Shown here: in pieces, positions 1 through 64,000 of the stretch
How the letters are laid out: the number at the start of each line of letters is the position of its first letter
How positions within the stretch are numbered: the first letter of the stretch is position 1
Assembly (NCBI GenBank): GCA_035994985.1
Contig: DASYKZ010000007.1
Location: 15,601-79,600, forward strand
Source of the DNA: Minisyncoccota bacterium
GTDB taxonomy: Bacteria > Patescibacteriota > Minisyncoccia > Phycocordibacterales > UBA9973
Length of the DNA: 64,000 bases
Direction of reading: 5' to 3'
Notes under the pieces: generated by a model
Told to the model about the DNA's origin: nothing
The model's input: only the letters and a program-made list of their open reading frames with translations
Database searches by the model: none
Program-made: the position numbers and the translations under genes

Positions 1-183
1 CAGGTTTATAATTGGCGCTTCCAGGTTGGAGTTTTCAATAGAAACCGTATTTCTTTCCACCTGCCAGAATAAAAATATTCCAAGAAGGCCAAAAATAACT
101 ACAAAGGCGGTAATGCTCTGAACCCAAGGCTTTTTAAACATAGGTATTTTATTTATTTTTTGTTCAGTATCTTTTTCCATACA
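1..183 (-). CDS. N-terminal fragment of a membrane-anchored protein; the gene continues past the window start. Possibly a second HlyD-family periplasmic adaptor
   Basis: ATG at 181-183 on the minus strand, 2 nt after the stop of the upstream adaptor gene. Translation MEKDTEQKINKIPMFKKPWVQSITAFVVIFGLLGIFLFWQVERNTVSIENSNLEAPIINL shows one TM helix followed by an MFP-like start. Confidence 0.35.
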
Positions 184-185
184 TT

Positions 186-1298
186 TTAATTTAAAGAATC
201 ATTACTTGTAAATTCTATGGCGGCCGCATTTGGCACAGCTATCTGTCCCGGAGTAATAGACACTCTTACCACTGTTCCATCAGCCGGGGCGACAATAACG
301 GTATTTTTATAAGCAGCCTCGGCTATTTGCAACGCTCCGCCCGCATTTTGCACTTGGGCCTGGGCGGTAGCCACGTCTTCCGGACGAGCGGCAGTGACTA
401 TAGAAGCCAGAGACGCATTAGCTTGGTCGAGCGCAGCCTGCGCGCTTGCGATAGCTTGGTTTTTGTTTTGGATGGCAGAATCATATGCATTTAGGTTTGT
501 AGTATAATTAGTCCCGCTTTTATTTGGTATATGTATTGTCCAACTGTCACTGATTGAATGTCCGCTCGAACCATTTGGAAAAGCAACCAATAGCCCGCGC
601 GTTCCAAGCGGCTTTGGAAGCGTGCTAAACTCTGTGGTGCCCTTTTCAAGGCCCCCATATTTTAATTCCGAAAAATTGATATTTTTAAAAGCTAAGGAAT
701 AATCTCCCTGCAGAGTAGAATTATAGTCGCCAGATATGACCGGATTTTCTCCACCTTGTTCTTTTGAATCCGGCTCGGCGATAAGATTATCGGAATAAAG
801 TTTACGCTCCGCGTTTGCGACTAAAGTATTTTGCTGGCCAGTTACATGTTCCAAATTTATTTTTGCGTTATTAGCTGCGACTTTGGCCACATCAATAGTC
901 GGACCTGTAGCGCCATTGATTACTTTTTCGTAATTCGCCTGAGCTCCTTTATAAGCAGCCTGTGCTTGCTCCAATGCTCCAAGCACATTTCCAGCGTCTA
1001 GTGTAGCGAGAACTTGGTCTTTTTTAACTGTATCCCCCGCTTTTACCGAAACTGACTTGATTCTACCGGAAGCAAGAAATCCCAATGTAAGATTTCTTGG
1101 AGAAGAGTCTATACTTATGTTTGAGTCTGTAAATGTATTCTTCTCAGTACTAAAACTGCGGCTTTTGGCTATATACCAATAACCAAAAGCTCCAAGCACT
1201 AATGCAATGATAAGAGAAAGTATGATTACTCTCTTCGGATGATGTGGTAATGATATAATATGTTCTTTCATAATTTTTCTAATTTTACTGGGTAACAA
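186..1298 (-). CDS. HlyD/efflux-pump periplasmic adaptor (membrane fusion protein) family, atypical
   Basis: N-terminal TM helix, lipoyl-like hairpin (SVKAGDTVKKDQVLATLD), coiled-coil A/Q-rich segments, and a C-terminal 'IVAPADGTVVRVSITPGQIA' beta-barrel start. A long Ser/Gly/Asn-rich insertion is present. The C-terminal membrane-proximal domain appears absent. Confidence 0.6.
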   Translation of the reverse strand: MLPSKIRKIMKEHIISLPHHPKRVIILSLIIALVLGAFGYWYIAKSRSFSTEKNTFTDSNISIDSSPRNLTLGFLASGRIKSVSVKAGDTVKKDQVLATLDAGNVLGALEQAQAAYKGAQANYEKVINGATGPTIDVAKVAANNAKINLEHVTGQQNTLVANAERKLYSDNLIAEPDSKEQGGENPVISGDYNSTLQGDYSLAFKNINFSELKYGGLEKGTTEFSTLPKPLGTRGLLVAFPNGSSGHSISDSWTIHIPNKSGTNYTTNLNAYDSAIQNKNQAIASAQAALDQANASLASIVTAARPEDVATAQAQVQNAGGALQIAEAAYKNTVIVAPADGTVVRVSITPGQIAVPNAAAIEFTSNDSLN

Positions 1299-1707
1299 TA
1301 ATTCTAATAATACGCTCCAGGGTTTTGCGGTCCCTTGGCAGCAACTTGGAAGTCATTTTTTTGAAAATGGCGTCTTTTCGCTTTGATAAGGAGGAGAAAA
1401 GTTTTTTGGCCCTCGGGGACAAAGTAATAAATACAATTCGCCGGTCATTTTTATTGCTTGTACGCCTAACCAGATTTTTCTTTTCCATTTCAGAAATTAT
1501 TTCGGTAGCAGACGGCGGAGCAACTTTCAAATAATCCGCTATATTCTTCATGGTCTTCTTGCCGGATTGGCCCACAAAACGCAAAACTTCTACTTGGGAA
1601 AAAGTAAGGTCATCTTTAAAGCCTTCTTTTTGGATACTCTCTAATATGTTTCTCCTGAAAATAAGGAGAAGCTCTCCGAGATTGGGTTTAGGGTCTATTT
1701 CTTTCAT
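1285..1707 (-). CDS. MarR-family transcriptional regulator
   Basis: 140 aa with a winged-HTH pattern (TFSQVEVLRFVGQSGKKTMKNIADYLKVAPPSATEIISEMEKKNLVRRTSNKNDRRIVFITLSPRAKKL). Overlaps the downstream adaptor gene by 14 nt, suggesting an operon. Confidence 0.75.
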   Translation of the reverse strand: MKEIDPKPNLGELLLIFRRNILESIQKEGFKDDLTFSQVEVLRFVGQSGKKTMKNIADYLKVAPPSATEIISEMEKKNLVRRTSNKNDRRIVFITLSPRAKKLFSSLSKRKDAIFKKMTSKLLPRDRKTLERIIRIIVTQ

Positions 1708-1715
1708 ATGTTACG

Positions 1716-1800
1716 TATATACTTAATTCGCCTAATAGTTAGGTAAGCTAAGTATATTCTATTTTAACTATTTTGTCAACTAAAAATATAGTATAATAAG
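1716..1800. promoter_or_regulatory. Divergent promoter/operator region between marR and the MFS gene
   Basis: Palindrome cctaatagttagg and a TATAAT-like 'gtataataagg' just upstream of the MFS start. Inference only. Confidence 0.3.
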
Positions 1801-1802
1801 GC

Positions 1803-3041
1803 ATGCTTAAAAAGCCAAAAAGCATACAAGGCATATATTTTTACCTGATAACCGGAAATACTTTGGCTGCTTCTTTTATCTGGGGTATCAACACCATTTT
1901 TTTACTGGATGCGGGGCTGAGCAATTTCCAGGCTTTTCTGGCCAACGCTTTTTTTACTTTAGGGCAGGTAATTTTTGAGGTACCCACAGGTATTGTGGCG
2001 GATACATGGGGCAGGCGGATGTCTTACCTTCTCGGAACTGTTACCCTGATTTTTTCAACTCTACTGTATGTTTTTATGTGGAAAATTCATGGGCCATTTT
2101 GGGGTTGGGCGGCCTCTTCCCTTCTTCTCGGCCTTGGGTTTACTTTTTTTTCCGGGGCGGTGGAGGCATGGCTGGTAGATGCTTTGCAAGCGGAAAATTT
2201 TGAAGGCAAACTGGAGGGAATTTTTGCGAAAGGACAAATCTTCAGCGGAGCAGCTATGCTTGCGGGCTCTCTCTTGGGAGGGATAATAGCCCAATTTACC
2301 AGCTTGGGAATTCCTTATATTTTACGGTCAGCTGTTTTATTGATAAATTTTTGGATAGCTTTTTTCCTCATGAAAGACCTCGGTTTTATTCCAAAGAAAC
2401 CTGAAAGGGCATTTAAAGAAATGAAGAAAATTTTTACCAGTTCCATCAATAATGGCCTTAGAAAACCGGCAATTAGATGGGTCATGCTCGCGGCGCCGTT
2501 TACGGCGGGCGTAAGCTTTTATATTTTCTATGCTTTGCAGCCGTTTTTACTGAAGCTATATGGAAATGAAAAAGCCTATGGTATCGCCGGGCTGGTGGCT
2601 GCCATCATGGCGGGCGCCCAGATTGCCGGAGGCTTGGGAGCGCCATATTTTAGAAAATTATTTATCAGGCGGACTACGGCGATGATTTTTGGAATACTTG
2701 GAGCAGGGCTTATCCTCATTTTAGTTTCACTAACCGGCAATTTTTATGCCGTTATTGTTCTCATATTCTCTTGGGGACTCGTTTCCGCGGCCATAATGCC
2801 TATACGGCAGACATATCTAAATGAGCTCATTCCTTCCGGACAGAGAGCCACTGTCCTATCCTTTGATTCATTTATGGGTTCAGCCGGAGGGATAATAGTC
2901 CAGCCAGTTTTAGGCAAGGCGGCTGATGTCTGGAATTATGGAACGTCGTATATGATCGCCGCTTTTTTCCAGCTGGCCGCTTTACCGTTTATTTATCTGG
3001 CACGCCAGGAAAAATCCCCATCAGATTTTTCGGAAAAGTAA
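1803..3041 (+). CDS. MFS transporter
   Basis: 412 aa with ~12 predicted TM helices and an MFS-like motif GIVADTWGRRMSYLLG (the G-x3-D-R/K-x-G-R-R signature between TM2 and TM3). Confidence 0.8.
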   Translation: MLKKPKSIQGIYFYLITGNTLAASFIWGINTIFLLDAGLSNFQAFLANAFFTLGQVIFEVPTGIVADTWGRRMSYLLGTVTLIFSTLLYVFMWKIHGPFWGWAASSLLLGLGFTFFSGAVEAWLVDALQAENFEGKLEGIFAKGQIFSGAAMLAGSLLGGIIAQFTSLGIPYILRSAVLLINFWIAFFLMKDLGFIPKKPERAFKEMKKIFTSSINNGLRKPAIRWVMLAAPFTAGVSFYIFYALQPFLLKLYGNEKAYGIAGLVAAIMAGAQIAGGLGAPYFRKLFIRRTTAMIFGILGAGLILILVSLTGNFYAVIVLIFSWGLVSAAIMPIRQTYLNELIPSGQRATVLSFDSFMGSAGGIIVQPVLGKAADVWNYGTSYMIAAFFQLAALPFIYLARQEKSPSDFSEK

Positions 3042-3047
3042 AATATT

Positions 3048-3263
3048 TTATTTTTTAGATAATCTGACAAGGTCGTATATGGCGGAAATAGTAAAAATGG
3101 CTTGTAAAATTATAAAAATAGTATCTTGTAGATGAATACTGTATATTTCTAAGCTAACTCCTCCAATAATATATAAAATATTTTGATGCTTTCGGTCTTT
3201 TGTAACAATTCCCCATGCAATCAAAAGCAGTCCAATTGCTCCGATTATTTTAAAAAGATTCAT
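3048..3263 (-). CDS. small integral membrane protein (2-3 TM); possibly lipid-A-disaccharide-synthase-N-terminal-like/DUF-type
   Basis: 71 aa, hydrophobic; MNLFKIIGAIGLLLIAWGIVTKDRKHQNILYIIGGVSLEIYSIHL. Confidence 0.4.
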   Translation of the reverse strand: MNLFKIIGAIGLLLIAWGIVTKDRKHQNILYIIGGVSLEIYSIHLQDTIFIILQAIFTISAIYDLVRLSKK

Positions 3264-3307
3264 GCTTAAAATTATAGCAGATTCTAATTGAAACCGCTGT
3301 CTCCGGA

Positions 3308-3712
3308 CTAAAGCAAAGAACTTTTAACCCAAAGATTTTTATATTGCCCCCGATTTTGCCAAAGGAAATATATATTGAGTAAAAGCAGAGCATCAGCAGG
3401 GACAGCACCGCCTGTGAACAATCCACCATCTAAAAATAAATGAAAAGCCACAATATTAACCGTTATCGGTAATATCAGAATAGCTGCGATTGCCATACGA
3501 TTCATGGCTGTAAGCACGATAGCTGCTAAAAATACCAGGGCTTCGATATATAGTATGTACTTAGTAATAAACAGCATATTAATAAAAGCAAATGCTTCCG
3601 GAGTATTGTATAGGTCCGGCGTGGGTGCAGGTAAAATACCCAAGACTCCCAAAATAGGCGTAGCCAAAATAAGGCAAAAAATGACTCTAAAAACAATGTT
3701 GATTATTTTCAT
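3308..3712 (-). CDS. hypothetical polytopic membrane protein
   Basis: 134 aa with 4 predicted TM helices. Confidence 0.45.
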   Translation of the reverse strand: MKIINIVFRVIFCLILATPILGVLGILPAPTPDLYNTPEAFAFINMLFITKYILYIEALVFLAAIVLTAMNRMAIAAILILPITVNIVAFHLFLDGGLFTGGAVPADALLLLNIYFLWQNRGQYKNLWVKSSLL

Positions 3713-3838
3713 AATTTTAATTTTATCTTAAAATAAAGATTTTTACCAGCTCCATATAGTATACAAATTCAGAACTAAAGTGCAATGGAGTGTCGTTAAA
3801 AGCGAGTTGCAATTTAGTGGCATTTTAAATCTTTTTAC

Positions 3839-4372
3839 CTAACTATTTTCGATACCGCCTTTTTGCTTTTGACACGCAATATACCAAATATCCTTTAAAA
3901 CAAAGAATATTAGGCTAAGCAAAAATGCGGTACTTCCTACGAACACCAGGCCGCTTCCCGCGGTCGGATATGGCAAAAACATGAAAGTTGCGAGTACAGC
4001 TAACGTAACCACAGCCATAAGTACATGAATAATCGGCCCTAGTTCTTCATCACGTCTTTTTATGAAAGTGAGTGTATCATCACTCTTATTCGGCATTTGG
4101 TTTGACTTATGTTCACCCAAAACAGCGTTTATTACCACAGCGGTTAAGAGTACATATAATGAAACCACAAATAAAATCCCGGCTGTCATAGCTATATCTT
4201 TTACTCCATTATCAAAGTGAATACGTCCAAACACAACTATCCGCCAAAACAAGCAAACAATCAGAGCTATGATAATTGGACGTAAAATAAGCCAGATTAT
4301 TTTCTTCGTCATTCTGAGTGCTCTTTCTCGGCTCTCCTTTTCAAACTTCAGTGATTTTCTTAAAGTATCCAT
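3839..4372 (-). CDS. hypothetical membrane protein
   Basis: 177 aa with basic N-terminus and 4 TM helices; 6 nt downstream of the large secreted protein gene. Confidence 0.45.
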   Translation of the reverse strand: MDTLRKSLKFEKESRERALRMTKKIIWLILRPIIIALIVCLFWRIVVFGRIHFDNGVKDIAMTAGILFVVSLYVLLTAVVINAVLGEHKSNQMPNKSDDTLTFIKRRDEELGPIIHVLMAVVTLAVLATFMFLPYPTAGSGLVFVGSTAFLLSLIFFVLKDIWYIACQKQKGGIENS

Positions 4373-4378
4373 TGCTAT

Positions 4379-7300
4379 TTAGTGACTTATCACAACAGGT
4401 GTAACCGAGTACACAGTCACTGTGCCGTTAACACTGTCAGTTATATCCGCCCGAATATATTTTGAACTTAAGGATATTCCTGATGTATCCCATACATATT
4501 CATCAGTCGGGTCATCTTCATTTACAGTGGTAATTGAAGTATGGTTGCTATTTGATGGATTAGTATCAGGGTCATAATAGAGGGCTATAGAGGCGTTTTC
4601 TTCCGGATCCTCGTCTATCCACTTGATTGTGTAACTTGCATCGGCGTTGGCGGAAACTGCCGCAGTAGGAGCCGTAAATGTGAAGGTTGGCGATGCATTG
4701 CCTGCGGTAAGCTCAAATGTTCCGCCCCACTCAGTTGCGGTTGAATCTTTACCGGCAAAGTCTCGTGCTATTACTTTAATTTTATACCCCGTACCGAGAA
4801 GGGTTCCCGGAATATCCCACGCATAGGTACGGGTACCGGAGAGAAGGCCTTCCTCGGTGCCTATCAGATACCATGTTGAATCAGCCGGTTCGTAATAATA
4901 GAATGAGGTGCTTTGGACTATGCCGGGAGAGGTTCCGATATCATCTCCAACCGTATACTGAATCAGTTCTCTTTCTTTATTCTCCATTACCTTGTCTGAT
5001 TCTCCAACTATAGAAACAGAGGTAACAGTCGGATTCGCGGTATCAGGTTTAAGGTTCGTATAGATATTTACTCCGGTAACTGCGGTATTGTAGTTGATGT
5101 ATTTGTTAGTGTATGTCTCATAGCGGAAATTTGATACGCGAGCATATGAAGATCCCCATGGCACATTACTTTGCGTGTATGTGCCATCGTCCGCATCTGA
5201 AACAGTATTAGTGCCTGTTGTCACTCCGAGAACATCAACACCCTTAACTGCTCCATCAACCGCTTTTACAGTGCCGGACGTAGTACCGGCAATATAATTG
5301 TTCGCATTAGAACTTACTTTCACCTGCGCGGGAGTAGAGAAGAAATAAATGCTGCCGCCGGAAGACGAGGTGCCTAACGTTGCTTCATAGGTAGTACCTT
5401 CTACTAAACTTCCAACGGTAACATTGGTTCCCGGATACGACACATTTGCCGCAGACCACGTGCTCGTTCCTAAAACCCGGAGCATGATGACATACTTGTT
5501 TAGGTTTGGGTCGCTCTTGGCTGGCCAGCGCCATGTTATTGCCGGAGTTCCACCGGAGGAAACGCTCTTGTATGCAACATAATACATTGGGAGCGCCGGT
5601 CTGCTTGCGGGGTCCGCAGCAAAAGTCAGAATTTCCGCATACCGTGAGTCAGGATGAATAACTTCATTCTCTCCTTCGGCAAATACTTTAAATGATACTG
5701 CTCCCAGAAAACTTCTTGATCCTGATATGCCAAGCGTAACATTGAGAGTCGAATTGGCGTTAACAACGATGCTGTTGGCCGCAAGGTCCACAGTCGCATA
5801 ACCATAATCGTCAGTAATGATATGTAATTTCCCACTATCAATTGCAGTATTGCCATTATTTACCAAAACAATTCTTATATTTGTCGTACCGCCGGTCGTA
5901 AGCGTTGTGAGCGGCACAAGGTCAGTAATTGCGAGCTGACCTGAATCAGTAGAAACCGAAAGTGCTTTAACGACTTTCGCTGTGGTGTATAGGTCGCTGT
6001 CAAAACTGCCGTTACCTGCCTGCTCGTCTTCAAAGTACTCTACTGTATCAAGCTGGTATGTTGGCACTTCTCCTGAAGCTTTTATGGCGTGATATGCCAA
6101 TGCCGTATTAAGTGTATTGTTTTCCCACGTACCGTCTGAAAGCTGGGCAGTAGTGAGGGCAGCGACTGCTGGATTGAGTGTATCGTCAATTGCAATCGGT
6201 CCCATTGTACGATGCCTCCATAAAAGTAATGCTTCAACTACTTCAGCTGTGGTTGCAAAAGGGCTTGTTCCAAAGTTTGAGATACTCCAACCATCATCAA
6301 ATCGCTTTGTATTAATTAAATAGTGAAGCGCTAAAGACTGGGTTTTGTTTATTGATGGACCTGGGTCTTCATACTCTGCAGTAGAAAGAGCTTGGATAGC
6401 TTGAGTAGTAGTTATCGGATCGGCTTTATAGCTTGAATTGAAAATAAAACCTCCTGTATCTTCATCAAGTCCTCTCACGAGTGCTTCAACTGTTGATCCA
6501 GTATCTTCTGCCGCTACTTCCAAAATTTTAATCTGTTTAGCAAGATAATCATTGTTTTCTGTAACATAAGAAGATATCCATGCAATACCATTGTCAACTT
6601 CTGTACCTGTTACATTTTGCGACTGCAGAGCATCCAGCACCGCAGAAGTAGTGACAAACTGGGTGGAACCACTGCCCCATGATCCGTCAGCATTTTGCTC
6701 ACCCAGAAGATAATTAATCGCGTCCTCGCTTACTGATGCCGCATCCGCGAAAGCGCTTGAAGGAGATACCCAACTGACAATTTCACTAAAAGTATTTTTG
6801 ATTGCATTTTTCACTTTTTGGAAAATAGTTTCTTCAACTTTTTCTGCAGGATCTACGGTCTCCATATCTAGCACCTTCACTTTTAGTTCTTCCGGCTGCT
6901 CTTCAAAAGCGATAGCCTTTGAAGCATCCAATGTCTGCATGCTATTAACATTTAAAATTTCATTTGCCGGTTCAATACGGCCCTGTGCGTCTAAATCAAG
7001 ATAGTCTTTCGGGAGTTGCCTTATATCAACAAGCTTTTTAGCTATGGAAAATCTTAAGCCCTCATTCATTTCCGCCTTCCTTTCTATTTTGGTAGATGGC
7101 CACATGAATATAGTCCGATCAATGGAAGCTTTATCACTACGATATGCTTTTATTAATTCTTTTATATCCGAAGATATGGCAAGCGTACTCAGGGCTTCAT
7201 CAGAATTAAGCGCGAGAGCTTTGCCGTGTATGTTTACTTTTTGCTCCCAATCTACTCTGGAAATATCGGGTATGATACTTGATCCGGTATCCACCTTGGG

Positions 7301-7450
7301 GATTTGAATTAAAGATTCAAGCGGTACGAACTGCGAGGGTATCATTTGAGCTTTAGCAGAATAAGGAATAACAGAAGGAAATAGAATGCTGGCTAATAAA
7401 AATACTGATAGTATTTTTGAGAATATATTTGTTTTCATATTTTTATGCAT
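4379..7450 (-). CDS. large secreted surface protein: signal peptide, prenyltransferase/squalene-cyclase-like alpha/alpha-toroid repeats, CARDB-like and Fn3/Ig-like beta domains
   Basis: N-terminal signal peptide MHKNMKTNIFSKILSVFLLASILFPSVIPYSAKAQ. Repeated Q/xxDGSW-type units (LGEQNADGSWGSG, RFDDGWSISNFG, QLSDGTWENNTL, QAGNGSFDSDLY). CARDB-like 'NIRIVLVNNGNTAIDSGKLHI'. Fn3-like 'PAITWRWPAKSDPNLNKYVIMLRV…GTTYEATLGT'. No CxEQ thioester motif. Confidence 0.6.
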   Translation of the reverse strand: MHKNMKTNIFSKILSVFLLASILFPSVIPYSAKAQMIPSQFVPLESLIQIPKVDTGSSIIPDISRVDWEQKVNIHGKALALNSDEALSTLAISSDIKELIKAYRSDKASIDRTIFMWPSTKIERKAEMNEGLRFSIAKKLVDIRQLPKDYLDLDAQGRIEPANEILNVNSMQTLDASKAIAFEEQPEELKVKVLDMETVDPAEKVEETIFQKVKNAIKNTFSEIVSWVSPSSAFADAASVSEDAINYLLGEQNADGSWGSGSTQFVTTSAVLDALQSQNVTGTEVDNGIAWISSYVTENNDYLAKQIKILEVAAEDTGSTVEALVRGLDEDTGGFIFNSSYKADPITTTQAIQALSTAEYEDPGPSINKTQSLALHYLINTKRFDDGWSISNFGTSPFATTAEVVEALLLWRHRTMGPIAIDDTLNPAVAALTTAQLSDGTWENNTLNTALAYHAIKASGEVPTYQLDTVEYFEDEQAGNGSFDSDLYTTAKVVKALSVSTDSGQLAITDLVPLTTLTTGGTTNIRIVLVNNGNTAIDSGKLHIITDDYGYATVDLAANSIVVNANSTLNVTLGISGSRSFLGAVSFKVFAEGENEVIHPDSRYAEILTFAADPASRPALPMYYVAYKSVSSGGTPAITWRWPAKSDPNLNKYVIMLRVLGTSTWSAANVSYPGTNVTVGSLVEGTTYEATLGTSSSGGSIYFFSTPAQVKVSSNANNYIAGTTSGTVKAVDGAVKGVDVLGVTTGTNTVSDADDGTYTQSNVPWGSSYARVSNFRYETYTNKYINYNTAVTGVNIYTNLKPDTANPTVTSVSIVGESDKVMENKERELIQYTVGDDIGTSPGIVQSTSFYYYEPADSTWYLIGTEEGLLSGTRTYAWDIPGTLLGTGYKIKVIARDFAGKDSTATEWGGTFELTAGNASPTFTFTAPTAAVSANADASYTIKWIDEDPEENASIALYYDPDTNPSNSNHTSITTVNEDDPTDEYVWDTSGISLSSKYIRADITDSVNGTVTVYSVTPVVISH

Positions 7451-7465
7451 AATTATTATTAATTT

Positions 7466-8257
7466 TTAACTTTTAAAATATTCATTAAAACTATCAGTCC
7501 AAATGCTGCAATTTTTCTTGTTTTCAAGAATCTTGACTATGCCTCCTGTCGGATTAATTTCTGCAACTTGGCAATCGTTCTCATTTTCAGTATCACTATT
7601 CCATCCAAAACGAACGCTTTTTATAGGAACAAGAGTATTTCCTTCAAGCTTATATTGAGTTTTCGTATTTGAATCGGATCCGTGATTTGTTAGATAAATT
7701 CGACTAGCTTTGTACTCAATAGTATCGAATTCGACCGAATTATCTGGATAACCTTCTAGCTTTATATTTTCTAAACTATTTCCTTCCATTCGAAGTATTT
7801 CGAAGGAGGAGTTATTACTTCCCGTAGTTTGCAATTTTACAAACAACTCTTCAAGTCCATCATTAGTAATGTCTTTTTTAGAAAAGTTATATTTTACTTG
7901 AATACCATCTTCAGGGGATATAGATACACCAACTTCTTTAAGCAGTTTAATTTTTGGACTTAATGAGTAAAACCGATATATTTCCGCTTCGTTTTTGTAG
8001 TTTTCTACAACCAAATATAAGATATTGGCACCAATTCTAATTTCTGTTGCATAGTATTCGGTAGCATTTATAAGATAATGATTGTCGTCTTTTTCTTGAA
8101 TAGTAGAATTTGGGAAAATTTCAGAAAGAAACGACGGCTTTTCTTTCTTTTCTTTGCTGAAACTAGAGAATATTACTACAAAAGCTATCACTATGAGAAG
8201 TACTAAAATGCTAATAATATTTCTTCCTGTTATTAAGTTTTTTTTCTTAAATATCAT
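7466..8257 (-). CDS. hypothetical N-terminally membrane-anchored exported protein
   Basis: 263 aa, one N-terminal TM (ISILVLLIVIAFVVIFSSF). Sits between the two large secreted-protein genes with 15-nt and 4-nt gaps. Confidence 0.5.
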   Translation of the reverse strand: MIFKKKNLITGRNIISILVLLIVIAFVVIFSSFSKEKKEKPSFLSEIFPNSTIQEKDDNHYLINATEYYATEIRIGANILYLVVENYKNEAEIYRFYSLSPKIKLLKEVGVSISPEDGIQVKYNFSKKDITNDGLEELFVKLQTTGSNNSSFEILRMEGNSLENIKLEGYPDNSVEFDTIEYKASRIYLTNHGSDSNTKTQYKLEGNTLVPIKSVRFGWNSDTENENDCQVAEINPTGGIVKILENKKNCSIWTDSFNEYFKS

Positions 8258-8261
8258 AGTT

Positions 8262-11200
8262 TTAATATGTTAAGGTTTTACCGTAAGGAATATCTTGGTC
8301 CGAAGCCCAGCAATATTCCAAAGAATCATTGGTCTTCGCACCTATTGCCTTCATTGCTTCTGGAGAAGCTCCCGCAACTTTATTTGTTGTAATATGAGGA
8401 CCATAATCTAATATTCCAGATAAAACTGCTTTTCCTGTTACGGAATTTTTAATCCAAACTTTTTTACCAAAATACCATTTCTGCTCCGTTAACCTTTCTG
8501 GCATATCAAAATCTGTATACTTCCATCTCATATTCACATAGAATTTTTCATGGTCATTAGAATTTGCAGGTTGCGCAAATGCACCATAACGAATAGACAT
8601 ATTCCAGTATTTGCCAGTCTTTGGGTCTATCCATGGATTATTTATATTACTTGATTGATTTCCTAAATCAATCAAAAATTGAGATGTTGTCGGATGACTA
8701 TGTATATCGTCCTGTTTATTGTATTGAATTTGGCCACCATGTCGTGTTTGATAAGTTCCAGAATTTTTATCTATAAAGAGTGGCAAGTGCATTTCTTCTG
8801 CTATTGTACCAGAAGTAGCGGGTAAGCTTCTTCCCTCAAGAGTTGTTGTACATACTACGGAAGTAGGGTTGGAACCTTTTACAATATTTACATCAACTGA
8901 GGAACTAGTACCGTAGCCCGAATGCAAAGTTATGGTCTGTATGGGAAAGGTTGTCGTATTAATATCTCCTTCTTCATCCCAATCGTGAAAAATCGAATCA
9001 TAACTCGCACTCCAGTGAATATCTTCACCTCGTTTTACAGTAGCATTATTCGTAGGTGAATTAATCGTAGCGGTAAGTCCGGGTAATGTATGAGCTCGCC
9101 AGAAATTGGACCAGCCTGTTGGGAATTGTTCTACAGTATATCCACCGTTAAGCCCTTCTCCAATCGCGTAAGTTCCATCGCCGACATCATAGTCTAAGGC
9201 AATATAAAAGAGGCCTTCCCAGTCTCCGTAAGTAATTGAGTCCGAGGGTGTATAAATTATTTTTCCATCGCCAATGGCATCATGAAAAACGGTTTTCATT
9301 CCAGGAGAGATAGATAGAGAATCAATGTCTCCCTCGTTTGCTTCTGTTATTTTCTCGAGAGTTATCCCTGGAAATTCTCCGTCTGCGACTAATTTTAATC
9401 CTTTTACCGTTGCTACTGATTCTATGTCAAAATTATCCTCAAAGATATCTGATTCATCTTGAGATCCTTGAAGCCCGAACAAAGCCATAAATTCTTTTCT
9501 ATTAGAATATATATCATCCCCGAACCTACTAAAATATCGAACCAGCGAAGAAGAGTCAATTCGCAGTCCTTTCCATTCAAACGAATATGGCTGTCCACTG
9601 CTGTATGTTACTTCTACGCCATTAGAAATCGCTGCGCTTGTGGCACGATTAGTAAAATCTCCTCCTGTGATACCGGCAAGTTCACGATGATTTTTCTGTA
9701 AGCGGCCTAAATAATCTACTCCTGTGCGATATAGCTTTTGGCTTTGCATAAATGTACCGCTATCCGTATCTTCATCTGGACGTAGTATGCTTGGGACAAT
9801 ACGGTCAGTATTCAAAGCAACTCCGTCCGTAGTTCCAGTTACAATGCTTTTTTCTAGAGTTTCTGCAAGTTCAGAATCCACTGAATCACCTATGTCTCGA
9901 ATCGGCACGTTAAATTCCATTTTGTATTTATGCACTTTCCCAAGAATATCGCTTGCTGTTCCGGTCGCAACAATATCGCCCCCAACTCTTATTTTAGGCT
10001 TCACATCTGCTAGAGTAAGAGGGACGACATCGTAAATAGTATCAAATCCGTCAATTATAGTCTGGTCTTCCGGGGTTGCCGCTTCATATGTAACTAGAAT
10101 TTCGCGATTAGCCAAGTCTGAAATAAAAGCAGTATAGGTAAGAACTTCTGTACTTGTTGTATCAGTTACCGTAAAGTCTATTGTATGACGCAGAGAAGTT
10201 GGGATATAGTCATAGGTGTTAAGATCAGTCGAAATTTCATACGGCAACGACCCTGGGACAGTTTCAAGCTCCATATTTGCACCAAACTTACGCATCAAGA
10301 CTTCTTGATATGTATAGCTATCATTGTCGGCAGGAGGATTAGCTATAAGCCAGTCCTCAACTTTACCTTGAAAGACCTCAAGAGGTTCCTGTGTTGCATA
10401 ATCTCCATTCAAATAGTCATCAAAAAAATCTTCTATGTCAAAACCGTCACTATTCATTTCATCAACTGCATCTACAACCTGAGAATATAAATAAGAATTG
10501 AAAGTAGGGTCCATGGCTACCCATTGAGACTCGCCACCATCATTTAAATCTGCGCCACGGCTATAGCCGTAAGGCATATATGCTTCAACATATGTATGTT
10601 CCAGCACAAAAAATACAGGTTCGTCATTTTGGGTATACATGATATAAGGTATATCCTCTAAAGAGAGAATTTCAGCAGCTCTTATAGGTGAATCTACTCC
10701 AAGCAGTCCTGTGACTGTGGATATTTCAACTTTCACATCAGCGTGGCGATAGCGGGCAGGAATATCACTATACCTAAGCATGGCAACAAGCAGGGACGAT
10801 TTATCCATGTCATTTCCGGCAAGTTCAACGAGAGTTCCATCTGATCCTTTCTTTGATCCGTAATATGGTATGTATTCAATTTCGTTTCGTAAAAAATTCA
10901 ATATTTTCAAAGGATCATTGGATAATTCGTCCGCTTTGTCTTGAATGGCCTGTGAAAATTTTATCTCATTTCCTTCCGCAATATAGTCATCCGGGTCGTT
11001 GCTGGCATCTGCATATATTTTTTCTCCTCCAAATAGCCAAGAGATTATGCCGCCTTTTTCTTTAGTTTTATCAAAGTCAGAGTTATAGAAAGTTCCATCA
11101 AGTAGGAAATTTTTAACTTTCTGAAGAAAGTTACCATGTTCTTTGGCCTGTTCAAATTTTTTCTCATAATCGTCTGCTGGAGCGGTATTTATCTTACCGT

Positions 11201-11777
11201 CAAAATTCTCCACTTTAAAGGGCTCACGCTCCATAAGCTTCTTTGCTTCATCTGCTTCTCTAGCTTCTTTTGTGTTACCTGTAATGAAATCAAATATTTT
11301 CTTTATTATGCCGTCCTTAGGATTTTCCGTTTGCTGTTTTTCAAAAGCATCTAGACGTTCAATAGCGGTTTCAGGGAGTTTATTATCAATTAAATGTTGC
11401 CTGACTTTAGCAAGTTGCTCTTCTACGGACAAAGAATTATCCTTTTTAAATTTTGTTTTTAAAAGCGGTACCTCTTCAGCAGGCGCAACAGCTTCAGCTG
11501 GTGCTTCAGTTGCTTGCTCTTGCTCTAACGCAGGTGCTGTAGTTTCTTCCTGTGGTGAAGGTAAAGTAGAATCCTCCTCAACTGGTGAATTCGCATTATC
11601 TCCAGAAACTGGCTCTTCCTGCGCCGGAAATTCTGTTTGTGGGACAGCATTCTCTTGAGCAAACACTCGTACGACAGGCATCACTGGAGATAAGACGAAT
11701 GAAAGAAATAACAATATAGCTAGTAATCTTTTAGTAACCTTCAAACAACGTACAAACTTTATATATGAAGTTGGCAT
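8262..11777 (-). CDS. large secreted protein with transglutaminase-like (papain-fold) core domain; nucleophile position appears substituted (Cys→Asp)
   Basis: Signal peptide, acidic Pro/Glu/Ala-rich linker, then 'ELAGNDMDKSSLLVAMLRYSDIPARYRHADV … EHTYVEAYMP … WVAMDPTFN'. This matches the TGase-like G-x-C-x-D…IPAR…H…D pattern except that the Cys is replaced. Confidence 0.6.
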   Translation of the reverse strand: MPTSYIKFVRCLKVTKRLLAILLFLSFVLSPVMPVVRVFAQENAVPQTEFPAQEEPVSGDNANSPVEEDSTLPSPQEETTAPALEQEQATEAPAEAVAPAEEVPLLKTKFKKDNSLSVEEQLAKVRQHLIDNKLPETAIERLDAFEKQQTENPKDGIIKKIFDFITGNTKEAREADEAKKLMEREPFKVENFDGKINTAPADDYEKKFEQAKEHGNFLQKVKNFLLDGTFYNSDFDKTKEKGGIISWLFGGEKIYADASNDPDDYIAEGNEIKFSQAIQDKADELSNDPLKILNFLRNEIEYIPYYGSKKGSDGTLVELAGNDMDKSSLLVAMLRYSDIPARYRHADVKVEISTVTGLLGVDSPIRAAEILSLEDIPYIMYTQNDEPVFFVLEHTYVEAYMPYGYSRGADLNDGGESQWVAMDPTFNSYLYSQVVDAVDEMNSDGFDIEDFFDDYLNGDYATQEPLEVFQGKVEDWLIANPPADNDSYTYQEVLMRKFGANMELETVPGSLPYEISTDLNTYDYIPTSLRHTIDFTVTDTTSTEVLTYTAFISDLANREILVTYEAATPEDQTIIDGFDTIYDVVPLTLADVKPKIRVGGDIVATGTASDILGKVHKYKMEFNVPIRDIGDSVDSELAETLEKSIVTGTTDGVALNTDRIVPSILRPDEDTDSGTFMQSQKLYRTGVDYLGRLQKNHRELAGITGGDFTNRATSAAISNGVEVTYSSGQPYSFEWKGLRIDSSSLVRYFSRFGDDIYSNRKEFMALFGLQGSQDESDIFEDNFDIESVATVKGLKLVADGEFPGITLEKITEANEGDIDSLSISPGMKTVFHDAIGDGKIIYTPSDSITYGDWEGLFYIALDYDVGDGTYAIGEGLNGGYTVEQFPTGWSNFWRAHTLPGLTATINSPTNNATVKRGEDIHWSASYDSIFHDWDEEGDINTTTFPIQTITLHSGYGTSSSVDVNIVKGSNPTSVVCTTTLEGRSLPATSGTIAEEMHLPLFIDKNSGTYQTRHGGQIQYNKQDDIHSHPTTSQFLIDLGNQSSNINNPWIDPKTGKYWNMSIRYGAFAQPANSNDHEKFYVNMRWKYTDFDMPERLTEQKWYFGKKVWIKNSVTGKAVLSGILDYGPHITTNKVAGASPEAMKAIGAKTNDSLEYCWASDQDIPYGKTLTY

Positions 11778-11861
11778 GTATTTAAAAATAATAAAAATTA
11801 TAATAAAAGAATATACTATATTGAGTTAAAGATTTTCTAAAGAACTGATAAAGGTTACCAC

Positions 11862-12620
11862 TTATCTATATTTCTTGATTTTATCTTGATTAATTTCTAC
11901 GCAATCGGACGTGCTACTATCTTCCGCTGTGGTCCAGCTATCTATGCGCTCTTCTATGCTGTAAATTTTCCATTCTCCCTCTATCCTCTTGAAAGTAAAT
12001 TGATCGATATTATCACCCTCGCCTTTGCATCCGTTTCCCGCAGCACCTAGATATGATTGCCATCCTCGTCTGCCATAGACAAGCATTGTGTTTTCATCTA
12101 AGAGCTTGCGACCTAGCGCTTCTCCCCCAATACCTGCTCCGGTTGGCCACGGAAACTGAAATATCCATGCAGGGGAATTTTTATCAAAAAATGCCAGGCG
12201 AAAAGCTTCATAATGCGGACTATTCCAATCGTCAGATGGTGGTGGAACAACAAAATACGGAGCAAAAAATTCTGTAAATTCGTGCTTGCCTGACCTATCG
12301 AATATTGAGTATTCGGAAGTACTGCCATAATAGAGGGTCAGGTCATAGTATGTGGCGAGGATTACGTCAATTGCGGTATCATCTTTGGGAACAAATTTCT
12401 TAAGCTCTTCCGCTGCTTTTTGATAAGAAACATCTGCCGAATGGTCAACGGCTTGTTTCACTTTAAGATTTATCTTGCCGTCATAGGTCGAGATTTCTTT
12501 CGAGTATAAGTCTTTATACTCTCTGTCTCTTTTATTTAAGAATAAAAAAAGAGATATACCTATTAAAAGAAGTACGAGAAAAAATACTGAGATAATTTTC
12601 TTATTTTTTAAGTGTTGCAT
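11862..12620 (-). CDS. hypothetical membrane-anchored protein
   Basis: 252 aa with a single N-terminal TM (IISVFFLVLLLIGISLFLFL). Confidence 0.5.
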   Translation of the reverse strand: MQHLKNKKIISVFFLVLLLIGISLFLFLNKRDREYKDLYSKEISTYDGKINLKVKQAVDHSADVSYQKAAEELKKFVPKDDTAIDVILATYYDLTLYYGSTSEYSIFDRSGKHEFTEFFAPYFVVPPPSDDWNSPHYEAFRLAFFDKNSPAWIFQFPWPTGAGIGGEALGRKLLDENTMLVYGRRGWQSYLGAAGNGCKGEGDNIDQFTFKRIEGEWKIYSIEERIDSWTTAEDSSTSDCVEINQDKIKKYR

Positions 12621-12716
12621 TTAGTTTATTATAACACTTTCTATATAAATAAATTGATATCAATAGTTTTCACATAGCTCTAAATAACAATCACAATATA
12701 TGTTAATATTAAAAAT

Positions 12717-13826
12717 ATGAAAAAGCTAAAGGTTATATTTGATAATAACTCCCATATAGCCGGCAAAGGAAAGCCTATTTTAGAAATTTTTTCTAATAAT
12801 GTTATTAATCTTAAAAAATTTATATCCAAAAATAATATAAATGAAAGAGTTTCTAGTTGTTTTACTGAAATAATAAAAGAAGAAGGTATTAAAGAACTTC
12901 AAAGACGAGTAATCGCTAGATATCACGATGTTAAAAAATCCGCTGAAGCAATTAAAGGTATCGTTCCAGAAGATTTTATTTCTGAACTTAATGAAGGAGA
13001 ATTAAAAAATAAAATTGAAGAACAATATGATTTAAAATTAAAAGAAAATAATATAGAGATTATACCTCTACCTTCCGAAGCAAAAATATTAGAACTCTCA
13101 GAACGAGCACTTGATTATATACCTCCTTTTGAGATTGGGGATAAAGGTTTTAAGGATACTTTAATTTGGTTGTCTATTCTTGAAGATGCAGAAAAAAATA
13201 AAGACTTTGATTATATTTTTGTAACTGGAGATAAAATCTTTAATGATAGAGTCAAGAATGAGTTCAAGGCAAAACTAGGAAAAAATATTCATATAATTTT
13301 ACCAGAACTTATTGAAGAATCTTTGGATGAAGTTTTGGATTTAGGAATCGGATTAGAAAAAGCTAGAGAAGAAGCAACAAAAGCTTTGAAATTAGATGAG
13401 TCTCTCCAAAGGAAACTAGAGAAGGTTGCATTAGAAGAGCTTGCTCAACCAACCAACGCTCTTTCTCTTATCTTTTATAGTGGTGGGGAAAATAATAAAT
13501 GGGAGTCTAAGGTAGTTAATTTAATTTTCAAAGACGCAAATATAAGTATTAAAAATAAAACCTCAGCAGATACTTTTGAGATAGAGGCAACTATATCTTT
13601 TAAACCTAAATATGAAAAATCTGAAAATGAAGCGGATCAATCTCTTTACGGGGCTACAAGGTCTAATATTACAGTCATGTCTATGTATAACGGAGATAGA
13701 ATCTATTATCCAATTTCATTGAAAAAAACTTTCGACCTTACATATAAAAAAGGCAAAGGCTTTGATATTACGGGTTCTGGTAAAATGTACCCCGATTTTC
13801 CATTCACCATAAATAATTTCTACTAG
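12717..13826 (+). CDS. hypothetical protein with N-terminal PIN-like nuclease-type domain
   Basis: 'VIFDNNSH', 'GDKGFKDTLIWLSILE' and 'YIFVTGDKIFNDRV' show the spacing of conserved PIN acidic residues. AT-rich, Lys-rich; a lone + strand gene in the accessory islet. Confidence 0.45.
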   Translation: MKKLKVIFDNNSHIAGKGKPILEIFSNNVINLKKFISKNNINERVSSCFTEIIKEEGIKELQRRVIARYHDVKKSAEAIKGIVPEDFISELNEGELKNKIEEQYDLKLKENNIEIIPLPSEAKILELSERALDYIPPFEIGDKGFKDTLIWLSILEDAEKNKDFDYIFVTGDKIFNDRVKNEFKAKLGKNIHIILPELIEESLDEVLDLGIGLEKAREEATKALKLDESLQRKLEKVALEELAQPTNALSLIFYSGGENNKWESKVVNLIFKDANISIKNKTSADTFEIEATISFKPKYEKSENEADQSLYGATRSNITVMSMYNGDRIYYPISLKKTFDLTYKKGKGFDITGSGKMYPDFPFTINNFY

Positions 13827-13893
13827 ACTTAATTAAAATGCCAACACTCTAGCAAAATTAGCCAGTTTTGCTACTATTAAAATCTTCTAAAGA

Positions 13894-14565
13894 TTATATT
13901 CTCTTTTTTATCTTACGAGGGTTAGCTTTTTTATATCTACGAGCTTCTTCTTTATTGTCGGCTTCCCAAACTTTATCTCTAAATGATGATAATTGACTAG
14001 CTATTGCGTAATTTTGTCTTATAAATTTCAGTATTATACTAGGAGTAATTTTTATCTTTCTAAAATTCATCCCTAACCCTTCTCTGTTTTCTACACTTTT
14101 GTATCTCACAAAACCAGCTTCATCTAAACTCTGCCAGTTGGCATGAGCAATAATATTTCTAAACTCTGATAATTCAACAAGTTTTAAATAAATTAGCTTT
14201 ATTTCACTAAGTAACTTAGATTGCTTTTTTCCTGTTAAACAATATTTTATAAAAGCAAAATAATCATCCCTTAATAAATCAATCTTCTGTCTAAATTCTA
14301 AATATTTTATTATTCTATAACCAGGTTCATATGCTCTATCACTAATAGCAGTAGCTAAATCCACATCAACTCTGTCTTCTAATGCTGAAAAAGAAATAAC
14401 TAATCTCCCTATTGATCTAGCATATTTTTCTTCAACTTCTTCTATCACTTCGAATTCTCCATTAGTATCTTCTTCATCGTTAGTTCCATACTGACCCATA
14501 TAAGCCGCTTTAATTTCTAGTTTTATTTTTTCCTTTGGTTTTCTCATAACTGGAAATGCTTTCAA
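13894..14565 (-). CDS. hypothetical protein with HEPN-like R-x4-H motif (Abi-like)
   Basis: 223 aa; 'LSEFRNIIAHANWQ' (RNxxxH) sits in a predicted helical context. 10 nt downstream of its partner gene. Confidence 0.4.
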   Translation of the reverse strand: MKAFPVMRKPKEKIKLEIKAAYMGQYGTNDEEDTNGEFEVIEEVEEKYARSIGRLVISFSALEDRVDVDLATAISDRAYEPGYRIIKYLEFRQKIDLLRDDYFAFIKYCLTGKKQSKLLSEIKLIYLKLVELSEFRNIIAHANWQSLDEAGFVRYKSVENREGLGMNFRKIKITPSIILKFIRQNYAIASQLSSFRDKVWEADNKEEARRYKKANPRKIKKRI

Positions 14566-14575
14566 TTAAAGATAA

Positions 14576-15586
14576 TTATGACAAATTATCAAAAAGCCCC
14601 GATTGGTCATCTGGAATAATTTCTTGCTGTTTTTTTACTCTTTCTTTGTGAAAAACAATATCTTCGTTATAACTTTCTACTTCCCTAATGTAAATACTCC
14701 GATTTAACAGTATTCCACCTTTTAAATCACCAGTAATATCAAAAATTACTTTCATGTTATCGCCACTAGCAAATGTTCGTTCTCTTTTATAAGTCTGATC
14801 CTTAAAATCAGGGTCTTGCATATAAAAATCAATGTCTTCACCATTGGTTAAAATTGTTACACTTTCTGAAACTATATTTTCTCCAAAATATGTCCCCCTC
14901 CAAGATATGCCTCTGCCTTCTCTTTTCTGTTTAACTACTGGAGATATTAATTCTATAATGCCATTGGCATTTTCGTAAGAATATTTTTTGTCTAATATCG
15001 GTTCTATATATTTAGGAAAATCCTCTTTTACTATCTTTTTTGAAGAAATAATTTCCCCTTTCGAATCTTTTAAGAGAGTTTCATTATCTTTAATCATATT
15101 ATCTCTTTGCAGGGTGTCGTAAATATTGTTTTTTTTCTTTTTTAAATTTAAGTTTCCACATACCTCAGCTAATTTTTCATCAGGAATATTTTCTATATCA
15201 TAATCTCCCTTGAGTGCTTCCATATTTTGCTTTAATTCTAGGCATTTTGCTGTATCGTCTACAACCCACATATTCTTCTCGTGTAAATGCTCTTCGTGGG
15301 AATCCTTATAATTCAAAACAACAAAGACTAAACCAGCGACAGTAGCAGCAGTTCCTAGCGATACCCCTATTTTATTTTTCTTAATAAATTTTATTATATC
15401 TTTATACGATCCTGGCTCAGAAGGAAGTAAGAAAATTTCAAACTCTTCGTTTGGATATAAAACTTTTGACATTTCTTGGAGCATAGCTACCAAGTCTTCT
15501 GAACATTTATTCCGTGTATTGGCACGGATATAATGATCTGGTACTCCAAAATGGGTTTCTATGGTTATGAAATTTTCAGCTGTCAT
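14576..15586 (-). CDS. hypothetical protein with one internal TM segment; operon partner of the HEPN-like gene
   Basis: 336 aa with a TM helix GVSLGTAATVAGLVFVVL; no recognisable catalytic motif. Confidence 0.45.
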   Translation of the reverse strand: MTAENFITIETHFGVPDHYIRANTRNKCSEDLVAMLQEMSKVLYPNEEFEIFLLPSEPGSYKDIIKFIKKNKIGVSLGTAATVAGLVFVVLNYKDSHEEHLHEKNMWVVDDTAKCLELKQNMEALKGDYDIENIPDEKLAEVCGNLNLKKKKNNIYDTLQRDNMIKDNETLLKDSKGEIISSKKIVKEDFPKYIEPILDKKYSYENANGIIELISPVVKQKREGRGISWRGTYFGENIVSESVTILTNGEDIDFYMQDPDFKDQTYKRERTFASGDNMKVIFDITGDLKGGILLNRSIYIREVESYNEDIVFHKERVKKQQEIIPDDQSGLFDNLS

Positions 15587-15800
15587 AGTTATAATTATTT
15601 TCTATAATCTGAATAATTTTTTCTTGTAACAAGATTTTTAGTTGGAATCTTTTTGTTCCTATTCCTTAATTTCTACCATAAAATTTCTAGTTTTACAAGA
15701 CTAACCACGATATTTGCAAAATGAAATTGGGACTATGATAAAATGTATATAGTTGATAGAAATATTAACCAGTAGAGAGTAATGTAATAGCGCGTTCTAG

Positions 15801-15853
15801 AACCTTTTCAAGAGCGCACAACTACACTGTGCTCTACTGAAAAGGTTTTTTGT
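15801..15853 (+). terminator. strong intrinsic-terminator-like hairpin (17-18 bp stem + T-run)
   Basis: aaccttttcaagagcgcaca / tgtgctctactgaaaaggtt followed by ttttttg. A promoter-like TTGCAA (15714-15719) with a -10-like element lies ~100 nt upstream. Confidence 0.55.
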
Positions 15854-16315
15854 TATCTTGCCTCATTGTTAGGAATGAGGGTTATACTGGAGGGCTAGGC
15901 TACGTTACCAACACTGGGCCTCCTCTGGATGCGATATAAACAAGTGTTGGCTGACGAATAGCTAAGCGTCTATTATCTTAGCCAAGGGAGTCTGATTGTA
16001 AAGAGATTTATTAGCAGACATCCTTGTAGGTCAGTGTCTCATAGTGGATGTAGTCAATCGACAAGCCACAAAGGGAAAAAGGAGTACATGTATGTGCTAG
16101 AAAGTCCGTTTTGACGGACACATACAGAGACAGATTCAATCAGGAGTAATTCCCTGAAAAAGCTAGATTGATAAATCACTTCCGAGAGAAAACGGAATCA
16201 CGTGATGATACTGACAAGTAGGAAACGAACGTTATCTTTGATATGGTCAAAATATTTAATAAAAACACGCTTAACCTTTCAACAGGAGTTCCCAGTATAG
16301 GAGTATCAAGATGAA

Positions 16316-16576
16316 ATGGAAACTTTGGAAATTGAGCTTTCAGAACATACGAAAGCAGATTACGATTACCAAACAACTGTTGCTATGGTTATTTCTGTAG
16401 CACGTAGAGCAAAAGAAATATTTGAAAAAAGTTCTGACACGGCCGGAAAAAGAGCATTTTTAAATTCTTTGCTTCAGAACCCTACCATAAATGGAAAAAA
16501 GCTAGATTTTACAATAGCTTCTCCATATAATCTTGTACTAGAATTAGCTGATCACCCTAACTGGCTCCGGGGGTAG
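16316..16576 (+). CDS. small hypothetical ORF (86 aa) ending inside the 3' end of tRNA-Asn on the opposite strand; possibly an element remnant or non-coding
   Basis: ORF with K/E-rich composition. An in-frame stop lies immediately upstream, and the ORF overlaps the tRNA by 15 nt. Confidence 0.2.
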   Translation: METLEIELSEHTKADYDYQTTVAMVISVARRAKEIFEKSSDTAGKRAFLNSLLQNPTINGKKLDFTIASPYNLVLELADHPNWLRG

Positions 16577-16636
16577 GGATCGAACCTACGACCAATCGCT
16601 TAACAGGCGACCGCTCTACCACTGAGCTACCCCGGA
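16562..16636 (-). tRNA. tRNA-Asn (anticodon GTT), CCA encoded
   Basis: The reverse complement tccggggtagctcagtggtagagcggtcgcctgttaagcgattggtcgtaggttcgatccctacccccggagcca folds as a cloverleaf with anticodon loop cuGUUaa. Confidence 0.85.
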
Positions 16637-16738
16637 ATATTTACCATAGTAGCAGAAATGAGCGAAAAAACAACTAAGAAGTTAGGGGCAATTTGCATTA
16701 TTGATAAAATAATATAGAATATTGAAGTTGATATGTTT

Positions 16739-16811
16739 GGGCCGTTAGCTCATCTGGTAGAGCACCTCATTTGCAATGAGGGGGTGGCAGGTTCGAGTCC
16801 TGTACGGTCCA
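16739..16811 (+). tRNA. tRNA-Ala (anticodon TGC), with the G3:U70 identity pair
   Basis: gggccgttagctcatctggtagagcacctcatttgcaatgaggg…ggttcgagtcctgtacggtcca; CCA not encoded. Confidence 0.9.
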
Positions 16812-16824
16812 CTTTTAAAAAGCT

Positions 16825-18144
16825 TTAATCGTAGTAATCTAAACCCAGATGCGTGATAGACTCTTCGCCCTGAATATGACGAAGGGTATTTTTTAATTTC
16901 ATTTGCTGGATAAATATATCGTGCTCTTCTTTCAGCCCCGGAGCAGTCTGTGGCGCTTTGAAATAAAAAGACAGCCACTCCTGCACACCTTTCATTTTTG
17001 AGCGCTGGGCAAGGTCTAAGAATAGCGCCAAGTCGAGTACTAATGGCGCGGCCAAAATCGAATCCTTGCAAAGAAAATCAATCTTGATCTGCATCTTATA
17101 GCCCAGCCAGCCGAATATATCTATATTGTCCCAGCCTTCCTTATCGTCGCCCCTTGGAGGATAATATTCAATGCGAATTTTATGGTATGTGTTGCCGTAT
17201 AATTTTGGGTTTAATTTCGGCTCTAAAATCGTTTCCAAAACTCCGAGCTTAGACTCTTCTTTAGTTTTAAAGTTATCCGGGTCGTCCAAGACCTCACCGT
17301 CGCGGTTGCCTAAAATATTTGTGGAGAACCAGCCATTGATTCCAATCGAGCGTGATTTTAAGCCGGGAGCTAATATGGTCTTCATTAACGTTTGTCCTGT
17401 CTTAAAATCTTTACCGCAAATCGGCACACCCAACTGATTCGCAAGGTCAGTCAGAGCTGGTGTGTCTATGGCTAGATTTGGAGCACCCATAGCAAACGGC
17501 ACCCCGCTCTTAATCGCCGCATACGCATAGACCATAGATGGAGCAATTTGCGGGCTGTCATTGCGCATAGCTTTCTCAAAACTTTCAATCGTTTCATGTT
17601 CTTTGGACTCAAGCAGGAAAATTTCTGTGGACGCGGCCCAGACCATTACTAATCTGTCGCAGCCATTGTCAGCCTTAAATTTCTGTATATCGGCAATTAA
17701 TTTTTCAGCAAGGTCCATCTTTGTCCCCCCTGCCTTTACATTATCATAATTTTTCAGCCGTTTTGCGTATTCCGGCTGGAACACGGCAGACATCGGTTTG
17801 ATAACTGTGAGTTCTTCCTTTACTCCATTTAATAAATCTTTTTCCAGTACGCCGGCTTTCAAGGCTGCATCGTAGGCATTGTCTCCATACACATCCCAAG
17901 CCCCGAAAACCAGACTATCCAATCCCGCCAAGGGCACAAAATCTTTAATAAAAGGCGTTTTATTGTCTGTCCGCTTTCCGATGCGGATGGTGCCCATCTG
18001 GGTAAGCGAACCAATTGGTTCAGCCAGGCCCTTTTTTACAGCTTCTACTCCTGCGATAAACGTGGTCGACACTGCGCCAAGCCCCACAAGCAGTACTCCT
18101 AATTTTCCCTCGGCTGGCTGTATGTCAATTTTAGTCTCAGGCAT
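16825..18144 (-). CDS. ino1: myo-inositol-1-phosphate synthase (NAD-dependent)
   Basis: 439 aa with N-terminal Rossmann GVLLVGLGAVSTTF. Overall pattern is of the MIPS family (…NGWFSTNILGNRDGEVL…, …YYPPRGDDKEGWDNIDIFGW…). Confidence 0.8.
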   Translation of the reverse strand: MPETKIDIQPAEGKLGVLLVGLGAVSTTFIAGVEAVKKGLAEPIGSLTQMGTIRIGKRTDNKTPFIKDFVPLAGLDSLVFGAWDVYGDNAYDAALKAGVLEKDLLNGVKEELTVIKPMSAVFQPEYAKRLKNYDNVKAGGTKMDLAEKLIADIQKFKADNGCDRLVMVWAASTEIFLLESKEHETIESFEKAMRNDSPQIAPSMVYAYAAIKSGVPFAMGAPNLAIDTPALTDLANQLGVPICGKDFKTGQTLMKTILAPGLKSRSIGINGWFSTNILGNRDGEVLDDPDNFKTKEESKLGVLETILEPKLNPKLYGNTYHKIRIEYYPPRGDDKEGWDNIDIFGWLGYKMQIKIDFLCKDSILAAPLVLDLALFLDLAQRSKMKGVQEWLSFYFKAPQTAPGLKEEHDIFIQQMKLKNTLRHIQGEESITHLGLDYYD

Positions 18145-18227
18145 AGTGTTTTATTATTTATTATTAATTAAATTGATTGTATCATGTCCTGTTTATAACA
18201 CAAAAGAGAAGACTGTGTAAAATAATT

Positions 18228-18260
18228 AAAAACAAAAACCCGCCTTGCGGCGGGCTTTTG
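18228..18260 (-). terminator. intrinsic terminator (GC hairpin cccgccttgcggcggg; the T-run is on the minus strand)
   Basis: The minus strand reads gcccgccgcaaggcgggtttttgttttt. Confidence 0.6.
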
Positions 18261-18360
18261 CGGCACATATGTTGTTTACGGTAAATGCAAGAATCACTTC
18301 GTACACTCACAATAATAGTGTATCATACTTCGGATAAAAAAGCAAGTAAAAAGACGATTT

Positions 18361-18394
18361 AGTAGAAAAATCCTCTCGTAAGAGAGGATTTTTC
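18361..18394 (-). terminator. terminator immediately 3' of rnpB (hairpin tcctctc-gtaa-gagagga with flanking A/T runs; bidirectional-looking)
   Basis: The minus strand reads aaaaatcctctcttacgagaggatttttctact. Confidence 0.6.
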
Positions 18395-18401
18395 ATGTTT
18401 G

Positions 18402-18784
18402 GTCTTGTGCCTATAAGCCGAATTTTGTCTTCCCTTGCGGGATAATGGCAATTTGTCTAGGCCCTAAATTACTTGAGGGCTCAAGCGATTCTCCCCGCAC
18501 ATAACTTTACACAACTTTATATACCTTATTAAACTAGAGATGTAGAGTTATGTGCGGGGCGCGATCTTGCACAGAGGTAAGGATTTAGCCGTTTCACCCT
18601 AGTGTTACCACTAGATTATTCCCGAAGGAACCCTAGCCTTTCGGCCTTGGCGTCTCTGTTCGCACCTATATATTGCTATACACGGGTATTACCCGCTACC
18701 ATTCCCAGTCCCTTCTGGAACTTCGCTGTGTTCGGACTTTCCTCTCTGAAATAAATCAGAGTAGCCATCCAGCATAAGACTAAT
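18402..18784 (-). ncRNA. rnpB: RNase P RNA (bacterial type A-like)
   Basis: The minus strand contains GAGGAAAGUCCG (P4 5'), the P3 hairpin cucugauuuauuucagag, AGGGUGAAACGG, GCUUGAGCC, the P18 GNRA hairpin ucccgcaaggga, and ACAAAAUUCGGCUUAUA (P4 3'). P1 pairing is agucuuaugc/gcacaagac. There is a long AU-rich insertion helix (ccccgcacauaacu…aguuaugugcgggg). Confidence 0.8.
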
Positions 18785-18804
18785 CCTGATTATACTACAA
18801 ATTT

Positions 18805-19269
18805 TTAATATGTAAACTCTACCCTATCCCCCTCTTTTATATTATTTTTGTCGCTAAAGCCGGACACGACTTCAAGGACATATTTGGCATCTCTCTCGGG
18901 GCTATATGCTTCCGGATATAATTCCGGACGGGCATCTCTTTTTATATACACCACGCGCAAATCTTCGCCGAGCCAAATCATATCTATCGGAAAATTCATA
19001 TCCTTCATCCAAAAAACATAGGTGGCGGGCTTTTCGAAAATAAATAGCATGCCTTCGTCTTCTTTTAGGGAAATTCTCCCAGACAAGCCCTGCTCTTGCT
19101 GCTCTGGGGTAATGGCAAGGTCAACCATGATTTGTGTATTGCCTACCTGCACTATATTTATATTTGCCGGTCGATGTATTTGAGAACCACGCCAAGTCAA
19201 TGAAAATACAACTAGAAGAAAAACAATTACTACGGTAAAACTAGAAGCAAGATTTTTTTTATTTTTCAT
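18805..19269 (-). CDS. DUF192-family protein (membrane-anchored)
   Basis: 154 aa; N-terminal TM; 'EGMLFIFEKPATYVFWMKDMNFPIDMIWL' matches the DUF192 pattern. Confidence 0.65.
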   Translation of the reverse strand: MKNKKNLASSFTVVIVFLLVVFSLTWRGSQIHRPANINIVQVGNTQIMVDLAITPEQQEQGLSGRISLKEDEGMLFIFEKPATYVFWMKDMNFPIDMIWLGEDLRVVYIKRDARPELYPEAYSPERDAKYVLEVVSGFSDKNNIKEGDRVEFTY

Positions 19270-19298
19270 TTTACTTTATATTTTCTGTTTTTAATTAC

Positions 19299-20705
19299 TT
19301 ATGGTCGCTCGCCATTGGTCCAGCCAAAAAGCTTGCCTATGGCATCTGCAGTTTCCCGCTTGCGGACGATTTTTATCGTTCCGTCTTGGGCAACGATTTT
19401 CATCGGAGCTGAAAGCAGGCAGTGGTGCGAGGCAAGTCCGTCTTGATATGCTCCGGTGTCCAATATAGCTACAAGCTGCTCCTTATCTTCATGAAGTTTT
19501 GGCATCAAAATATAATTGCCACCGGCAGTATATTTGTCGTCCGAATCACAAGTGCTACCAGCAAGCCATGTAGTCTTTAAAGGACTCATCATGTTGTTTG
19601 CCGGTATGGTGTGAAATTTTTGTTTGATAGCCCACGTGTCTTTTATATCGTTCATAAAGCTGCCATCAACAATATACCAGGATTTAGCATTTGCTTTCGG
19701 GATAGATTTTTCAGACAGGACTGTGTACAGAGTCACTTGCGCCGGAGCGACAATATACTGTCCCCACTCTACCACCAAGTTTGGATGCCTGATTCCCGCC
19801 TTGTCCGACAAGTTCTTCAGCATTTTGATGAGCTTGCTGGAAACGCCCTTGGCGGTATAAAACTTTTTCTTTTCATATGGAATGCCGAACCCTCCGCCGA
19901 TGTCCAAGGTGTCCAAGCTTGGATGTGTCTGCTGCAGTTCTTTGTAGATAGCAAAGGCATGCTTTACGCCGTCAAAAATACTTTTCTGGGTCTTTATCTG
20001 AGAGCCCATGTGGTAATGCATGATTTTGAGATTTTTCATCTTGCTCAAATCAAGGGCGTCTTTTTCCGAAAGGCCAAAACGGTCAAACTTTTTATCCCAA
20101 TGCGAATCCGCTTTGACGTTCAGGTCTATCCGCACGCCAATGTCGCCCTTGTATTTGGAAAGCCGGTCTACTTCATCGAGCGACTCCAAAATAGGCACTA
20201 TATTCATACCCTTGCCCCGCAATTCCTCTATCAAGTCTAAATACTGCTCTGTCTTCGGCCCGTTGCAAAGCACGCGGATCTTGCTGTTGAACTTTTCGCC
20301 TTCCCAAAGTTTTTTGACGAGCCAAAGCTCATTGGCAGACGTGGCCTCCAAATTTGCTCCTTCGGAAATGAGGGAAAGGATAAACTCTCTGTTCTGGTTT
20401 ACTTTCATCGGATAATGATAGAAAAACTTGCCTTTGTAGCCGTAAATTTTTATATAGGCTTGGAAATAGCCTATCAGGTCTTTCAGCCGGTCTTCTATAA
20501 TAAACGGGAAAACTACCTGCAGGGGCGTACCGTATTTTTTAGCGAGGTTTTTTAGGTTGTAAATATGGTGCCCTTCCTTGGCCAAGAGCTCGCCGGCTTT
20601 GCTCACGTCGAAAAACTGAGTGTTGAATTCCTCAGCTCCGAGTTTCCAAAATTTCCTCCAGTTCTTGCCCGCTTTTTTTGATTTTTTTATTTTTTTCGCT
20701 TTCAT
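19299..20705 (-). CDS. PLP-dependent decarboxylase, Orn/DAP/Arg decarboxylase family 2 (arginine/ornithine decarboxylase-like)
   Basis: PLP-lysine context 'YPMKVNQNREF', 'LDIGGGFG', 'HMGSQI', 'GSTCDSDD'. Confidence 0.75.
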   Translation of the reverse strand: MKAKKIKKSKKAGKNWRKFWKLGAEEFNTQFFDVSKAGELLAKEGHHIYNLKNLAKKYGTPLQVVFPFIIEDRLKDLIGYFQAYIKIYGYKGKFFYHYPMKVNQNREFILSLISEGANLEATSANELWLVKKLWEGEKFNSKIRVLCNGPKTEQYLDLIEELRGKGMNIVPILESLDEVDRLSKYKGDIGVRIDLNVKADSHWDKKFDRFGLSEKDALDLSKMKNLKIMHYHMGSQIKTQKSIFDGVKHAFAIYKELQQTHPSLDTLDIGGGFGIPYEKKKFYTAKGVSSKLIKMLKNLSDKAGIRHPNLVVEWGQYIVAPAQVTLYTVLSEKSIPKANAKSWYIVDGSFMNDIKDTWAIKQKFHTIPANNMMSPLKTTWLAGSTCDSDDKYTAGGNYILMPKLHEDKEQLVAILDTGAYQDGLASHHCLLSAPMKIVAQDGTIKIVRKRETADAIGKLFGWTNGERP

Positions 20706-20761
20706 TTCCTTTGCATTGTAATGAAGACAAGTATATCAATCACGCCCAAAATGTAAAGTAT

Positions 20762-21853
20762 TTAGCCCAGATATTCTTTTAAAAACTCTTCTTTGTATTC
20801 AAAAAATTTATCGTCCAGAATTGATTGCCGGATTTTTTTAACTAAGTTAACGATGAAATATAAATTATGTATTGTAGCGAGCGTACCAGCGAGCATTTCT
20901 TTGCCGTGGAATAAATGTGCGACGTAGGCACGAGTATACCCCGAACGAGAGCCTTCGGCTCCGGACGGGGCAGGATTTTTACAAACATAACACTCACACC
21001 CCTCATCAATTGGGCCGAAATCATTTCTGTATTTTGTATTGGTTATATTTATTTTTCCGCCTTTCGTATACAGTGAGCCATTCCTCGCATTCCGAGTCGG
21101 AGCCACACAGTCAAACAGGTCTACTCCGTTTTCTATGCCCATAAACAAATCTTCCGGCTCCCCTATGCCGAGCAAGTGCCGAGGCTTTTCCTCCGGCAGG
21201 ATTTCATTTACCCATTTTACCGCCGTAGACATGTCCTCCTTCGCAAAGCTTCCGCCAATTCCAAAACCATCGAACCCGCCCCGACTACCATCGGTTCGGG
21301 CAAGTTCCAACTCGGCCATAAATTTTGCAGACTTCTTTCGTAGTCTTTCTTCCCGGCCGCCCTGCACGATGCCAAAAAGCGCTTGAGGAAAATCTAAAGA
21401 AGTTCCTTCTTTGACTTTCGCATCCAAAGCTCGGTCAGCCGTTTTCAAGACAGAATGCGAGTCGTGAGAAGGAATTTCCTTTAGATTTTCTAATTTCTGA
21501 TGTTCTTCTAAACTTCTCTCTGCCCAGCGGTGTGTGCGTTCAAGAGCTTCTTCTTGGTATTTCAAATCTTCCGTCGGGCTCGTACATTCGTCAAAAGCAA
21601 AGATAATATCCGCGCCCAAGTTGTGCTGGATTTGGATGGATTTTTCAGGAGTAATATAATGCACAGAACCGTCCAAATGTGATTTGAAAGAAACTCCGTC
21701 TTGGCCTATTTTTGCCAGACGCGGCGCATTAGAATCGTCAAAACGATCGGGTATTAAAAGTGATGGATCAGTAATTTTCGTAACCTTTGAAATTTCCTTA
21801 CCATAGGCAGCACCCAGGGAAAACACCTGAAAGCCGCCCGAGTCTGTAATCAT
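20762..21853 (-). CDS. tgt: queuine tRNA-ribosyltransferase, C-terminal ~80% (second piece of a split gene)
   Basis: 'MITDSGGFQVFSLG', 'LLGIGEPEDLFMGIENGVDLFDCVAPTRNARNGSLYT', and a CxCxxC…H zinc site (CECYVC). Confidence 0.8.
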   Translation of the reverse strand: MITDSGGFQVFSLGAAYGKEISKVTKITDPSLLIPDRFDDSNAPRLAKIGQDGVSFKSHLDGSVHYITPEKSIQIQHNLGADIIFAFDECTSPTEDLKYQEEALERTHRWAERSLEEHQKLENLKEIPSHDSHSVLKTADRALDAKVKEGTSLDFPQALFGIVQGGREERLRKKSAKFMAELELARTDGSRGGFDGFGIGGSFAKEDMSTAVKWVNEILPEEKPRHLLGIGEPEDLFMGIENGVDLFDCVAPTRNARNGSLYTKGGKINITNTKYRNDFGPIDEGCECYVCKNPAPSGAEGSRSGYTRAYVAHLFHGKEMLAGTLATIHNLYFIVNLVKKIRQSILDDKFFEYKEEFLKEYLG

Positions 21854-22104
21854 GGGACCATGAATTTATGCAGGCCCCCAGCATCGCGAATTGTTTCATC
21901 GCCAGGCTGTAAATATAAATGGTATGTATTTGCTAATATTACTTCCGCGCCAAGCTCACTTACCTGTTCGGGTGTTAAAGCCTTTACAGTTGCTTTCGTG
22001 CCGACAGGCACGAAAGCGGGAGTATATATAACTCCGTAAGGAGTTTCAAGTACTCCTGCCCTACCTAAGCTATTTTGTAATTTTTTTTCAATTTTGAAGT
22101 CCAT
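21850..22104 (-). CDS. tgt: queuine tRNA-ribosyltransferase, N-terminal fragment (84 aa), ending in an ATGA stop/start overlap with the C-terminal piece
   Basis: 'GRAGVLETPYGVIYTPAFVPVGTKATVKALTPEQ…ANTYHLYLQPG…GGLHKFMVP*'. The next conserved TGT segment (ITDSGGFQ) continues in the -1 frame. Confidence 0.7.
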   Translation of the reverse strand: MDFKIEKKLQNSLGRAGVLETPYGVIYTPAFVPVGTKATVKALTPEQVSELGAEVILANTYHLYLQPGDETIRDAGGLHKFMVP

Positions 22105-22178
22105 TTTATAAATGTGGATAACTTTGACTTTTATATCAAAATTTGCTATATTTAAAGTGATCGAAAGATCACAAACTT

Positions 22179-22209
22179 TACTGCTTAGGGGCTCCGCAAG
22201 GAGTCCCTT
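22179..22209. terminator. terminator-like GC hairpin (ggggctcc-gcaa-ggagtccc) with a downstream T-run on + and a second hairpin (gtgatcgaaagatcac) at 22148-22163
   Basis: Lies between the NYN gene stop and the tgt start; orientation ambiguous. Confidence 0.35.
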
Positions 22210-22221
22210 TGGCTTTTTATA

Positions 22222-22983
22222 TTATAGGGCCTTTATTTTATCCTTTATACTTTGAGATAAGTCTCTTGGCCAGCAAATAAACTCCTTAATCTTTTTAATA
22301 TCAAACACAAAGGTTCCCGTTTCATCTAATTCAGTAGAGACTTTACCGGAAGTTGCAAAAATTACTGCATTTTTCCCATCACTTCTTATCTGATTTACGG
22401 GACCCGCGAAATCACTATCTACACTCCATAATATGTAGTTATTGATTCCATCATTGTCAAAATCTCTGAGCATATCTCTACCCATTTCAACATCAAAATT
22501 ACACTTTTGTTCTTCTATCTCAAAAATTCCTTGCTTATTAAAGATCTCTAGTTTTCCATTTAGATATTCTATAGTTTCTATAGCTAGCTTTGATAAAAGA
22601 CTTTTCTTTATAAAATTTTTCAATATACTTGGAGAATTTTTAGGAATACTGGACATATCAATAGGTATCCTCATTAATTTTACTGGTTTAGTAGTAACAC
22701 TATAACCCATAGCTTCCAACTCTGGAATACAATCTTCAGATTGTTGATTACCTTCTAAGGTTCCAGTGTAAATTTTAACAGAATTTATTGTATCAAAAGA
22801 ATCAAATAACTGTTTCATTCTTTTTAAATCTATGTTCCACTTTAGTTTGTCTTGCCAATGTATGACATTAGACCAATCAATATAAATGTTTGTAGGACCA
22901 TCAAAAATTTTCTCCAAATCTGATATAACTTTGGGAAATAATTTTGCTAACTTTTCAATTCTGTCTGTTTTTGGTATAAACAT
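22222..22983 (-). CDS. NYN/LabA-like (PIN-fold) nuclease domain protein
   Basis: 'NIYIDWSNVIHW' (beta1 Asp), 'CNFDVEMGRDML' and 'YILWSVDSDFAGPVNQIRSDGKNAVIFAT' fit the NYN pattern (D…D-x-D…SGD-DF…G-x-V). Confidence 0.6.
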   Translation of the reverse strand: MFIPKTDRIEKLAKLFPKVISDLEKIFDGPTNIYIDWSNVIHWQDKLKWNIDLKRMKQLFDSFDTINSVKIYTGTLEGNQQSEDCIPELEAMGYSVTTKPVKLMRIPIDMSSIPKNSPSILKNFIKKSLLSKLAIETIEYLNGKLEIFNKQGIFEIEEQKCNFDVEMGRDMLRDFDNDGINNYILWSVDSDFAGPVNQIRSDGKNAVIFATSGKVSTELDETGTFVFDIKKIKEFICWPRDLSQSIKDKIKAL

Positions 22984-22986
22984 AAA

Positions 22987-23568
22987 TTATTCTTTCGTCT
23001 CATTAATTTCTTCTACTAAAACTTCTTCTTTGCAGTATTTTTCTGAAAACTCCTTTAATTCAGTTTTAATGTCTTTGAGTTCACCATCCATTATTGCTTC
23101 CGTAGTTTCTGGAGTTTTAGGGATAAGTAATTTCACCCTCCTAAATTCAAATGTATGGTAAGAATTATTTACATTTATATCTTCCTCATTTACTACATTA
23201 GTCTTTCCTTGATTGTTATTAAACGTTTTTACCATCTTTTTTGTACGTGTAACAATTTTTGGAGACCAGTTTGCCATTTTTGCTGCATCTGACCCATACT
23301 TCTCGTATTCATTGATAACTTTTATTACTCGAGATTTATAAGTAGCCAAAGAACCGGCACTAAATTTCCCTTTTGCAAAAATGCTGTTTGAAATTTGTCC
23401 AATATTTTTCTTAACTTCATTTATAGACTTAACTTCTTCCTCATTTAATTCTTCCTCAAATAACTTCAGGGCTGTCTTAAGAGCAGACCCTGTATTTTCA
23501 GGGTATTTGCGACTCTTTACAGCCCTGTTAATAAAATCATATAAATTTTTAAAATTTTGTTTTTCCAT
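22987..23568 (-). CDS. hypothetical protein, operon partner upstream of the NYN gene (3-nt gap)
   Basis: 193 aa, K/E-rich, no recognisable motif. Confidence 0.5.
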   Translation of the reverse strand: MEKQNFKNLYDFINRAVKSRKYPENTGSALKTALKLFEEELNEEEVKSINEVKKNIGQISNSIFAKGKFSAGSLATYKSRVIKVINEYEKYGSDAAKMANWSPKIVTRTKKMVKTFNNNQGKTNVVNEEDINVNNSYHTFEFRRVKLLIPKTPETTEAIMDGELKDIKTELKEFSEKYCKEEVLVEEINETKE

Positions 23569-23837
23569 AGTTTTATTTTTATAATTACTAATGAATATAT
23601 TCTATTATAGCTCAATATAGAAGTCAAGAGTAGTTATAAATTGATGCTGTGGAAAACTTTATAATATCTTTATAAATAAGGGTATTTATGTCAGATTTGA
23701 TTTCAAGAAAATGTTCGTTAACGTTTCAATAAATTATTAATTTATTGAAAAATATCTACTCTCTCTGTAAACATCTTTTCTTTGGCTTATATTTTATAAT
23801 ATATAATAGTTATGAGCTATATGTTTAGAGGATAGTT

Positions 23838-24656
23838 TTAGTTTGCCACTTCCACAAATTTAAGTTGCTGGATATTTACCGGAGAAACAAGCAGGGCTTT
23901 CTGCGAAGAGTCGCGAGGGTCAGAAATTACCGTTTCCACTACTCCTATGACATACGGAGTAATGCCGGGCAGCACTGCCTGGTCCCCTTTCCACAACACC
24001 AAATCTCTCGGCACTATCATTTCAAAATTTCCCCCGCCCCTGCCTGCAACTTCTGTAAAAATATTGCCGGCCTGTCCCGCTTGCGGAGAAAGCACTACCT
24101 CTGTAGCTTCCCCACTATTGGAAAATAAAATTACTTTTGAAGATTTTGGGTATGCTTCGGCTATCCGGCCAATGGGTAGATTGCCAAAAGCAAACACTCT
24201 GTCGCCCATTTTTATCCCTTTGTCTACTCCGATGTCAATCAATAAAGTATCGTAAGGGCTTTGGTTTGGCTTTGCCAATATCGCGCCCAATGTCATTTTT
24301 ACCTGCTCATTCTTGCGGCCTAAAATTTCCTTCAGGCCCGCATTCTCTGCTACGACAGAAGCATAATTTGCCCTGTCGGCGCTGTCGGCATCCCTCTCAG
24401 ATTTCAAGTCAGCATTTTCCTTAGAAAGAGAGCTTTTAAAAGAAAAGTAACTGGCGAAACTTGTGAGTTTTCTGCCGGCACCATTTCCGGAACTAAGTAC
24501 AGGACGGAAAACTGCCGTACTGACATAGCCGAGCCCGCTAAAAACTCCAGCGCGGAAATAAAATAATATGATAAAAACCAGGACGGCACCGATGATTTTT
24601 AAATTCTTGTTCCTTTTATTTTTTTTATCGAGGAGGTAATTCATTTTGATTACCAA
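23838..24656 (-). CDS. mreC: rod shape-determining protein MreC
   Basis: N-terminal TM, coiled-coil and C-terminal beta domain (…GNLPIGRIAEAY…VSPVNIQQLKFVEV). Immediately downstream of mreB with a 32-nt overlap. Confidence 0.65.
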   Translation of the reverse strand: MVIKMNYLLDKKNKRNKNLKIIGAVLVFIILFYFRAGVFSGLGYVSTAVFRPVLSSGNGAGRKLTSFASYFSFKSSLSKENADLKSERDADSADRANYASVVAENAGLKEILGRKNEQVKMTLGAILAKPNQSPYDTLLIDIGVDKGIKMGDRVFAFGNLPIGRIAEAYPKSSKVILFSNSGEATEVVLSPQAGQAGNIFTEVAGRGGGNFEMIVPRDLVLWKGDQAVLPGITPYVIGVVETVISDPRDSSQKALLVSPVNIQQLKFVEVAN

Positions 24657-25671
24657 TCAAAACTTCTTTATAAAAATCCAGGTTGTCCAATATTACTCCG
24701 GTCCCCCGCGCCACTGCTGAAAGCGGGTCTTCAACGACGTAGACCGGAATCTTCAGAATTTTCTGCAGATATTGGTCGAGTCCGGGTATCAAGGCGCCGC
24801 CGCCGGAGAGCGTAATGCCTGTATGCATTATGTCGGACAAGATTTCAGGAGGCGTACTTTCGAGCATATCTTTCACGCCCTCTATCAGCTCTCTCACAGA
24901 CAATGAAAGCGCTTCGCGGATATCCGCATCGGTCACTACCACGGCCCTGGGCAGCCCCGTCAAAAGATCGCGGCCATGGACCTGGGACTCCATATACACG
25001 CCGGGAGCGACAGAGCCGATGGCGATTTTGACCATCTCCGCAGTCCGCTCTCCGATTAATATTTTAAATTCGTCGCGCATGTAGGTGATGATGTCATTGT
25101 TTAGCCTGTCTCCGGCAATTTTTAAGTTTTTTGATTTAACGATTCCGCCGAGCGAGATGACGGCAATGTCCGTAGTGCCGCCGCCGATATCTATGACCAT
25201 AGAACCGACAGGGTCCTTGATGGGAAGCCTGGTGCCGATAGCCGCGGCCATGGGCTCTTCCACTAAGAAAACTTCCCGTGCGCCAGCGGAATGCGCTGCG
25301 TCGTACACAGCGCGCGATTCCACATTTGTCGTACCGGACGGTATGCCGATGACCACTCTCGGCCTGGCTAATTTCTTGGAGATTTTATTCGCTTTATTTA
25401 TAAGATATGAAAGCATCTCTTCAGTGACTTCGAAATCTGAAATAACGCCGTCCACCAGGGGGCGGATGGCTTTTATATGCCCCGGAGTCCGCCCGAGCAT
25501 TTCTTTGGCTTTTATGCCGACGGCGAGGATTTGGTTTGTCTTGATGTTTACCGCCACCACCGAAGGCTCGTTGATGACGATGCCATGCCCTTTCAAATAT
25601 ACCAAGGTGTTTGAAGTACCCAAGTCTATGCCGATGTCATTTGAAATTAATTTGTAAATTTTGTCGAACAT
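24625..25671 (-). CDS. mreB: rod shape-determining protein MreB (actin-like ATPase)
   Basis: 'IGIDLGTSNTLVY', 'DIGGGTTDIAVISLGGIV' and 'EPMAAAIG' motifs. Confidence 0.9.
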   Translation of the reverse strand: MFDKIYKLISNDIGIDLGTSNTLVYLKGHGIVINEPSVVAVNIKTNQILAVGIKAKEMLGRTPGHIKAIRPLVDGVISDFEVTEEMLSYLINKANKISKKLARPRVVIGIPSGTTNVESRAVYDAAHSAGAREVFLVEEPMAAAIGTRLPIKDPVGSMVIDIGGGTTDIAVISLGGIVKSKNLKIAGDRLNNDIITYMRDEFKILIGERTAEMVKIAIGSVAPGVYMESQVHGRDLLTGLPRAVVVTDADIREALSLSVRELIEGVKDMLESTPPEILSDIMHTGITLSGGGALIPGLDQYLQKILKIPVYVVEDPLSAVARGTGVILDNLDFYKEVLIGNQNELPPR

Positions 25672-25673
25672 TT

Positions 25674-26924
25674 TTAAATAGGCTTTAGTAATTCTAATAA
25701 TTCATCGATAGAAACAATTTTACCTTTCTCCTCTGTCCTCTTTTTTAATTCTATACCGTTTTCCTTGATACTTCTTTGGGAGACAACAGCGCGCAGAGGC
25801 ATGCCAAGCAGGTCAGCATCAGCAAATTTTTCTCCGGCAGACATTCCTACCCGGTCATCAAATAAAACTTCTATATTGTTTTTTGCCAAAGTTTCATAAA
25901 TTTTATCCGCTTCTTTTAATACTGCCTCATCTTCGCCGAGCGAAAGCAAGTGTACGGCATACGGAGCAATGGATTCCGGCCAGATGATGCCTTGGTCGTT
26001 GGCGAGAGTTTCTACCACAGTGCCCATAAGCCTCGTCGTGCCTATGCCATAACATCCGACAATCGGAGTTTGCTGTTCGCCGTTTTGGTCAGCATACGTA
26101 TACTCAAAACTTTTTGGATATTTTTGGCCCAAATCAAATACATTGCCCACTTCGGAGGCCCGTCCTTTTTTCAATTTTCCTTTGCCGCATTTAGGGCAAT
26201 CATTACCCTCAGGCACTTTTGAAACTTCTACATTGGCGCAATGCGTGCATTCTTCACAGTACAAAATATCGTCTTCCCCGGCACTGGTCAGCACCATAAA
26301 CTCATAAGATAGTTTCTCGGAAAAACTGCCGCCGGAAGCTTCAGTGACTTTTGCATCAAGTCCGGCTCGTTTAAAAATTTTCAGATACGCTTTCTTGGCA
26401 GTTTCGTAAAAAGTATCAAAGTCTTCCTGGGTAGTGTGGAAACTGTACATGTCTTTCATGCCAAATTCCCGTCCGCGCATGATTCCGCTCTTTGCTCGAA
26501 GTTCATCGCGATATTTTTGCCCGATTTGATACACAGCGACAGGCAAATCTTTGTACGAATTTGCGTACTCTTGCACAATCGGAGTGACAATTTCTTCTTC
26601 GGATTGTCCGAGGGCATATTCCTTTTCTGTACGGCTTTGCAGTTTAAAAAGTACGTCTACATTGTCCCAGCCGCCTGTCTTTTTCCAATTCTCGCTCGGA
26701 TGCAAAGTCGCCATTTGTATTTCCTGTCCGCCGATAGCATTCATTTCTTCCCGGATGATATTTTCAATTTTATTTAGTACGCGCAACCCTAAAGGCAAAT
26801 ATGAGTATACCCCCGCCATTTCCTTGTGGACAAAGCCGCCGCGGATAAGAAGCTGGGCGTTTTTTGACACTTCGTCAGTCGGAGCTTCTTTGCGGGTTTT
26901 AGTGAAAAGCTTAGATTGTCTCAT
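25674..26924 (-). CDS. proS: prolyl-tRNA synthetase, minimal bacterial-like form without the INS editing domain; contains a small Cys4 insertion
   Basis: N-terminus 'QSKLFTKTRKEAPTDEVSKNAQLLIRGGF', class II motifs, C-terminal anticodon-binding domain, and 'CEECTHCANVEVSKVPEGNDCPKCG'. Confidence 0.85.
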   Translation of the reverse strand: MRQSKLFTKTRKEAPTDEVSKNAQLLIRGGFVHKEMAGVYSYLPLGLRVLNKIENIIREEMNAIGGQEIQMATLHPSENWKKTGGWDNVDVLFKLQSRTEKEYALGQSEEEIVTPIVQEYANSYKDLPVAVYQIGQKYRDELRAKSGIMRGREFGMKDMYSFHTTQEDFDTFYETAKKAYLKIFKRAGLDAKVTEASGGSFSEKLSYEFMVLTSAGEDDILYCEECTHCANVEVSKVPEGNDCPKCGKGKLKKGRASEVGNVFDLGQKYPKSFEYTYADQNGEQQTPIVGCYGIGTTRLMGTVVETLANDQGIIWPESIAPYAVHLLSLGEDEAVLKEADKIYETLAKNNIEVLFDDRVGMSAGEKFADADLLGMPLRAVVSQRSIKENGIELKKRTEEKGKIVSIDELLELLKPI

Positions 26925-26997
26925 CAGCCTATCTTACCCGAAAAAAAGCTTTTGGTCAAAGATACAAAGATTAGCTCCTGCTAGACAAAAATGTATT

Positions 26998-27444
26998 TTA
27001 TTTGGTTTCAATTAATCCAGCCAACTTGTCTTTTTTTGCTTCCAACCATTCTCGCAGACCACGTTGTGATGAGACATATCCAACTACATTCTCTATTCCA
27101 ATAGTACCATACTTCTGTGCCATCCCAGAAGTCACCAGCCAATCTAGGTGTGCTTTGTATCTCATATTTTCGCTCGCATGTGCGAGAATTTTAGTTTTAT
27201 CTTCATCTTGTAAACCCCTTAGAAATGCTTCAGCTTCTGCATTTTTCTGTTTTCTATTTTCACCCATATTATATCCCTCGTATTCCTTTTCCCACCAATT
27301 TGGTTCATCGCTTGCTTTGATTTCTTCAAGCACCAATGCTAGCTTATTTTGTAGCTCTGGTTGAGGTAATCCTTCTAGTTTCATTGCTTCTAATCCCATC
27401 TCTATGGATGTTTTAACTTTTTGTGGTATTGCTCCTTCGTCCAT
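26998..27444 (-). CDS. hypothetical protein
   Basis: 148 aa, acidic, helical composition. Confidence 0.45.
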   Translation of the reverse strand: MDEGAIPQKVKTSIEMGLEAMKLEGLPQPELQNKLALVLEEIKASDEPNWWEKEYEGYNMGENRKQKNAEAEAFLRGLQDEDKTKILAHASENMRYKAHLDWLVTSGMAQKYGTIGIENVVGYVSSQRGLREWLEAKKDKLAGLIETK

Positions 27445-27517
27445 AATTTTATTGGTTAAATAATAATTTTAATAATTATACTTCTTATCAATAAAAAGTC
27501 AAGTAAATCTGTGTAAT

Positions 27518-27546
27518 TTGCAAAAAGGAGGAGTTTCTGCTAGAAT
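27518..27546 (+). promoter_or_regulatory. sigma70-type promoter for rpsB-tsf: TTGCAA-N17-TAGAAT
   Basis: ttgcaa(27518-27523)…tagaat(27541-27546), located ~25 nt upstream of the rpsB start region. Confidence 0.5.
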
Positions 27547-27552
27547 AGCCAG

Positions 27553-28311
27553 ATGCAAAAAGGAGATATTGTGAAAGGAGCCGATGAAGCCATAGTGGAA
27601 CAAATGTTCAAAGCCGGGGCTCATTATGGATACTCGAAGACCCGAAGGCACCCTTCGGTCTCTTCATATATATATACCACCAAGAACAAAGGCGATATTA
27701 TCGACCTTGAAAAAACGAGTGCATTGCTCGACAAAGCGGCGAAATTTGCAGAGGATTTGGGCGCGGAGGGCAAGATAATTCTTTTCGTCGGCACAAAGCC
27801 GGAGGCAAAAACCGCCATCAAAGCCGCCGCAGAATCAGTCGGTATGCCGTATGTGGTAGAACGATGGATTGGAGGGACAATTTCAAATTTTGTAGAAATA
27901 AAAAAGAGAATCACAGAGCTAGAAACATACCAGAAAGATTCCGTCATGGGCGAGCTTGAAAAGTATACTAAAAAAGAACGCGTGATGATGGCAAAAAAGA
28001 TGGAAAAGCTTTCCAGATATTATTCCGGGCTTATCGGGCTCAAAAAAATTCCAGACGCGCTGTTTATCGTGGATGCGAAGAGCGAGCACATCGCGGCGAC
28101 GGAAGGAATAAAGTCCGGGGTAGCAGTCATTTCCCTTGTAAACTCCGACTCAGACATCAGGAACATCGACTACCCTATCGTAGCCAACGACGGAGTCATC
28201 CCCTCAATTAAATTTTTTGCTTCGGCTATAGCGGAAGCTTATAAAAAAGGCACGCTAAGAGCCCCTGCCCCGGCAAAAACTGAAGCTCCAGCCGTACCGG
28301 AGGTTCAATAA
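27553..28311 (+). CDS. rpsB: 30S ribosomal protein S2 (true start possibly GTG at 27571 with AGGAG RBS)
   Basis: 'MFKAGAHYGYSKTRRHPSVSSYIY…'. The conserved S2 core runs through the ORF. Confidence 0.9.
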   Translation: MQKGDIVKGADEAIVEQMFKAGAHYGYSKTRRHPSVSSYIYTTKNKGDIIDLEKTSALLDKAAKFAEDLGAEGKIILFVGTKPEAKTAIKAAAESVGMPYVVERWIGGTISNFVEIKKRITELETYQKDSVMGELEKYTKKERVMMAKKMEKLSRYYSGLIGLKKIPDALFIVDAKSEHIAATEGIKSGVAVISLVNSDSDIRNIDYPIVANDGVIPSIKFFASAIAEAYKKGTLRAPAPAKTEAPAVPEVQ

Positions 28312-28363
28312 ATATTAATCATTTAACTCTTCTCTAGCTTTGGCTGGAGGAGATATTACATAT

Positions 28364-29137
28364 ATGCAAATAACAACCGAACTTATAAAACAATTACGAG
28401 ACAGCACGGGCATATCTGTAATGCAGTGCAAGCGTGCCCTTGAGGAAGCTGAAGGCGATATGGACAAAGCCTTGGCTATCTTGAAAAAGACCAGTTCTGA
28501 CATCGCCCTCAAAAAAGGCGACCGGGAAGTCAAAGACGGGGCTGTAGCTATCTTGGCCAATGATACGAAAGCCGTAATGGTTTCTCTCCACTCGGAGACA
28601 GACTTTGTATCCAGGAATGAAGACTTTGTGAACTTACTCCAAAAATTGACTGCTATGGCTTTAGCTTCCGGCACGGAAAAGATGAAAGAACAGGCAAAAG
28701 ACCTGATAGACCCTATAGTCCAGAAAACCGGAGAGAATATCCAGCTCGGCGAGATATATGAAGTATCCGGGGCAGTTTTGGGCACGTACGTGCACAATAA
28801 CAAGTCTGGCGTCATCGTCAGCTTGGAGGGCGGCACGAGCGAGCTCGCGAGAGACATCGCCATGCATATCACAGCCATGAAGCCGGAATATATGAGTGAA
28901 GCCGAAATTGGGGACGACATCAAAAAAACAATGACGGAAATTTTTGAAAAAGAAGTAGCGGACATAGACAAGCCTGAAGACATAAAGAAAAAAATGCTGG
29001 AAGGAAAAATAAGCACATACTTTAAGGAAAAGACTTTGCTACAGCAGCCATTTATAAAAGACGGTGAAATTACCGTGGGCAAACTTCTGGAAAAATCTGG
29101 GGCAAAAATAAAAGAAGTAAAGCGCTCTTCTATATAA
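28364..29137 (+). CDS. tsf: elongation factor Ts
   Basis: 'MQITTELIKQLRDSTGISVMQCKRALEEAEGDMDKALAILKK' (UBA-like N-terminus). GGAGGA RBS at 28346-28351. The track ORF starts at TTG 28340. Confidence 0.9.
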   Translation: MQITTELIKQLRDSTGISVMQCKRALEEAEGDMDKALAILKKTSSDIALKKGDREVKDGAVAILANDTKAVMVSLHSETDFVSRNEDFVNLLQKLTAMALASGTEKMKEQAKDLIDPIVQKTGENIQLGEIYEVSGAVLGTYVHNNKSGVIVSLEGGTSELARDIAMHITAMKPEYMSEAEIGDDIKKTMTEIFEKEVADIDKPEDIKKKMLEGKISTYFKEKTLLQQPFIKDGEITVGKLLEKSGAKIKEVKRSSI

Positions 29138-29140
29138 GAT

Positions 29141-29542
29141 ATGATTTATTTTATTCTAACTTTATTTTTTGTATCACTCATAGGCATCGTCCTAATGATT
29201 GGGAGAAAACTGTCTCTCATAAAAGCCGGCCGGATTGAAGCGCAGACAGAGGGTACGTTTGAAATCCCCTATCTCAAAGAAGCTCAGCATCTAACTGTTG
29301 AAAACATAAAAAAATACGAGCATATGACCCTGGTGGCGCTTCTCCGGTTTTATGTCCAGTCGACAAATATCCTAAAAGAAACATATAGAAGGATAAAAAA
29401 TAATATAAGCAATACAATCAAAAAGAGCCATATCAATCCTGACAGAGCCGAGATTTCCAAGTTGCTCAAAATGATTTCAAATTACACTCACAGAGTAAAG
29501 GAAATAAAGCACAAGATAAAAGAGGAGGAAAAAAGTTTGTAA
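29141..29542 (+). CDS. hypothetical membrane-anchored protein
   Basis: 133 aa, N-terminal TM, Lys-rich C-terminus. Confidence 0.45.
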   Translation: MIYFILTLFFVSLIGIVLMIGRKLSLIKAGRIEAQTEGTFEIPYLKEAQHLTVENIKKYEHMTLVALLRFYVQSTNILKETYRRIKNNISNTIKKSHINPDRAEISKLLKMISNYTHRVKEIKHKIKEEEKSL

Positions 29543-29566
29543 GTGTGTTAGTATAATTTAAGTTAA

Positions 29567-29642
29567 GCCGGAATAGCTCAGTTGGTAGAGCAACACTTTT
29601 GTAAAGTGAAGGTCGTGGGTTCGAATCCCTCTTCCGGCTCCA
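29567..29642 (+). tRNA. tRNA-Thr (anticodon TGT), CCA encoded
   Basis: gccggaatagctcagttggtagagcaacacttttgtaaagtgaaggtcgtgggttcgaatccctcttccggctcca; anticodon loop uuUGUaa. Confidence 0.8.
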
Positions 29643-29658
29643 GAATAAAACTAAAAAA

Positions 29659-30426
29659 ATGGAAACCCCAGAACCATTAACCCCTAAAATAAATCCAAAT
29701 AAGGTTGAAGCCAATAATCAATATCCTAGTGAAGAAGTATTTAAGGCTTATATAGAAGGCAACTCAAGAATACCTCAAATATTTGCTGGAATAACTATTT
29801 TCACTCTCGCTGCAGTTTTAGAAGAATCAAATGTAGAATGGGAAAAATTTTTTAATTCTAAATTTTCTGATGCACAAATTGAACACTTAAAGACTTTAAT
29901 GAATCGTATGCATCACAAAAAATCAATTTCGGCAGCTACATCCGATCATAAAAAATATGTAGACGGGAAGAACTTTGATAAAAAAATAAAGGTAATCAGT
30001 GAAATAGATATTGGTACACTTTGGGAAAATGTAGTACATAATAATATTGCTTATGCGCTCTCACAATGTTTGCAATCTTTAGATCCAGATTATGCACAAA
30101 CTTTTAAAAATAAAGGTGCTTTTAGAAAAATTGATGAAGCTGATTTTATAAGTTATTTATCGGATATAAAAAATAAGCCAGTTCTAAATGAGGCGAAAAA
30201 AATATTTACAGCAATAAGAGACGCTCTGCGTTCTGAAGCTGCGGATGAATTATTTAAAAATTGGCGAGAAGAGTTTGATTTCAGTAAGCCCGAAAACAAG
30301 GGTAACAGTACAAAAACATGGTACCAAAAAGGTTACCGCACTAAAATTTCTGAAGTTATTGTTTCGTACCTAAGAAGCCAAAGACCCGATATTTCGACAG
30401 ATTTAGTGGAGTCAATCTGGGGATAA
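29659..30426 (+). CDS. hypothetical protein (AT-rich gene immediately 3' of tRNA-Thr)
   Basis: 255 aa, no recognisable motif. Confidence 0.5.
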   Translation: METPEPLTPKINPNKVEANNQYPSEEVFKAYIEGNSRIPQIFAGITIFTLAAVLEESNVEWEKFFNSKFSDAQIEHLKTLMNRMHHKKSISAATSDHKKYVDGKNFDKKIKVISEIDIGTLWENVVHNNIAYALSQCLQSLDPDYAQTFKNKGAFRKIDEADFISYLSDIKNKPVLNEAKKIFTAIRDALRSEAADELFKNWREEFDFSKPENKGNSTKTWYQKGYRTKISEVIVSYLRSQRPDISTDLVESIWG

Positions 30427-30467
30427 TCGGAGTTTTTATTTGAAAATTAGATTGTAGGAATTTATTT

Positions 30468-31160
30468 TTAAGAACTCTTTTTAGGAGTAATTGTGGTTTC
30501 AGGCTTTATTTCTTGCAGTTTGAAAGAAGTTTGGACTTTTTCTTCCAGCTCTTCTACGCTGTGGAATCCGGTCAATACCTCGTCTTCGAGGACCACAGCC
30601 GGAAGCTCCGTGTCTTTTATTTTATAGATTTGAAGCATAGCTTTTACCGCCGATAAGTCGGTGCTGTAATCAAAAGAATACACCCGAAGCTCGGGGTATC
30701 TGTCGCGCAGGGTGGAAAGTACGAGGGATTCCCTCTCGCAAACGCTGCAATTCTCCGCAGTGGTATAGAAATACAGAATAAAAGCGGATTTTACCTTGCA
30801 TTGCTGGGAGATTTTTTTAGACAAAAGATAGTCTTTGATTTCCAAGAGCGAGTAATACTTTTTTAAATATGCGAGCTCGTCCGCATTGCCGAGGTTTTCC
30901 TGCCCCCATTCCAGCTTGCCACCGAGTTCATCCAGCTCATTAGAAAATACAGAGTCGGAAATGTTCTTGCAGGAAAGTTCGGAGAGCAATGAAAACTGGG
31001 TTTCGGAAGAAAGTATATCTATGGCGAGCTTGTCTTGGATTGTTTTTATCTGGTCTATTTTTTTATTGCCGAGATAATTGCTTATATAGCTCGCGGTCAG
31101 GAAAAGCGCGATAGTAATCAAGAAAACGATTAAATATTTTTTCCAGTCAATTTGAGTCAT
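30468..31160 (-). CDS. membrane-anchored protein with possible thioredoxin-like CxxC (CSVC) domain
   Basis: N-terminal TM; 'FYTTAENCSVCERESLVL'. Confidence 0.4.
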   Translation of the reverse strand: MTQIDWKKYLIVFLITIALFLTASYISNYLGNKKIDQIKTIQDKLAIDILSSETQFSLLSELSCKNISDSVFSNELDELGGKLEWGQENLGNADELAYLKKYYSLLEIKDYLLSKKISQQCKVKSAFILYFYTTAENCSVCERESLVLSTLRDRYPELRVYSFDYSTDLSAVKAMLQIYKIKDTELPAVVLEDEVLTGFHSVEELEEKVQTSFKLQEIKPETTITPKKSS

Positions 31161-31167
31161 ATTTATT

Positions 31168-32421
31168 TTATCTCCACGCCGGGGGGCTCCTTTTTACAAT
31201 AGTAGTATAGACTGCCTTTAAAAGCCAAAATGGGGCAATAACGCTGAACACGGGGAAAAAATACAGCATTGATAAAGAAAAAGACCATTTTCTCTCGGCC
31301 ATTTTTTTGCCGAAAACCATCGCAAAAATAACAAGGGCATATATCAGCACCATCATAAACATAGTGGCTTTTGTATTTATAAAAAACGGGTCAAAGTTGA
31401 GCTTGTGCGGAAGCTGGAACCCCACGGTTCTCCAAACTATAAACTTTGAATATAAAAAATCTCCTGTACTATAGACTATCCTGCCGAAAAGGTAGCTCAC
31501 GGAAAATATAGAAAGAGCTCCTAGCGGCAAAGTAAATATGGAGAAATTACCGTATTTTTTCCTGAACAAAACACCGCGGTAATCTATCGTATTGTTTATA
31601 AAGCCGTAAATCCAGCGCAGTCTTTGTTTATATAATGTCCGGACAGTTTTGGGGGTATTTGTAAAAACATATGCATCATTGCAATGCCTTATTTTGTAAT
31701 GGTTTTTCTGCATCCTGTAGGCTATCTCCATGTCTTCAGTATTGTGTCCATGGCGATACGGGCCTAAGTCGTCAAAAACTTTCTTTCGGAAAATGGTAAG
31801 CGGACCCGGAGTGACATTGATAGCTCCTATGAAATCAAGCATTTTTTTGAAATAGACCCCCATATCGTATTCCGCTTTCTGGGCATTTTGTATTATATTC
31901 TTTGCATTATGCACAGTCACCGAAGGAACCACGGCCATGACATCCGGATTCTTGTCGAAAGAACTCATGATGCGGACGAGCGACTCTGGGTCGGCATATG
32001 AATCCGCATCTAATGCGCCAAAAAATTCTGTGTCCATGTGTTCTAATCCGAAATTGAGTACAGTATATTTCCCGCCATTTTTTTTATGGAAAACTCTGAC
32101 ATTTGGATACAAAGAACTATTGTCAAACTTGCGAAGAATATCTAGGGTACCATCCGTAGAGCCATCATCAATAAGAAAGATTTTTAGCTTATCTTTGGGA
32201 TAGTTTAAATCTAAGAGTGAGCACACGGTCTTGTAGACAGTCTTTTCTTCATTCCAGCAAGGAACCGTAATCGTCACCGATGGGTAATGGTCAAGTTTAA
32301 TTTTACCACTGCGAATAATTATCTTTTTTCTATTCTCCAAAAAGGTAATGAAAAAAAACAACTGCGCGTACACAGACAAAAATATCAATACTTCAAATAT
32401 TATATTAGTAACCGAAACCAT
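31168..32421 (-). CDS. processive family-2 glycosyltransferase (cellulose/chitin/PNAG-synthase-like), membrane-embedded
   Basis: 'FLIDDGSTDGT', 'GALDADSY', 'HNTEDME' and 'YKQRLRWIYG' give the D,D,D,QxxRW signature; N- and C-terminal TM helices. Confidence 0.8.
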   Translation of the reverse strand: MVSVTNIIFEVLIFLSVYAQLFFFITFLENRKKIIIRSGKIKLDHYPSVTITVPCWNEEKTVYKTVCSLLDLNYPKDKLKIFLIDDGSTDGTLDILRKFDNSSLYPNVRVFHKKNGGKYTVLNFGLEHMDTEFFGALDADSYADPESLVRIMSSFDKNPDVMAVVPSVTVHNAKNIIQNAQKAEYDMGVYFKKMLDFIGAINVTPGPLTIFRKKVFDDLGPYRHGHNTEDMEIAYRMQKNHYKIRHCNDAYVFTNTPKTVRTLYKQRLRWIYGFINNTIDYRGVLFRKKYGNFSIFTLPLGALSIFSVSYLFGRIVYSTGDFLYSKFIVWRTVGFQLPHKLNFDPFFINTKATMFMMVLIYALVIFAMVFGKKMAERKWSFSLSMLYFFPVFSVIAPFWLLKAVYTTIVKRSPPAWR

Positions 32422-32507
32422 GTATAGCTAGTATAGCAAAAAAATCCCCTATAAACAAGTTTTATTTTACTTGTTTATAGGGGATTTTAAGACCGAAAAT
32501 CTCCAAA

Positions 32508-32795
32508 TTACATCATTGTATCGTCTGTTTTTGCCTCCGTTCCGCAAGTACAGCCTGCCATGCACTTTTTGCACTTACAGCCGATAATTTTCATTACCGC
32601 CCCTACTCCGACAAGGATGTAGACGATTGCCTCAAGAGTTGGCATTCCTCCAAGAATCAAATTAACGACATTTAAATTGCTGCCCATAAGCATGCCGATA
32701 CCTACCAATCCCCAGTTTAACCCTCCGATAAGCAATAAGATTTTACCGAGCTTTGCCGGCAAACACATACCTCCTCCGCATTTTCCATTACACAT
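32508..32795 (-). CDS. DUF378-family small membrane protein with Cys-rich N- and C-terminal tails
   Basis: 'LLIGGLNWGLVGIGMLMG' is the DUF378 signature; 'MCNGKCGGGMC…' and '…GCKCKKCMAGCTCG' tails. Confidence 0.6.
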   Translation of the reverse strand: MCNGKCGGGMCLPAKLGKILLLIGGLNWGLVGIGMLMGSNLNVVNLILGGMPTLEAIVYILVGVGAVMKIIGCKCKKCMAGCTCGTEAKTDDTMM

Positions 32796-32919
32796 ATATT
32801 TTTATAATTAAATTAATAAAGTGACCTTTTTAATAATGGGTTAATTGTAACATACATTGTAAATATGGTACAATAGCATATTAATAACTGTTTACTAACA
32901 ATTACCAAAAAATAACATT

Positions 32920-33603
32920 ATGAATAAAGACCAAAAACCAATAGTAAGCGCGATAATCATAGCCGGCGTTCTCATAGCCGGAGCTATAATGCTGCGAGGC
33001 AGCAAACCTCCGATGGCCCAAAATATTCCTGCAGGAAATGGCGGCACTGCCGTAACCTTGGCCCCTGTCGGGCCGTCTGACAGAATTTTCGGAAATCCAC
33101 AGGCAAAAGTCGCTGTGGTCATGTATGAAGATTTTCAATGCCCTTTCTGTGAAAAGTTTTTCACAGAGTCAGAAACAAATATCAGGAATACATATGTCCA
33201 AAATGGCGATGTACAGTTGGTATACCGGGATTTTGCTTTCTTGGGGCCAGAATCAAACCGAGCAGCTGAGGCAGCCAGATGCGCCGCCGACCAAGGCAAA
33301 TTCTGGGAATATCACGACTACTTGTTTACCCACCAAAATGGGGAAAACGAGGGAAACTTTGCCGACCAGTATTTGAAATCTTTTGCAAAAAACCTTGGCT
33401 TGAATACTAATGACTTTGACAGCTGTCTTGACGGAGGCAAATATGTACAGGCGGTGACAGACCAGACAAGCGAAGGAAGTGCTGCCGGAGTATCAGGCAC
33501 GCCAAAAGGGTTCATCCTGAAAGACGGCCAAATCACAGATACTATAGACGGAGCAGAGCCGTTTGCGACAGTCAAAGCAAAAATCGACGCTGCGTTGAAA
33601 TAG
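32920..33603 (+). CDS. DsbA-family thiol:disulfide oxidoreductase, membrane-anchored
   Basis: 'VVMYEDFQCPFCEKFF' (CPFC active site); N-terminal TM. Confidence 0.8.
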   Translation: MNKDQKPIVSAIIIAGVLIAGAIMLRGSKPPMAQNIPAGNGGTAVTLAPVGPSDRIFGNPQAKVAVVMYEDFQCPFCEKFFTESETNIRNTYVQNGDVQLVYRDFAFLGPESNRAAEAARCAADQGKFWEYHDYLFTHQNGENEGNFADQYLKSFAKNLGLNTNDFDSCLDGGKYVQAVTDQTSEGSAAGVSGTPKGFILKDGQITDTIDGAEPFATVKAKIDAALK

Positions 33604-33614
33604 AAATAATGTAA

Positions 33615-33645
33615 ATAAAAAACCCGCATTGCGGGTTTTTTATTT
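33615..33645 (+). terminator. bidirectional intrinsic terminator between dsbA-like (+) and rpoD (-)
   Basis: aaaaaacccgcattgcgggttttttatt. Confidence 0.7.
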
Positions 33646-34885
33646 AGTCAAAATAGTTTTTCAAACGTGAGATCTTTTCATGCTGGCGGAGTTTTTCGTG
33701 GACCTTGGCTTCGATTTGGCGGATACGTTCGCGGGTCACGCCAAATTCTTCCCCTACCCTCTCCAGCGTATGCTGGATGCCGTCCAAGAGTCCATAACGC
33801 ATTTCAAGTATTTTGCGTTCTTTAGGATTTAGCTCGTCCAAGACTTCGCGGATTTGGTCCGAAAGGATTCTCCTCGAAGACTCCTGGTCGGGCCGTAAAA
33901 TTTTATCGTCCGGAATAAAATTTTCCAGCGTCGATTTATCGTCATCGTCCCCTATCGGCTGTTCGAGCGAAATCGTGTCTTGGCTGATTTTTTCAATAAT
34001 ATGAATTTTTTCTACCGGTATATCCATTTCGGTGGCTATCTCTTCAGCGAGCGGTTCACGCCCTAAATCCTGGGAAAGCCTCCTCATGACTTGCTTGTAT
34101 TTTGAAATTGTTTCTACCATGTGCACCGGTATGCGAATAGTGCGGGATTGGTCAGCCAGCGCACGGGTAATGGACTGGCGAATCCACCATGTGGCATACG
34201 TAGAGAATTTATATCCCTTGGTCCAGTCAAATTTCTCTACAGCCTTAAACAGCCCCAGGTTTCCTTCCTGTATCAAATCAAGCAGGTTCAAGTTTGCGCT
34301 TCTGCCTACATATTTCTTGGCGATGGAGACGACAAGGCGCAGGTTTGCCCTCGCGAGCAAATTTTTAGCTTCCATGTCTCCGTGTTCTATGCGCTTGGCA
34401 AGGTCTTTTTCTTCGGCAGCGCGAATGAGCGGGTACTGCCCGATTTCTTTCAAATACATCTGGATAGAATCGTGCATACTGCCTTTATTCAAGTCTTTGT
34501 CTGTGAGGTCGACATCAAGATCGAGCAAATTTCCGCCTTCGAGGACATCAATAGAAGCAAGCGCAAACTTCTCGTATAGTTCGTCTAAAAAGAAAATATT
34601 GTTTTCAATGTCGGGAAAAACCTTTAGTATCTCATCATAGGTTATAAATCCGCGTTTGCGCCCTTTCGCTACTAACTCATCTGAAAGACGGCGCAGCTTT
34701 TGTTCTTTGGTTTCTGCCCGAGCGCCTTTTTTTGCGGTTTTTTTAGCGACTTTTTTCTTGGAAACCTTCTTAATCGCTTTTTTTACTTTCTTTGGTTTAT
34801 TTTTTTTAACAGGTTTTTTTGCTTTCGCTGTTTTCTTTTGAACTTTTACCTTTTTCTTTATTATTTTTTTCTTTTTTGTTTTCAT
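33644..34885 (-). CDS. rpoD: RNA polymerase sigma-70 factor RpoD with Lys-rich N-terminal extension
   Basis: Regions 1.2-4: '[11 protein letters not shown]', '[40 protein letters not shown]', and a C-terminal HTH. The first ~60 aa are K-rich. Confidence 0.9.
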
Positions 34886-34907
34886 AGATTTTTATTTTAT
34901 TTCTTCT

Positions 34908-36668
34908 TTATTTTTTTATGCGACTATTTTTAATATTCTGTATTTTATTGTTAATTTCGTTTATTTCTTTTAAAATTTCTCTACCCTTAGATATATCTTT
35001 TTTTTCTTCGTATATATGTAATTCCTGCATTTTTTTAATCCTTTCTTCATTTAAATATTCTTCTTCTAGATTTAAAATGAGTTCGTCCACGTCTTTTTTT
35101 AAATTCATTTCGCCCCCATAAAAAACTTCAGCTTCAAAAATAAGGTCTTCTTTGTCGGGAGCGCTCTTTTCTATTAAAGCCTGAGGGGTAATCTTTAAAA
35201 TATCTGCCACATTCTTTGTTATTTCTTCTATATTGATAGACGAATCAGAAAGCGTTTTCTGCCAGATGATGATGCCGAGCAGTTTTCTCTCAATATAATC
35301 TTTTCTAAATTTTCTTACCTCGCCTTTTAAAGCCTTCTCTCCTCCTACCTCTAATATGCCGCTTGCTTGGGCTGGTATTTTCTTTAAATCATCTTTCAGG
35401 GCTTGCTCGGAAATTGAAGACATATCTGATATTTTTTTTATAAAATGCATTTGCTCGATAGAGCTGTCTATAGAGCTAACAAATGGCAATATTGTATCTT
35501 TTATCTCTCTCCCCGCTTTTCGGCTGTCCCCTTTAGCATCCGCCAGCACCTTAACAAGCAAGAATTCTATGAGATGCGTAGAGCCTCTAATGGCTTCTTT
35601 CCAGGCGTCTGCTCCGCTTTTGGAAATAAGGTCTGCGGGGTCGAGCTCCGCCTCCATCTTTGCCACTTTTACATCCATGCCGAGAGATAGGGCTATTTTG
35701 CCTGCGCGGAGCGTGGCCCCAAAGCCAGCCTTGTCGCTATCGAAAGCGAGGACTATATTGTCCGAAAGCCGGCGCACAAGCCCCAAATTTGAAACTACAT
35801 TTTCCCTGCTCACAGTCGCATCAGACAGCGCAGTGCCTGAGGTGGCGACGGTATTTCGAAAACCCGCCTGATGCGATAAAATCAAATCCATCTGGCCTTC
35901 GACTAAAATGGAAAAATTATTTTTACGGATTGATTCTTTGGCCTTATCAAGTCCGAAAAATACTAAGTATTTGCTGAAAATCGGAGTGTCCGGACTGTTT
36001 AAATATTTGGCGGATTTTTCATCATCTTGGAATAATCTTCCGGAAAAAGCTATAATGCGTCCGCTCGAATCTCCTATGGGAAACATCACGCGCCCGCGGA
36101 ATCTGTCATAAAAGCCTTTGTCAGTTTTTTTTACAAGTCCCGCACGCTCCATCTCAGCATCGGTAAAACCTTTCTTTTGTAAGTGAGAATATAGTTCCCG
36201 CCAGTCCGGCTTTATGTATCCGACCCTAAAATCTTTAATACTTTTCTCTTCGAGCCCGCGGGTTTTTAAATACCCTAAAACTTCTGCGCTGGCTTTTAAG
36301 TTATTTTCAAAGAATTTAGCCGCTTCTTCCATTGCTTCGTATAATCTTTCTTTTTCACTTTGATTTTCTTTATTCGCAGGGTCAAACTTTTCGAGCGCAA
36401 CTCCCGCCTTGTCTGCCAAAAGCTTGAGCGCGCCTTTGAAATCAAGCCCTTCAAATTCTTCGACGAAAGTGAATATGTCTCCAGAAGCATTGCAGCCAAA
36501 GCAATAATAGCTCCCCCGTCCCGATGAAACGAAAAACGAAGGAGTTTTTTCGTTGTGAAAAGGACACTTGGCTTTCCAGTTTATGCCTGATTTTTCCAGC
36601 TTTATGTAAGAAGAGACTACTTCTTCGATTGAAAGTCTCTCCTTAATTTTATCCACGGGAGAGTTCAT
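34908..36668 (-). CDS. dnaG: DNA primase DnaG
   Basis: Zinc-binding 'CPFHNEKTPSFFVS…CFGC' and TOPRIM 'ILVEGQMDLI'. Placed in the dnaG-rpoD order. Confidence 0.9.
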   Translation of the reverse strand: MNSPVDKIKERLSIEEVVSSYIKLEKSGINWKAKCPFHNEKTPSFFVSSGRGSYYCFGCNASGDIFTFVEEFEGLDFKGALKLLADKAGVALEKFDPANKENQSEKERLYEAMEEAAKFFENNLKASAEVLGYLKTRGLEEKSIKDFRVGYIKPDWRELYSHLQKKGFTDAEMERAGLVKKTDKGFYDRFRGRVMFPIGDSSGRIIAFSGRLFQDDEKSAKYLNSPDTPIFSKYLVFFGLDKAKESIRKNNFSILVEGQMDLILSHQAGFRNTVATSGTALSDATVSRENVVSNLGLVRRLSDNIVLAFDSDKAGFGATLRAGKIALSLGMDVKVAKMEAELDPADLISKSGADAWKEAIRGSTHLIEFLLVKVLADAKGDSRKAGREIKDTILPFVSSIDSSIEQMHFIKKISDMSSISEQALKDDLKKIPAQASGILEVGGEKALKGEVRKFRKDYIERKLLGIIIWQKTLSDSSINIEEITKNVADILKITPQALIEKSAPDKEDLIFEAEVFYGGEMNLKKDVDELILNLEEEYLNEERIKKMQELHIYEEKKDISKGREILKEINEINNKIQNIKNSRIKK

Positions 36669-36676
36669 AAGCTTTT

Positions 36677-39600
36677 TTATTTTTTCTTAAACCCAGTTCC
36701 AGCCGGAATTAACCGTCCGATGATGACATTTTCCTTGAGTCCGCGCAGGTTGTCTACTCCGCCTTTAATCGCGTTTTCAATCAAGACCCGGTTTGTATTT
36801 TGGAATGAAGCGGCAGAGAGCCAGCTCTTGGTGCGAAGCGAGACTTCGGTAATACCGAGAACCACGATTTCCGCCTTGGCCTCAGTTCCGCTTGTCTCTG
36901 CCATCCGGGCGTTTTCTTCCATGAACGTAGTATGCTCCACGATATCTCCCGCGGAGAAATTAGTCTCTCCGGCGTCTTTTATCTTTCGGCGTGAGAACAT
37001 CTGGCGGACGATTATTTCGGTGTGCTTTCTTGAAATAGAAGCGTTCTGAAGCTCATACACTTTGTTGATTTCACGAATTATGTATTTTTCCACGAGTTCC
37101 TTGTTTCCAAATTTAAAGATTTGGGCAATATCGGCTGAGCCGTCAGTCAACAGGTCGCCCATCTTGACCTTGTCTCCCGTCTTCACTATCGGCATTCTGC
37201 GGAAGGCTACTATGTATTCCATTTCGTTTTTCTTGCCGTCTTCCTTGCTGTCTGACAAGACTTTTACCAGCTTCTCTTCTCCTTCGCGGGCTGTGATGGA
37301 AATAACTTCTCCGTCAGTCTCCGAGATTACTGCCGGATTCTTTGGAATTCTCCTTTCAAAGATTTCTTCAATACGAGGCAGACCAGTGGTGATGTCTGTA
37401 CCGGCGACTCCTCCGGCGTGGAAAGTACGAAGCGTGAGCTGGGTACCCGGCTCGCCGATGGCCTGCGCCGCGATAATTCCCACAGCTTCGCCGAGTTCTA
37501 CCAAATGGTTCCGGCCTAAATCAAGTCCGTAACACATGACACAAAGGCCATGGACAGTACGGCATGTAAGCGGAGAGCGGACAAAGACTTCTTCAAAACC
37601 TTGCGCCTGTATGGCGTACGCTTCTTCTTTGGTGACCAGGAATCCTTTCTTGTAAACTGTTCCGCCATCTTTATCTTTCAAATCGCCGGCTAAAACACGT
37701 CCGCGGATATTTTTTGAAAGCGGTATTTCAATGCCGGAAATATTTTCCGCGCTGACTATCTTTCCTTCTTTGGTTCCGCAATCTTCTTCGGTAATGACCA
37801 CATCTTGGGCGACGTCCACAAGCCTCCTTGTCAGGTATCCAGCCTTTGCGGTATTAAGAGCGGTATCTGAAGCTCCTTTTCTGGCACCGTGGGTCGTGAT
37901 GAAATATTCGAGCGGAGAAAGCCCTTCCTGATAGCAGGAAATAATCGGGAATTCCAAAGTCTTACCTTGGTTATTTTGGATTAGTCCTTTCATTCCAATC
38001 ATTTGGACCAGAGAAGTCATCGTACCTCTCGCCTTAGAAGTAAATAGGTCGTATGTAGAGCTGTTTACATCAAGAGTGCTTGGTAAAATTTTCTCCAGCT
38101 CTTTTTTAGCGCTTGCCCATATTTCAATAACTTTTTGGTATTTTTCTTCTCCGGATAAGAGACCATCGCTCCACTGGGATATGATTTCTTCTTCCAGAGC
38201 CCTGCTGTTTTCTATAATTTTTGGTTTTTGAGTAGGTACGCTGACATTGTCGATTCCCCAGGTAGTGCCGGAAACTGTCGAATACTTGAAGCCAAAAGCT
38301 TTAATCTTGTCCAAAATTGGAGGAGTATTGTCTACTCCATATTGCATGATAAGCTCGTCCAGCAAGAGAGACAGCCTGCCCTGGGTCATTTCTTCATTCA
38401 CATAGGAAAAGTCGTTTGGCAAAATACTATTAAAGAGGAGCTTGCCGACAGAAGTTTCAAACATTCCTCCGTCAAATTTCTTATACTTTTCCCTGTCAGT
38501 AGCCAGTACCTTTATTTTAGCGCGGAGAGAAACAGCCCCGTATTCGTAAGCCAAAATAGCAGTGTTTGGATTTGGAAAATATTTTCCTTCGCCTTCTTCG
38601 CCTGCGACATCTTTGGTCATCCAGTAGCTTCCAAGGACTATATCCTTGCTAGGGTGCACGATTGGGTCGCCATTTTGTGGCTTGAGCAGGTTTTTATTTG
38701 CCGCCATCAGCTCTTTGGCTTCCGCCTGAGCTTCATCAAGTAAAGGAACGTATACTGCCATCTGGTCTCCGTCGAAGTCAGCGTTGAAAGCCTCGCAGAC
38801 TAGCGGGTGCACTTGGATAGCATTTCCTTCGATAAGAATCGGATTAAAGGCCTGAATACCCAAGCGGTGCAATGTCGGCGCGCGGTTCAAGAGAACGTAC
38901 TTGCCTTCAATGATGTCTTCCAGTATTGCCCAGATGATTCCCTCCCGCTCTTCTATGAGCTTGTTTGCTCCGCGGATATTAAACGCGAGTTCAGCTTCTA
39001 AAATCTTTGAAATTACAAACGGCCGGAACAGCTCGAGCGCCATGTGCTTTGGAAGTCCGCATTGATTAAGCTTGAGCTCAGGACCGACGACGATGACGGA
39101 ACGGCCGGAGTAATCTACGCGCTTACCGAGCAAATTTTGCCGGAAAAGGCCCTGTTTGGACTTCAGGTTGTCTGAAAGAGATTTGAGCGGACGCCTCTGA
39201 GACTGGCTCATGGCCGTAGAGTCGTTTTGCTTGGCGATAGAGTTGTCTATAAGCGCATCTACGGCTTCCTGAATAATTCTTTTTTCGTTTCGGAGAATAA
39301 CGTCCGGCGCGTTTATTTCTTTTAGCTTCTTCAAGCGGTTGTTTCGGTTGATAACCCGGCGGTACAAATCGTTTAGGTCTGATGTCGCATGCCTGCCTCC
39401 GTCAAGCGCCACCATCGGGCGGAGCACCGGCGGAATGACCGGAATAACTGTGAGGAACATCCACTCAGGCCGGATATCGGCATAAGTCATAGCCCGAATC
39501 AAAGAAAGCCTTTTTTGCAGCTTCTCTTTTTCGGCCACAGAAGCCTTGCCGACCATGGCTTCGGTGTGAATTTTTAATTTATTTAAATCGAGATTTTTGA

Positions 39601-40264
39601 AAATAGAGTAGATAGCTTCTGCCCCGATAGACGCCTCAAAACAAGTCCCGTACTTGAGCGAGTAGTGATGGAAAGAAATTTCATTAAGCACCTTGCCTTC
39701 GTAAATTTCAGTTATTTCTTTTTTGGTGACAGAAAATAAATTCTTTAATTTTTCTTTTGTTTCGTCATCACCGGAATTTTTTAATTTAGATTTATATTCT
39801 TTCTCTAGGTTAGTGATGATTTCTTTCTTTTCCTCCTCGTGGACTTTGATGATAATGTAGCCCGCGAAATATATCACTTTTTCAAGGTCGGACACAGAAA
39901 TATTGAGGAGGATGCTCATGCGGGAAGGCACTCCCCGTAAAAACCAGATATGAGATACTGGCGTCGCAAGCTCAATGTGCCCCATGCGCTCCCGGCGCAC
40001 TATAGACCGGGTGACTTCCACTCCGCACTTCTCACAGATAATATCCTTGTAGCGGATCCGGCGGTACTTTCCGCAGTAACATTCGTAGTCTTTTTCCGGC
40101 CCGAATATTTTCTCGTCGAAAAGGCCACCGCGCTCGCTGCGGCCCGTCCGGTAGTTTATCGTCTCCGGCTTGGTGACTTCCCCATAAGACCATTCCTGTA
40201 TCTGCTCCGGAGATGCGAGCCTTAATGCTATTTGATCAAATTCAGTTGTGTTTAATGTTTTCAT
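36677..40264 (-). CDS. rpoC: DNA-directed RNA polymerase subunit beta'
   Basis: '[14 protein letters not shown]', N-terminal zinc-binding Cys motif, trigger loop and other conserved regions throughout the 1195 aa. Confidence 0.95.
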
Positions 40265-40269
40265 ATTAT

Positions 40270-43200
40270 TTATTCTTTATTTGATTTGTCCTTGTTCTTC
40301 ATTAAGTTCACGTCAAGCGCGAGTCCCCGCAGGTAGTTGAGGAGGACATTGAATGAGGCCGGAGAATTCGGCGGTCTGATGGTTTCATTTTTTATAATGG
40401 AATCAAATGTCGCAGAACGGCCGGCAATGTCATCGGATTTAATCGTAAGCATTTCGCGGAGCGTATACGCCGCGCCGTATCCCTCGAGCGCCCAGACTTC
40501 CATTTCTCCGAATCTTTGTCCTCCGCCTTGGGCCTTTCCGCCAAGCGGCTGTTGGGTAATCAGCGAGTAAGGCCCGATTGAACGCATGTGAATCTTGTCT
40601 TCCACCATGTGGTGCAGCTTGAGCATATACATATAGCCCACAGCCACATCCTGCTTGAAAGCTTCTCCGGTGCGTCCGTCAAAAAGTTTCAGTTTGCCAT
40701 TTTCCGGCAAGCCGGCTTTTTTCAATTCTTCTTTTATTTCTTCCTGTTGCGCTCCTAAAAACGGCGGAGTTATCGCTTGGTAGCCGAGCGCATGTGCTGC
40801 CATACCAAGATGCATTTCTAAAATTTGTCCTAGGTTCATACGAGATGGAACGCCGAGTGGAGAGAGTATGATGTCTATCGGAGTGCCGTCCGCTGTGTAT
40901 GGCATATCTTCTTCGGGTAAAATTGTTGATATAACTCCCTTGTTTCCATGCCGCCCTGAAAGCTTGTCTCCGATTGAAATATTTCTGATTTGAGCGACTT
41001 CGATAACAATTTTTTTGATGATGCCTGCCTCAAGAGAATGCCCAAGGTCGCGGGAGAAAATTTTCACGCCGATTATGCGTCCGCGCTTGCCGTGTTCCAT
41101 GCGAAGCGACGTGTCTTTTACATCACGGGCTTTTTCGGCAAAGATACTGCGGAGCAATCTCTCTTCCGGTGTAAGCTCAGTCTCCCCCTTTGGGGTAATT
41201 TTGCCGACTAAAATATCATTTTCCCTGACTTCAGCGCCGATACGGACTACTCCGTCTTCGTCCAAATCTTTTAGTTTTAGTTCACCAATGTTTGGGATAT
41301 CTCTCGTGGTAATCTCGGGTCCTAGCTTGGTATCGCGAACTACACAGGTAAATTCTTCAAGGTAAATACTGGTAAATTTGCTCTTTTTTACCAAGCGTTC
41401 GGAAATAATAATCGCGTCTTCGTAGTTTGAACCGGACCAGGACAGAAAGGCCACAAAAATATTTTGTCCGATTGAAATCTGTCCGTCCACAGTGCTGCTG
41501 GTATCCGCGAGGACATCGCCTTTTTTGACTTTATCGCCGACATTTACTGCCGGACGCTGATGGAATACGGAGAAATTGTTATTCCTCATGAAGTTCACTA
41601 AGTCATACGTTTTCTTTTTATCAGACTTATCTCCCTTGCCTGCGACGATTATTTTTCTCGCGTCTACATATGAGACGGCTCCGTCTTCTGTGGCAATGAC
41701 TAGCCTGCCGGAGTCTCTGGATGCCAATTCTTCCACGCCTGTAGCCACAAGCGGAGCTTCGGGAAGGACGCAGGGCACAGCCTGCTTCTGCATGTTTGAG
41801 CCCATGAGCGCTCTGTTGGCATCATTGTGTTCCAGGAATGGAATAAGAGAGGTGGCGATAGAAAACGCCTGGTTGGCGGCGACGTCGATGAAGTCAATCT
41901 CCATGCGGGAGACAGTGCCAGGCTCTGTCTTTAGCCTTGCCTCTACTTTTTCTTCAGTTATTTTTCCCTTCTCATCATAGGGTATTCCGGCATGGGCGAT
42001 GTTGTATTTTTCTTCTTCAAGAGCGTTCAGGTACTGAATCTCGCCGGTTATCATGCCTTTTTTTACTTTGATGTACGGAGTTTCAATGATTCCAAATTCA
42101 TTTATTTTTGCGTATGTAGAAAGGTGAAGAATCAGACCGATGTTCGGACCTTCAGGGGTATGTATCGGACAGACTCTGCCGTAGTGGCTCGGATGCACGT
42201 CGCGGACTTCGAGTCCTGCGCGCTCACGCGTGAGTCCGCCCGGCCCAAGAGCTGACAATGTACGCAAGTGCTCCATTTCGTTGAGCACGTTTTCCTGCGC
42301 CATAAATTGCGAAAGCTGGTTGGTAGTAAAAAACTCCTTGATGCGGGCCTGCAGCGGACGCTGGTTTATGATAGCTATCGGCATCGCGGTATCCACATCG
42401 ATGATAGACATACGGTCTTGAATATTTCTCTTGATTTGCATCAGTCCGGTGCGGACTTTTTGCTGGAGAATTTCTCCGACAAAACGTACCCGCCTCTGGC
42501 CCAAGTGGTCGATATCATCGCTATGGGCTCCCGGTGTATTGTTTAATAAAATAATATTATTGACTACAGTCACCAAGTCTTCTTTGTCAATAGTTCTCCT
42601 AGCCATTTCTTTTTCATCCATTCCTTTATCGAAACGCTGGTTGAACCGAAAGCGGCCGACCGGAGAAAGGTCATAGCGCTCTTTGGTAAATAAAGAATTG
42701 ATAAATTCCTTGGCGTTGTCGGCTGTAGCCATGTCGCCATCCCGGAGGCGTTTATATATTTCTATATATGCTTCACTAAGTGTTTTTGCTGTATCTTTTG
42801 CAAAACAAGCTTTCAACACTGCTTCTGTATGCTCGTCCGTACCAAATGCTTTTAGGATTGCTTCGTTTGTTTCAAAACCAAGCACGCGCAACAAGCTCGT
42901 GACTGGGAATTTTCTTTTCTTGTCTATTCGTACATAAATCGCTCCGTCAGATTCGGACTCTATCTCAATCCAGACTCCTCGGGCCGGAATGATTTTCGCG
43001 CCAAAATATTTACTTCCCTTGGATTCAGAACCGGTGAAGAATACACCAAAGCTGCGGGCAAGCTGCGGCACGATGACGCGCTCTACGCCGTTTATGATAA
43101 ACGTGCCATGAGAAGTCATAAGCGGAAGGTCAGACATGAATATCTCCTGCTCTTTTACAGTGCCTAAAATTTTATTGGTCAATTTTACGCGGGCCTTCAA

Positions 43201-43482
43201 TGTGCCGTTGTAGGAAAGTTTATTTATCTTGGCATGATTTTCATCGTATTTACATTCTTCGAGTGAAAAAGAAGAAAAATCCAGCTGGAACTTTTTGCCG
43301 GAGTAATCGTTTATAGGAGAAAATTCTTTAAAAACTTCGCCAATACCGGTCTCTACGAGCCACTTAAAACTCTTGAGCTGAGCTTCAATCAGGTTTGGGA
43401 AAGGTGCCAGCGGCTTCTTATATCGAGAAAAATACTTTTTAGGCAATGAGGATTTGTTTGATTGAGTTTGCATAATAAACAA
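40270..43482 (-). CDS. rpoB: DNA-directed RNA polymerase subunit beta
   Basis: Conserved beta-subunit blocks in 1070 aa; 5 nt upstream of rpoC. Confidence 0.95.
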   Translation of the reverse strand: MFIMQTQSNKSSLPKKYFSRYKKPLAPFPNLIEAQLKSFKWLVETGIGEVFKEFSPINDYSGKKFQLDFSSFSLEECKYDENHAKINKLSYNGTLKARVKLTNKILGTVKEQEIFMSDLPLMTSHGTFIINGVERVIVPQLARSFGVFFTGSESKGSKYFGAKIIPARGVWIEIESESDGAIYVRIDKKRKFPVTSLLRVLGFETNEAILKAFGTDEHTEAVLKACFAKDTAKTLSEAYIEIYKRLRDGDMATADNAKEFINSLFTKERYDLSPVGRFRFNQRFDKGMDEKEMARRTIDKEDLVTVVNNIILLNNTPGAHSDDIDHLGQRRVRFVGEILQQKVRTGLMQIKRNIQDRMSIIDVDTAMPIAIINQRPLQARIKEFFTTNQLSQFMAQENVLNEMEHLRTLSALGPGGLTRERAGLEVRDVHPSHYGRVCPIHTPEGPNIGLILHLSTYAKINEFGIIETPYIKVKKGMITGEIQYLNALEEEKYNIAHAGIPYDEKGKITEEKVEARLKTEPGTVSRMEIDFIDVAANQAFSIATSLIPFLEHNDANRALMGSNMQKQAVPCVLPEAPLVATGVEELASRDSGRLVIATEDGAVSYVDARKIIVAGKGDKSDKKKTYDLVNFMRNNNFSVFHQRPAVNVGDKVKKGDVLADTSSTVDGQISIGQNIFVAFLSWSGSNYEDAIIISERLVKKSKFTSIYLEEFTCVVRDTKLGPEITTRDIPNIGELKLKDLDEDGVVRIGAEVRENDILVGKITPKGETELTPEERLLRSIFAEKARDVKDTSLRMEHGKRGRIIGVKIFSRDLGHSLEAGIIKKIVIEVAQIRNISIGDKLSGRHGNKGVISTILPEEDMPYTADGTPIDIILSPLGVPSRMNLGQILEMHLGMAAHALGYQAITPPFLGAQQEEIKEELKKAGLPENGKLKLFDGRTGEAFKQDVAVGYMYMLKLHHMVEDKIHMRSIGPYSLITQQPLGGKAQGGGQRFGEMEVWALEGYGAAYTLREMLTIKSDDIAGRSATFDSIIKNETIRPPNSPASFNVLLNYLRGLALDVNLMKNKDKSNKE

Positions 43483-43683
43483 AAAAGCCGTTTAGAGCTT
43501 GTAAATTAAGGTTATTAATAAGGAGATTGCATCAATTACTCAATCAGTGAATCACTTACAAGTATACTCATCTAAATTTTTTTGTCAAATTTAGTTTGTG
43601 TATACTTGCTTTATAAGCGCAAACATGTTTTTATTTAAGTGAAAGGAGAACAAACATTGTATGAAAAAAGTTATAATGTGGGT

Positions 43684-43854
43684 ATCGTTGAATTTGACCA
43701 GCTAAACACCAGCGCGTCAGTGGAAGTTGGACCCCAGTGCGCATTAGCTAAAACCAACTAGGCCAGGATGGCCGAACTTCATCCTAAACAGATTACCTCG
43801 GATGAGGAATCTACATCGGGCGCCGGGGTTTATAACCTAGGCGCCTTTTTTATT
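43684..43854 (+). ncRNA. candidate small RNA (~170 nt, unclassified) with TATAAT -10 (43672-43677) and intrinsic terminator (43819-43854)
   Basis: Lies between two minus-strand genes (rpoB start, pit stop). Internal hairpins ggcca-gga-tggcc and cctc-ggat-gagg. The terminator ggcgccgggg…cctaggcgcc is followed by tttttt only on the + strand. Confidence 0.35.
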
Positions 43855-43900
43855 TCTTAGTTTTGTTCTTCCATTCATCTATTATCTTTTTATGAACTCT

Positions 43901-44899
43901 TTAGAAAAGGCCCATATGTCCCATGGATATATATGTCACATAGGAAATAATAGCGGCGGCGGGAATAGTAAGCAGCCATCCAAAAACTATTTTAGAAGTC
44001 ATTTTCCAGTGCACGCTTTGTATGTCTTGGGCACTTGAAACTCCTATGATACTGCCGGTAATCACATGAGTCGTGCTGACGGGAATACCAAGCGCAGTGC
44101 TGCCAAATAAGCTTATTGATCCTGCTGTCTCAGCGCAAGACCCGTCTATGGGTCTGATTTCCCGTACTATTTTTTTACCCATTGTCTCCACTATTCTCCA
44201 TCCACCCACGAAAGTTCCAAGCGCAATCGCTGCATGGGCCGACAAAACAACCCAAAGTGGAATATTGAAAGTCGAAAGAATCCCAGCCGACACAAGAAGG
44301 CCTGTGATAATACCCATAGTTTTTTGAGCATCATTGCCTCCATGGCCGAGACTGTATAGTGCGGCGGAAACAAGCTGGACTCTCCGTGACCATTTATCAA
44401 CTTTTGCAGGATGGGCTTTTATTTTATTTAATATTTTCTTTGAAATCAAAAAGAAAAGTCCGCCCAAAATAAAACCGATAACCGGGGCTATGAATATAAA
44501 AGCGATGGTTTTTGCCCATCCGCTGGCGATAATTACTCCAAACCCTCCTCTGGATATGGCAGCTCCGGCATAGCCGCCAATGAGCGCATGCGAGGAACTT
44601 GATGGCAGCCCAAAATACCAAGTTATCAAATTCCAAATAATAGCGCCTAAAAGGCCAGCTAAAATAACAGTGGGGGTAACGATTGAAATATCTATCAATC
44701 CTTTGCCGATGGTCTTGGCTACCGCGGTGCCAAAAATAAAAAACGCCACAAAATTAAAAAAAGCTGCCCAAATGACAGCTTGCCTCGGAGTCAAAACTTT
44801 TGTACTTACAATTGTAGCAATGGAATTTGCCGCATCGTGAGCGCCATTAGTAAAATCAAAAACAAGGGCAATAGCAATAATAAAAATTATATACTCCAT
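43901..44899 (-). CDS. pit: inorganic phosphate transporter, PiT (PHO4) family
   Basis: 'GAHDAANSIATIVST' and a second 'GGNDAQKTMG' repeat; polytopic. Confidence 0.85.
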   Translation of the reverse strand: MEYIIFIIAIALVFDFTNGAHDAANSIATIVSTKVLTPRQAVIWAAFFNFVAFFIFGTAVAKTIGKGLIDISIVTPTVILAGLLGAIIWNLITWYFGLPSSSSHALIGGYAGAAISRGGFGVIIASGWAKTIAFIFIAPVIGFILGGLFFLISKKILNKIKAHPAKVDKWSRRVQLVSAALYSLGHGGNDAQKTMGIITGLLVSAGILSTFNIPLWVVLSAHAAIALGTFVGGWRIVETMGKKIVREIRPIDGSCAETAGSISLFGSTALGIPVSTTHVITGSIIGVSSAQDIQSVHWKMTSKIVFGWLLTIPAAAIISYVTYISMGHMGLF

Positions 44900-44973
44900 C
44901 TAACTGTTTTTTAAATTGTTAATAACTGCGCCTAAATTGTATCCTTTTCCTTTGAAACAAGTCAACTTAATAC

Positions 44974-45624
44974 TTAGCGCTTCTTTTGCTTCCATTTATT
45001 TATTTCAGCGTGATTCCCTGAAAGCAAAACCTTGGGAACTTTATAGTTTTTACCTTTATATTTTAAAACCTCCGGGCGGGTGTATGCTTGCGCGCTCGAT
45101 ACCCTTCCTTCTTCCAGCGATTCATATGTACCCAAAACCCCCTTTACCTGACGGGAAATAGAATCTATTAAAACCATCGCCGGGAGCTCACCGCCGGTAA
45201 GCACATAGTCCCCTATGGATATTTCTTCGGCCTTGAGTATCTTTTGAACCCGCGCGTCTATGCCTTCATAACGGCCGGAAATTAAAATAATATCGGTGTA
45301 TTTCTTAGCAGCCATTTTTGCGTAGCTTGTGGTAAACTTTTTGCCGGCTGTGGAAAATAAAATTATTTTTGTCTTTTTTTTATCTTTTATTTTAATCCTC
45401 GTCTGTATTTTTTCATAGGCCTTCAGGAAAAATTCCGGGCGCAGCACCATTCCCGGCCCTCCGCCATACGGACGGCCGTCTATATGCTCTTTGGGCTTAG
45501 AGAAATCTATCGGGTTGTAAAATTTGATTGAGATTTTTTTATCCTTTATCGCCCGCCCTAAGATGGACTCCTTAAGATAAGAATCAAACATCTCGGGGAA
45601 AATTGTAATAATGTGAAAACGCAT
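44974..45624 (-). CDS. trmD: tRNA (guanine37-N1)-methyltransferase TrmD
   Basis: 'MRFHIITIFPEMF', SPOUT-knot SAM-binding 'ILISGRYEGIDARV', 'DYVLTGGELPAMVLIDSISR'. Confidence 0.9.
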   Translation of the reverse strand: MRFHIITIFPEMFDSYLKESILGRAIKDKKISIKFYNPIDFSKPKEHIDGRPYGGGPGMVLRPEFFLKAYEKIQTRIKIKDKKKTKIILFSTAGKKFTTSYAKMAAKKYTDIILISGRYEGIDARVQKILKAEEISIGDYVLTGGELPAMVLIDSISRQVKGVLGTYESLEEGRVSSAQAYTRPEVLKYKGKNYKVPKVLLSGNHAEINKWKQKKR

Positions 45625-45654
45625 AGGCTATTTATAGCACAGATTTATATATTT

Positions 45655-45691
45655 AAAAACTAGAAAAGCACCGACGATTGCCGGTGCTTTT
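45655..45691 (-). terminator. intrinsic terminator after the membrane-protein gene
   Basis: The minus strand reads aaaaagcaccggcaatcgtcggtgcttttctagttttt. Confidence 0.65.
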
Positions 45692-45699
45692 TCCGAGGA

Positions 45700-46200
45700 C
45701 TAATCGTCCTCGTTTGTGCCTTTATCAGACTCTATTTTGATTTTGAGTTTTCTTTTCGTGTATATGTTTAAAAAGAAAACGTAAACGAAACCAATTATAG
45801 CCAAGGTCGCCGAGACTATAAGATGAGCCAACATTGCCCATCTTGTCATCGTCCTGTTCCACAGCATATTCCCTAAAGCTTCGCGGATAGGTCCTCTATG
45901 TGAAAACAGGACGTGCGCAAAAGTTGTCAAAAAAGGAACAACAAAAGTACCGAGGACGACAACTACGATAGCTGAAATTTTACTGTGTTCCGGTTCTTGA
46001 GTCTTTATAAACTTAATAAACCGAATAAAAATCAAGAGCAGAAGCCCGCTTTTTACAGACCAGTCTATTAATTCTATTGCTAATGTAACATTATAGATTG
46101 CCACTGATGAACCAGAAAACTTTTGCGTCAAGTAGTAGTCAGCAAGTGCCAAGCCAACTGAAACGATTGCAAAACCAATAATAAAAAGAACTTTTTTCAT
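45700..46200 (-). CDS. hypothetical polytopic membrane protein
   Basis: 166 aa, 4 TM helices. Confidence 0.5.
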   Translation of the reverse strand: MKKVLFIIGFAIVSVGLALADYYLTQKFSGSSVAIYNVTLAIELIDWSVKSGLLLLIFIRFIKFIKTQEPEHSKISAIVVVVLGTFVVPFLTTFAHVLFSHRGPIREALGNMLWNRTMTRWAMLAHLIVSATLAIIGFVYVFFLNIYTKRKLKIKIESDKGTNEDD

Positions 46201-46235
46201 AATTTTACCTCTTTATTAGGTATTATACCATAAAA

Positions 46236-46266
46236 GTAAAAACACCCTAGAGCAGGGTGTTTTTAC
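46236..46266 (-). terminator. intrinsic terminator downstream of the KH-domain gene
   Basis: aaaaacaccctagagcagggtgttttt (A/T runs on both sides). Confidence 0.6.
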
Positions 46267-46283
46267 TAAAATTTAGAGATTAT

Positions 46284-46661
46284 CTATATTCCCTTCAAGT
46301 CATCCATCGCTTCATCAACTGTCTTAAATGAACTTGGAGTAGCTCCATGCCCCGGAGCTGGAGGAACGTAATTATCTTCTGCCGGTCGGCTGCTGCCCTG
46401 TGCTCCCTGGCCTCCTTCGGGCTCGTTTATCTTTAGGTTTACCCGGGCATTATTTTTCATACCGATTATTCTAAGAAGTGTGCGGATAGCTTTTGCCGTA
46501 TTTCCCATTCGTCCGATAATCTTGCCCATGTCGAGAGGGTTTACAGTAAGGCTGATTAGTACGCCCATTTCGTCTACTGTCCTGTCAATTTTTACGTCAT
46601 TCGGATTGTCTACGAGAGCTTTCACTACGTATTCTAGAAATATCTTGTCTGCTTCTTCCAT
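46284..46661 (-). CDS. KH-domain RNA-binding protein (KhpA/YlqC-like) with Gly/Pro-rich C-terminal tail
   Basis: 'GKIIGRMGNTAKAIRTLLRIIG' is the KH GxxG loop. Sits in the rpsP–KH–trmD context. Confidence 0.75.
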   Translation of the reverse strand: MEEADKIFLEYVVKALVDNPNDVKIDRTVDEMGVLISLTVNPLDMGKIIGRMGNTAKAIRTLLRIIGMKNNARVNLKINEPEGGQGAQGSSRPAEDNYVPPAPGHGATPSSFKTVDEAMDDLKGI

Positions 46662-46735
46662 ATTGTTAAAATATTATTCTTTTAATTAATCATGCAGCTT
46701 GCGACGGATAACTGCTTATCTGTAATTGTACTAAA

Positions 46736-47044
46736 TTATTTTTTCGCTTTCAACTCTTTTCGCTTCACTGTGGGCTTTTTCTTCGGCAGCACATTTTTCT
46801 TCTTGCCCTCCACAATTTTATCATGCACTAAAAAGTTGTGCATCGTGTCCGAGCACTGTGCCCCGTTTTTAATCCAGTGCTTTATCCTGTCTCCCTTCAA
46901 AGTCTTGACTCCAAGCTTTGGATTGTAGTTGCCGAGTATTTCTAAAAACTTGCCGCTTTTTGTGCTGTTCTTTGAGTCAGTCAAAACCACCCGAAATGCG
47001 GGGTCATTCTTCCTGCCTATCCTCTGAAGTCGTATTTTTAACAT
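46736..47044 (-). CDS. rpsP: 30S ribosomal protein S16
   Basis: 'MLKIRLQRIGRKNDPAFRVVLTDSKNSTKSGKFLEILGNYNP'. Confidence 0.9.
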   Translation of the reverse strand: MLKIRLQRIGRKNDPAFRVVLTDSKNSTKSGKFLEILGNYNPKLGVKTLKGDRIKHWIKNGAQCSDTMHNFLVHDKIVEGKKKNVLPKKKPTVKRKELKAKK

Positions 47045-47692
47045 TTCTGTAGCTTAACATAAATTACCAAAAAGGCAATATGAAGTGAAACAGCGCTGTT
47101 CGTAGAGATCTCCGGGATCTACAAACAACGCTGTATATTTTGGAAGCTTTCTCATTATTATCTCATCCCTAGAAGATGAGCAAATTCAGAAGATATGCTC
47201 CCTGTTTTTAACAAGGAATATGCTTCGGGTACAATTATTCCAATAGCAAGTGCGGCCACGATGGCAGATAGAACGCCGAACCAAAAATTTATATGCCTAT
47301 CTCCACTGTCATCTGTCACTCTTTAATCATTCTTCATAAATTACCCCTTTTTAGGATTATGAATTGGTTTTTCATCATCCGGTGGTTCGCTGTTTTCTGG
47401 AACTGTTTCCAGGGTTTCAGCAACTGGTTCTTCTTGTTGGGTTTTTTCTTCTCCACCAGGAGTAGAGAGTTGATTTATCTCGTGAGTAAGGTAATCAATG
47501 CTCACAATTTTTTCTCCTCTTTTGTTTTTTTCTCTTCTGGTGGACCAGAAGAAGGACTAAACGCCCTTTTTGTTCAAAATCTATATTTAGTTTAACACAC
47601 AAAAACCTTGCTGTCAAAAAGGAGTTTGTGGCTGAATTTTGTGTTATATTTAAAAGGCATGTCCCGTTAGAAATAGACGGGCATTAACCAAT

Positions 47693-49663
47693 ATGAACAA
47701 AAATATGAAAGTTTCTAATGGGATGAAAAATACAAATAAATTACAGGGTAGGATATCGATTTCCTCCAAAGGCACAGGGTACGTAGCGGTGGGAGAAGAT
47801 AAAAACAAGGGCGAGGACCCCGAAATAGACTTCAAGCACCTCAATACTGCCCTTCATGGAGACATGGTAGAAATATTGCTCCACCCCAAAAAGGCAGGGC
47901 AACGGCAGAGAGCTGAAATATCAAATATAGTCTCTCGCGCAAAGATGAGCTTTGCCGGCGTATTGGAAATGGAAAACAATATGCTCTTCCTCCGACCGGA
48001 CGACAATAAAATGTACACCGATATTCTGGTGCCGAAGGAAAATTTAAACAACGCAAAAGCAGGACAAAAAGTTTTTGTGGAAATAGCGTCGTGGAAAGAT
48101 GCCCGCAAAGCGCCCATCGGCCGCGTGGTTAAAATTTTAGGAAATCCCGGAGACAATGACACAGAAATGCACGCCATAGCCATAGAAAAAGGCTTTGACT
48201 CGGAGCTTCCAAAAGCCGTGGAAATTGAGGCGCAGGAAATAAAAGCGTCCGGCATCCAGGAAAAAGATTACGCGGAGCGGCGCGATTTCAGAAAAGTACT
48301 TACCTTTACCATAGACCCTTCGGACGCCAAGGATTTTGACGATGCCATATCGTTTAAGGAAATAAAGAATGCCAAAGAAACTGAGTACGAGGTAGGCATC
48401 CATATCGCCGACGTGTCGTACTATGTGCGGCCAGGAAGCGAGCTAGACCATGAAGCGAGCGCCCGCGGCACCTCGGTGTACTTGGTAGATAGGACCATAC
48501 CCATGCTGCCGGAAATTCTTTCAAATGATTTATGCAGCTTGGTGCCAAACAAAGACCGGCTAACCATGAGCGCTGTTTTCACGCTGGACAAAAATGCCAA
48601 AGTAAAAAGCGAATGGTTTGGACGCACGGTGATACATTCGCAAAAGCGGTTTACCTATGAAGAAGCCGAAGAGTCAATAAAAAATCCAAAGGCTCTTTTA
48701 CACAATGAACTTTCTGTATTAAATGAATTAGCCAAAAAATTAACCAAGGAAAGATTCAGGGAGGGCGCCATATCGCTCGACCAGGAAGAAGTAAAGTTCG
48801 TCCTCAATATGTACGGCGTGCCCATAGATATAATAAAAAAGGAACGGGGCAACTCAAACAGGCTGATTGAAGAGTTTATGCTCTTGGCTAATAAAAAAGT
48901 GGCAAAGCTAATCGGAAGCGATGTAAAAGGTTCAAAAAATAAAAACGTCTCCATATACCGCATCCACGACCTGCCAAGCAAGGAAAAAATGGCCGACTTG
49001 GCGTTTTTCCTGCGAAACTTGGGCTATAAGGTTTCGCTCGTAGATGGCATCATTCCGAGCCATGAACTAAACAAGCTGCTCGGAAGCTTGGAGGGCAAGC
49101 CGGGGGGCGACGCGGTGCAGCGAGCCGTCATAAAATCCATGGCCAAGGCAATTTATTCCACAAAGAATATTGGCCACTACGGACTCGCCTTCCCCTACTA
49201 TACCCATTTCACTTCGCCGATTAGACGCTATCCGGACATCATAGTCCACAGGTTGCTTCAAGATTTTCTGTCACACACAAAAATCAAAAAACCGCATTTA
49301 CAGGAGGAATATGAAAAGATTGCGAGAATCGCCTCCGAGCAGGAAAAGCGGGCTACAGACGCGGAGAGGTCTTCTATAAAATACAAGCAGGTAGAATATA
49401 TGAGCAAGCGCATCGGAGAAAAATTCTTTGGTGTCATCAGCGGCATCACCGAGTGGGGCCTGTATGTGGAAGAAATCGAAACAAAATGCGAGGGACTGGT
49501 GCGCATGCGCGACATGAAAGATGATTTTTATGTTTTCAATGAAAAAAAGATGGAAATAACCGGACAAAAAAAGAAGAAGAGGTACCGGCTCGGCGACCGT
49601 GTTAAAATGAAAGTGCGCGGAGTCGACCTCGAGAGAAAAACAATAGAGTATGTTTTAGTATGA
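47693..49663 (+). CDS. rnr: ribonuclease R / RNase II-family 3'-5' exoribonuclease
   Basis: N-terminal cold-shock-like domain; RNB motifs 'DPSDAKDFDDAISF', 'VYLVDRTIPMLPE', 'HYGLAFPYYTHFTSPIRRYPD'; C-terminal S1. Confidence 0.9.
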   Translation: MNKNMKVSNGMKNTNKLQGRISISSKGTGYVAVGEDKNKGEDPEIDFKHLNTALHGDMVEILLHPKKAGQRQRAEISNIVSRAKMSFAGVLEMENNMLFLRPDDNKMYTDILVPKENLNNAKAGQKVFVEIASWKDARKAPIGRVVKILGNPGDNDTEMHAIAIEKGFDSELPKAVEIEAQEIKASGIQEKDYAERRDFRKVLTFTIDPSDAKDFDDAISFKEIKNAKETEYEVGIHIADVSYYVRPGSELDHEASARGTSVYLVDRTIPMLPEILSNDLCSLVPNKDRLTMSAVFTLDKNAKVKSEWFGRTVIHSQKRFTYEEAEESIKNPKALLHNELSVLNELAKKLTKERFREGAISLDQEEVKFVLNMYGVPIDIIKKERGNSNRLIEEFMLLANKKVAKLIGSDVKGSKNKNVSIYRIHDLPSKEKMADLAFFLRNLGYKVSLVDGIIPSHELNKLLGSLEGKPGGDAVQRAVIKSMAKAIYSTKNIGHYGLAFPYYTHFTSPIRRYPDIIVHRLLQDFLSHTKIKKPHLQEEYEKIARIASEQEKRATDAERSSIKYKQVEYMSKRIGEKFFGVISGITEWGLYVEEIETKCEGLVRMRDMKDDFYVFNEKKMEITGQKKKKRYRLGDRVKMKVRGVDLERKTIEYVLV

Positions 49664-51594
49664 GCCATTTTTTGAAGACAAAGATGAAATTGACGCTATG
49701 GGTTATGCTTTCGGTATTGGCCGGAGTTTTTTTGGCTTCAAGCGCTTTAGCATTTTTAAAAAATAACCATCTGGAGCTATGGAGTAGCCAGGCTCTGGTC
49801 ATACAGCCGTTTGCCGACGACACCGTGGCCAAGCCGAAATATTTTTACACCACCAAAGATTCCGGCACCGAGCCGAAAATATCCGCAGAGGCATACATAG
49901 TCGGCGACTTGAATACCGGCGAAGTAATCATGGCCAAAAATCAAGATGCAAAGCGGCCCATAGCTTCAATGTCGAAGCTTATGACCGCCTTTGTGGCAAA
50001 TGAAGTAACCGACATAAACGACACAGCAGAAGTAAGTAGCGGGGCTGTCTCCGCTTCAGGCAGAAACGGAGGGCTGCGGGCCGGAGAGAAAATAAAAACT
50101 TCAGACTTGCTGTATCCACTTCTTCTAGAATCCAGCAACGACGCGGCGGAAGCGTTGGCGGAGCATTTTGGAAGAGACAGCTTTATTTCCAAAATGAACC
50201 AGCAAGCCCAAAATTTAAAAATGGCTTCTACAAATTTTGAAGACCCGAGCGGATTGTCTGCCGGCAACCAGTCTACTGCGTCTGATATGTTTCGGCTCGT
50301 CGGATACCTGCGAGGGCAAAAGCCAGAACTGCTCGCAATCACTACCAAGCGGAGCTTTAGCAACAAAAAACATAGCTGGTCGAATATTTCCCAGTTTCTC
50401 GGAGACGACGGATATATCGGGGGCAAAAGCGGATATACCGACGCGGCTCAGCAGACCGTAGTCTCTATGTTTGATTTGCCTCTCGGAGAGAGTGGCCTGC
50501 GCCCTATAGCTATCACCCTCCTCGGGAGCTCTGACCGACACAGAGACGTGGAAACTATTTTGAAATATTTGAAGAAAAATATTTATTACGGAGGAGAAGC
50601 GGATGCCAATACAAACTGGGTCGCCGAGAAAATCGGCGCACCGGACATCAAAGACCCGAATTTCGTGACGCTCACATTTGGAGGCGATATAATGCTCGAC
50701 CGCGGGGTAAAATCGTCGGTCATAAGAAATTTCGGCAATGATTACTCTGCCCTTTTTGAAAAGCTCGCCAAAGAAAATTCGCTTAAAAAATCCGATATAA
50801 ATTTTGCCAATCTGGAAGGTCCTGCCTCAGACCAAGGAGAGGATCAGAAAAATTTGTATGCTTTTAGGATGGACCCGGCGGTAATTCCCGCCCTTGCCGG
50901 CGCAGGAATAAATATTTTATCCGTCGCAAACAACCACGTGGCAGACTGGGGACGCCCCGCTTATGCCGACACTTTAGCCAATTTGAAAGAAAACGAAATA
51001 CTTTATACTGGCGGCGGAAACAACGCGGCCGAAGCTGAAGCGCCGACTATCATAGAAAAATATGGGATGAAAATAGGCTTTCTCGGATTTTCGGACCAAG
51101 GGCCGGATTATATGCAGGCAGAAGCCGGCCTTGCCGGAATACTCTCCGCCAAAAACCCGCGCTTTGATGAAATAATAAGCAGCGCCGCAAAACAAGTCGA
51201 TTACCTCGTAGTCTCCTTCCATTTCGGTGAAGAATACCAGGCAAAACATAACGTACGGCAAGCAGAGCTGGCACACAGAGCGGTGGACGACGGGGCCAAG
51301 CTCATCATTGGCGCGCACCCGCATGTGGTCCAAGATATGGAAGTATACGCTAGGAAAGACTGCACTCAAAGTTCGTGCATGAGCTTCATAGCCTACTCGC
51401 TTGGAAATTTTATCTTTGACCAGTCGTTTAGCGCGAGCACCATGCAGGGCATGCTGCTTAACGTAAAACTAGGCATAGATGGAACTATGACCGTGAGGAA
51501 AGACACCGTAAAACTAAACAGCGCTTTCCAGCCGGACCAAATTGTTCGCGGTAAAGAAGAAAAAGTGAAATTTCAGGAAGTTAAAGCGAATTAG
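49660..51594 (+). CDS. fusion protein: D-alanyl-D-alanine carboxypeptidase (peptidase S11, PBP5-like) N-terminal domain + CapA/PgsA-like metallophosphatase-fold C-terminal domain
   Basis: S11 motifs SMSKLMT (SxxK), ESSNDAA (SxN) and GGKSGYT (KTG-like). CapA-like 'VDYLVVSFHFGEEYQ…IIGAHPHVVQD…AYSLGNFIFDQ'. N-terminal TM/signal. Confidence 0.75.
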   Translation: MSHFLKTKMKLTLWVMLSVLAGVFLASSALAFLKNNHLELWSSQALVIQPFADDTVAKPKYFYTTKDSGTEPKISAEAYIVGDLNTGEVIMAKNQDAKRPIASMSKLMTAFVANEVTDINDTAEVSSGAVSASGRNGGLRAGEKIKTSDLLYPLLLESSNDAAEALAEHFGRDSFISKMNQQAQNLKMASTNFEDPSGLSAGNQSTASDMFRLVGYLRGQKPELLAITTKRSFSNKKHSWSNISQFLGDDGYIGGKSGYTDAAQQTVVSMFDLPLGESGLRPIAITLLGSSDRHRDVETILKYLKKNIYYGGEADANTNWVAEKIGAPDIKDPNFVTLTFGGDIMLDRGVKSSVIRNFGNDYSALFEKLAKENSLKKSDINFANLEGPASDQGEDQKNLYAFRMDPAVIPALAGAGINILSVANNHVADWGRPAYADTLANLKENEILYTGGGNNAAEAEAPTIIEKYGMKIGFLGFSDQGPDYMQAEAGLAGILSAKNPRFDEIISSAAKQVDYLVVSFHFGEEYQAKHNVRQAELAHRAVDDGAKLIIGAHPHVVQDMEVYARKDCTQSSCMSFIAYSLGNFIFDQSFSASTMQGMLLNVKLGIDGTMTVRKDTVKLNSAFQPDQIVRGKEEKVKFQEVKAN

Positions 51595-51606
51595 AGAAAA
51601 ATTGTT

Positions 51607-53775
51607 TTATTTGGCAATCTGCGTAGCTTCTTCGAATTTTACCGAGAGGAGCTTGGAGGCGCCGTCGGAGCCGACAGTAATCCCGTAGAGTACTCCGGCG
51701 CGGGACATCGTTTCCCTATTGTGGGTGACGACGACGAGCTGGGAATGCTTGGAAAGTTTTTCCAGCATATCACCGTACTTTCGGGAATTTGATTCATCAA
51801 GAGCGGCATCAGTCTCGTCCAATACCAAGAATGGGGGCGGGTTGACCTGCGACATGGCAAAAAGTATCGCTATAGAAGTGAGCGACCTCTCTCCTCCGGA
51901 GAGCGCCTGCAGCTCTTTGACCTTCTTGTGAGGCAGCGACACATTTATCTCTATCCCTTTTTCAAAGACTATTTCTTCATCTATTCCGGACTCTAGCTCC
52001 AGATCTTCATCCCTCTTTTTCCTTTTATTTTCCACCACGATAGACAAGGCCGCGTGTCCGCCGCCGAACATAAGCCGAAAGAACTCCTCGAATTCCACGT
52101 TTATTTTTTTAACGCCTTCCTTGAATTCTATATCGATTTTTTCCTTCAGGTCTTCTATGAGCTTCTCTAGGGACTCTATGCTCTTGGTCAGGTCTTCCAG
52201 CTCTTTCGCCAGAAACGCATCCCTCTGGAACACTTCTTCAAATTCTTTCATGATTTCCGCACCGCCGGAGAGACCAGCATCTTCGAGCTTTATTTTAATC
52301 CTTTCTATTTTTCGCCTTGTTTCTTCCTGCACAGTCCTGTCAGGTACGCCCTCGATAAGAACATTTTTATAGTCCAATATACCCCGCCCGATAAGTGCTG
52401 TACCTTCCTGTATCTCATTTTCAAATGCTTCTACCTCCCGATTCAAGTTTTCCTGCTTCACGGATAAAAGCTCTAAATGCGAAGTAAGCTCCTGCTGCTT
52501 AATTTTGTGGGTAAATTTCTCTCGCTCTTTGTCTCGCAGCGCTTCCATCTCTTCGTTTATTTCTGTTTTGAATTTTTCGGCGAGTTCGTTTTTTTCTTTT
52601 TCTTCCGTTTCCAGATTTTTTATTTCCGCCACAGTCTGCTCCTGTGAATCTTTCAATTCCGCGAGTTCCTTTTCCTCATTATGTATTTTCTCCATTTGCT
52701 CCGCTCCTTGTTCTTCTATGATACTGCCGCACATGGGGCAGCGGCCGGAGAGCTTTTCTTTGCTGATTCTGGATTCCAGTATTCCTTCAATGCGTCCCAG
52801 CTTCCGGTCGAGCTCGCCTTTTATTCTCCGGATTTCATTCAGCTTTTGCTCTATCGCACGCAGTTCGCCAATCTTTTTACTCTCTCCGCCTAAATCCGCA
52901 GTGTCAGATATTTTAAGATTTATATTTTTTAGTTCAGATTCTATTTTGGCTTTTTCTGCGGACAAATTCTTTTTCTCTTCGTCCAGATAGATGCTTTCTT
53001 TTTTTAGATAGTCCCTATATAAAGCGCCAAGCTCTTCCTGCATGACTTGGGCCTTTTCAAATTTTTCCACCTGCTTCCTTAAAAAATTCAAGTGCGGCGC
53101 ATTTTCACGGCGAAGCATGCCCACTTCTTTCATGTTCTCCCCGGTCCGCTCCAGCTTTCTTTCAGATTCTTTTATTTTGTATTGATAGACCTTGAGCCCG
53201 AGCGCGTCCTCCACCATTTCCCGCCTCTCCCGGGCGTTTGCATTTAAAATCCTGTCCGCTTCGCCTTGGGAAATGATATGATGCCCAGAGGAGCCGACGT
53301 TGACCGAAGACAAAAGATTGTGGATGTCTTTCAGGCGGACGTCTGTATTGTTTAAAATATATTTATTCAGGCCGTCCGGAAATACCTGTCTCGAAATACT
53401 GATGGTATCGTAGTTCAGGTCGACATTTTCTCCTGTATCATTGGTAAATTTAAAAACTTTGTCAGAATTATCGAAGTATACTGTCGCCGTGGCGCGGCTG
53501 CCTTTGGATAAATTTTTTGACCCCTTGAAAATGAGGTCTGTGCCGGAGCGTCCGCGCATGGATTTCATGGACTGCTCGCCCAAGACATACCGGAAAGCTT
53601 CCACTACGTTGGACTTGCCGGAGCCATTGGGGCCGACGATGCAAGTGATAGCGCTCCCAAACTCTAAAACGCTCTTATGAGCGAAAGATTTAAAGCCGTT
53701 TATTTCAAGTGTTTTGAGCCGCATAGTCCTTATATTACCATACTTAGTAGACTTCTTGCTGGTAACATTTTTCAC
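51607..53775 (-). CDS. smc: short SMC-family ATPase (chromosome condensation/segregation) with a CxxC zinc-hook-like motif in place of a canonical hinge; likely start is MRLKTL at 53724
   Basis: N-terminus 'MRLKTLEINGFKSFAHKSVLEFGSAITCIVGPNGSGKSNVVEAFRYVLGEQSMKSMRG'; C-terminus 'LSGGERSLTSIAILFAMSQVNPPPFLVLDETDAALDESN…VVVTHNRETM…LYGITV'; mid-molecule 'GRCPMCGS'. Only 722 aa. Confidence 0.75.
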   Translation of the reverse strand: MKNVTSKKSTKYGNIRTMRLKTLEINGFKSFAHKSVLEFGSAITCIVGPNGSGKSNVVEAFRYVLGEQSMKSMRGRSGTDLIFKGSKNLSKGSRATATVYFDNSDKVFKFTNDTGENVDLNYDTISISRQVFPDGLNKYILNNTDVRLKDIHNLLSSVNVGSSGHHIISQGEADRILNANARERREMVEDALGLKVYQYKIKESERKLERTGENMKEVGMLRRENAPHLNFLRKQVEKFEKAQVMQEELGALYRDYLKKESIYLDEEKKNLSAEKAKIESELKNINLKISDTADLGGESKKIGELRAIEQKLNEIRRIKGELDRKLGRIEGILESRISKEKLSGRCPMCGSIIEEQGAEQMEKIHNEEKELAELKDSQEQTVAEIKNLETEEKEKNELAEKFKTEINEEMEALRDKEREKFTHKIKQQELTSHLELLSVKQENLNREVEAFENEIQEGTALIGRGILDYKNVLIEGVPDRTVQEETRRKIERIKIKLEDAGLSGGAEIMKEFEEVFQRDAFLAKELEDLTKSIESLEKLIEDLKEKIDIEFKEGVKKINVEFEEFFRLMFGGGHAALSIVVENKRKKRDEDLELESGIDEEIVFEKGIEINVSLPHKKVKELQALSGGERSLTSIAILFAMSQVNPPPFLVLDETDAALDESNSRKYGDMLEKLSKHSQLVVVTHNRETMSRAGVLYGITVGSDGASKLLSVKFEEATQIAK

Positions 53776-55429
53776 AAAATACTATTTCCGGTCTTTCTGG
53801 TGCATAAGAAGTTTGGATGGACATTTTGCATTTATCACAATTCCTATTGTAAGTTTTCATTGGATTCATTTGAGCAATATGGGCACGGTCACGGGATAGT
53901 GGGCACTTTCTTGGTATAGGTAAATTAAATCTTTTCAAAAAAACTAACTCTTTTTGGATAATTTGATAATTTTTACCGCAGGTTTCGCATTTTAAAACCT
54001 CCTTAAGAATATTATCTTCTGTATCTTTTATGTGATCTGGTAATTTTATTGTTGCATCCAGATATTCTCGCGGGTCTGGGTCGCGCCAAGTAAAACCTTT
54101 AGCTAAGGCTTCCTCTTTTTTTATCGGGAAAAATTCAAACAAAGCAGATTCGTTGTAGGCCCATGAACAGAGATCGACTGGTACTTGCCCGCCGTAGCCA
54201 TGCTTTCTGCCAAGTTTGTCTATGAACGGCATTTCATTCATCTGTTTCTTTATTTTTTCTATCATTGGGAAATATTCTTCTTTAGTGTATTGCTTATTGA
54301 AAATACAATATGAAGCTTTATTTAAACCTACACATCCAAAAACATATTCACAGCTACTACAAGCAAACGTATATTCTGTTTCGTGATTACCATATCCCCA
54401 TATAGAAAACTTAACATGATTAGAGTTATTGCCAGTCCAAGTTACTTCATACATCAATTCCGAATTCTGGCCAAAATATGTATAGTCATAGCTATTTTTT
54501 ACTCCGCCCTGAATAAATAGCTGTGAGTGTTTTATATTTTCAGAATCAGAAACATAATAAACATCATTTGCATTGCGGCAATTGTACACATAATCGCCGG
54601 AAACATTATTATTGTTGCGCGTTTGAGCTGCGCGACGAGGATACTTTAGTGAAAGTTCATAAGCTTGTTTTCTAAATTTTTCTACATTATCCGGCGTACC
54701 TAATTCAAATTCTTTAATCTTACTTAAATATTCTTCCCGAGAATATTGTTGGTTAAAAATACAGTAACTTTTACTGCGGAGTGAAGTACAGCCAAAACAA
54801 TCATTGCAATTCACTAAATCTTTTGAAAAGTAGACATTGTGGCAATTTTCTAAATCCTGAGAATAAAAACACTGAAAGCAATTTCGTGCATCTACTACTT
54901 CATAACACGAGTCACAATCTGCGGAAAATGCTAAATCAAGACAGTTGGTAGTTCGTAATGCAAAGTTAGTATAGGCATTATCTTCACCGGTAATATGTCT
55001 AAAACAGAGGTATCCATTTTTTAAATAACTTACTGCGTTGCAATATTCGCTATTAGTAAGAGTCGCATAGTTGGTGTGAAGTGCCGCACGGGGTACATCT
55101 ATTAAAAGTTCTTTGTATTGCTCAAAAAATGTTCGAGTGAAATCATATTGTCTTCCATAACTTTTTGGGTCCCATTTATCGCTCCACCAAATATCTTGTC
55201 GATAAACTTTACCAGGGACATCGGGGTGGTAAAAAGTTATTATATTTTCGCCGGTAAAATCACACTTGCGTTTATATAATATTCTGTAAGAAAGCCAATT
55301 GAGCCTTCGCATAAGCCTGCACTCTGGACACCAAGTGGGTGGTGGCACTTTTATCATTTCATAAAATCCAAAATCATCTGGCTCAATCGTGAAATCTTTT
55401 TTACAATTTTGACAGATTTTGTTTTCCAT
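53744..55429 (-). CDS. Cys-rich repeat protein of unknown function with terminal zinc-ribbon-like motifs
   Basis: 561 aa. N-terminal 'CQNCKK…WCPECR'. Internal duplicated blocks 'NCNDCFGCTSLRSKSYCIFNQQYSREEY' and 'SCEYVFGCVGLNKASYCIFNKQYTKEEY'. Repeated 'NCxxxxFSxDL' units. C-terminal 'CETCGK…CDKCK…FCEKCY'. Confidence 0.6.
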   Translation of the reverse strand: MENKICQNCKKDFTIEPDDFGFYEMIKVPPPTWCPECRLMRRLNWLSYRILYKRKCDFTGENIITFYHPDVPGKVYRQDIWWSDKWDPKSYGRQYDFTRTFFEQYKELLIDVPRAALHTNYATLTNSEYCNAVSYLKNGYLCFRHITGEDNAYTNFALRTTNCLDLAFSADCDSCYEVVDARNCFQCFYSQDLENCHNVYFSKDLVNCNDCFGCTSLRSKSYCIFNQQYSREEYLSKIKEFELGTPDNVEKFRKQAYELSLKYPRRAAQTRNNNNVSGDYVYNCRNANDVYYVSDSENIKHSQLFIQGGVKNSYDYTYFGQNSELMYEVTWTGNNSNHVKFSIWGYGNHETEYTFACSSCEYVFGCVGLNKASYCIFNKQYTKEEYFPMIEKIKKQMNEMPFIDKLGRKHGYGGQVPVDLCSWAYNESALFEFFPIKKEEALAKGFTWRDPDPREYLDATIKLPDHIKDTEDNILKEVLKCETCGKNYQIIQKELVFLKRFNLPIPRKCPLSRDRAHIAQMNPMKTYNRNCDKCKMSIQTSYAPERPEIVFCEKCYQQEVY

Positions 55430-55430
55430 T

Positions 55431-56126
55431 TTAATCGAGCCAATTTTTTGCTTTTAAAGCGGCAGTCGCCGCGCTTACTTCCGCTTCCTGTTTGGACTTG
55501 CCTTTGCCCTCCGCAATCAAACTCGAGGCAAAGAAAATTCCTACGGTAAAATGCTTGTCGTGGTCGGGGCCGGATTCGCTCAAGACCTTGTATTGGGGCG
55601 TAGTCTGGAGAAATTCCTGCGCTTTTTCCTGCACCAAGCTTTTTGCGTCCCGCCACAATTTCTTTTTTACTATTTCGTCAGTTTTAGGCAGAAGATTTTC
55701 ATGCAAAAATTTGTCTACCACGGCATATCCTTGGTCCAAATACATCGCGCCGATATATGCTTCATATGTGTTGGCCAAGATATACTGCCTCGCCTTGCCG
55801 TGGTCTTTGGCTTCGCCCCGGGACAAAAGCAGATAGTCATTCATCCCGGCCTTGAGGGCAACATCGGAAATGATGATGGCGTTCACGAGGGCGGAGCGGA
55901 CTGCCGTCAATTCCCCTTCGGTATAGCCCGGATATTTTTTATATAGAAAATCCGTAACGATGAGTTCAAGCACGGCATCGCCCAAAAATTCCAAACGCTC
56001 GTTGTGCGAAAGCCCCGTGCTTCCGTTTTCATTTATATACGAACGGTGGATAAACGCCTGCTTGAGCAAATTTTTATCCTTAAAAAATATTTTTGTTTTT
56101 TCTTCAAAACCTGAAAAGTTAATCAT
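55431..56126 (-). CDS. rnc: ribonuclease III
   Basis: Catalytic signature 'ERLEFLGDAVLELIVTDFLY'; C-terminal dsRBD. Confidence 0.9.
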   Translation of the reverse strand: MINFSGFEEKTKIFFKDKNLLKQAFIHRSYINENGSTGLSHNERLEFLGDAVLELIVTDFLYKKYPGYTEGELTAVRSALVNAIIISDVALKAGMNDYLLLSRGEAKDHGKARQYILANTYEAYIGAMYLDQGYAVVDKFLHENLLPKTDEIVKKKLWRDAKSLVQEKAQEFLQTTPQYKVLSESGPDHDKHFTVGIFFASSLIAEGKGKSKQEAEVSAATAALKAKNWLD

Positions 56127-56147
56127 ATATTTTATTCTTCTTGCTTA

Positions 56148-57077
56148 TTATTTCTCTTCCGAACTAATAATCTGTATCGCTTTTTCGATAATCGGGAGCA
56201 TGTCGCTGTAAATGCGAAGTTCGGCTATGTTTGAGAGGGGAAACCATCTCGCGCCGTCTAGACCGCCGGATTTCTCCAGTTCTAGCTCTTTGTATTTGCT
56301 TTTACCCAGAAAATACACCACCTTCTTCAAAGTCTTTCCCGTGGTCGGGTGGGTGGCCACATATTCATTTTCTCCCAATTTTTCTAATAGTTCGATATCC
56401 AAGCCTATTTCTTTTTTGATGGCCCGCTTTGTGCCTTCTTCCAAAGTTTCACTCGTGTCAATTTTTCCCTTGGAAAGAGTCCAGTAGCCGAAAACATCGT
56501 GAACAAAAGCAAACAAAATATCTTCGCCTTGTTTTGCATACACCAAAGCGCCGCCCAGTTTTTCCACTTCAAGCTTGGTTATATCTACGGGCTCTTCAGA
56601 TTTTTTATTCACCTTACTTTTTTGCTCTTTGCCCGGCTCGCCTATCTCCTTGTATACCGCACCGAGTACCCCGTTTACAAACTTGCTGGAATTTTCTCCG
56701 CCGAAAGTTTTCGCCAGTTCTATCGCTTCGTTGATAGCCACCTTTGGAGGCACCTGAGCCCTGTCGCCAAACAGAAGCTCGTACAGCCCGAGCCGGAGGA
56801 TATTCCTATCAACGATAGATATCTTGTCGATAGGCCAGTCCGGCGCAGCTTTTTCTATAATCTCATCAATAACAAAGCGGTTTTTCAATATTTCACTTAT
56901 AAGAGAAAAGACAAAGTTGTCATCTTCCAGCCCCGGAGCGAATTCCTTTAAATTCCTCTTTGCCGCTTCTTTTATATATTCAAGTATAGTGCTTTCGTTC
57001 TTTTTTTCATCAGAAAGAAAATCCCACTCAAAAAGAGTTTGGAGTACTATTGATCTTGAGAGGTGCCTATTTGCCAT
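56148..57077 (-). CDS. nusB: fusion: transcription antitermination factor NusB domain + C-terminal NUDIX hydrolase domain
   Basis: NusB-like 'RHLSRSIVLQTLFEWDF…RNILRLGLYELLF…KFVNGVLGAVYK'. Nudix-box-like 'GKIDTSETLEEGTKRAIKKEIGL' after 'GGALVYAKQGEDILFAFVH'. Confidence 0.7.
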   Translation of the reverse strand: MANRHLSRSIVLQTLFEWDFLSDEKKNESTILEYIKEAAKRNLKEFAPGLEDDNFVFSLISEILKNRFVIDEIIEKAAPDWPIDKISIVDRNILRLGLYELLFGDRAQVPPKVAINEAIELAKTFGGENSSKFVNGVLGAVYKEIGEPGKEQKSKVNKKSEEPVDITKLEVEKLGGALVYAKQGEDILFAFVHDVFGYWTLSKGKIDTSETLEEGTKRAIKKEIGLDIELLEKLGENEYVATHPTTGKTLKKVVYFLGKSKYKELELEKSGGLDGARWFPLSNIAELRIYSDMLPIIEKAIQIISSEEK

Positions 57078-57149
57078 TATTTTAGGTGTTAGGCTTTAGG
57101 TTCTAGGTTTTAGCATATTGCTAGAGCCTAGGGCCCAGCGCCTAATCGC

Positions 57150-57383
57150 TTAGTTATTTGCTGCTGTTGCAGTCTTCGCTTTAGCTTTCTTTTGCTTCTT
57201 TTCAAGCTTGGCTACCACATCCAAAACTTTCTTTCCCCGGTAAAAACCGCATACCGAACACACCGTGTGCCGCCTCTTTAAAGCCTGGCAGTTTGTACAC
57301 TTGGTAAAACTTGTGCTCGCAAGCGCGTGGTGAGAGCGGCGATTTTTCGTATGCGATTTTGTATGCCTCATTCGTACTACCAT
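57150..57383 (-). CDS. rpmF: 50S ribosomal protein L32 with C-terminal Lys/Ala-rich tail
   Basis: 'HTKNRRSHHALA…CTNC…CSVCGFYRGKKV'. Confidence 0.8.
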   Translation of the reverse strand: MVVRMRHTKSHTKNRRSHHALASTSFTKCTNCQALKRRHTVCSVCGFYRGKKVLDVVAKLEKKQKKAKAKTATAANN

Positions 57384-57466
57384 AATGTGCTTATACTAGC
57401 ATATTAAGGCTGAATTGCAAACATGCGTACTGGCTAAGAGGTAAAAAAATTGATAGTATAAACCTT

Positions 57467-59221
57467 ATGGATAAAGCTGAAAAACTGAACAATATGAGGC
57501 ACACGTTCGCACATCTGCTCGCCGCTGCAGTCGGAGAAATATACAAATTTGATAAGGTAAAATTGACCTTGGGGCCGGCTATAGAAAACGGTTTCTATTA
57601 TGATATTGATTTCGGAGATGAAAAAATATCGAATACTGACCTAAAAAAAATTGAAGAAAAGATGCGCAAGATTTTGCCCAAATGGAAAGAATTTACGCAT
57701 AAAGAGATGAACAAAGAAGAAGCCTTGGATTTTTTCAAGAACGAATACAAAGCAGAGCTGATAAATGAAATAGCCGAACGCGGCGAAAAAATAACTACAT
57801 ATACCTGTGGAGGGTTTACAGATTTGTGCCGTGGCGGACACTTAGAACACCCTGCTGAAGAGATAAGTCCGGAAGCATTCAAGCTCGACCGTGTGGCCGG
57901 AGCATATTGGCGCGGGGATGAAAAAAATAAAATGCTTACACGCATATATGGACTTGCGTTTGAAACCAAAGAAGAACTGGACGCGTATATAACAGAGCGC
58001 ATTGAAGCGGAAAAAAGAGACCATCGTGAACTCGGTAAAAAATTAGAGCTTTTTACTTTTGATGAAGAAATTGGAAAAGGACTGCCTATCTGGCTGCCGA
58101 AAGGAAATATAATCAAAGAAGAATTGGAAAATTGGGCAAAAGAAACTGAAAGAAAGTGGGATTACCAAAGAGTGACCACTCCAATAATTACCAAAGAGAA
58201 CTTGTTTTATACTTCCGGACACCTGCCTCTCTATAAAGACAGCATGTACGCCCCGATTTCCATTGAAGATGAAAACTATTATATAAAGCCCATGAATTGT
58301 CCTTTTCATCATAAAGTTTTTTCGGCGCTGCCTAGGACTTACAAAGAACTCCCTTTGCGTTTAGCTGAGTATGGGTGGTGCCATAGATATGAGGATTCTG
58401 GCAGTTTATTTGGACTCATGAGGGTGCGAGGGATGCAGATGAACGATGCGCATATATATGTAACTCCTGAACAAGCAATAAAAGAGTTTGTAGATGTTAT
58501 AAAACTTCACGAATATTACTATAAAATTTTAGGCATTGAAAAGTATGAAATGGAGCTATCGTTAAGAGACCCAAAAAATCTAGACAAATACCATGGAGAA
58601 GAATCAGATTGGAAACTAGCCGAAGAAATGACAATAAAAGCCATGGAGCTTTCTGGCGTGCCATTTAAAATCGTCCATGAAGGCGCGGCCTTTTATGGGC
58701 CAAAAATGGACTTTCAAATATACTCCTCTATTGGACGCTCGTTTACAGCCTCTACCAACCAGCTTGATTTATACATGGGAAAAAGATTTAAGCTTGAATA
58801 TACAGACAAGGATGGGACAAAAAAAATACCGTATGTCATTCATAGGGCCCCACTTGGAACTCATGAAAGATTTATTGGATTTTTGATAGAACATTTTGCA
58901 GGCGCCTTCCCTCTCTGGCTTTCTTCTGTGCAGGTAAAAATAATCCCTGTGCGTACAGGCCACAACGAATACGCAAAAGAAGTTTTTGAAATGCTGAAAG
59001 AACATAATATCCGGGCGGAGCTGGACGATGCCGATGAAAACCTCGGCACAAAAGTCCGGGACGCTAAAAATAATAAGCTCCCCTATTGGGTAGTCATCGG
59101 CGACAAAGAGATAGAAGCTGATAAAATCACGCTTGAGTCTCGGGACTCCGGCAATCTTGGACAGATGCCGAAAGAAGAACTCCTTAAAAAATTATTAGAG
59201 GAAATTAAAGATAAGAAATAA
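57467..59221 (+). CDS. thrS: threonyl-tRNA synthetase lacking the N-terminal TGS (N1) domain
   Basis: Begins at the editing/SAD region 'RHTFAHLLAAAV' (HxxxH). Class II motifs 'YHRYEDSGSLFGLMRVRGMQMNDAHIY' and a C-terminal anticodon-binding domain. Confidence 0.9.
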   Translation: MDKAEKLNNMRHTFAHLLAAAVGEIYKFDKVKLTLGPAIENGFYYDIDFGDEKISNTDLKKIEEKMRKILPKWKEFTHKEMNKEEALDFFKNEYKAELINEIAERGEKITTYTCGGFTDLCRGGHLEHPAEEISPEAFKLDRVAGAYWRGDEKNKMLTRIYGLAFETKEELDAYITERIEAEKRDHRELGKKLELFTFDEEIGKGLPIWLPKGNIIKEELENWAKETERKWDYQRVTTPIITKENLFYTSGHLPLYKDSMYAPISIEDENYYIKPMNCPFHHKVFSALPRTYKELPLRLAEYGWCHRYEDSGSLFGLMRVRGMQMNDAHIYVTPEQAIKEFVDVIKLHEYYYKILGIEKYEMELSLRDPKNLDKYHGEESDWKLAEEMTIKAMELSGVPFKIVHEGAAFYGPKMDFQIYSSIGRSFTASTNQLDLYMGKRFKLEYTDKDGTKKIPYVIHRAPLGTHERFIGFLIEHFAGAFPLWLSSVQVKIIPVRTGHNEYAKEVFEMLKEHNIRAELDDADENLGTKVRDAKNNKLPYWVVIGDKEIEADKITLESRDSGNLGQMPKEELLKKLLEEIKDKK

Positions 59222-59223
59222 TA

Positions 59224-59541
59224 ATGATTAAATATAAATTTAAAGTTATTATTCTCCTTTTATTGATAATTGTTTTTTTACCAAGTATTTCAAGTGCCTT
59301 TGTAGTTCAATCAGATTATTCATCATATGAACCAGCGGGATTAGTTTTGGGAGTTTGGCATGGCTTGCTAGTTCCATGGTCTCTAATAGCAAGATGGTTT
59401 ATAAGCGATATTGGAATGTATGCAATAGACAACACCGGTTGGTTTTATGATGCAGGTTTTCTTATAGGAGCCAGTGGTTCAATTCCTTTTGGCTGGCTGG
59501 CTGCAATTATTTCTGCAATTAGTCATATATTCTTCTATTAG
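59224..59541 (+). CDS. hypothetical membrane protein
   Basis: 105 aa, 3 TM helices. Confidence 0.45.
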   Translation: MIKYKFKVIILLLLIIVFLPSISSAFVVQSDYSSYEPAGLVLGVWHGLLVPWSLIARWFISDIGMYAIDNTGWFYDAGFLIGASGSIPFGWLAAIISAISHIFFY

Positions 59542-59569
59542 AGAATATGCTTAATTTTTAGCAAAGTTC

Positions 59570-59608
59570 CTTTTTCTTAACCTATCATATATGATAGGTT
59601 AAGAAAAC
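59570..59608. terminator. 13-bp perfect hairpin (cttaacctatcat-at-atgataggttaag) between convergent genes; probable bidirectional terminator
   Basis: Inverted repeat at 59576-59603 with weak flanking T/A runs. Confidence 0.4.
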
Positions 59609-59611
59609 TAA

Positions 59612-60166
59612 TTATTTATTTTCCTTTTCAAGTATCATAAGTAAGTTTTTCATCGCAAGGCCGCGGTGGGAAATTTTATTTTTCTCTTCAGGCGAAAATT
59701 CTATCATCGGCTTGTCTGTGCCGTCGAGCTGGACAAAAATATCAAAATTAAAAGGCTTATCTTTTATTTCTTTGGGTTTTACCACCACGCCTGTTACCAG
59801 CCCTTTGGCGATTATCGGCTCTTTAATGCCGTCATATAAGCCGAGAAAGCAAGCCAGCTTGACCCGGCTGCCCACCAGTTTATTCCCCATTTCATATGAA
59901 GGGAGAATGGTTAAAAAATCTTTTATATACGGACCGGGCAAATCATGGAGTTTTTCAAAGTGAAGTGAAACATCATCCACCAAAACCGGGTTTTTGAATT
60001 TTTCAAAAGCTTTCTTGAGCTTGTATACCAGTATTTCTTCGGCACTGCCCTGAATCTCCGGCTCGTCGAAAACTTTTTGTTCACAATCAAAAAAGTCTTT
60101 TAGCCCCAGAGCCAATTGTTCAAACTTCATTGCATTGCCGGTAACGATAAAAAGCTTCGGTTTCAT
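59612..60166 (-). CDS. non-canonical purine NTP pyrophosphatase (Ham1/RdgB, ITPase family)
   Basis: 'LFIVTGNAMKFEQ', 'FDIFVQLDG', 'SHRGLAMKNL'. Confidence 0.75.
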   Translation of the reverse strand: MKPKLFIVTGNAMKFEQLALGLKDFFDCEQKVFDEPEIQGSAEEILVYKLKKAFEKFKNPVLVDDVSLHFEKLHDLPGPYIKDFLTILPSYEMGNKLVGSRVKLACFLGLYDGIKEPIIAKGLVTGVVVKPKEIKDKPFNFDIFVQLDGTDKPMIEFSPEEKNKISHRGLAMKNLLMILEKENK

Positions 60167-62236
60167 TTATATATCAATCTCCGCGAGCTTGGCGTTTGAT
60201 TGGATGAAAGATTTGCGGGGCGGAACTTCGGAGCCCATAAGAATGTCGAATATTTTATTCGCTTCTTCCGCGTCGTCAATGTTGACCCTCTTTAGTACGC
60301 GGTTTGCCGGGTCCATCGTCGTCTCCCAGAGCTCTTCCGGGTTCATTTCTCCGAGACCTTTAAAGCGCTGGATGTGAATTTTTGTAGATTTAGCTTTTGT
60401 TTCCTCTTCTCCCTCGCTTTGCTCGGGACCTTCGGCTTCTGCCTCTTCTATTTCTACCACTTCGGCATTTTTACCGACTATTTTTAATTTCTCGTCGTCA
60501 GTGTACGCATAAGAAATTTTCTTGCCCTGCTTTATTTTATATAAAGGCGGCTGGGCTATATAAATATATCCGGCATCGATGACTTGCCTGAAATATCTGT
60601 AGAAAAGAGTGAGGAGAAGTGTGCGGATGTGAGAACCGTCCACATCGGCATCTGTCGCGATGATTATTTTATGATAGCGCATTTTAGACAAGTCAAACGT
60701 ATCGCCGATAGAAGTACCCATGGCGATGATGAGAGACTTCACTTCTTTGGAAGCCAGCATTTTGTCTATGCGGGCGCGTTCCACATTTAAAATTTTACCG
60801 CGGAGCGGCAATATAGCCTGTGTGCGGCGGTCGCGCCCCTGTTTGGCGCTGCCCCCCGCAGAGTCTCCCTCTACTATGAATATTTCCGAATCTTCGGCGT
60901 TCTTGCTCTGGCAATCTGCTAATTTCCCCGGCAAGGTCATGCCTTCCAGCGCCCCTTTTCGAAGCACAGAGTCTTTTGCTGCCTTGGCTGCTTTGCGGGC
61001 TTTCAGGGCCAAAATTGACTTGTTTATCATGACTTTAGCATCATCCGGATTCTCTTCGAGATACGCTGCAAAAGCCTCGCCAAAGACTGTCGCTGTCGCT
61101 CCCTGGGCTTCCATACTGCCGAGCTTGCCTTTGGTTTGTCCTTCAAATTGAATCTCTTGGAGCTTTACAGAAATAACGGCCGTCAAACCCTCGAGCACGT
61201 CGTCTCCGGTAAATCCGCCTTCGGACTCTTTCATCATTTCATTTTTCTTGCAGTATGTATTTAAAGTCCTCGTGAGCGCAGTCTTAAAACCTGTGACGTG
61301 CGTGCCTCCCTCCCGCGTGTAAATATTGTTCGCGAAAGGAATGATGCGGTCTACGATATCGTCCACATATTGAAGGGCAATTTCTACGCCGACGCCATCC
61401 AGTTCTTTTTCAACATAAAAAATATTCTTGTGTATGGGCTTCTGCAGCTTGTTGTAATATTTTACGAGAGACACGAGCCCGCCTTCAAAATAAAAAGATG
61501 TGGACGGAATCTCGAGCCCAAGCTCCCTAAAATAAAAAATGTTTGAGTCGTCTATTTTGCCTGTCTGCTCTCTTGCATCTAAAATTGAAATTCTTAATTT
61601 CTTTACCAAATACGCCTGCTGGCGGATATGGCTGACGACTGTATGTAAGTCAAATAAAATCGGGCCAAAAATTTCTTGGTCCGGCTCGAAAGTAATGATG
61701 GTGCCGTGCATTTTTGAAGCGCCCACTTTTTTGACGGCGGATTTTTTCTTGCCTTGGGAGTATTCCTGGATATATTTATTTCCATCTTTATGCACTTCGG
61801 CTTTGCAATATATGGAAAGGGCATTTACCACAGATGCGCCCACTCCGTGCAAGCCTCCGGAAACTTTATACCCTTCCCCGCCAAATTTCCCTCCGGCGTG
61901 CAAGGTCGTCATCACTGTCTCCAAGGCTGAAACTTTTGTTTTCTTGTGCATGTCTACCGGAATACCCCGGCCATTGTCGGCTACCCGAATGCGGTTGTTT
62001 GGCAAAAGGACTATCTCAATATCATCGCAAAAGCCGCCCATGGCTTCGTCCCTCGAGTTGTCGAAAATCTCCCAGACCAAGTGGTGAAGCCCTTCTGGGC
62101 CAGTGGTGCCGATATACATGCCAGGACGGCGGCGTACGGGCTCTAGACCCTCTAAAACGGATATATCCGAGGCATCATAATGATGCGCACCGGCAAGTTT
62201 TTTAGTGTCATTTTTCGCTGCTTTTTCTTTGGACAT
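60167..62236 (-). CDS. gyrB: type IIA topoisomerase subunit B (GyrB/ParE), short form without the large C-terminal insert
   Basis: GHKL ATPase 'GLHHLVWEIFDNSRDEAMGG', transducer region, TOPRIM 'EGDSAGGSAKQGRDRRTQAILPLRGKILNVE' and 'PLYKIKQGKK'. Confidence 0.9.
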   Translation of the reverse strand: MSKEKAAKNDTKKLAGAHHYDASDISVLEGLEPVRRRPGMYIGTTGPEGLHHLVWEIFDNSRDEAMGGFCDDIEIVLLPNNRIRVADNGRGIPVDMHKKTKVSALETVMTTLHAGGKFGGEGYKVSGGLHGVGASVVNALSIYCKAEVHKDGNKYIQEYSQGKKKSAVKKVGASKMHGTIITFEPDQEIFGPILFDLHTVVSHIRQQAYLVKKLRISILDAREQTGKIDDSNIFYFRELGLEIPSTSFYFEGGLVSLVKYYNKLQKPIHKNIFYVEKELDGVGVEIALQYVDDIVDRIIPFANNIYTREGGTHVTGFKTALTRTLNTYCKKNEMMKESEGGFTGDDVLEGLTAVISVKLQEIQFEGQTKGKLGSMEAQGATATVFGEAFAAYLEENPDDAKVMINKSILALKARKAAKAAKDSVLRKGALEGMTLPGKLADCQSKNAEDSEIFIVEGDSAGGSAKQGRDRRTQAILPLRGKILNVERARIDKMLASKEVKSLIIAMGTSIGDTFDLSKMRYHKIIIATDADVDGSHIRTLLLTLFYRYFRQVIDAGYIYIAQPPLYKIKQGKKISYAYTDDEKLKIVGKNAEVVEIEEAEAEGPEQSEGEEETKAKSTKIHIQRFKGLGEMNPEELWETTMDPANRVLKRVNIDDAEEANKIFDILMGSEVPPRKSFIQSNAKLAEIDI

Positions 62237-62508
62237 TAAGGGTATTTTAGCATAAATTTATAGTATTTGCCACTCAAAATTGAGCTTATTTTATATGACT
62301 TTAAGTAGAAAAAGGCCGTCGCAGTATGTCGCGAACAGCCCTTTATTTATTTTTGCCACGTTAGTGGCTTGATGTTTACGGAGGAGGTTTGGATAGTTTT
62401 GAGAGTCTAGTTGATGAGATGGTTCTATTTCTATCTCTTGAACGTTGCCGGCGCGCATTACGTTCTTTTGAAGATTCATATGTTGTAGACCGCCGACGCG
62501 GTCCAGAT

Positions 62509-62545
62509 GGTTCGCTTTCGCCGAACATATTTTTATTCATTTTTC
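62509..62545 (+). terminator. weak intrinsic-terminator-like hairpin + T-run on + strand, preceded by GC hairpin gaccgc-cgac-gcggtc (62488-62503)
   Basis: ggttcg-ctttcgc-cgaac followed by atatttttattcattttt. Confidence 0.3.
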
Positions 62546-62721
62546 GCTTCTTTCTTCTTATTCCTATATTCGAATATAGGGGTAAAACTTAGTATTGGAT
62601 ACCAAGTATGCCGAGAACAAAGAGTTTTTACAAAGAAAAACTCAGGAAATAACTAACTATATATTTTTATAGCATATATTTAATAAATTTGAAAGCAAGT
62701 TGGGGGAAATTGCAATTTTGT

Positions 62722-64000
62722 CTACCTTACCTGCCAGTCGCTATTCTCTTTTATTTTATCTGTGATTTTATTCATCATTTCATTTATTTCCGCATCTGTG
62801 AGAGTCCTGTCGTAAGACTGAAAAACCAGCTTAAAAGCGTACGATGTTTTATCTTCCTTTGTAAACGAGTCAAACAAATCCGGCCCTTTTACTGCCAAAT
62901 CTCCCATGTTTTCTTTTATGATTTTTGCGATTTCATCGCTTTCAGTCCCTTTCGACACCCAGACAGCAATATCGCGCGCGATAAATGGGAACAGGGACCA
63001 CATTTGAAAAGCCGAGCCTGCATGCTTTTCCGAAGGAGTGGTTGAGCGAAGCTCATGTCCGAGCGACTGAGTAAAAGTATCAGGCTCGGCTGATTTACAA
63101 AATTCATCCAGCGTCATTTCTTTTACTTCCTTTTTATCTGCATATGCGACGTGCATTTCTTCCTGCGGACACCAGACCGTTCCTATTTCAAAAATTTTAA
63201 CTTCATCAATTCCAAGAATGGGAGAATTAATCTTGTTTAATTTAAAACTTTCCTTCAGTCCATCGCTTAGGTTTGTCCGTAAAAACTTTTTATCCGAAGC
63301 GCTTTGCATCACTTCCAGCTCGCCCTTGTTGCAAAAGGTGTAAGTCATCACTTCGCTGTACTCACTTGCCAGCAATTTATTCCGAGCAAAGGTTATTTTT
63401 TGATATGTTTCATTTACTTTTGGCTTGAAATTAATTTTGGGGATTACCCCTTTTACTCTGTCATAGCCGAGAATTCTGCCTATTTCTTCCGCCATGTCTT
63501 CCTCTATTTCCAGGTCAAGACGCATTGACGGCACGATGATTTCAAATATATCTCCATCGTTCTTGTACTCGATATTATATCTCTCCAGAATATTTCCTAC
63601 TTCAACCACAGAAATATCAAGCCCTAAAATTTTAGAAATTTTTTCAGCTGAAAAAGAAAGCTTCCTTTCCACTTGTTTTTGCGGATAGATATCCACGATC
63701 TCTTCAAAGGTCGCCTCTGGACACATTTCCGCAATGAGAGCTGAGAGCTCGAGCATGGCATACGGGGCGAGCTCGGGAGATAAATTATTTTCAAAGCGCT
63801 TTCGGGCATCGGTAAAAATATTAAGCGCCTGCCCGGTTTTTCTCGCAAATACAGGCTCGAAATTATCGGCCTCTAATATAAGGTCAGTGGTAGTGCTTGT
63901 GATTTCGGCGTGTTTGCCGCCCTTGATGCCTGTATCAAGTATATTCCCTGCTCCGTCGCAAATCGCCAGCATGCCGTCTTTTAACTCTTTTTCTTCTCCC
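62722..64000 (-). CDS. pheT: phenylalanyl-tRNA synthetase beta subunit, C-terminal part (gene continues past window end)
   Basis: B3/B4, B5 and C-terminal ferredoxin-fold anticodon-binding domain '…AFKLVFQSYDRTLTDAEIN…'. The reading frame stays open upstream of the annotated Met at 63972. Confidence 0.85.
   Translation of the reverse strand, partial: GEEKELKDGMLAICDGAGNILDTGIKGGKHAEITSTTTDLILEADNFEPVFARKTGQALNIFTDARKRFENNLSPELAPYAMLELSALIAEMCPEATFEEIVDIYPQKQVERKLSFSAEKISKILGLDISVVEVGNILERYNIEYKNDGDIFEIIVPSMRLDLEIEEDMAEEIGRILGYDRVKGVIPKINFKPKVNETYQKITFARNKLLASEYSEVMTYTFCNKGELEVMQSASDKKFLRTNLSDGLKESFKLNKINSPILGIDEVKIFEIGTVWCPQEEMHVAYADKKEVKEMTLDEFCKSAEPDTFTQSLGHELRSTTPSEKHAGSAFQMWSLFPFIARDIAVWVSKGTESDEIAKIIKENMGDLAVKGPDLFDSFTKEDKTSYAFKLVFQSYDRTLTDAEINEMMNKITDKIKENSDWQVR

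Follow-up and report, generated by a model that had tools for sequence, protein, structure and literature searches.

A low-GC islet of candidate defence genes near a recombinase remnant at tRNA-Asn in a Patescibacteria genome

Patescibacteria, or CPR bacteria, have tiny genomes, and their resistance to phages is little understood. A short AT-rich region near a tRNA-Asn gene in a Candidatus Paceibacterota genome of this group raises the question of how such resistance might be encoded. Within a 64-kb window (the whole stretch of DNA that was analysed), genes for a PIN-like protein, a HEPN-like protein and a protein with a hydrophobic helix lie close together. An earlier note took them for a candidate defence or abortive-infection locus and, possibly, for an undescribed gene combination. 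Do the pair or the trio act as a new multi-gene system, or is this an ordinary defence islet? All the features listed in that note are present in the sequence, namely the PIN gene, the 336-aa gene, the minus-strand ORF 13894-14565, an 86-aa ORF, the tRNA-Asn gene and an ORF-poor tract. The ordinary islet is the probable answer, because three separately mobile candidate genes lie beside an integrase stump at tRNA-Asn.

Base composition delimits the islet. The low-GC block has a GC content of 0.293, the lowest of any 3.1-kb stretch in the window, against a window mean of 0.411 and a value of 0.354 for the runner-up that does not overlap it. This AT-richness is greater than chance would produce, and the analysis supports the view that the islet is compositionally foreign. 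The proposed AT-rich islet of about 4 kb is thus foreign in composition but shorter than was thought, as the low GC stops near 15760, short of the tRNA, and positions 15761-16300 have a backbone-like GC of 0.40. Contigs that carry the flanking inositol-phosphate synthase gene are all identical to the window. The features of the locus, and the settings in which homologues of its genes occur elsewhere, are collected in Table 1.

Table 1. Features of the islet and its tRNA-proximal flank (window positions), followed by gene contexts at homologous loci (L numbers).
Feature	Position or locus	Strand	Basis
Low-GC accessory block carrying the three candidate genes	12621..15760		GC scan of window
Solitary PIN_12/DUF4935 protein, 369 aa	12717..13826	+	Pfam PF16289 match
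Short AT-rich hairpin with a stem of 8 bp, separating the PIN gene from the convergent HEPN-like gene	13850..13873		Read from sequence
HEPN-like protein, 217 aa, of an unclassified CPR-restricted family; motif ELSEFRNxxAHANW	13894..14547	-	Homologue alignment
PDC-S42-family protein, 336 aa	14576..15586	-	PADLOC profile match
Very AT-rich region upstream of the 336-aa/217-aa operon	15587..15660	-	Read from sequence
Long imperfect hairpin, then TTTTTGTT, terminator-like, where the low-GC block ends	15770..15855	+	Inverted repeats I2, I25
Non-coding tract with strongly predicted structure, GC 0.40	15857..16300	+	Folding z-scores
Last ~90 codons of a large serine recombinase gene (C-terminal stump)	16301..16576	+	Homologue search, tblastn
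tRNA-Asn (GTT), intact	16562..16636	-	ARAGORN; Rfam tRNA, 71.8 bits
336-aa gene between hsdS and hsdR	L001, L005, L007, L071, L072/73, probably L006		
336-aa gene beside SNF2/PLD helicase and Eco57I-type methyltransferase	L056		
336-aa gene beside ResIII and DUF6119	L093/94		
336-aa gene with Type III R-M system, OLD nuclease and nSTAND3	L074		
336-aa gene with large serine recombinase, NOV_C and SLFN_AlbA_2	L057		
HEPN-like gene after PDC-S54 gene	L043		
HEPN-like gene after tRNA genes	L047, L049		
HEPN-like gene within cluster of toxin-like genes	L048		

Over its full length, the 336-aa protein belongs to PDC-S42, a family found embedded in restriction systems and, for that reason, entered in PADLOC as a single-gene candidate for phage defence. 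It matches profile PDLC05016 with an E value of 9e-29 and 98.9 bits (residues 7-332, profile positions 11-317 of 320), and all 30 of its aligned homologues match the PDC-S42 model as well, likewise full-length (best E 9.5e-33). It was therefore wrong to say that no named defence family is represented among the proteins. Guilt-by-embedding, with BREX, DISARM and Type I R-M as the host systems, is how the candidate PDC families were defined (Payne et al.; bioRxiv 10.1101/2024.01.29.577857); a literature search found no mention of PDC-S42 in any paper. From the N-terminus, the protein consists of a small alpha/beta domain, a hydrophobic helix, a helical region and, at the C-terminus, a beta domain that weakly resembles the OB fold. 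The helix had been described as a central transmembrane segment; it is indeed present and hydrophobic, but it occupies residues 73-91, in the N-terminal third. A clearly hydrophobic helix characterises the CPR branch of PDC-S42, and distant homologues from Parabacteroides are without one.

A context survey of this family covered 14 independent loci with adequate flanks. At six of them, all in CPR bacteria, hsdS and hsdR flank the gene within a Type I restriction operon, an arrangement that is the defining PDC pattern. The copy in the window differs in this respect: no restriction system was found near it, so that the embedding holds for the family and not for this copy, and the HEPN-like gene comes next instead. 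The prrC gene of the prr locus also sits between hsdS and hsdR, and the 336-aa gene takes the same position in the six CPR loci. However, the 336-aa protein has neither an ABC-ATPase nor an anticodon-nuclease domain, and restriction genes are absent from its neighbourhood in the window, so its likeness to PrrC/RloC-type effectors is one of position and not of family. The gene may best be viewed as a separate module, a candidate anti-phage gene whose PDC-S42-family product carries a single hydrophobic helix.

The HEPN-like protein had been given as 223 aa (13894-14565). Its start is the ATG at 14547 and its length 217 aa, because MRKPKEK is the N-terminus conserved in all homologues. The R-x4-H motif reported for it is present as R130-N-I-I-A-H135, and R, N and H are invariant among 34 sequences. 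The window protein has no match in Pfam, NCBIfam, PADLOC or PHROG. Some family members show sub-threshold matches to HEPN_Cthe2314 (four members), HEPN_MAE_28990, Abi_2 and HEPN_Swt1, and seven members do so to Csx1/Csm6 HEPN models. The HEPN assignment is thus favoured by the invariant motif and by these signals, but no HEPN family model is matched at threshold; convergent but weak, the evidence suggests a HEPN-like family. Single-gene HEPN abortive-infection proteins (AbiD/F-type Abi_2, AbiV, HEC-08) are set apart from the 217-aa protein by its failure to reach any HEPN model threshold, by its conserved basic N-terminus (MRKPKEK...GQYG) and by a beta-hairpin insertion at residues 146-166. 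By analogy with these proteins, the 217-aa protein is predicted to use a dimeric Rx4H site for metal-independent RNA cleavage.

The arrangement of the two genes invites the idea of a two-component abortive-infection system, in which the 336-aa membrane protein would sense infection at the envelope and release or activate the HEPN RNase. The 217-aa gene starts 28 nt past the stop of the 336-aa gene; with this spacing, a shared orientation and no terminator found between them, the two are probably co-transcribed. The AT-rich region upstream may hold the operon promoter; consensus promoter matches in it are no more frequent than in shuffled sequences. Order and orientation of the pair are repeated at L056 (TM336-HEPN-wHTH), yet L056 and the window are the only two of the 14 loci with adequate flanks where the genes adjoin. 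Moreover, the relative L094 has the order TM336-wHTH, the HEPN-like gene being absent between the same flanking genes (L093/L094), and the wHTH proteins of L056 and L094 are homologous (E 3e-38). At 42 loci examined in genomes, the 336-aa family was never accompanied by a HEPN-like homologue, and at 13 loci in metagenomes the HEPN-like family was never accompanied by a 336-aa homologue; the HEPN-like family occurs without the 336-aa gene in at least 15 loci. The PADLOC model of PDC-S42 likewise describes a single-gene candidate. Some room for a looser TM-plus-HEPN association is left because RNxxxH-motif proteins flank the 336-aa gene elsewhere (a convergent 158-aa protein in L057 and a 287-aa protein in L072/73), but profile comparison gives no support for kinship of either neighbour with the 217-aa family. 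A two-component system is unlikely on this record, and the suggestion of an undescribed combination acting as a system finds no support. To judge from the compared loci, the 336-aa and 217-aa genes appear to be independent cassettes rather than an obligate pair, and their adjacency in the window would stem from the insertion of a gene cassette.

The PIN-like call is confirmed by Pfam, in which PIN_12 (PF16289) is matched with an E value of 4.3e-15 and 57 bits, above the gathering score of 32, over residues 29-174 (profile positions 21-171 of 172). In an alignment of 11 sequences, D9, N11, E56, D142 and D147 are invariant; the four acidic residues among them probably form the conserved active site and would map onto canonical PIN positions. 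The N-terminal VapC-like PIN domain precedes a C-terminal region with no assigned domain. This layout, including the conserved acidic residues, is common to the DUF4935/PIN_12 group of VapC-like PIN proteins, which are likewise about 350-380 aa long and monocistronic (Matelska et al. 2017, PMC5499597). DUF4935 genes are usually monocistronic (PMC5499597), and the window protein, a CPR member, shows no material difference from the group. It is thus predicted to be a monocistronic VapC-like metal-dependent nuclease. Homologues are solitary and their contexts varied, with an SduA_C protein and a resolvase among the neighbours; across the homologue loci of all three families, the PIN gene is never linked to the 336-aa or 217-aa gene elsewhere. 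The hairpin that separates it from the HEPN-like gene in the window may be a bidirectional terminator; a terminator scan did not detect it.

A nuclease gene of either type could also encode the toxin of an addiction module. The PIN and HEPN-like genes would then be parts of toxin-antitoxin modules that stabilise the islet or bring about stress dormancy, rather than phage defence. This is quite unlikely, as neither an MNT nucleotidyltransferase nor a VapB-like small gene adjoins the PIN or HEPN-like gene in the window or in homologous loci, and the 369-aa PIN_12 architecture is unlike that of a VapC toxin of about 130 aa.

The other end of the locus bears on how the islet may have formed. The 86-aa ORF (16316-16576, plus strand) overlaps the 3' end of tRNA-Asn by 15 nt and has 572 homologues. 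Full-length homologues measure 501-519 aa and carry Resolvase and Recombinase domains, with Zn_ribbon_recom in four of five, and they align with the ORF only over their last ~85 residues. Recombinase homology detected by tblastn runs from 16301 to 16597, and the same search found no N-terminal remnant or catalytic domain of a recombinase anywhere in the window. The alignments identify the ORF as the probable C-terminal remnant of a large serine recombinase of about 510 aa, marking a decayed integration site. In the IMG/VR contigs L081 and L082, too, the gene of a full-length recombinase relative overlaps a tRNA, 3' end with 3' end, and the recombinase relatives P0145, P0147 and P0129 have read-through C-termini and tRNA-overlap geometry. 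The islet resembles tRNA islands and prophages of large serine recombinases in that a probable recombinase remnant converges on the tRNA and overlaps its 3' end, and in that a cargo of foreign composition lies beside the site. It differs in retaining only the last ~90 recombinase codons and in having no att repeat. Integration at the tRNA 3' end, as proposed earlier, agrees with the stump that abuts tRNA-Asn, but a search for a direct repeat of the 3' segment of this tRNA was negative: no second copy with three or fewer mismatches exists, and even the closest partial matches are no better than chance. Similarly, the left end of the islet has no att-type repeat, and no second boundary is detectable. 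The element at tRNA-Asn has decayed and is incapable of autonomous movement. Its stump may be linked to the arrival of the low-GC genes; the three genes may not have arrived with the recombinase, because 540 nt of GC-normal DNA separate the block from the stump.

That intervening DNA belongs to a non-coding tract of about 730 bp (15587-16315), in which the sole ORF of at least 50 aa is a 66-aa TTG ORF on the minus strand. The description of the tract as hairpin-dense is borne out by folding: the hairpin region 15745-15860 (plus strand) folds with -33.6 kcal/mol (z -4.1), and 15857-16300 folds with -132 kcal/mol on the plus strand, a z-score of -4.8, against -3.7 for the minus strand. For 15857-16300, Rfam gave matches at noise level only, and no similar DNA was present in the retrieved homologue loci or phage records. 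A more far-reaching reading combines this structure with the genes. The PDC-S42-like membrane protein would work with interchangeable HEPN-type RNases (the 217-aa family in the window and L056, unrelated RNxxxH-motif proteins in L057 and L072) as a modular envelope-sensing CPR abortive-infection system, and 15745-16300 would be a new non-coding RNA controlling the system or the integration site. That all of this holds together is very unlikely.

That the three are housekeeping genes particular to the lineage (RNA-processing factors, for example), with a low GC that is gene-specific and not foreign, is most improbable. In favour of this reading, one group of PIN_12 homologues reproducibly follows ftsI in a division/cell-wall gene cluster (L064-L067), and the distant PDC-S42 homologues of Parabacteroides have metabolic genes around them in ordinary-looking neighbourhoods. 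Against it, the three families are patchy (12, 43 and 51 clusters of homologues among 5.8 billion), their neighbours change between genomes, restriction operons repeatedly enclose the 336-aa gene, and the window reaches its lowest GC in the islet. The non-housekeeping setting first suggested is accordingly upheld, homologues of all three genes occurring in variable contexts, often with restriction or defence genes, and not in conserved housekeeping positions.

The reading preferred here, with reasonable though incomplete confidence, is a small accessory defence islet of three separately acquired modules, most likely acting separately, at a tRNA-Asn site that once received a recombinase-mobilised element. 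The mobilising enzyme would have been a large serine recombinase, whose surviving codons would now be fused onto the tRNA-Asn 3' end. The analysis establishes the base composition, the family memberships, the varied gene neighbourhoods, the gain or loss of the HEPN-like gene between shared flanks and the recombinase stump; nuclease activity and an anti-phage function are predictions, as are co-transcription and a link of the stump to the low-GC genes. As a candidate defence locus, the region thus keeps the PDC-S42 candidate family and the restriction and defence contexts of homologues, but not a pair or trio forming a distinct system. Patescibacteria are reported to favour compact single-gene defence systems (PMC12988326). 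The islet reveals no new kind of system or mechanism. Together with its relatives, it shows that PDC-S42, a candidate family of PADLOC, is widely distributed among CPR bacteria and lies repeatedly inside Type I restriction operons there. It also brings to light a HEPN-like family, unclassified so far, with the behaviour of a single-gene cassette. The two families offer concrete, compact targets for functional tests.

The low-GC islet beside tRNA-Asn is not a new multi-gene system but a group of three single-gene modules, each a candidate for defence or toxin function and each mobile on its own, next to a decayed serine-recombinase site. It is compositionally foreign: of all 3.1-kb stretches in the window it has the lowest GC (window mean 0.411; 0.354 in the lowest non-overlapping stretch), and its composition is uniform over the three genes (0.29-0.32). 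Backbone-like values return at 15761-16300 (0.40) and in the 86-aa ORF (0.37), so the foreign-looking block ends about 800 nt before tRNA-Asn. The positions reported earlier for the ORFs and tRNAs are confirmed in the sequence. The contig derives from the metagenome-assembled genome of a Candidatus Paceibacterota (CPR) bacterium, with exact proteins listed at NCBI as loci VGO63_00975 and VGO63_00970. A strain lacking the islet was not found among contigs retrieved via the flanking genes, which match the window at 100% identity.

Features in the window and genomic contexts of homologous genes (L, fetched comparison loci)
Feature	Position or locus	Description
Low-GC islet	12621-15760	GC 0.293
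PIN gene	12717-13826 (+)	PIN_12/DUF4935
HEPN-like gene	13894-14547 (-)	217 aa
336-aa gene	14576-15586 (-)	PDC-S42
Non-coding tract	15745-16300	about 550 nt, backbone-like GC, predicted structure z -4.1 and -4.8 (+ strand)
Hairpin	15770-15855 (+)	long, followed by T-run, at edge of low-GC block
Structured segment	15857-16300	folding against shuffled sequence, z -4.8 (+ strand) and -3.7 (- strand)
86-aa ORF	16316-16576 (+)	overlaps 3′ end of tRNA-Asn
tRNA-Asn	16562-16636 (-)	
Second low-GC patch	22222-23568	GC about 0.31, between tRNA-guanine transglycosylase and mreC genes
tRNA-Thr and 255-aa ORF	29567-30426	low-GC ORF after the tRNA
336-aa family	L001, L005, L007, L071, L072/73, probably L006	between hsdS and hsdR in Type I operons
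336-aa family	L056	adjoins SNF2/PLD helicase and Eco57I-type methyltransferase
336-aa family	L093/94	after ResIII and DUF6119
336-aa family	L074	island with Type III R-M system, OLD-type nuclease and nSTAND3
336-aa family	L057	beside full-length large serine recombinase, NOV_C and SLFN_AlbA_2
HEPN-like gene	L043 1-1171	start overlaps end of PDC-S54 gene
HEPN-like gene	L047, L049	after tRNA-Glu or tRNA-Ala
HEPN-like gene	L048	cluster with ImmA/IrrE-like, PIN-like, nucleotidyltransferase-like and LabA/NYN-like proteins (read from the sequences, not from family search)

The earlier note recognised no named family among the islet proteins. The 336-aa protein is in fact a full-length match to the PADLOC family PDC-S42 (E 9e-29), whose model is also matched by all 30 aligned homologues, and its hydrophobic helix, previously described as central, lies at residues 73-91. 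PDC families comprise 145 untested candidates for phage defence (bioRxiv 10.1101/2024.01.29.577857), and the basis for their definition is that they lie within BREX, DISARM or Type I restriction systems; PDC-S42 itself is not mentioned in any paper found by literature search. The contexts of the 336-aa family listed in the table come from the 14 independent loci whose flanks could be used. Its distant relatives in Parabacteroides (20-24% identity) have no clearly hydrophobic segment, and the genes around them look ordinary. Among solved structures, neither the 336-aa nor the 217-aa family has a sequence match.

PDC candidate families are found clustered at two loci. In L071 (5001-6965), the gene after the PDC-S42-like one encodes a PDC-S32 protein, in a Type I operon that also has an AAA_21 ATPase and RloB, and in L043 PDC-S54 accompanies a homologue of the HEPN-like protein. 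In the patescibacterial locus L006 (7700-13100), HsdS-like and HsdR-like frames around the PDC-S42-like gene are split into short ORFs under code 11, which points to an alternative genetic code or to pseudogenes.

MRKPKEK, the conserved N-terminus of its family, places the start of the HEPN-like gene at ATG 14547, and this shortens the protein from the 223 aa first assigned. Its family consists of 43 clusters, all CPR or metagenomic in source, in which E57 and the RNxxxH (Rx4H) residues R130, N131 and H135 are invariant. The protein has no match at threshold in any profile library scanned. Seven family members give sub-threshold Pfam matches to four HEPN families, and seven weakly match the Csx1/Csm6 HEPN models of PADLOC. 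The structure model (pLDDT 82) shows long helices into which a beta-hairpin is inserted, and its Foldseek comparison with the PDB returned nothing significant for a HEPN fold. These convergent but weak fold signals point to a probable new, unclassified family of the HEPN superfamily. By analogy, the protein would be a metal-independent RNase active as a dimer.

A gap of 28 nt separates the stop codon of the 336-aa gene from the start of the HEPN-like gene, and the two had been proposed to form part of an undescribed gene combination. They are seldom together, however, which argues against a system: no member of the 217-aa family is encoded at the 42 genome loci that carry the 336-aa family, and no member of the 336-aa family at the 13 metagenome loci of the 217-aa family, whose gene is also found solitary. 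The only other co-occurrence is in L056, with order and orientation as in the window. In L056, the HEPN-like gene sits between the 336-aa gene and a winged-helix gene homologous (E 3e-38) to the Pro-rich winged-helix gene that directly follows the 336-aa gene in L093/94, a close relative of L056. The two loci (L056 6573-9065 and L094 2518-4171) thus differ by the presence or absence of this single gene within the same flanks, which indicates a cassette that comes and goes. There is a residual hint of a looser association between the 336-aa gene and HEPN-type proteins, as RNxxxH-motif proteins flank it in L057 (158 aa) and L072 (287 aa). Profile comparison did not support kinship of these proteins with the 217-aa family, and was likewise not significant for a 343-aa RNxxxH protein of L046. 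A phage or plasmid origin of the two genes finds no support, with no relatives of either protein in IMG/VR and none of the 336-aa protein in PLSDB.

The PIN protein matches Pfam PIN_12/DUF4935 at 57 bits, above the threshold of 32, and in 11 homologues its residues D9, N11, E56, D142 and D147 do not vary. The literature describes this family as VapC-like and mostly monocistronic, with no known function (PMC5499597). The homologues found form only 12 clusters, each solitary and in varying neighbourhoods: after ftsI, beside an SduA_C protein and a resolvase, or after uvrB. None of the homologues examined is linked to the 336-aa or 217-aa families.

The 86-aa ORF is a gene fragment rather than a separate small gene. 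It has 572 homologues, and the full-length ones (501-519 aa) carry Resolvase and Recombinase domains, with Zn_ribbon_recom in four of five scanned. Their alignment with the ORF is confined to the last ~85 residues, and their C-termini translate tRNA-like sequence (...LRGRGSNPR). Recombinase homology begins abruptly at 16301 and continues past the stop codon into tRNA-Asn, to 16597, and tblastn with full-length relatives found no N-terminal remnant anywhere in the window. This C-terminal-only homology at the tRNA marks the ORF as an integrase stump at a former integration site. The earlier suggestion of integration at tRNA-Asn gains support from this, but no direct repeat of the tRNA 3′ end was found that would serve as the other att site and mark a second boundary. 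Given the GC-normal spacer, the three low-GC genes may or may not have arrived with the recombinase element. IMG/VR viral contigs hold relatives of the recombinase at about 30% identity. The same convergent geometry is seen in L081 (9452-9526) and L082 (7319-7393), where a full-length recombinase gene and the 3′ end of tRNA-Gln share ~22 nt. Short proteins that match nothing but the C-terminal ~85 residues of a large serine recombinase are very common (homologues P0107-P0256), with 129 matches at E ≤1e-10, most of them <250 aa. Recombinase genes ending inside tRNA genes, and truncated stumps, appear to be recurrent in these genomes.

Candidate explanations for the non-coding tract before the stump are a CPR non-coding RNA not yet recognised and a relic of the decayed element. 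Rfam returned noise only (LOOT, 21 bits; gathering score, 46), and the 94 fetched loci, phage records and one exact-pattern scan of viral contigs yielded no similar DNA. The region 15587-16300 is not what remains of the 5′ portion of the recombinase gene, as tblastn homology starts only at 16301; an unrelated recombinase from L057 gave no match either. In the Logan assembly of SRR11678609, two contigs, otherwise 100% identical to the window, end within the tract at 16052 and 16076 with a 25-nt overlap. This suggests an assembly-graph branch and possible strain variation.

Two further candidate inserts were observed in the window. The second low-GC patch holds an NYN-domain protein (Pfam, 54 bits; PADLOC NYN; weak similarity to HEC-09) beside a 193-aa protein that matches no family, and is possibly a further small insert of toxin or defence type. 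The 255-aa ORF after tRNA-Thr, with no Pfam match and a negligible PADLOC match only, may be another tRNA-adjacent accessory gene.

Patescibacteria are reported to prefer compact single-gene systems (PMC12988326), a preference that the single-gene modules of the islet fit. The islet adds CPR members to PDC-S42 and PIN_12, together with an unclassified HEPN-like family.

Follow-up and report, generated by a model that had tools for sequence, protein, structure and literature searches.

A small predicted defence islet with genes for a probable HEPN-type protein and a PDC-S42-family protein in Candidatus Paceibacterota

A low-GC patch within the 64,000-nucleotide stretch of DNA analysed here (hereafter, the window) appears to constitute a mini defence island in a Candidatus Paceibacterota (CPR) genome. 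On balance, and with reservations, we read it as a small defence islet, probably acquired horizontally, made up of three independently mobile single-gene cassettes that encode a stand-alone HEPN protein (gene B), a PDC-S42-family protein (gene A) and a PIN_12-domain protein. In the most likely interpretation, A and B are distinct anti-phage cassettes and do not make up an obligate toxin/partner pair. The features of the locus, in window coordinates, are:

12300..15900, no strand: low-GC patch (composition profile)
12717..13826, plus strand: PIN_12-domain protein, 369 aa (Pfam PF16289, E 4.3e-15, score 57 bits, cutoff 32)
13894..14547 (to 14565 if the start is TTG), minus strand: gene B, predicted solo HEPN-superfamily RNase (ORF, homolog starts, public gene call)
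14143..14160, minus strand: RNIIAH, R136-N137-x3-H141, putative HEPN catalytic motif (translation, conservation)
14377..14379, minus strand: codon of E63, an acidic residue that precedes the motif and is invariant (translation, conservation)
14548..14575, minus strand: A-B spacer, 28 nt (sequence; terminator scan empty)
14576..15586, minus strand: gene A, PDC-S42-family protein (phage-defence candidate), 336 aa (ORF, PADLOC match)
15314..15370, minus strand: hydrophobic segment of A, residues 73–91, IGVSLGTAATVAGLVFVVL (Kyte-Doolittle)
16562..16636, minus strand: tRNA-Asn (GTT), ~1 kb upstream of A (ARAGORN and Rfam)

The two-gene arrangement described in the first-pass annotation is confirmed, with both ORFs on the minus strand at 14576..15586 (336 aa) and 13894..14565 (223 aa when read from a TTG codon), 10 nt apart. 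B most likely starts at an ATG six codons in, because this codon, equivalent to M7 (MRKPKEKIKL), is the start in 29 of 29 aligned B homologs and agrees with the NCBI/JGI gene call, 217 aa, for an identical protein from a MAG of Candidatus Paceibacterota. With the ATG start, the gene therefore spans 13894..14547 and encodes 217 aa; the shared strand reported earlier stands, but the gap of 10 nt is likely one of 28 nt. A terminator scan found no terminator-like site between A and B and, given the common strand and the short gap, the two genes are probably co-transcribed in the window.

The GC content is 24–33% across 12300..15900 (~3.6 kb) versus mostly 37–46% in the flanks, which include one interval of 34.5% GC at 11500–11899. 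The gene content of this patch is exactly the PIN_12 gene, B and A, and the patch was probably acquired horizontally. The PIN_12 gene is convergent to A and B; its product, for which PHROGs gave no match, represents a third predicted RNase-type defence gene within the patch. The tRNA-Asn gene is a possible integration landmark. A repeat scan found no att-like direct repeat derived from this tRNA gene, no integrase was found in the islet, and no hsd or other defence-gene remnants were found around A in the window. An 86-aa ORF at 16316–16576 was considered as a serine-recombinase remnant and rejected, having no similarity to the recombinases of loci L088 and L093 and no Pfam match.

The HEPN reading of the 223-aa protein had been drawn from the stretch EFRNIIAH, which is encoded at 14143–14166 on the minus strand. 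HEPN Rx4-6H motifs usually have a polar residue after the arginine, and a conserved acidic residue lies near the motif in space. Taken alone, the motif is weak evidence, because shuffled versions of B contained a bare Rx4-6H in 22% and RNxxxH in 0.34% of cases. The RNxxxH of B nevertheless exceeds chance expectation since it is conserved across relatives: E63, R136, N137 and H141 (the sole histidine of B) were the only invariant columns among 65 diverse relatives with 20–43% identity to the query, in which G53, F59, G82, K94 and W144 were nearly invariant. Both R136-N137-x3-H141 and E63 were likewise invariant in 30 close relatives.

A word-indexed search with B recovered 43 close relatives (52–71% identity), all of them hypothetical proteins of Paceibacterota/Parcubacteria, and an exhaustive profile search at E ≤ 1e-3 gave 262 representatives (at the 50% identity level), mostly stand-alone proteins of 175–195 aa, with members present in cultured Massilia and Duganella, among them WP_082552053.1 of Massilia sp. 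Root351. A third word-indexed search with a wide B profile returned no further annotated relatives, plasmid tblastn with B returned nothing, and PDB sequence and profile searches with B and its family profile were negative. The window protein itself had no match among the models of Pfam, NCBIfam, PADLOC and PHROGs, and its Pfam scan gave no HEPN hit at E ≤ 1. When the 65 relatives were scanned member by member, the recurrent Pfam families were all HEPN families, every match being sub-threshold: HEPN_Cthe2314 was matched by six members (best E 1.1e-4), HEPN_Swt1 by five, Abi_2 by four and RiboL-PSP by two. Sub-threshold PADLOC matches were obtained to a Csx1/Csm6 CARF+HEPN model (14 of 65) and to a Csx1 model (nine). 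The HMM consensus of the family, an artificial sequence, aligned collinearly with HEPN_Cthe2314 (E 1.6e-5, 62–172 against 62–169 of 174), where its score of 25.4 bits falls short of the gathering cut-off, 27.1; it also matched Swt1 and Abi_2 in Pfam. In PADLOC it had seven matches, each to the C-terminal HEPN part of a CARF-HEPN, Csx1 or Csm6 model (best E 6.8e-6). Domains resembling B were also found fused to Mrr_N, and one protein with HEPN_Toprim_N and SLFN_AlbA_2 carries such a domain at its C-terminal end; architectures of this kind are typical of conflict systems. Using hhalign, the B profile was compared with Ymh, the Abi_C-like protein, the L094 343-aa, the L100 274-aa and the L008 156-aa proteins; the Rx4H stretch was aligned in some of these, never significantly.

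The AF2 model of B (pLDDT 79) contains helices at 41–74, 91–109, 112–141 and 175–214 and a beta-hairpin at 152–172. Since the third long helix spans 112–141, the motif at 136–141 ends it, and at the level of secondary structure the predicted topology agrees with the published description of HEPN domains (PMC3710099). An acidic residue N-terminal of Rx4-6H is often conserved in these domains and is placed in helix-2 (PMC3710099); E63 lies in the first long helix (41–74) of the model. Fold searches returned vinculin/catenin-type and designed helical bundles and no HEPN structures. Overall, the invariance of the motif, the coherent sub-threshold profile matches and the position of the motif in its helix lend the HEPN reading of B partial support, while no curated model was passed and no HEPN structure was matched. 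From this combination of sequence and model evidence, we consider it likely that B belongs to the HEPN superfamily. Its family would then be new within a known superfamily, with no model for it in Pfam, NCBIfam, PADLOC or PHROGs.

The protein encoded upstream had been described as having no known motif, which is true for Pfam but not for PADLOC, where A matched PDC-S42 with an E of 9e-29 and 98.9 bits (residues 7–332 against 11–317 of a 320-position profile). By sequence, A is a full-length member of PDC-S42, a candidate family. PDCs are 145 phage defence candidates whose defining feature is that they lie inside systems of the BREX, DISARM or type I R-M kind (bioRxiv 10.1101/2024.01.29.577857); the name PDC-S42 itself was not found in the searchable literature. 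The sequence of A had no Pfam, PDB or PHROGs match, its family profile likewise gave nothing useful against the PDB, and no ATPase or nuclease family was matched in Pfam, NCBIfam or PADLOC. Searches yielded 51 A homologs, and plasmid tblastn gave one weak Parabacteroides match only. The A and B families are both rare, with about 45–50 clusters each. The AF2 model of A (pLDDT 81) has a beta-alpha-beta-beta N-domain (6–69), a hydrophobic helix (79–91), a helical region (99–161) and a beta-rich C-terminal domain (167–306). C115 and C143 of A are invariant; a disulfide between the two would place the C-terminal domain outside the cytoplasm. Residues 73–91 (IGVSLGTAATVAGLVFVVL) have a mean Kyte-Doolittle value of 2.19 over 19 residues and, in 36 A homologs, the equivalent segment is variable in sequence with its hydrophobicity kept (1.3–2.2). 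By hydropathy, this segment is compatible with a single TM helix, which makes membrane insertion of A possible.

Genomic contexts of A were taken from 80 metagenome loci out of at least 195 that were tblastn-positive, together with look-ups of the closest relatives. CPR-like A homologs among the 80 loci were 34–60% identical to A. Twelve of 18 distinct contexts had the arrangement hsdS-A-(x)-hsdR of type I R-M operons, and the genes of several of these R-M-embedded loci are intact only with genetic code 25. The contexts, of which those outside R-M operons were also of defence type, were:

L007, L009, L010, L011/12, L014/15, L018, L019, L021, L022, L025, L100 and L101: hsdS-A-(x)-hsdR
L087: SNF2/PLD and an Eco57I-type methyltransferase
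L098/99: ResIII and DUF6119
L102: DUF2726 and an OLD-like ATPase
L088: serine recombinase, NOV_C and SLFN_AlbA_2

Relatives from gut metagenomes (~22% identity) were stand-alone, and the window copy of A lies outside any R-M system. Predicted RNases encoded on the same strand flanked several A homologs, namely a Ymh HEPN protein (L009), a PIN_12 protein that follows A (L012) and an Abi_C-like protein (L015), and candidate Rx4H proteins flanked A in L100 (274 aa, RNSLTH) and L008 (156 aa, RCNLFH).

Whether the two families travel together was examined in 102 loci by tblastn followed by an HMM scan of every ORF of at least 70 aa under codes 11 and 25. Outside the window's own contig (L001/L002), A and B occurred together in L087 alone, so that adjacency accounted for two of 18 A contexts and two of ten B contexts. 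The L087 locus has the order A, a 60-nt gap, B and a wHTH gene, with 64%/58% identity for A and B and with flanking genes that differ from those of the window. B was found without A in the remaining eight contexts (L003, L004, L005, L006, L091, L093, L094 and L096). The A protein of L087 is 84% identical to that of L098/99, whose locus is without B, and in L099 a wHTH gene homologous to that of L087 (42% identity, E 3e-37) directly follows A. Because B stands between A and the wHTH gene in L087 and is missing from L099, it is a discrete insertion/deletion cassette. The nearest relative of the window B is P0002, from a locus without A, and the two B proteins that are linked to A rank no better than 17th–18th of 29 for each other; therefore, A-B adjacency has been gained or lost repeatedly, with neither gene needing the other. 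B homologs had no conserved neighbour, hhalign of the A profile against the other upstream partners of B gave nothing, and no NTase/MNT domain was found in A or in any other neighbour of B. Each family is usually found without the other, and the partnership of A and B is therefore not obligate. As an obligate system, the membrane-sensor/effector or toxin-immunity pair suggested earlier thus finds no support, in view of the low adjacency, the 84%-identical A without B and the missing MNT-type antitoxin partner. Nevertheless, pure chance is unlikely to explain why two diverged loci share this gene order, which hints at some functional affinity.

This affinity bears on an alternative that we regard as unlikely, in which A and B work as a facultative module of two genes: a possibly membrane-anchored A would sense infection or regulate its neighbour, and an interchangeable neighbouring RNase (B or another HEPN or PIN protein) would be the effector. 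The 28-nt same-strand gap without a terminator, the recurrence of the A-to-B order in L087 with different flanks, the RNases beside A in L009 (Ymh HEPN), L012 (PIN_12) and L015 (Abi_C-like) and the candidate Rx4H neighbours in L100 and L008 would all fit such a module. It is less easily reconciled with hsdR or unrelated genes directly after A in L010, L019, L101, L088, L098/99 and L102, with B standing alone in eight of ten contexts, or with the listing of PDC-S42 in PADLOC as a single-gene candidate; moreover, since R-M operons often contain HEPN and PIN genes (PMC3710099), RNase neighbours of A have a high base rate. Similarly unlikely, in our view, is a general form of the same idea, according to which PDC-S42-like proteins would be membrane-anchored sensors or regulators with swappable neighbouring RNases (the new HEPN family, Ymh, Abi_C-like, PIN_12), a modular architecture that would often back up type I R-M and of which the window A-B would be one instance. 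That B is an HEPN toxin neutralised by A in a toxin-antitoxin or toxin-immunity relationship is very hard to credit: A and B are tightly spaced and HEPN toxins frequently have an adjacent neutraliser, but A has no MNT/nucleotidyltransferase or known antitoxin domain, the homologs of each gene mostly occur without the other, B has no conserved neighbour, and both the sizes and the large gene coming first are atypical for HEPN-MNT.

A different objection concerns B itself, which could be a non-HEPN helical bundle (for example, regulatory or nucleotide/ligand-binding) whose conserved E, RN and H serve a non-nuclease role. The vinculin/catenin-type and designed bundles returned by fold searches, the negative PDB profile searches and the position of every HEPN sequence match below curated cut-offs would agree with this. 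We consider it quite improbable, as every top recurrent match in Pfam and PADLOC is to an HEPN family and includes the motif, the invariant residues coincide exactly with the catalytic set of HEPN proteins, and the fusion partners and neighbourhoods are of defence type. Under the reading that we prefer, three single-gene cassettes in one islet, B would act as a stand-alone HEPN RNase of the Abi type. To judge from other HEPN proteins, it may dimerise, with R136, N137, H141 and E63 building a composite metal-independent RNase site, and might be switched on by infection and cut cellular or phage RNA, leading to abortive infection or growth arrest. A would work independently, or back up R-M where it is embedded, and its activity is possibly membrane-linked.

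Like HEPN_Cthe2314 (PF18730) and the solo HEPN families (Swt1-like, Abi_2/AbiD-AbiF and RiboL-PSP; Anantharaman et al. 2013), B is a small, stand-alone, helical protein (~180–220 aa), and it shares with the solo families an RNxxxH that ends the third core helix, an upstream acidic residue and defence-island or R-M contexts. Unlike them, it carries an insertion behind the motif, a beta-hairpin of ~20 residues, and is extended at the N-terminus by ~40 residues. HEPN_Cthe2314 was the best profile match, collinear over ~110 residues, although the consensus remained below the cut-off. The Csx1/Csm6 HEPN models were the only PADLOC models matched by the family consensus, with matches confined to their C-terminal HEPN part (for example, 276–369 of 404; E 1e-4 to 1e-6), and the model of B resembles Csx1 in its beta-hairpin, which in Csx1 immediately follows Rx4-6H (PMC3710099). 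Unlike Csx1/Csm6, B comprises 217 aa without a CARF or Rossmann sensor domain and, unlike HEPN-MNT type II toxin-antitoxin systems, it lacks an adjacent MNT antitoxin.

A resembles PDC-S42 (Payne et al. bioRxiv 2024) over its full length, and its CPR homologs lie in type I R-M operons, the context that defines PDCs, whereas the window copy is not itself R-M-embedded. The CPR clade of A has ~22% identity to the gut Bacteroidales-type PDC-S42 proteins, and its hydrophobic segment is the more hydrophobic of the two. In EcoprrI (hsdM-hsdS-prrC-hsdR), PrrC occupies a slot equivalent to the hsdS-X-hsdR position of A homologs; this shared position suggests, by analogy, that A homologs may back up or guard R-M as PrrC does (bioRxiv 10.1101/2024.01.29.577857). 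PrrC combines an N-terminal ABC-ATPase domain with a C-terminal anticodon-nuclease domain; A has neither and shows no sequence similarity to PrrC, so that genomic position is all they have in common.

On present evidence, this is a small defence islet of the ordinary kind and of modest novelty, the family of A having already been catalogued as a candidate. Its interest lies in the CPR/Patescibacteria, with their tiny genomes and episymbiotic lifestyle, whose defence systems are poorly charted. An HEPN-type family of ~262 representatives has been delineated outside Pfam, NCBIfam, PADLOC and PHROGs, and it is open to experiment because it has cultured-host members in Massilia and Duganella. The contexts of A add independent metagenomic evidence that the candidate PDC-S42 is strongly R-M-embedded across CPR lineages, including those that have recoded UGA. 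If it were true that A cooperates with variable RNases, this would represent a new modular defence logic.

Two loci with closely related homologs of gene A (84% identity between the A proteins; 42% between the products of wHTH, the gene 3' of A-B in the first locus) differ by a natural indel, the gene order being A-B-wHTH in L087 (7030–7758) vs. A-wHTH in L099 (3547–3568). This difference identifies B, the predicted solo HEPN-superfamily RNase, as a single-gene cassette that was either gained by insertion into, or lost by deletion from, a 22-nt spacer.

At two other loci, homologs of B adjoin unannotated proteins that carry an RNxxxH motif of their own:
L003 1021–1638, + strand, 205-aa protein (motif KRNDVIH).
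L094 2780–3811, − strand, 343-aa protein (motif YRNKFVH).
These proteins possibly represent additional uncatalogued HEPN-like families that cluster with B. Multidomain relatives of B were also found, namely P0120 (288 aa), in which Mrr_N is combined with a B-like domain, and P0155 (568 aa), which comprises HEPN_Toprim_N, SLFN_AlbA_2 and a B-like domain at its C-terminus. Since both HEPN_Toprim_N and the C-terminal B-like domain are present, P0155 is predicted to carry two HEPN-type domains within a single protein. The B homolog at L003 (67% identity) lies on a 3.4-kb contig titled as a Rhabdochlamydiaceae MAG (JBGAFY010000176.1). Because every other taxon-labelled close homolog of B came from CPR bacteria, this label may reflect a binning artefact or transfer.

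In gene A (14576–15586, − strand), residues C115 and C143, located shortly C-terminal of the hydrophobic segment, were invariant among 37 homologs. The segment is flanked by KKNK on its N-terminal side and by acidic residues on its C-terminal side; with these charges, a membrane-spanning segment would leave the C-terminal domain exposed on the cell exterior. Together, the invariant cysteines and the flanking charges raise the possibility of an extracytoplasmic C-terminal domain with a C115/C143 disulfide bond.

The ~975 nt separating gene A from tRNA-Asn (15587–16561) contained no convincing gene. One small ORF had no match in Pfam or PHROG and was not similar to the serine recombinases of related loci:
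16316–16576, + strand, 86-aa ORF, overlapping the 3' end of tRNA-Asn.
Upstream of gene A, in non-coding DNA, an inverted repeat (15801–15847; 20-nt arms, 85% complementary, 7-nt loop) is followed on the + strand by TTTTTGTT. The combination resembles a strong terminator of + strand transcription, yet no + strand gene ends there.

Ordinary housekeeping RNAs also occur near the low-GC islet that contains B and A:
16739–16812, + strand, tRNA-Ala (TGC).
18398–18780, − strand, RNase P RNA, bacterial class A (111 bits).
29567–29642, + strand, tRNA-Thr (TGT).
Elsewhere in the window, GC content fell to 31–34% at 7000–9000 and 22000–24000 vs. a background of roughly 42–47%, and these stretches may be other acquired segments.

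Several homologs of A (loci L017–L022 and L025) had an intact ORF only if translated with table 25, in which UGA encodes an amino acid, and conserved G columns in the alignment of A homologs became W in their database translations. These recoded homologs were likewise found inside type I R-M operons. The dependence of their reading frames on table 25 indicates that the A family reaches UGA-recoded CPR lineages (Gracilibacteria/Absconditabacteria-like).

Follow-up and report, generated by a model that had tools for sequence, protein, structure and literature searches.

Which kind of SMC protein is encoded by a gene of the CPR bacterium studied here that carries the heads of an Smc and, in mid-molecule, a CxxC motif reminiscent of Rad50: a reduced condensin, or a hybrid of the two families? 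The window, meaning the entire 64,000-nucleotide stretch of DNA that was analysed, had been read from its letters and open reading frames as containing a short SMC of 705–722 amino acids at 51607–53775. In the following, the gene and its locus are described, the parts in which the protein departs from Smc are examined across relatives, and the possible explanations are weighed.

The gene and its housekeeping locus

The predicted open reading frame is present on the minus strand, and its length depends on the start codon. A GTG at 53775 extends it to 722 aa (51607..53775), and the ATG at 53724, which is preceded by AAGGA, gives 705 aa; the ATG is the start used in homologues and in the database gene call P0001 (705 aa, 100% identical). 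All the sequence strings on which the original prediction was founded, GFKSF, GPNGSGKSN, LGEQS, LSGGE, LDE, THN, LYG and GRCPMCGS, recur in the translation, and the estimate of ∼60% of the canonical bacterial SMC length agrees with 705 aa set against the 1181 positions of the SMC_prok_B model. The features of the gene and of its upstream side are as follows.

51607..53724, minus strand: smc gene, encoding a 705-aa short hinge-less Smc with a putative zinc hook; stop codon at 51607–51609
53230..53724, minus strand: N-terminal half of the ATPase head, residues 1–165 (motifs; Smc head PDB matches)
53611–53634, minus strand: Walker A, GPNGSGKS, in the N-terminal head half
Residues 49–52, minus strand: Q-loop GEQS, together with arginine R57, in the N-terminal head half (motif reading)
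52765..53229, minus strand: N-terminal coiled-coil strand, residues 166–320 (AF2 secondary structure, conservation)
52558..52779, minus strand: apex cassette, residues 316–389 (segment phylogenies)
52705–52764, minus strand: loop SKEKLSGRCPMCGSIIEEQG, containing CPMC
52729..52740, minus strand: CPMC, residues 329–332, putative zinc-hook cysteines (alignment, PDB match, AF2)
52090..52704, minus strand: C-terminal coiled-coil strand, residues 341–545 (AF2)
51610..52089, minus strand: C-terminal half of the ATPase head, residues 546–705 (motifs including D-loop and H-loop THN)
51889–51903, minus strand: signature LSGGE, in the C-terminal head half
51814–51831, minus strand: Walker B, FLVLDE, in the C-terminal head half
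53744..55429, minus strand: 561-aa Cys-rich open reading frame, inserted between rnc and smc
55431..56126, minus strand: rnc (RNase III), upstream of smc in a conserved order and directly next to it in nearly every related genome

The heads had been called SMC-type, and database comparison bears this out. The ATPase motifs are complete and found at the expected positions: Walker A, Q-loop, LSGGE, Walker B, D-loop and H-loop. The Pfam SMC_N domain matches with an E-value of 2e-54 and spans residues 3–690. The bacterial Smc model TIGR02168 (SMC_prok_B) scores 493.2 bits, short of its curated equivalog cutoff of 567.35 bits, whereas the Rad50 models reach at most 61, ASRP 58, RecF 47 and RecN 42; the TIGR02168 match covers model positions ∼1–425 and the C-terminal part, the middle of the model being absent. 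Among structures in the PDB, the best sequence matches are the Smc heads of Bacillus subtilis and Geobacillus (E 1e-78, against 1e-11 for Rad50), and identity to the B. subtilis Smc head halves amounts to ∼35–37%. Foldseek likewise places an Smc head plus joint (5XEI, 2e-20) at the top and the first Rad50 structure in 15th position. By sequence, then, the protein is the organism's Smc orthologue and not a Rad50. The architecture also accounts for the bare label 'AAA family ATPase' that annotation pipelines give these proteins.

The gene resides in a housekeeping locus. The order gyrB-thrS-nusB/Nudix-rnc-smc-PGA_cap-rnr is maintained in nearly all of the 80 species genomes compared, smc is present in a single copy per assembly at the 80 best loci, and the rnc-smc synteny is shared with orthologues that have no hook. 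The succession rnc-smc is also that of B. subtilis. The 561-aa Cys-rich frame that separates the two genes in the window was considered as a partner or a substitute for the kleisin and set aside: it occupies the site in only three or four of 81 related loci (the window, L042, L083 and probably L030), is found alongside both of the apex types described below and has no family matches.

A missing hinge and a putative zinc hook

The middle of the molecule is where the protein parts from bacterial Smc. The SMC_hinge domain (PF06470) is absent from the window protein in a Pfam search, and from ten relatives even at E ≤ 1. An AF2 monomer model, used only for the layout of secondary structure as its mean pLDDT is 68, with ∼47 at the hook and poor values also in the heads, contains at this place a 20-residue loop (residues 321–340) that joins two long helices, 178–320 and 341–553, of ∼145 and ∼210 residues. 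The statement that no canonical hinge is to be found here thus agrees with both the model and Pfam. In the N-terminal strand the neck (residues 166–223) is strongly conserved and the helix is interrupted at residues 275–282, according to AF2 and the alignment; the C-terminal strand has breaks at ∼446, 455–462 and 484–487, and from residue ∼475 onwards aligns with the joint and neck of B. subtilis Smc. Nowhere in the protein is conservation higher than in the neck and the C-terminal cap: identity across the family is 85–92% in residues 166–220 and 626–705, compared with 40–65% in the distal arms. Arm length varies little, the spacing between anchor motifs and hook being tightly kept at 175–184 and 217–233 residues in 112 homologues.

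At the tip of this arm lies the CxxC. Apart from C28, the two residues of this motif, C329 and C332, are the only cysteines in the protein; in 64 aligned homologues G327, C329, P330, C332 and G333 are invariant, with no further conserved His, Cys or other metal ligand near CPMC in the homologue alignment. In all of the 120 closest database proteins the motif G-[RK]-C-P-x-C-G is unchanged and a CP[LTMV]C occurs in mid-molecule; among the 80 closest species genomes, 53 encode the same G-[RK]-C-P-x-C-G. Conservation of this kind, as judged from the alignments, excludes a chance occurrence.

The resemblance to the Rad50/SbcC hook that had been remarked on for this CxxC is recovered by structure-based searches. 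When a 100-aa segment of the mid-region served as query, the top PDB match was the Pyrococcus furiosus Rad50 zinc hook (1L8D; E 6e-6), aligned through CPxCG, and a profile search retrieved the same hook (1L8D/6ZFF) at 4.9e-5. Rad50_zn_hook (PF04423) is the commonest Pfam match of apex fragments (18 of 29), in every case below the gathering threshold; the best, in P0158, has an E-value of 0.0011 and 14.4 bits where the gathering score is 24.3, and the apex fragment of the window protein itself has no PF04423 match at E ≤ 1. The hook may have been captured from a Rad50/SbcC gene or may have arisen by convergence, the motif being ∼10 residues long.

Two apex modules and their exchange

Conservation of the two cysteines, named at the outset as a test of the original prediction, calls for a qualification. 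Every close orthologue of the hook type retains them, but the remaining 27 of the 80 species genomes encode a short, hinge-less Smc with a Cys-free two-helix tip that is ∼45 aa longer, and of 150 cluster representatives at greater distance 144 are of this kind too. Hook and tip are thus alternative apex modules, and the former is not universal in the clade. Most related short SMCs are devoid of the CxxC, so that SMC function in this clade does not depend on the hook. In an AF2 model the Cys-free apex consists of two short helices, an extra two-helix element; interpretation of this apex as a degenerate hinge was rejected, given that it yields no SMC_hinge signal and only generic matches to helical bundles. 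Nor do hook and tip represent paralogues within one genome: the 80 best loci come from 80 different assemblies.

The two types do not form separate lineages. Hook and tip proteins are intermixed on trees of the heads and on trees of neighbouring genes, and within the gene only a cassette of ∼75 aa (residues 316–389), bounded by RKLGRIEG just before and NEEMEAL just after, has a phylogeny that agrees with the division into hook and tip. Since the cassette alone follows the apex type, repeated recombinational swapping is indicated. The segment trees point to apex modules, as cassettes of ∼75–120 aa, that have passed more than once from lineage to lineage, whereas the remainder of the gene, like the genome, follows species relationships. 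The NJ and Fitch analyses behind this picture deal with short segments and simple distances and give noisy counts per segment, and the conclusion that swapping has taken place rests mainly on a neighbour-gene tree of 1,853 columns and on explicit close pairs. L046 and L074, for example, are a matched natural pair that differs essentially only in the 75–120-aa apex cassette.

Proposed architecture, rival explanations and significance

Taken together, the Smc heads, the missing hinge and the match of the apex to a Rad50 hook make a reduced condensin that bears a hook module of Rad50 type the best reading, one of the two options that had been offered at the outset. The gene is probably the single orthologous Smc of a Nomurabacteria-type CPR bacterium, from which the hinge and about half of each arm are absent and in which a Rad50/SbcC-type zinc hook forms the apex. 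In such a protein the two helices would pack into an antiparallel arm of ∼21–24 nm, and Cys329 and Cys332 of each protomer would together coordinate one tetrahedral Zn2+. By analogy with Rad50, the shared ion would hold the apices in a constitutive dimer, while ATP would engage the heads at the opposite end. The dimer would presumably join with the kleisin ScpA and with ScpB, neither of which was located here, into a small ring that could load onto chromosomal DNA and extrude it.

The partner proteins were sought at the locus. In keeping with the earlier remark that scpA, scpB and sbcD are not adjacent, domains of ScpA (PF02616), ScpB (PF04079), SbcD and Mre11 were found neither in 23 open reading frames of the window scanned with Pfam nor in the annotated flanks beyond both of its ends, and the conserved neighbourhood likewise contains no Mre11/SbcD. 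A phmmer search of low sensitivity, with approximate B. subtilis queries, found no ScpA or ScpB in the smc neighbourhoods of relatives either (4,123 open reading frames, 1.6 Mb). The regions searched amount to ∼10% of a genome, the loci of the relatives being the same syntenic region. In bacteria scpAB is usually unlinked to smc, so that its non-adjacency says little and its absence from ∼10% of a genome is uninformative.

The proposed architecture has an engineered counterpart. When the hinge of B. subtilis Smc was replaced with the P. furiosus Rad50 hook, growth was normal, also with shortened arms (Burmann et al. 2017, PMC5344682); as this Smc(Zh)/Mini-Smc supports growth, the architecture suggested here is functionally plausible. 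Interchange of Rad50 hook and SMC hinge is also the subject of PMC6969161. The window protein is like these chimeras in having a Rad50-type hook for a hinge and shortened arms, and unlike them in being natural and fixed in many species. Its arms fall below the main natural modes of length, which are 238, 341 and 515 aa, with a minor mode of 163 aa (PMC5344682). With bacterial Smc as known from B. subtilis (PDB 5XG3, 3ZGX, 5H66) it shares the motifs of the head, the closest matches in sequence and in fold, an alignable neck and joint, the gene order and the single copy per genome; it differs in the missing hinge, the CxxC loop at the apex, arms of ∼145–210 rather than ∼340 residues (∼47–50 nm) and a total of 705 rather than ∼1186 aa. 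The literature search yielded one match for a natural hinge-less Smc, a set of ocean-metagenome variants that branch with Actinobacteria and whose cluster is devoid of CXXC (Sussfeld et al. 2025, PMC12153180). These too are natural bacterial SMC homologues that have a head, an antiparallel coiled coil and no hinge; they belong to another lineage and, being CXXC-less, are closer to the Cys-free tip form of the sister species than to the hook form. In the literature covered, to which subscription journals contributed thinly, neither a natural hook-bearing bacterial Smc nor a hinge-less Smc in CPR bacteria was encountered.

Other explanations have to be weighed against the zinc-hook condensin. 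Sister orthologues keep the same arms and heads with no cysteines at the apex, so that the clade evidently works hookless, the AF2 confidence of the hook loop is low and the Pfam hook matches are sub-threshold; on these grounds the CxxC might only stabilize the hairpin of the arm, as a metal knuckle completed by water or acidic ligands or as a disulfide, with dimerization left to heads and kleisin or to packing of the coiled-coil tips. This is unlikely in view of the motif G-[RK]-C-P-x-C-G-x-E-[IL], which mirrors the P. furiosus Rad50 hook KGKCPVCGRELT as seen in the top PDB match 1L8D, and of the two cysteines that are invariant in all hook-type proteins, otherwise nearly Cys-free. That each chain has two ligands and no further conserved one in cis is moreover the hallmark of an interchain site, and a Cys-free apex that is longer by ∼45 aa and has an extra two-helix element would be expected if it replaced a lost dimer contact. 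A protein that bridges or compacts DNA independently of a kleisin and of the Smc-ScpAB ring, in the manner of the archaeal ClsN/ASRP or of RecN, is distinctly improbable. The reported architecture of the ASRPs (ClsN/coalescin, Sph1/2; NF045487) is likewise short-armed and hinge-less, with a zinc hook and an SMC-superfamily head (PMC9389158), the NF045487 match, if weak, is nearly full length, and ScpA and ScpB did not appear in the window, the flanks or the loci of relatives that were searched. That match, however, amounts to 58 bits where the cutoff is 300 and SMC_prok_B attains 493; conservation is highest in the C-terminal cap and in the neck and joint, where the N-terminal part of the kleisin binds to B. 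subtilis Smc (3ZGX), these regions align to B. subtilis head and joint structures, and the canonical rnc-smc position fits Smc. ASRPs are, besides, archaeal and a separate family that coexists with or replaces canonical SMC, unlike the window protein, which comes from a Patescibacteria/Nomurabacteria bacterium and has its place at a bacterial smc locus.

The apex itself might suggest a Rad50/SbcC-type ATPase of double-strand-break repair or a recent Rad50-SMC fusion, and the CPxCG at an antiparallel coiled-coil turn, with two cysteines per chain, is indeed like the hook of that family (PF04423; 1L8D, 6ZFF); the Rad50 NCBIfam equivalogs match weakly, and the length resembles that of some archaeal Rad50s. 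Such an origin is nevertheless very improbable: those equivalogs stay at or below 61 bits where their cutoffs are 700–1087, Rad50 ranks 15th in Foldseek and stands at 1e-11 against 1e-78 for Smc, outside the apex the protein is Smc, PF04423 is sub-threshold, Mre11/SbcD is not adjacent, the rnc-smc locus is common to hook-less orthologues, and hook and non-hook forms differ in a 75-aa cassette alone. Some SMC-like proteins of defence systems also have hooks, and PADLOC returned matches to mad3 (193 bits) and LmuB (104 bits). That the gene is part of an anti-phage or anti-plasmid system such as Lamassu (LmuB) or Wadjet (JetC) is scarcely credible all the same, since these scores lie far below that of SMC_prok_B and concern generic head regions only, LmuA/LmuC and JetABD are missing from the neighbourhood, and an invariant housekeeping-operon position in 80 species, with one copy per genome, is not a patchy, island-like distribution.

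A wider reading is quite possible, if slightly doubtful: an entire large CPR lineage within Paceibacteria/Minisyncoccia, with 150 or more clusters at 50% identity, may run its chromosome with a hinge-less Smc of half the usual length, and within it Nomurabacteria may keep two structurally unrelated dimerization cassettes for one site of the orthologous gene and swap them repeatedly, through recombination, among closely related species. If this were true, it would constitute a natural, trans-species 'hinge-swap experiment', and the SMC hinge fold with its DNA-binding surfaces would be dispensable for condensin function. The choice of apex module may then be under selection of its own, for instance through zinc availability, a need to keep heterodimers from forming once a gene has been transferred, or antagonists.

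What the hinge does beyond dimerization, as DNA entry gate, in DNA binding or in communication with the heads, is a long-running question in the study of loop extrusion, and the main direct evidence for a dispensable hinge fold has so far been a B. subtilis Smc engineered to carry a Rad50 hook. On the zinc-hook reading, the orthologous smc of many species is a natural instance of this design, with half-length arms and, in their sisters, a second, unrelated apex module. A natural minimal Smc of ∼700 aa would lend itself well to structural and single-molecule work, and natural pairs such as L046 and L074 allow the contribution of the apex to be tested. The exchange of cassettes would, finally, represent modular recombination within an essential chromosome-maintenance gene.

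Identity of the gene and its locus

The short SMC reading frame predicted at window positions 51607-53775 exists on the reverse strand and encodes 722 aa counted from GTG. As P0001, a 100% identical database copy, and all homologues start with MRLKTLE, at the ATG at 53724 (AAGGA lies just before it), the smc product is 705 aa long. Every head motif quoted in the original prediction was found.

Features of the window Smc (reverse strand; residues of the 705-aa product; helices and loop from the AF2 model)
31-38: Walker A, GPNGSGKS (sequence motif)
N-terminal head: Q-loop, GEQS, and R57 (sequence motif)
178-274: helix
283-320: helix
316-389 (nt 52558-52779, -): apex cassette, set by the break points between the related smc loci L046 and L074
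321-340: loop, SKEKLSGRCPMCGSIIEEQG
329-332 (nt 52729-52740, -): CPMC, putative hook cysteines
341-445: helix
447-454: helix
463-483: helix
488-553: helix
608-612: signature, LSGGE (sequence motif)
632-637: Walker B, FLVLDE (sequence motif)
D-loop and H-loop, THN: both found (sequence motif)

The Pfam family SMC_N covers residues 3-690, with no match to SMC_hinge. TIGR02168, the NCBIfam bacterial SMC model, is the top match by far at 493 bits, under its cutoff of 567, as the alignment reaches just the two ends of its 1181 positions. Sequence comparison with solved structures pairs the heads with B. subtilis and Geobacillus Smc at 1e-78, and Foldseek with the AF2 model ranks an Smc head-plus-joint first (5XEI, 2e-20). 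The genes for RNase III and a NusB-Nudix fusion lie upstream on the same strand, and rnc directly adjoins smc on the 587-kb contig of a relative, the classic arrangement, as in B. subtilis. The order gyrB-thrS-nusB/Nudix-rnc-smc-PGA_cap-rnr is kept, with few exceptions, across 80 genomes that each represent a species (Ca. Nomurabacteria/Paceibacterota), with one smc locus per assembly. From these scores and this conserved, single locus, the gene is the organism's Smc orthologue. A Rad50 identity is rejected on its NCBIfam scores (no more than 61 bits), a structural match of only 1e-11, a first Foldseek appearance at rank 15 and the housekeeping locus; ASRP falls at 58 bits and on the bacterial smc locus, and RecN/RecF score about 45 bits. 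The notion of a defence gene is likewise discarded, since PADLOC returned generic head matches only and the locus is conserved.

Several neighbouring features were recorded. The NusB-Nudix fusion (56148-57077, -; 309 aa), upstream of rnc, keeps its position in essentially all 80 relatives. Between rnc and smc lies a 561-aa reading frame (53744-55429, -) very rich in CxxC pairs, with zinc-ribbon-like ends, a repetitive Cys-containing middle and no match in Pfam, NCBIfam or PADLOC. Homologues (41-57% identity) occupy the same site only in two related loci (L042, L083) and a contig end in L030, and the metagenome contig L086 terminates within one; it looks like a sporadic insertion. At 49660-51594 (+), a single 644-aa frame joins a D-Ala-D-Ala carboxypeptidase (Peptidase_S11) to a CapA-like PGA_cap domain, of which some relatives (e.g. 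L001) carry the PGA_cap half alone (~349 aa). Farther away, two low-GC islands (~12000-16000 and 22000-24000; 0.31-0.32 vs ~0.42 elsewhere) encode PIN_12- and NYN-domain proteins and several frames without family match, and may be mobile or defence islands. Two very large frames of 1023 and 1171 aa (4379-7450, -, and 8262-11777, -), with N-terminal signal/TM-like segments and, in the latter, a Transglut_core domain by database annotation, probably encode surface or secreted products, as is typical of episymbiotic CPR.

Arms and hook-like apex

The AF2 model, built from a 64-sequence alignment, has a mean pLDDT of 68, good in the arms and poor in the heads and hook. No globular domain separates the arms in it, and a canonical hinge fold, which the original prediction had named as counting against itself, is therefore not seen. 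Arm length is about half of the canonical value and tightly conserved across 112 homologues (175-184 residues from QGEAD to the first Cys, 217-233 from the second Cys to FGGG). Conservation is highest in the neck and joint (166-220 and ~475-545) and the C-terminal cap (626-705), regions that can be aligned to structures of B. subtilis Smc determined together with ScpA, a pattern consistent with kleisin binding.

The mid-molecule GRCPMCGS seen in the original prediction places CPMC in the loop between the arm helices; the only other cysteine is C28, in the head. G327, C329, P330, C332 and G333 are invariant in the 64-sequence alignment, which holds no further conserved Cys or His near the motif. 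With a lone Cys pair, a tetrahedral site would need two chains, the logic of the Rad50 hook. A 100-aa apex query of the PDB returned the P. furiosus Rad50 zinc hook on top (1L8D, then 6ZFF; E 6e-6), the 1L8D alignment spanning G(R/K)CP(M/V)CG and the preceding helix. A profile from 29 apex fragments again placed 1L8D/6ZFF on top (4.9e-5), and Rad50_zn_hook was the Pfam family with most fragment matches (18 of 29, all below threshold).

Two apex types and their apparent exchange

Conservation of the CxxC, proposed as a check, holds in part: CP[LTMV]C is present mid-molecule in 120/120 closest proteins and in 53 of the 80 closest species genomes (hook type, 706-735 aa), but in the other 27 (tip type, 741-759 aa; e.g. 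L074 10001-12250, L057 10001-12238) a Cys-free tip replaces it at the identical syntenic locus. The family widened when 1.84 billion cluster representatives were searched exhaustively; the best 150 matches (40-68% identity) are nearly all 684-782 aa long, and four shorter ones (524-606 aa) cover the query partly. Only six carry a mid-molecule CxxC (CPVCGQ, in a Vogelbacteria protein, CRYCGQ, CRTC, CAACGQ, CIYC and CGYC), and the five of them placed in an alignment have it in the columns of CPMC. The remaining 144 lack it, and the tip appears to be the majority form among these 150 best 50%-identity cluster representatives. The aligned CxxC-less examples and the 27 tip-type species proteins share a Cys-free insert ~45-50 aa longer than the hook apex, modelled in the tip-type protein P0121 (AF2, pLDDT 83.5) as two short helices (338-355, 360-375) between the arms. 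SMC_hinge was matched in 0/10 family members tested, even at E<=1, and a tip-apex profile search returned generic helical bundles and no hinge. One tip-type short Smc, with the typical Nomurabacteria gyrB-thrS-nusB-rnc-smc block, lies on a 277-kb contig titled 'Burkholderiales bacterium' (L078, JAMPXW010000001.1); the public entry is probably a CPR contig that was binned or labelled wrongly.

Hook-type and tip-type loci are interspersed both in a neighbour-joining tree of the heads (81 taxa) and in one of rnc, nusB, rnr and gyrB (1,853 columns, 70 taxa), with 14 Fitch changes each; label shuffles on the latter gave a mean of 21 and a minimum of 16. Only two stretches of the protein follow apex type: 271-318 takes 9 changes and 346-400 takes 2. 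The remaining segments need 13-18, with within-type identity equal to between-type identity. Between L046 (hook) and L074 (tip), neighbour proteins are 92.9% identical and Smc outside the apex region 88.5%, but the arm segments on either side of the apex share no more than 53%; the likeness stops sharply past RKLGRIEG and returns at NKEMEAL. The window's closest relatives are tip type by either measure: L057 in neighbour genes, and L057, L035 and L047 in the head (N-head identity 87-88%). Two cassettes, homologous within type, have thus apparently passed repeatedly from lineage to lineage, or else descend by sorting from an old polymorphism. Outside the cassette, smc appears to be an essential, otherwise vertically evolving gene.

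A proposed hook-dimerised condensin

In function and descent the protein is closest to bacterial Smc, in its apex to the Rad50/SbcC hook, and in overall design to the engineered Smc(Zh)/mini-Smc and the archaeal ASRP/ClsN, which is SMC-related, hooked and archaea-specific (PMC9389158). A natural 'hinge-less' SMC is known in a marine Actinobacteria-like clade, where the CXXC motif is absent (PMC12153180). The literature, incompletely covered, yielded no natural zinc-hook bacterial Smc orthologue, hinge-less CPR Smc or apex-module swapping. B. subtilis grew normally when its hinge was swapped for the Pf Rad50 hook, and hook-bearing shortened arms were functional in defined length windows (Burmann et al. 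2017; PMC5344682); these chimeras make the following mechanism plausible. The arms would pack antiparallel over ~21-24 nm, and Zn2+ bound by two pairs of C329 and C332 would bridge a homodimer through the hook. The heads would engage, driven by ATP, ScpA/ScpB would close the ring, and the ring would load and then extrude loops. Neither ScpA nor ScpB was found in 23 scanned reading frames of the window, its annotated flanks or the relatives' smc neighbourhoods.

The Smc head and short arms are established, as are an apex resembling a hook, the orthologous locus and the existence of interchangeable apex cassettes. The original prediction, a reduced condensin or a Rad50-SMC hybrid, is supported as a reduced condensin with a Rad50-like hook by the Smc head scores and the 1L8D apex match, and there are fairly good grounds for regarding the protein as an Smc condensin dimerised by a zinc hook. 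Within a large hinge-less Smc clade, the hook is one of two exchangeable apex modules.

Follow-up and report, generated by a model that had tools for sequence, protein, structure and literature searches.

NusB ranks among the transcription factors that have been studied most thoroughly. Classical NusB proteins, among them those of E. coli, T. maritima (1TZT) and Aquifex (3R2C), are stand-alone proteins of ~140 aa, and in E. coli the gene is arranged as ribH-nusB. We know of no model organism whose NusB carries an extra domain. An N-terminal NusB-fold RNA-binding domain followed by a C-terminal domain of another fold is found in the rRNA-directed RsmB/Sun 16S rRNA methyltransferases, in which the C-terminal partner is a methyltransferase. 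For E. coli NusB itself, Y18 (nusB5) lies at the NusE interface, D118 (nusB101) and F122 serve BoxA binding, and F122 is required in both cellular and lambda antitermination (PMC3177189). Within the Nudix superfamily, the Ap4A hydrolase aq_158 of Aquifex aeolicus was described in 2026 as an enzyme that strips RNA 5' ends of triphosphates and diphosphates as well as of m7G, NAD, FAD, Np4 and sugar caps, and was given the new name 'Omnivore RNA pyrophosphatase'; the exchange E51A inactivates it (PMC13145063). Human NUDT2 dephosphorylates pppRNA, an activity that is abolished by E58A (PMC8616924), and its Tyr87 is the residue of ApnA specificity (PMC5389931). Nudix domains that are not catalytic form a recognised class as well, including transcriptional regulators and NUDT21, an RNA-processing factor with the box RLxxEI; the Nudix domain of NrtR senses ADP-ribose (PMC5389931).

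The locus described here joins members of the NusB and Nudix families in one protein. In the window (the whole 64-kb stretch of DNA that was analysed), the nusB-nudix gene was a single uninterrupted ORF coinciding exactly with positions 56148..57077 of the minus strand (ORF list), and the plus-strand frame of the same interval, which contained many stops, was rejected. The translation matched PF01029 (NusB) at residues 7-143 (E 7e-36; 123.9 bits versus a cut-off of 23.1) and PF00293 (NUDIX) at residues 177-298 (E 1.4e-12; 48.2 bits versus a gathering threshold of 21.1) in Pfam. The first-pass annotation had read this gene as a fusion of NusB with a NUDIX domain, and the HMM search bore this out, both profiles scoring above their cut-offs and the C-terminal region scoring as NUDIX; both peptides that had been quoted were present in the minus-strand translation, and RHLSRSIVLQTLFEWDF corresponded to residues 4-20 of the protein. 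An artefactual fusion, arising by frameshift or misassembly, was rejected, as the ORF was continuous in 80/80 fetched loci and both Pfam domains were present in 240/240 listed homologues. The protein is identical to a public database entry (P0001) that is annotated as NusB and derives from a Paceibacterota MAG. A profile search of all ORFs of at least 60 aa showed the window to contain no further NusB or Nudix gene. The features of the locus are collected in Table 1; among family representatives, protein length ranged from 287 to 358 aa.

Table 1. Features of the nusB-nudix locus, in coordinates of the window
Feature	Coordinates	Residues	Strand	Basis or remark
rpmF (ribosomal protein L32), upstream neighbour	57150..57383		minus	PF01783, E 3e-15
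nusB-nudix ORF	56148..57077	309 aa	minus	ATG start; stop codon 56148-56150
NusB domain, all-helical	56640..57077	1-146	minus	PF01029, TIGR01951, 1TZT match, AF2
Lys/Glu-rich flexible linker EPGKEQKSKVNKKSEEPVDITKLEV	56565..56639	147-171 (25 aa)	minus	translation, low pLDDT
Nudix-fold domain, ApnA-hydrolase / aq_158 type	56151..56564	172-309	minus	PF00293, Foldseek, phmmer
Degenerate Nudix box GKIDTSETLEEGTKRAIKKEIGL	56400-56468	204-226	minus	translation; RAIKKE replaces REUxEE
rnc (RNase III), downstream neighbour	55431..56126		minus	PF14622, PF00636, dsrm

The N-terminal domain scored 125.3 bits against the TIGR01951 nusB equivalog (cut-off 88.35; NCBIfam), with residues 4-144 aligned to profile positions 2-130 of 131, and its closest PDB sequence was T. 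maritima NusB (1TZT; E 3e-21). The score against the RsmB profile was weak (53.7 bits versus a cut-off of 319). By profile score and alignment, residues 1-146 are a true, full-length member of the NusB family and not an RsmB variant, and the protein also differs from the RsmB/Sun enzymes in that its C-terminal partner is a Nudix domain and not a methyltransferase. In the AF2 model of this domain, helices extended over residues 2-145 at a pLDDT of ~90-97. The motif VPPKVAINEAIELAKTFGGENSSKFVNGVL is near-identical to that of E. coli NusB, and F16, N129 and F133 were aligned with Y18, D118 and F122 of the E. coli protein, F133 being present in 39/39 fusion representatives and N135 and G136 in at least 95%. 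Because the TIGR01951 equivalog cut-off was passed and the equivalents of Y18, D118 and F122 were kept, we read the NusB part as probably functional. What sets the protein apart from classical, stand-alone NusB is the addition of a linker and a 138-aa Nudix domain. No rRNA operon and no BoxA were found in the 64-kb window (Rfam).

When one genome per GTDB species was scanned, at least 522 stretches were found to encode a relative. Informative labels among the best 80 loci were all Patescibacteria, except for one record labelled Burkholderiales, and the best homologues (at least 73% identical) carried both NusB and NUDIX in 120/120 cases. A profile of distant fusion members, applied with E <= 1e-10 as the limit, retrieved 2,243 proteins; both domains were present in all of the top 120, and the named proteins among these were all Patescibacteria, Paceibacterota or Nomurabacteria. 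Overall, the fusion is represented in more than 2,000 protein clusters. With the Nudix domain alone, an exhaustive HMMER search returned 919 cluster representatives at E <= 1e-3, which included stand-alone Nudix relatives of ~140-150 aa as well as ~38 full-length fusions; the latter reached down to 29% identity, and the fusion is therefore old. The taxonomic distribution, which had been proposed as a check, thus showed the fusion to be clade-wide in Patescibacteria, with at least 522 species genomes; the description of the fusion as unusual does not hold within this clade, where it is the usual form of the gene.

The gene neighbourhood was similarly constant. In the window, 72 nt separate rpmF from the fusion gene, and 21 nt separate the stop codon of the fusion gene from rnc. 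In the best 80 loci, L32 was encoded immediately upstream in 77, RNase III downstream in all 80 and SMC thereafter in 75, and in the loci that lacked an L32 or SMC neighbour the contig ended near the fusion gene. The operon order rpmF - nusB-nudix - rnc - smc is kept wherever the flanks are on the contig, and it differs from the ribH-nusB context of E. coli.

AF2 models of the whole protein were made from alignments of 36 and 81 sequences, with mean pLDDT values of 80.6 and 90.6, respectively. Within the linker, pLDDT was below 50 at residues 148-162 and 150-162 in the two runs, and the whole-protein pTM was only 0.49 and 0.54, while both domains were confident. Because the pTM stayed at 0.49-0.54, the prediction is of two independent domains, NusB and Nudix, strung on a disordered tether. 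A fixed packing of the two domains, or autoinhibition of one by the other, was unsupported by these pTM values and by a linker that was disordered even with the deeper alignment.

The Nudix domain was modelled at a pLDDT of mostly 93-98, its strands beginning at residue 170 and its C-terminal helix spanning residues 291-308. Its top Foldseek match was 3I7U (Aquifex aq_158), with 27% identity and a target-normalised TM of 0.87, followed by the mycobacterial MutT1/Rv2985 ApnA-ases, the NrtR Nudix domain (3GZ8, within the top 10 structural matches) and Ndx1; further fold matches were the C. elegans and human Ap4A hydrolases and Chlamydia CT771, and among the other Foldseek matches 1VC8 and 1KTG had TM values of 0.83 and 0.75. 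In sequence, too, 3I7U was the best match among solved proteins (phmmer, E 1.7e-8), the next nearest being the Thermus Ndx1 Ap6A hydrolase and the human Ap4A hydrolase NUDT2. By sequence and fold, residues 172-309 belong to the ApnA-hydrolase-like branch of the Nudix superfamily, in the same sub-branch as NUDT2 (1XSA, 4IJX); 1XSA/4ICK were among the top PDB matches. Ahead of the Nudix box lies W199-T200-L-S-K203-G204, the counterpart of the W-T-x-P-K-G motif of ApnA hydrolases, in which the Trp was present in 39/39 and the Lys in 38/39 fusion representatives; this W-x-x-x-K-G motif and the overall framework of the box are common to aq_158 (3I7U/3I7V), which differs in being a stand-alone enzyme of 134 aa, whereas the domain studied here is a C-terminal fusion partner. 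Tyr87 of NUDT2, a specificity residue expected some 17 residues past the box, was paired by HMMER with His243 (226+17), whereas the Aquifex alignment paired a Tyr with the conserved Y239, a residue that is near-invariant in the fusions.

The catalytic glutamates were assessed against the consensus G-x5-E-x7-R-E-U-x-E-E-x-G-U, in which three Glu are metal ligands. The box of the window protein reads G204-x5-E210-x7-R218-A219-I-K-K222-E223-I-G225-L226, the first Glu of REUxEE being replaced by Ala219 and the second by Lys222; of the three REUxEE glutamates only E223 is left, and the sequence does not conform to the box by which catalytic Nudix hydrolases are defined. HMMER aligned Ala219 with the Ala that was introduced into human 1XSA at chain residue 63 (E58 in the native enzyme), the position of E58A, where wild-type NUDT2, an active enzyme, has RETQEE. 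Gly272 was aligned with the Glu of 'SWE' in the Aquifex protein and of 'SHE' in the human protein. Compared with aq_158, which has REVWEE together with the Glu in 'SWE', the NusB-Nudix protein has RAIKKE and Gly272; the essential E51 of aq_158 corresponds to E223, which is conserved. Because of RAIKKE and Gly272, the hydrolase reading is in serious doubt for this protein, and its Nudix domain is most likely hydrolytically dead or severely crippled. The first-pass annotation had taken the C-terminal domain for a nucleotide-diphosphate hydrolase, and Ala219 and Lys222 largely contradict it on the catalytic glutamates. Its further suggestion, a link with RNA 5'-end decapping or alarmone hydrolysis, is reasonable at the level of the family, given the ApnA branch and the action of aq_158 on ppp, NAD and Np4 ends, and is weakened for the NusB-Nudix protein by the doubt about hydrolysis.

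The same positions were then compared among 342 distinct full-length fusion proteins, a pool that is biased toward the order of the window protein. The triad at 219/222/223 was E-E-E in 129 (38%), A-K-E, the state of the window protein, in 69, K-E-E in 39 and E-K-E in 29; another 29 combinations were less frequent. Counted by position, residue 219 was Glu in 171, Ala in 76 and Lys in 43 proteins, residue 222 was Glu in 203 and Lys in 113, and residue 223 was Glu in 336. When the 131 positions of the Nudix domain were ranked for conservation (entropy), 219 and 222 came 109th and 79th and 223 came 8th, the eight best-conserved positions being W199, Y290, D194, K203, W278, T200, G176 and E223. 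Pairs of proteins 85-90% identical elsewhere differed in canonical or degenerate state in 26% of cases, and for pairs 80-85% identical the triad state differed in 41%, versus 47% expected at random. On an NJ tree, at least 67 switches of triad state were counted versus 103 +/- 4 after shuffling, a count that is probably too high if the tree is noisy. Judged by these counts, the catalytic glutamates are evolutionarily optional, and the rest of the Nudix domain is tightly conserved.

At the level of 50%-identity representatives, the canonical triad was present in 6/39 fusions versus 15/18 of the closest stand-alone Nudix proteins (Fisher p = 1.3e-6). Of the three stand-alone proteins that lack the canonical triad, P0124 and P0139 resemble split-off or truncated fusion genes. 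Scores of the stand-alone relatives against named NCBIfam enzyme families were all far below cut-off. Position 272, before W278, was Gly in 335/342 fusions, whereas a Glu at the equivalent position was near-invariant in the closest stand-alone relatives and was also found in some deep-branching fusions. Among degenerate members, 168/213 had Lys or Arg at 219 or 222, which would give the protein a positive charge of its own in place of the Mg2+ ion. A compensating catalytic residue was sought at H193, Y198, H243, K248 and D274, and none was associated with triad state, the residue make-up of positions 193, 198, 243, 248 and 274 being equal in either state.

These data bear on the possibility that the fusion protein is an active, tethered enzyme of the RppH, 'Omnivore' or Ap4A-hydrolase type, which would convert ppp, Np4 or NAD 5' ends of the rRNA leader to monophosphate and so license 5'-end-dependent processing, or would clear ApnA locally. 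The PF00293 score exceeds its cut-off, the box retains G204, E210, R218, E223, G225 and L226, the full Glu triad is found in 129/342 members, and the conserved operon with RNase III would suit a role in rRNA processing. In addition, the closest relative, aq_158, clears RNA 5' ends of many protecting groups (PMC13145063), NUDT2, a member of that branch, dephosphorylates pppRNA (PMC8616924), and GDP-mannose mannosyl hydrolase (GDPMH) works with RLxxAE, in which only the last Glu is kept (PMC5389931). However, Ala219, Lys222 and Gly272 replace Glu in the window protein, a single E-to-A change at the equivalent position kills NUDT2 (PMC8616924), and A-K-E or S-K-E is the state in all 14 of the proteins nearest to the window protein. 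Moreover, few positions are under as little constraint as the catalytic ones, which change even from one protein to a near-identical one, unlike active sites under selection. On balance we consider an active enzyme, including one of residual or altered hydrolase activity, rather unlikely, though it is the main alternative.

Selection on the two domains was compared by dN/dS. Median NG86 values were 0.13 for the Nudix domain, 0.12 for the NusB domain and 0.14 for the linker (120 pairs), at a dS of ~1.2-1.5, which is near saturation. Within residues 172-309, 24 positions showed no variation in a set of 81 sequences that share 50-80% identity with the window protein. By these measures, purifying selection acts on the Nudix domain as strongly as on NusB. 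The loss of canonical active-site residues might be taken to mean that the domain is an evolutionary relic, a decaying Nudix remnant of an old fusion that has no present function. This is extremely improbable and is effectively refuted by the data on selection and conservation: dN/dS is on par with the NusB domain, the invariant positions lie in the very domain that would be decaying, the ORF is intact in at least 522 species genomes, and the AF2 fold is very confident over most of the domain. Since the catalytic Glu are optional while the domain is conserved, selection appears to keep the fold and the non-catalytic residues and not hydrolysis.

The explanation that we favour, with moderate confidence, is that NusB delivers a Nudix module which for the most part does not hydrolyse but serves to bind or dock nucleotide polyphosphates or RNA 5' ends. 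NusB would act as the BoxA-RNA- and NusE-binding factor that nucleates rRNA antitermination complexes, and its C terminus bears, on a tether of ~25 residues, a Nudix domain of the ApnA-hydrolase / RNA 5'-pyrophosphatase type. In the window protein and its near relatives, the set of metal-binding glutamates is broken, and the fold would have been kept for another role. Candidate ligands are ApnA, NTP or the ppp- or Np4-capped 5' end of the nascent pre-rRNA leader, to which NusB would bind through BoxA, and NusB would carry the Nudix module to the site of rRNA transcription and processing, near RNase III. Retained binding of nucleoside polyphosphates is favoured because of the descent from ApnA/RNA-5'-end pyrophosphatases and because W-T-x-x-K-G, E223 and a conserved Lys and Tyr have been kept. 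What the data show directly are the domain identities, the tether, the missing catalytic residues, purifying selection, the spread through the clade and the operon; from these we infer that the protein is non-catalytic and what kind of ligand or partner it has. Counter to a non-hydrolysing module, 38% of the family have a perfect REUxEE and E223 is near-invariant, and part of the family may be catalytic.

The NrtR effector domain (3GZ8) and NUDT21/CFIm25 resemble the NusB-Nudix protein in having kept the fold with replaced box Glu. No specific sequence relationship with either was detected, and the NusB partner and the flexible tether also set the NusB-Nudix protein apart from them. A general RNA-binding surface like that of CFIm25 was disfavoured: with a median pI of 5.1, and a net charge of about -2 for the window protein, the Nudix domain is acidic, and extensive binding of the RNA backbone is for this reason not favoured.

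The acidic character of the domain would be better suited to contacts with basic ribosomal or RNA-binding proteins than to broad RNA binding, and it would fit a pure protein-protein scaffold in the antitermination or rRNA-maturation machinery of Patescibacteria, with no small-molecule or 5'-end ligand. An analogue is SuhB, an inositol monophosphatase that has a structural role in the rrn antitermination complex of E. coli. The dispensable catalytic residues next to many invariant surface and core residues, the flexible tethering of the Nudix domain and the fixed operon with rpmF and rnc are likewise consistent with a scaffold. However, the top-conserved residues include W-T-x-x-K-G, E223 and Lys251, which from their positions in the sequence we take to lie on the substrate side of ApnA hydrolases such as the C. 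elegans and human enzymes, and this suggests a retained ligand pocket and not a new interface. We therefore hold a pure scaffold to be decidedly unlikely, and return to the NusB-delivered binding module. In its most specific form, the NusB-tethered Nudix domain would be a reader of the 5' end of pre-rRNA (ppp, Np4 or NAD) or of free ApnA alarmones and would tie this signal to the assembly of the rRNA antitermination and RNase III processing apparatus in Patescibacteria, and the members with REUxEE would also process the 5' end; this form is speculative and, taken as a whole, unlikely.

Full-text literature searches found no paper on a NusB-Nudix fusion, on NusB in CPR bacteria or on inactive Nudix fusions, and NusB is not mentioned in the Nudix clan review. 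NusB-Nudix proteins are already present in public databases, where they are auto-annotated as plain NusB. The family of each domain is known; what is new is a clade-wide, undescribed architecture with a clear pseudo-enzyme signature. Should the Nudix domain turn out to be no more than a scaffold or a weakly active enzyme, the result would be a useful correction of annotation and nothing further. In a very large clade of uncultivated, ultra-small bacteria, the NusB-Nudix protein has become fixed in an rRNA-related operon beside RNase III, with a Nudix partner from the branch that strips protecting groups from RNA 5' ends, and the protein would be a natural case of an enzyme fold turned into a binding or regulatory module. 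It offers a handle on how rRNA transcription and processing are organised in Patescibacteria, and a reader of 5' ends or alarmones, if true, would join Nus-factor antitermination with non-canonical RNA capping or ApnA signalling, a link that had not been described before.

The gene order around the fusion gene is rpmF–nusB-nudix–rnc–smc, interrupted in the window by an ORF between rnc and smc that encodes many CxxC pairs and overlaps the start of smc by 32 nt. No match for this Cys-rich ORF was obtained in Pfam or NCBIfam by profile search. Since a homologue occupied the same position in only 1 of 80 related loci (the best 80 of at least 522), the ORF looks like a lineage-specific insertion in an otherwise fixed operon.

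The downstream "SMC" comprised 722 aa (SMC profile length, 1181) and scored 493 bits against the SMC equivalog, below the cut-off of 567. It aligned to the profile in two stretches, and part of the profile middle was therefore left unmatched; mid-protein, it carried a CPMC motif (…SGRCPMCGS…) resembling a Rad50-type zinc hook. This protein may belong to a shortened, SMC/Rad50-like type that is characteristic of the clade. In the divergently transcribed threonyl-tRNA synthetase, Pfam reported SAD, class II core and anticodon-binding domains and no N-terminal TGS domain. Rfam identified three tRNAs in the 64-kb window, no rRNA, and an RNase P RNA with a score (111 bits) barely over the gathering score of 100.

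Features in and around the fusion operon and elsewhere in the window
Feature	Position	Strand	Remark
Bacterial class A RNase P RNA	18398-18780	minus	Rfam
"SMC" ORF, 722 aa	51607-53775	minus	SMC profile match
Cys-rich ORF, 561 aa	53744-55429	minus	between rnc and smc
Fusion residues 219 and 222	56412-56423		variable box positions
Threonyl-tRNA synthetase, 584 aa	57467-59221	plus	Pfam; transcribed divergently

One related locus, L052 (JAMPXW010000001.1, 276,871 bp), encodes a NusB-Nudix gene that was 70% identical, in a record titled "Burkholderiales bacterium"; the contig probably comes from Patescibacteria and was mis-binned or mislabelled. The fusion gene also occurs in many TPA assemblies under the name "uncultured Candidatus Saccharibacteria," a label that looks generic.

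Two stand-alone Nudix proteins, P0124 and P0139 (141 to 149 aa), were found by a search of protein cluster representatives and were 46 to 51% identical to the Nudix domain of the fusion. Both had degenerate boxes and a "GGLD" motif, as in the fusions; they may have arisen by fission of fusion genes, or reflect fusion genes whose calls were truncated.

Within the fusion family, residues at positions 219 and 222 of the Nudix box followed a charge-pairing pattern. Ala219 was paired with Lys222 in 69 proteins versus with Glu222 in 6, and Glu222 accompanied Lys or Arg at position 219 in 50 cases. Both positions belong to a predicted helix, at a spacing of three residues, so that this pairing is more suggestive of a salt bridge, or of a Lys that mimics the metal, than of random drift.
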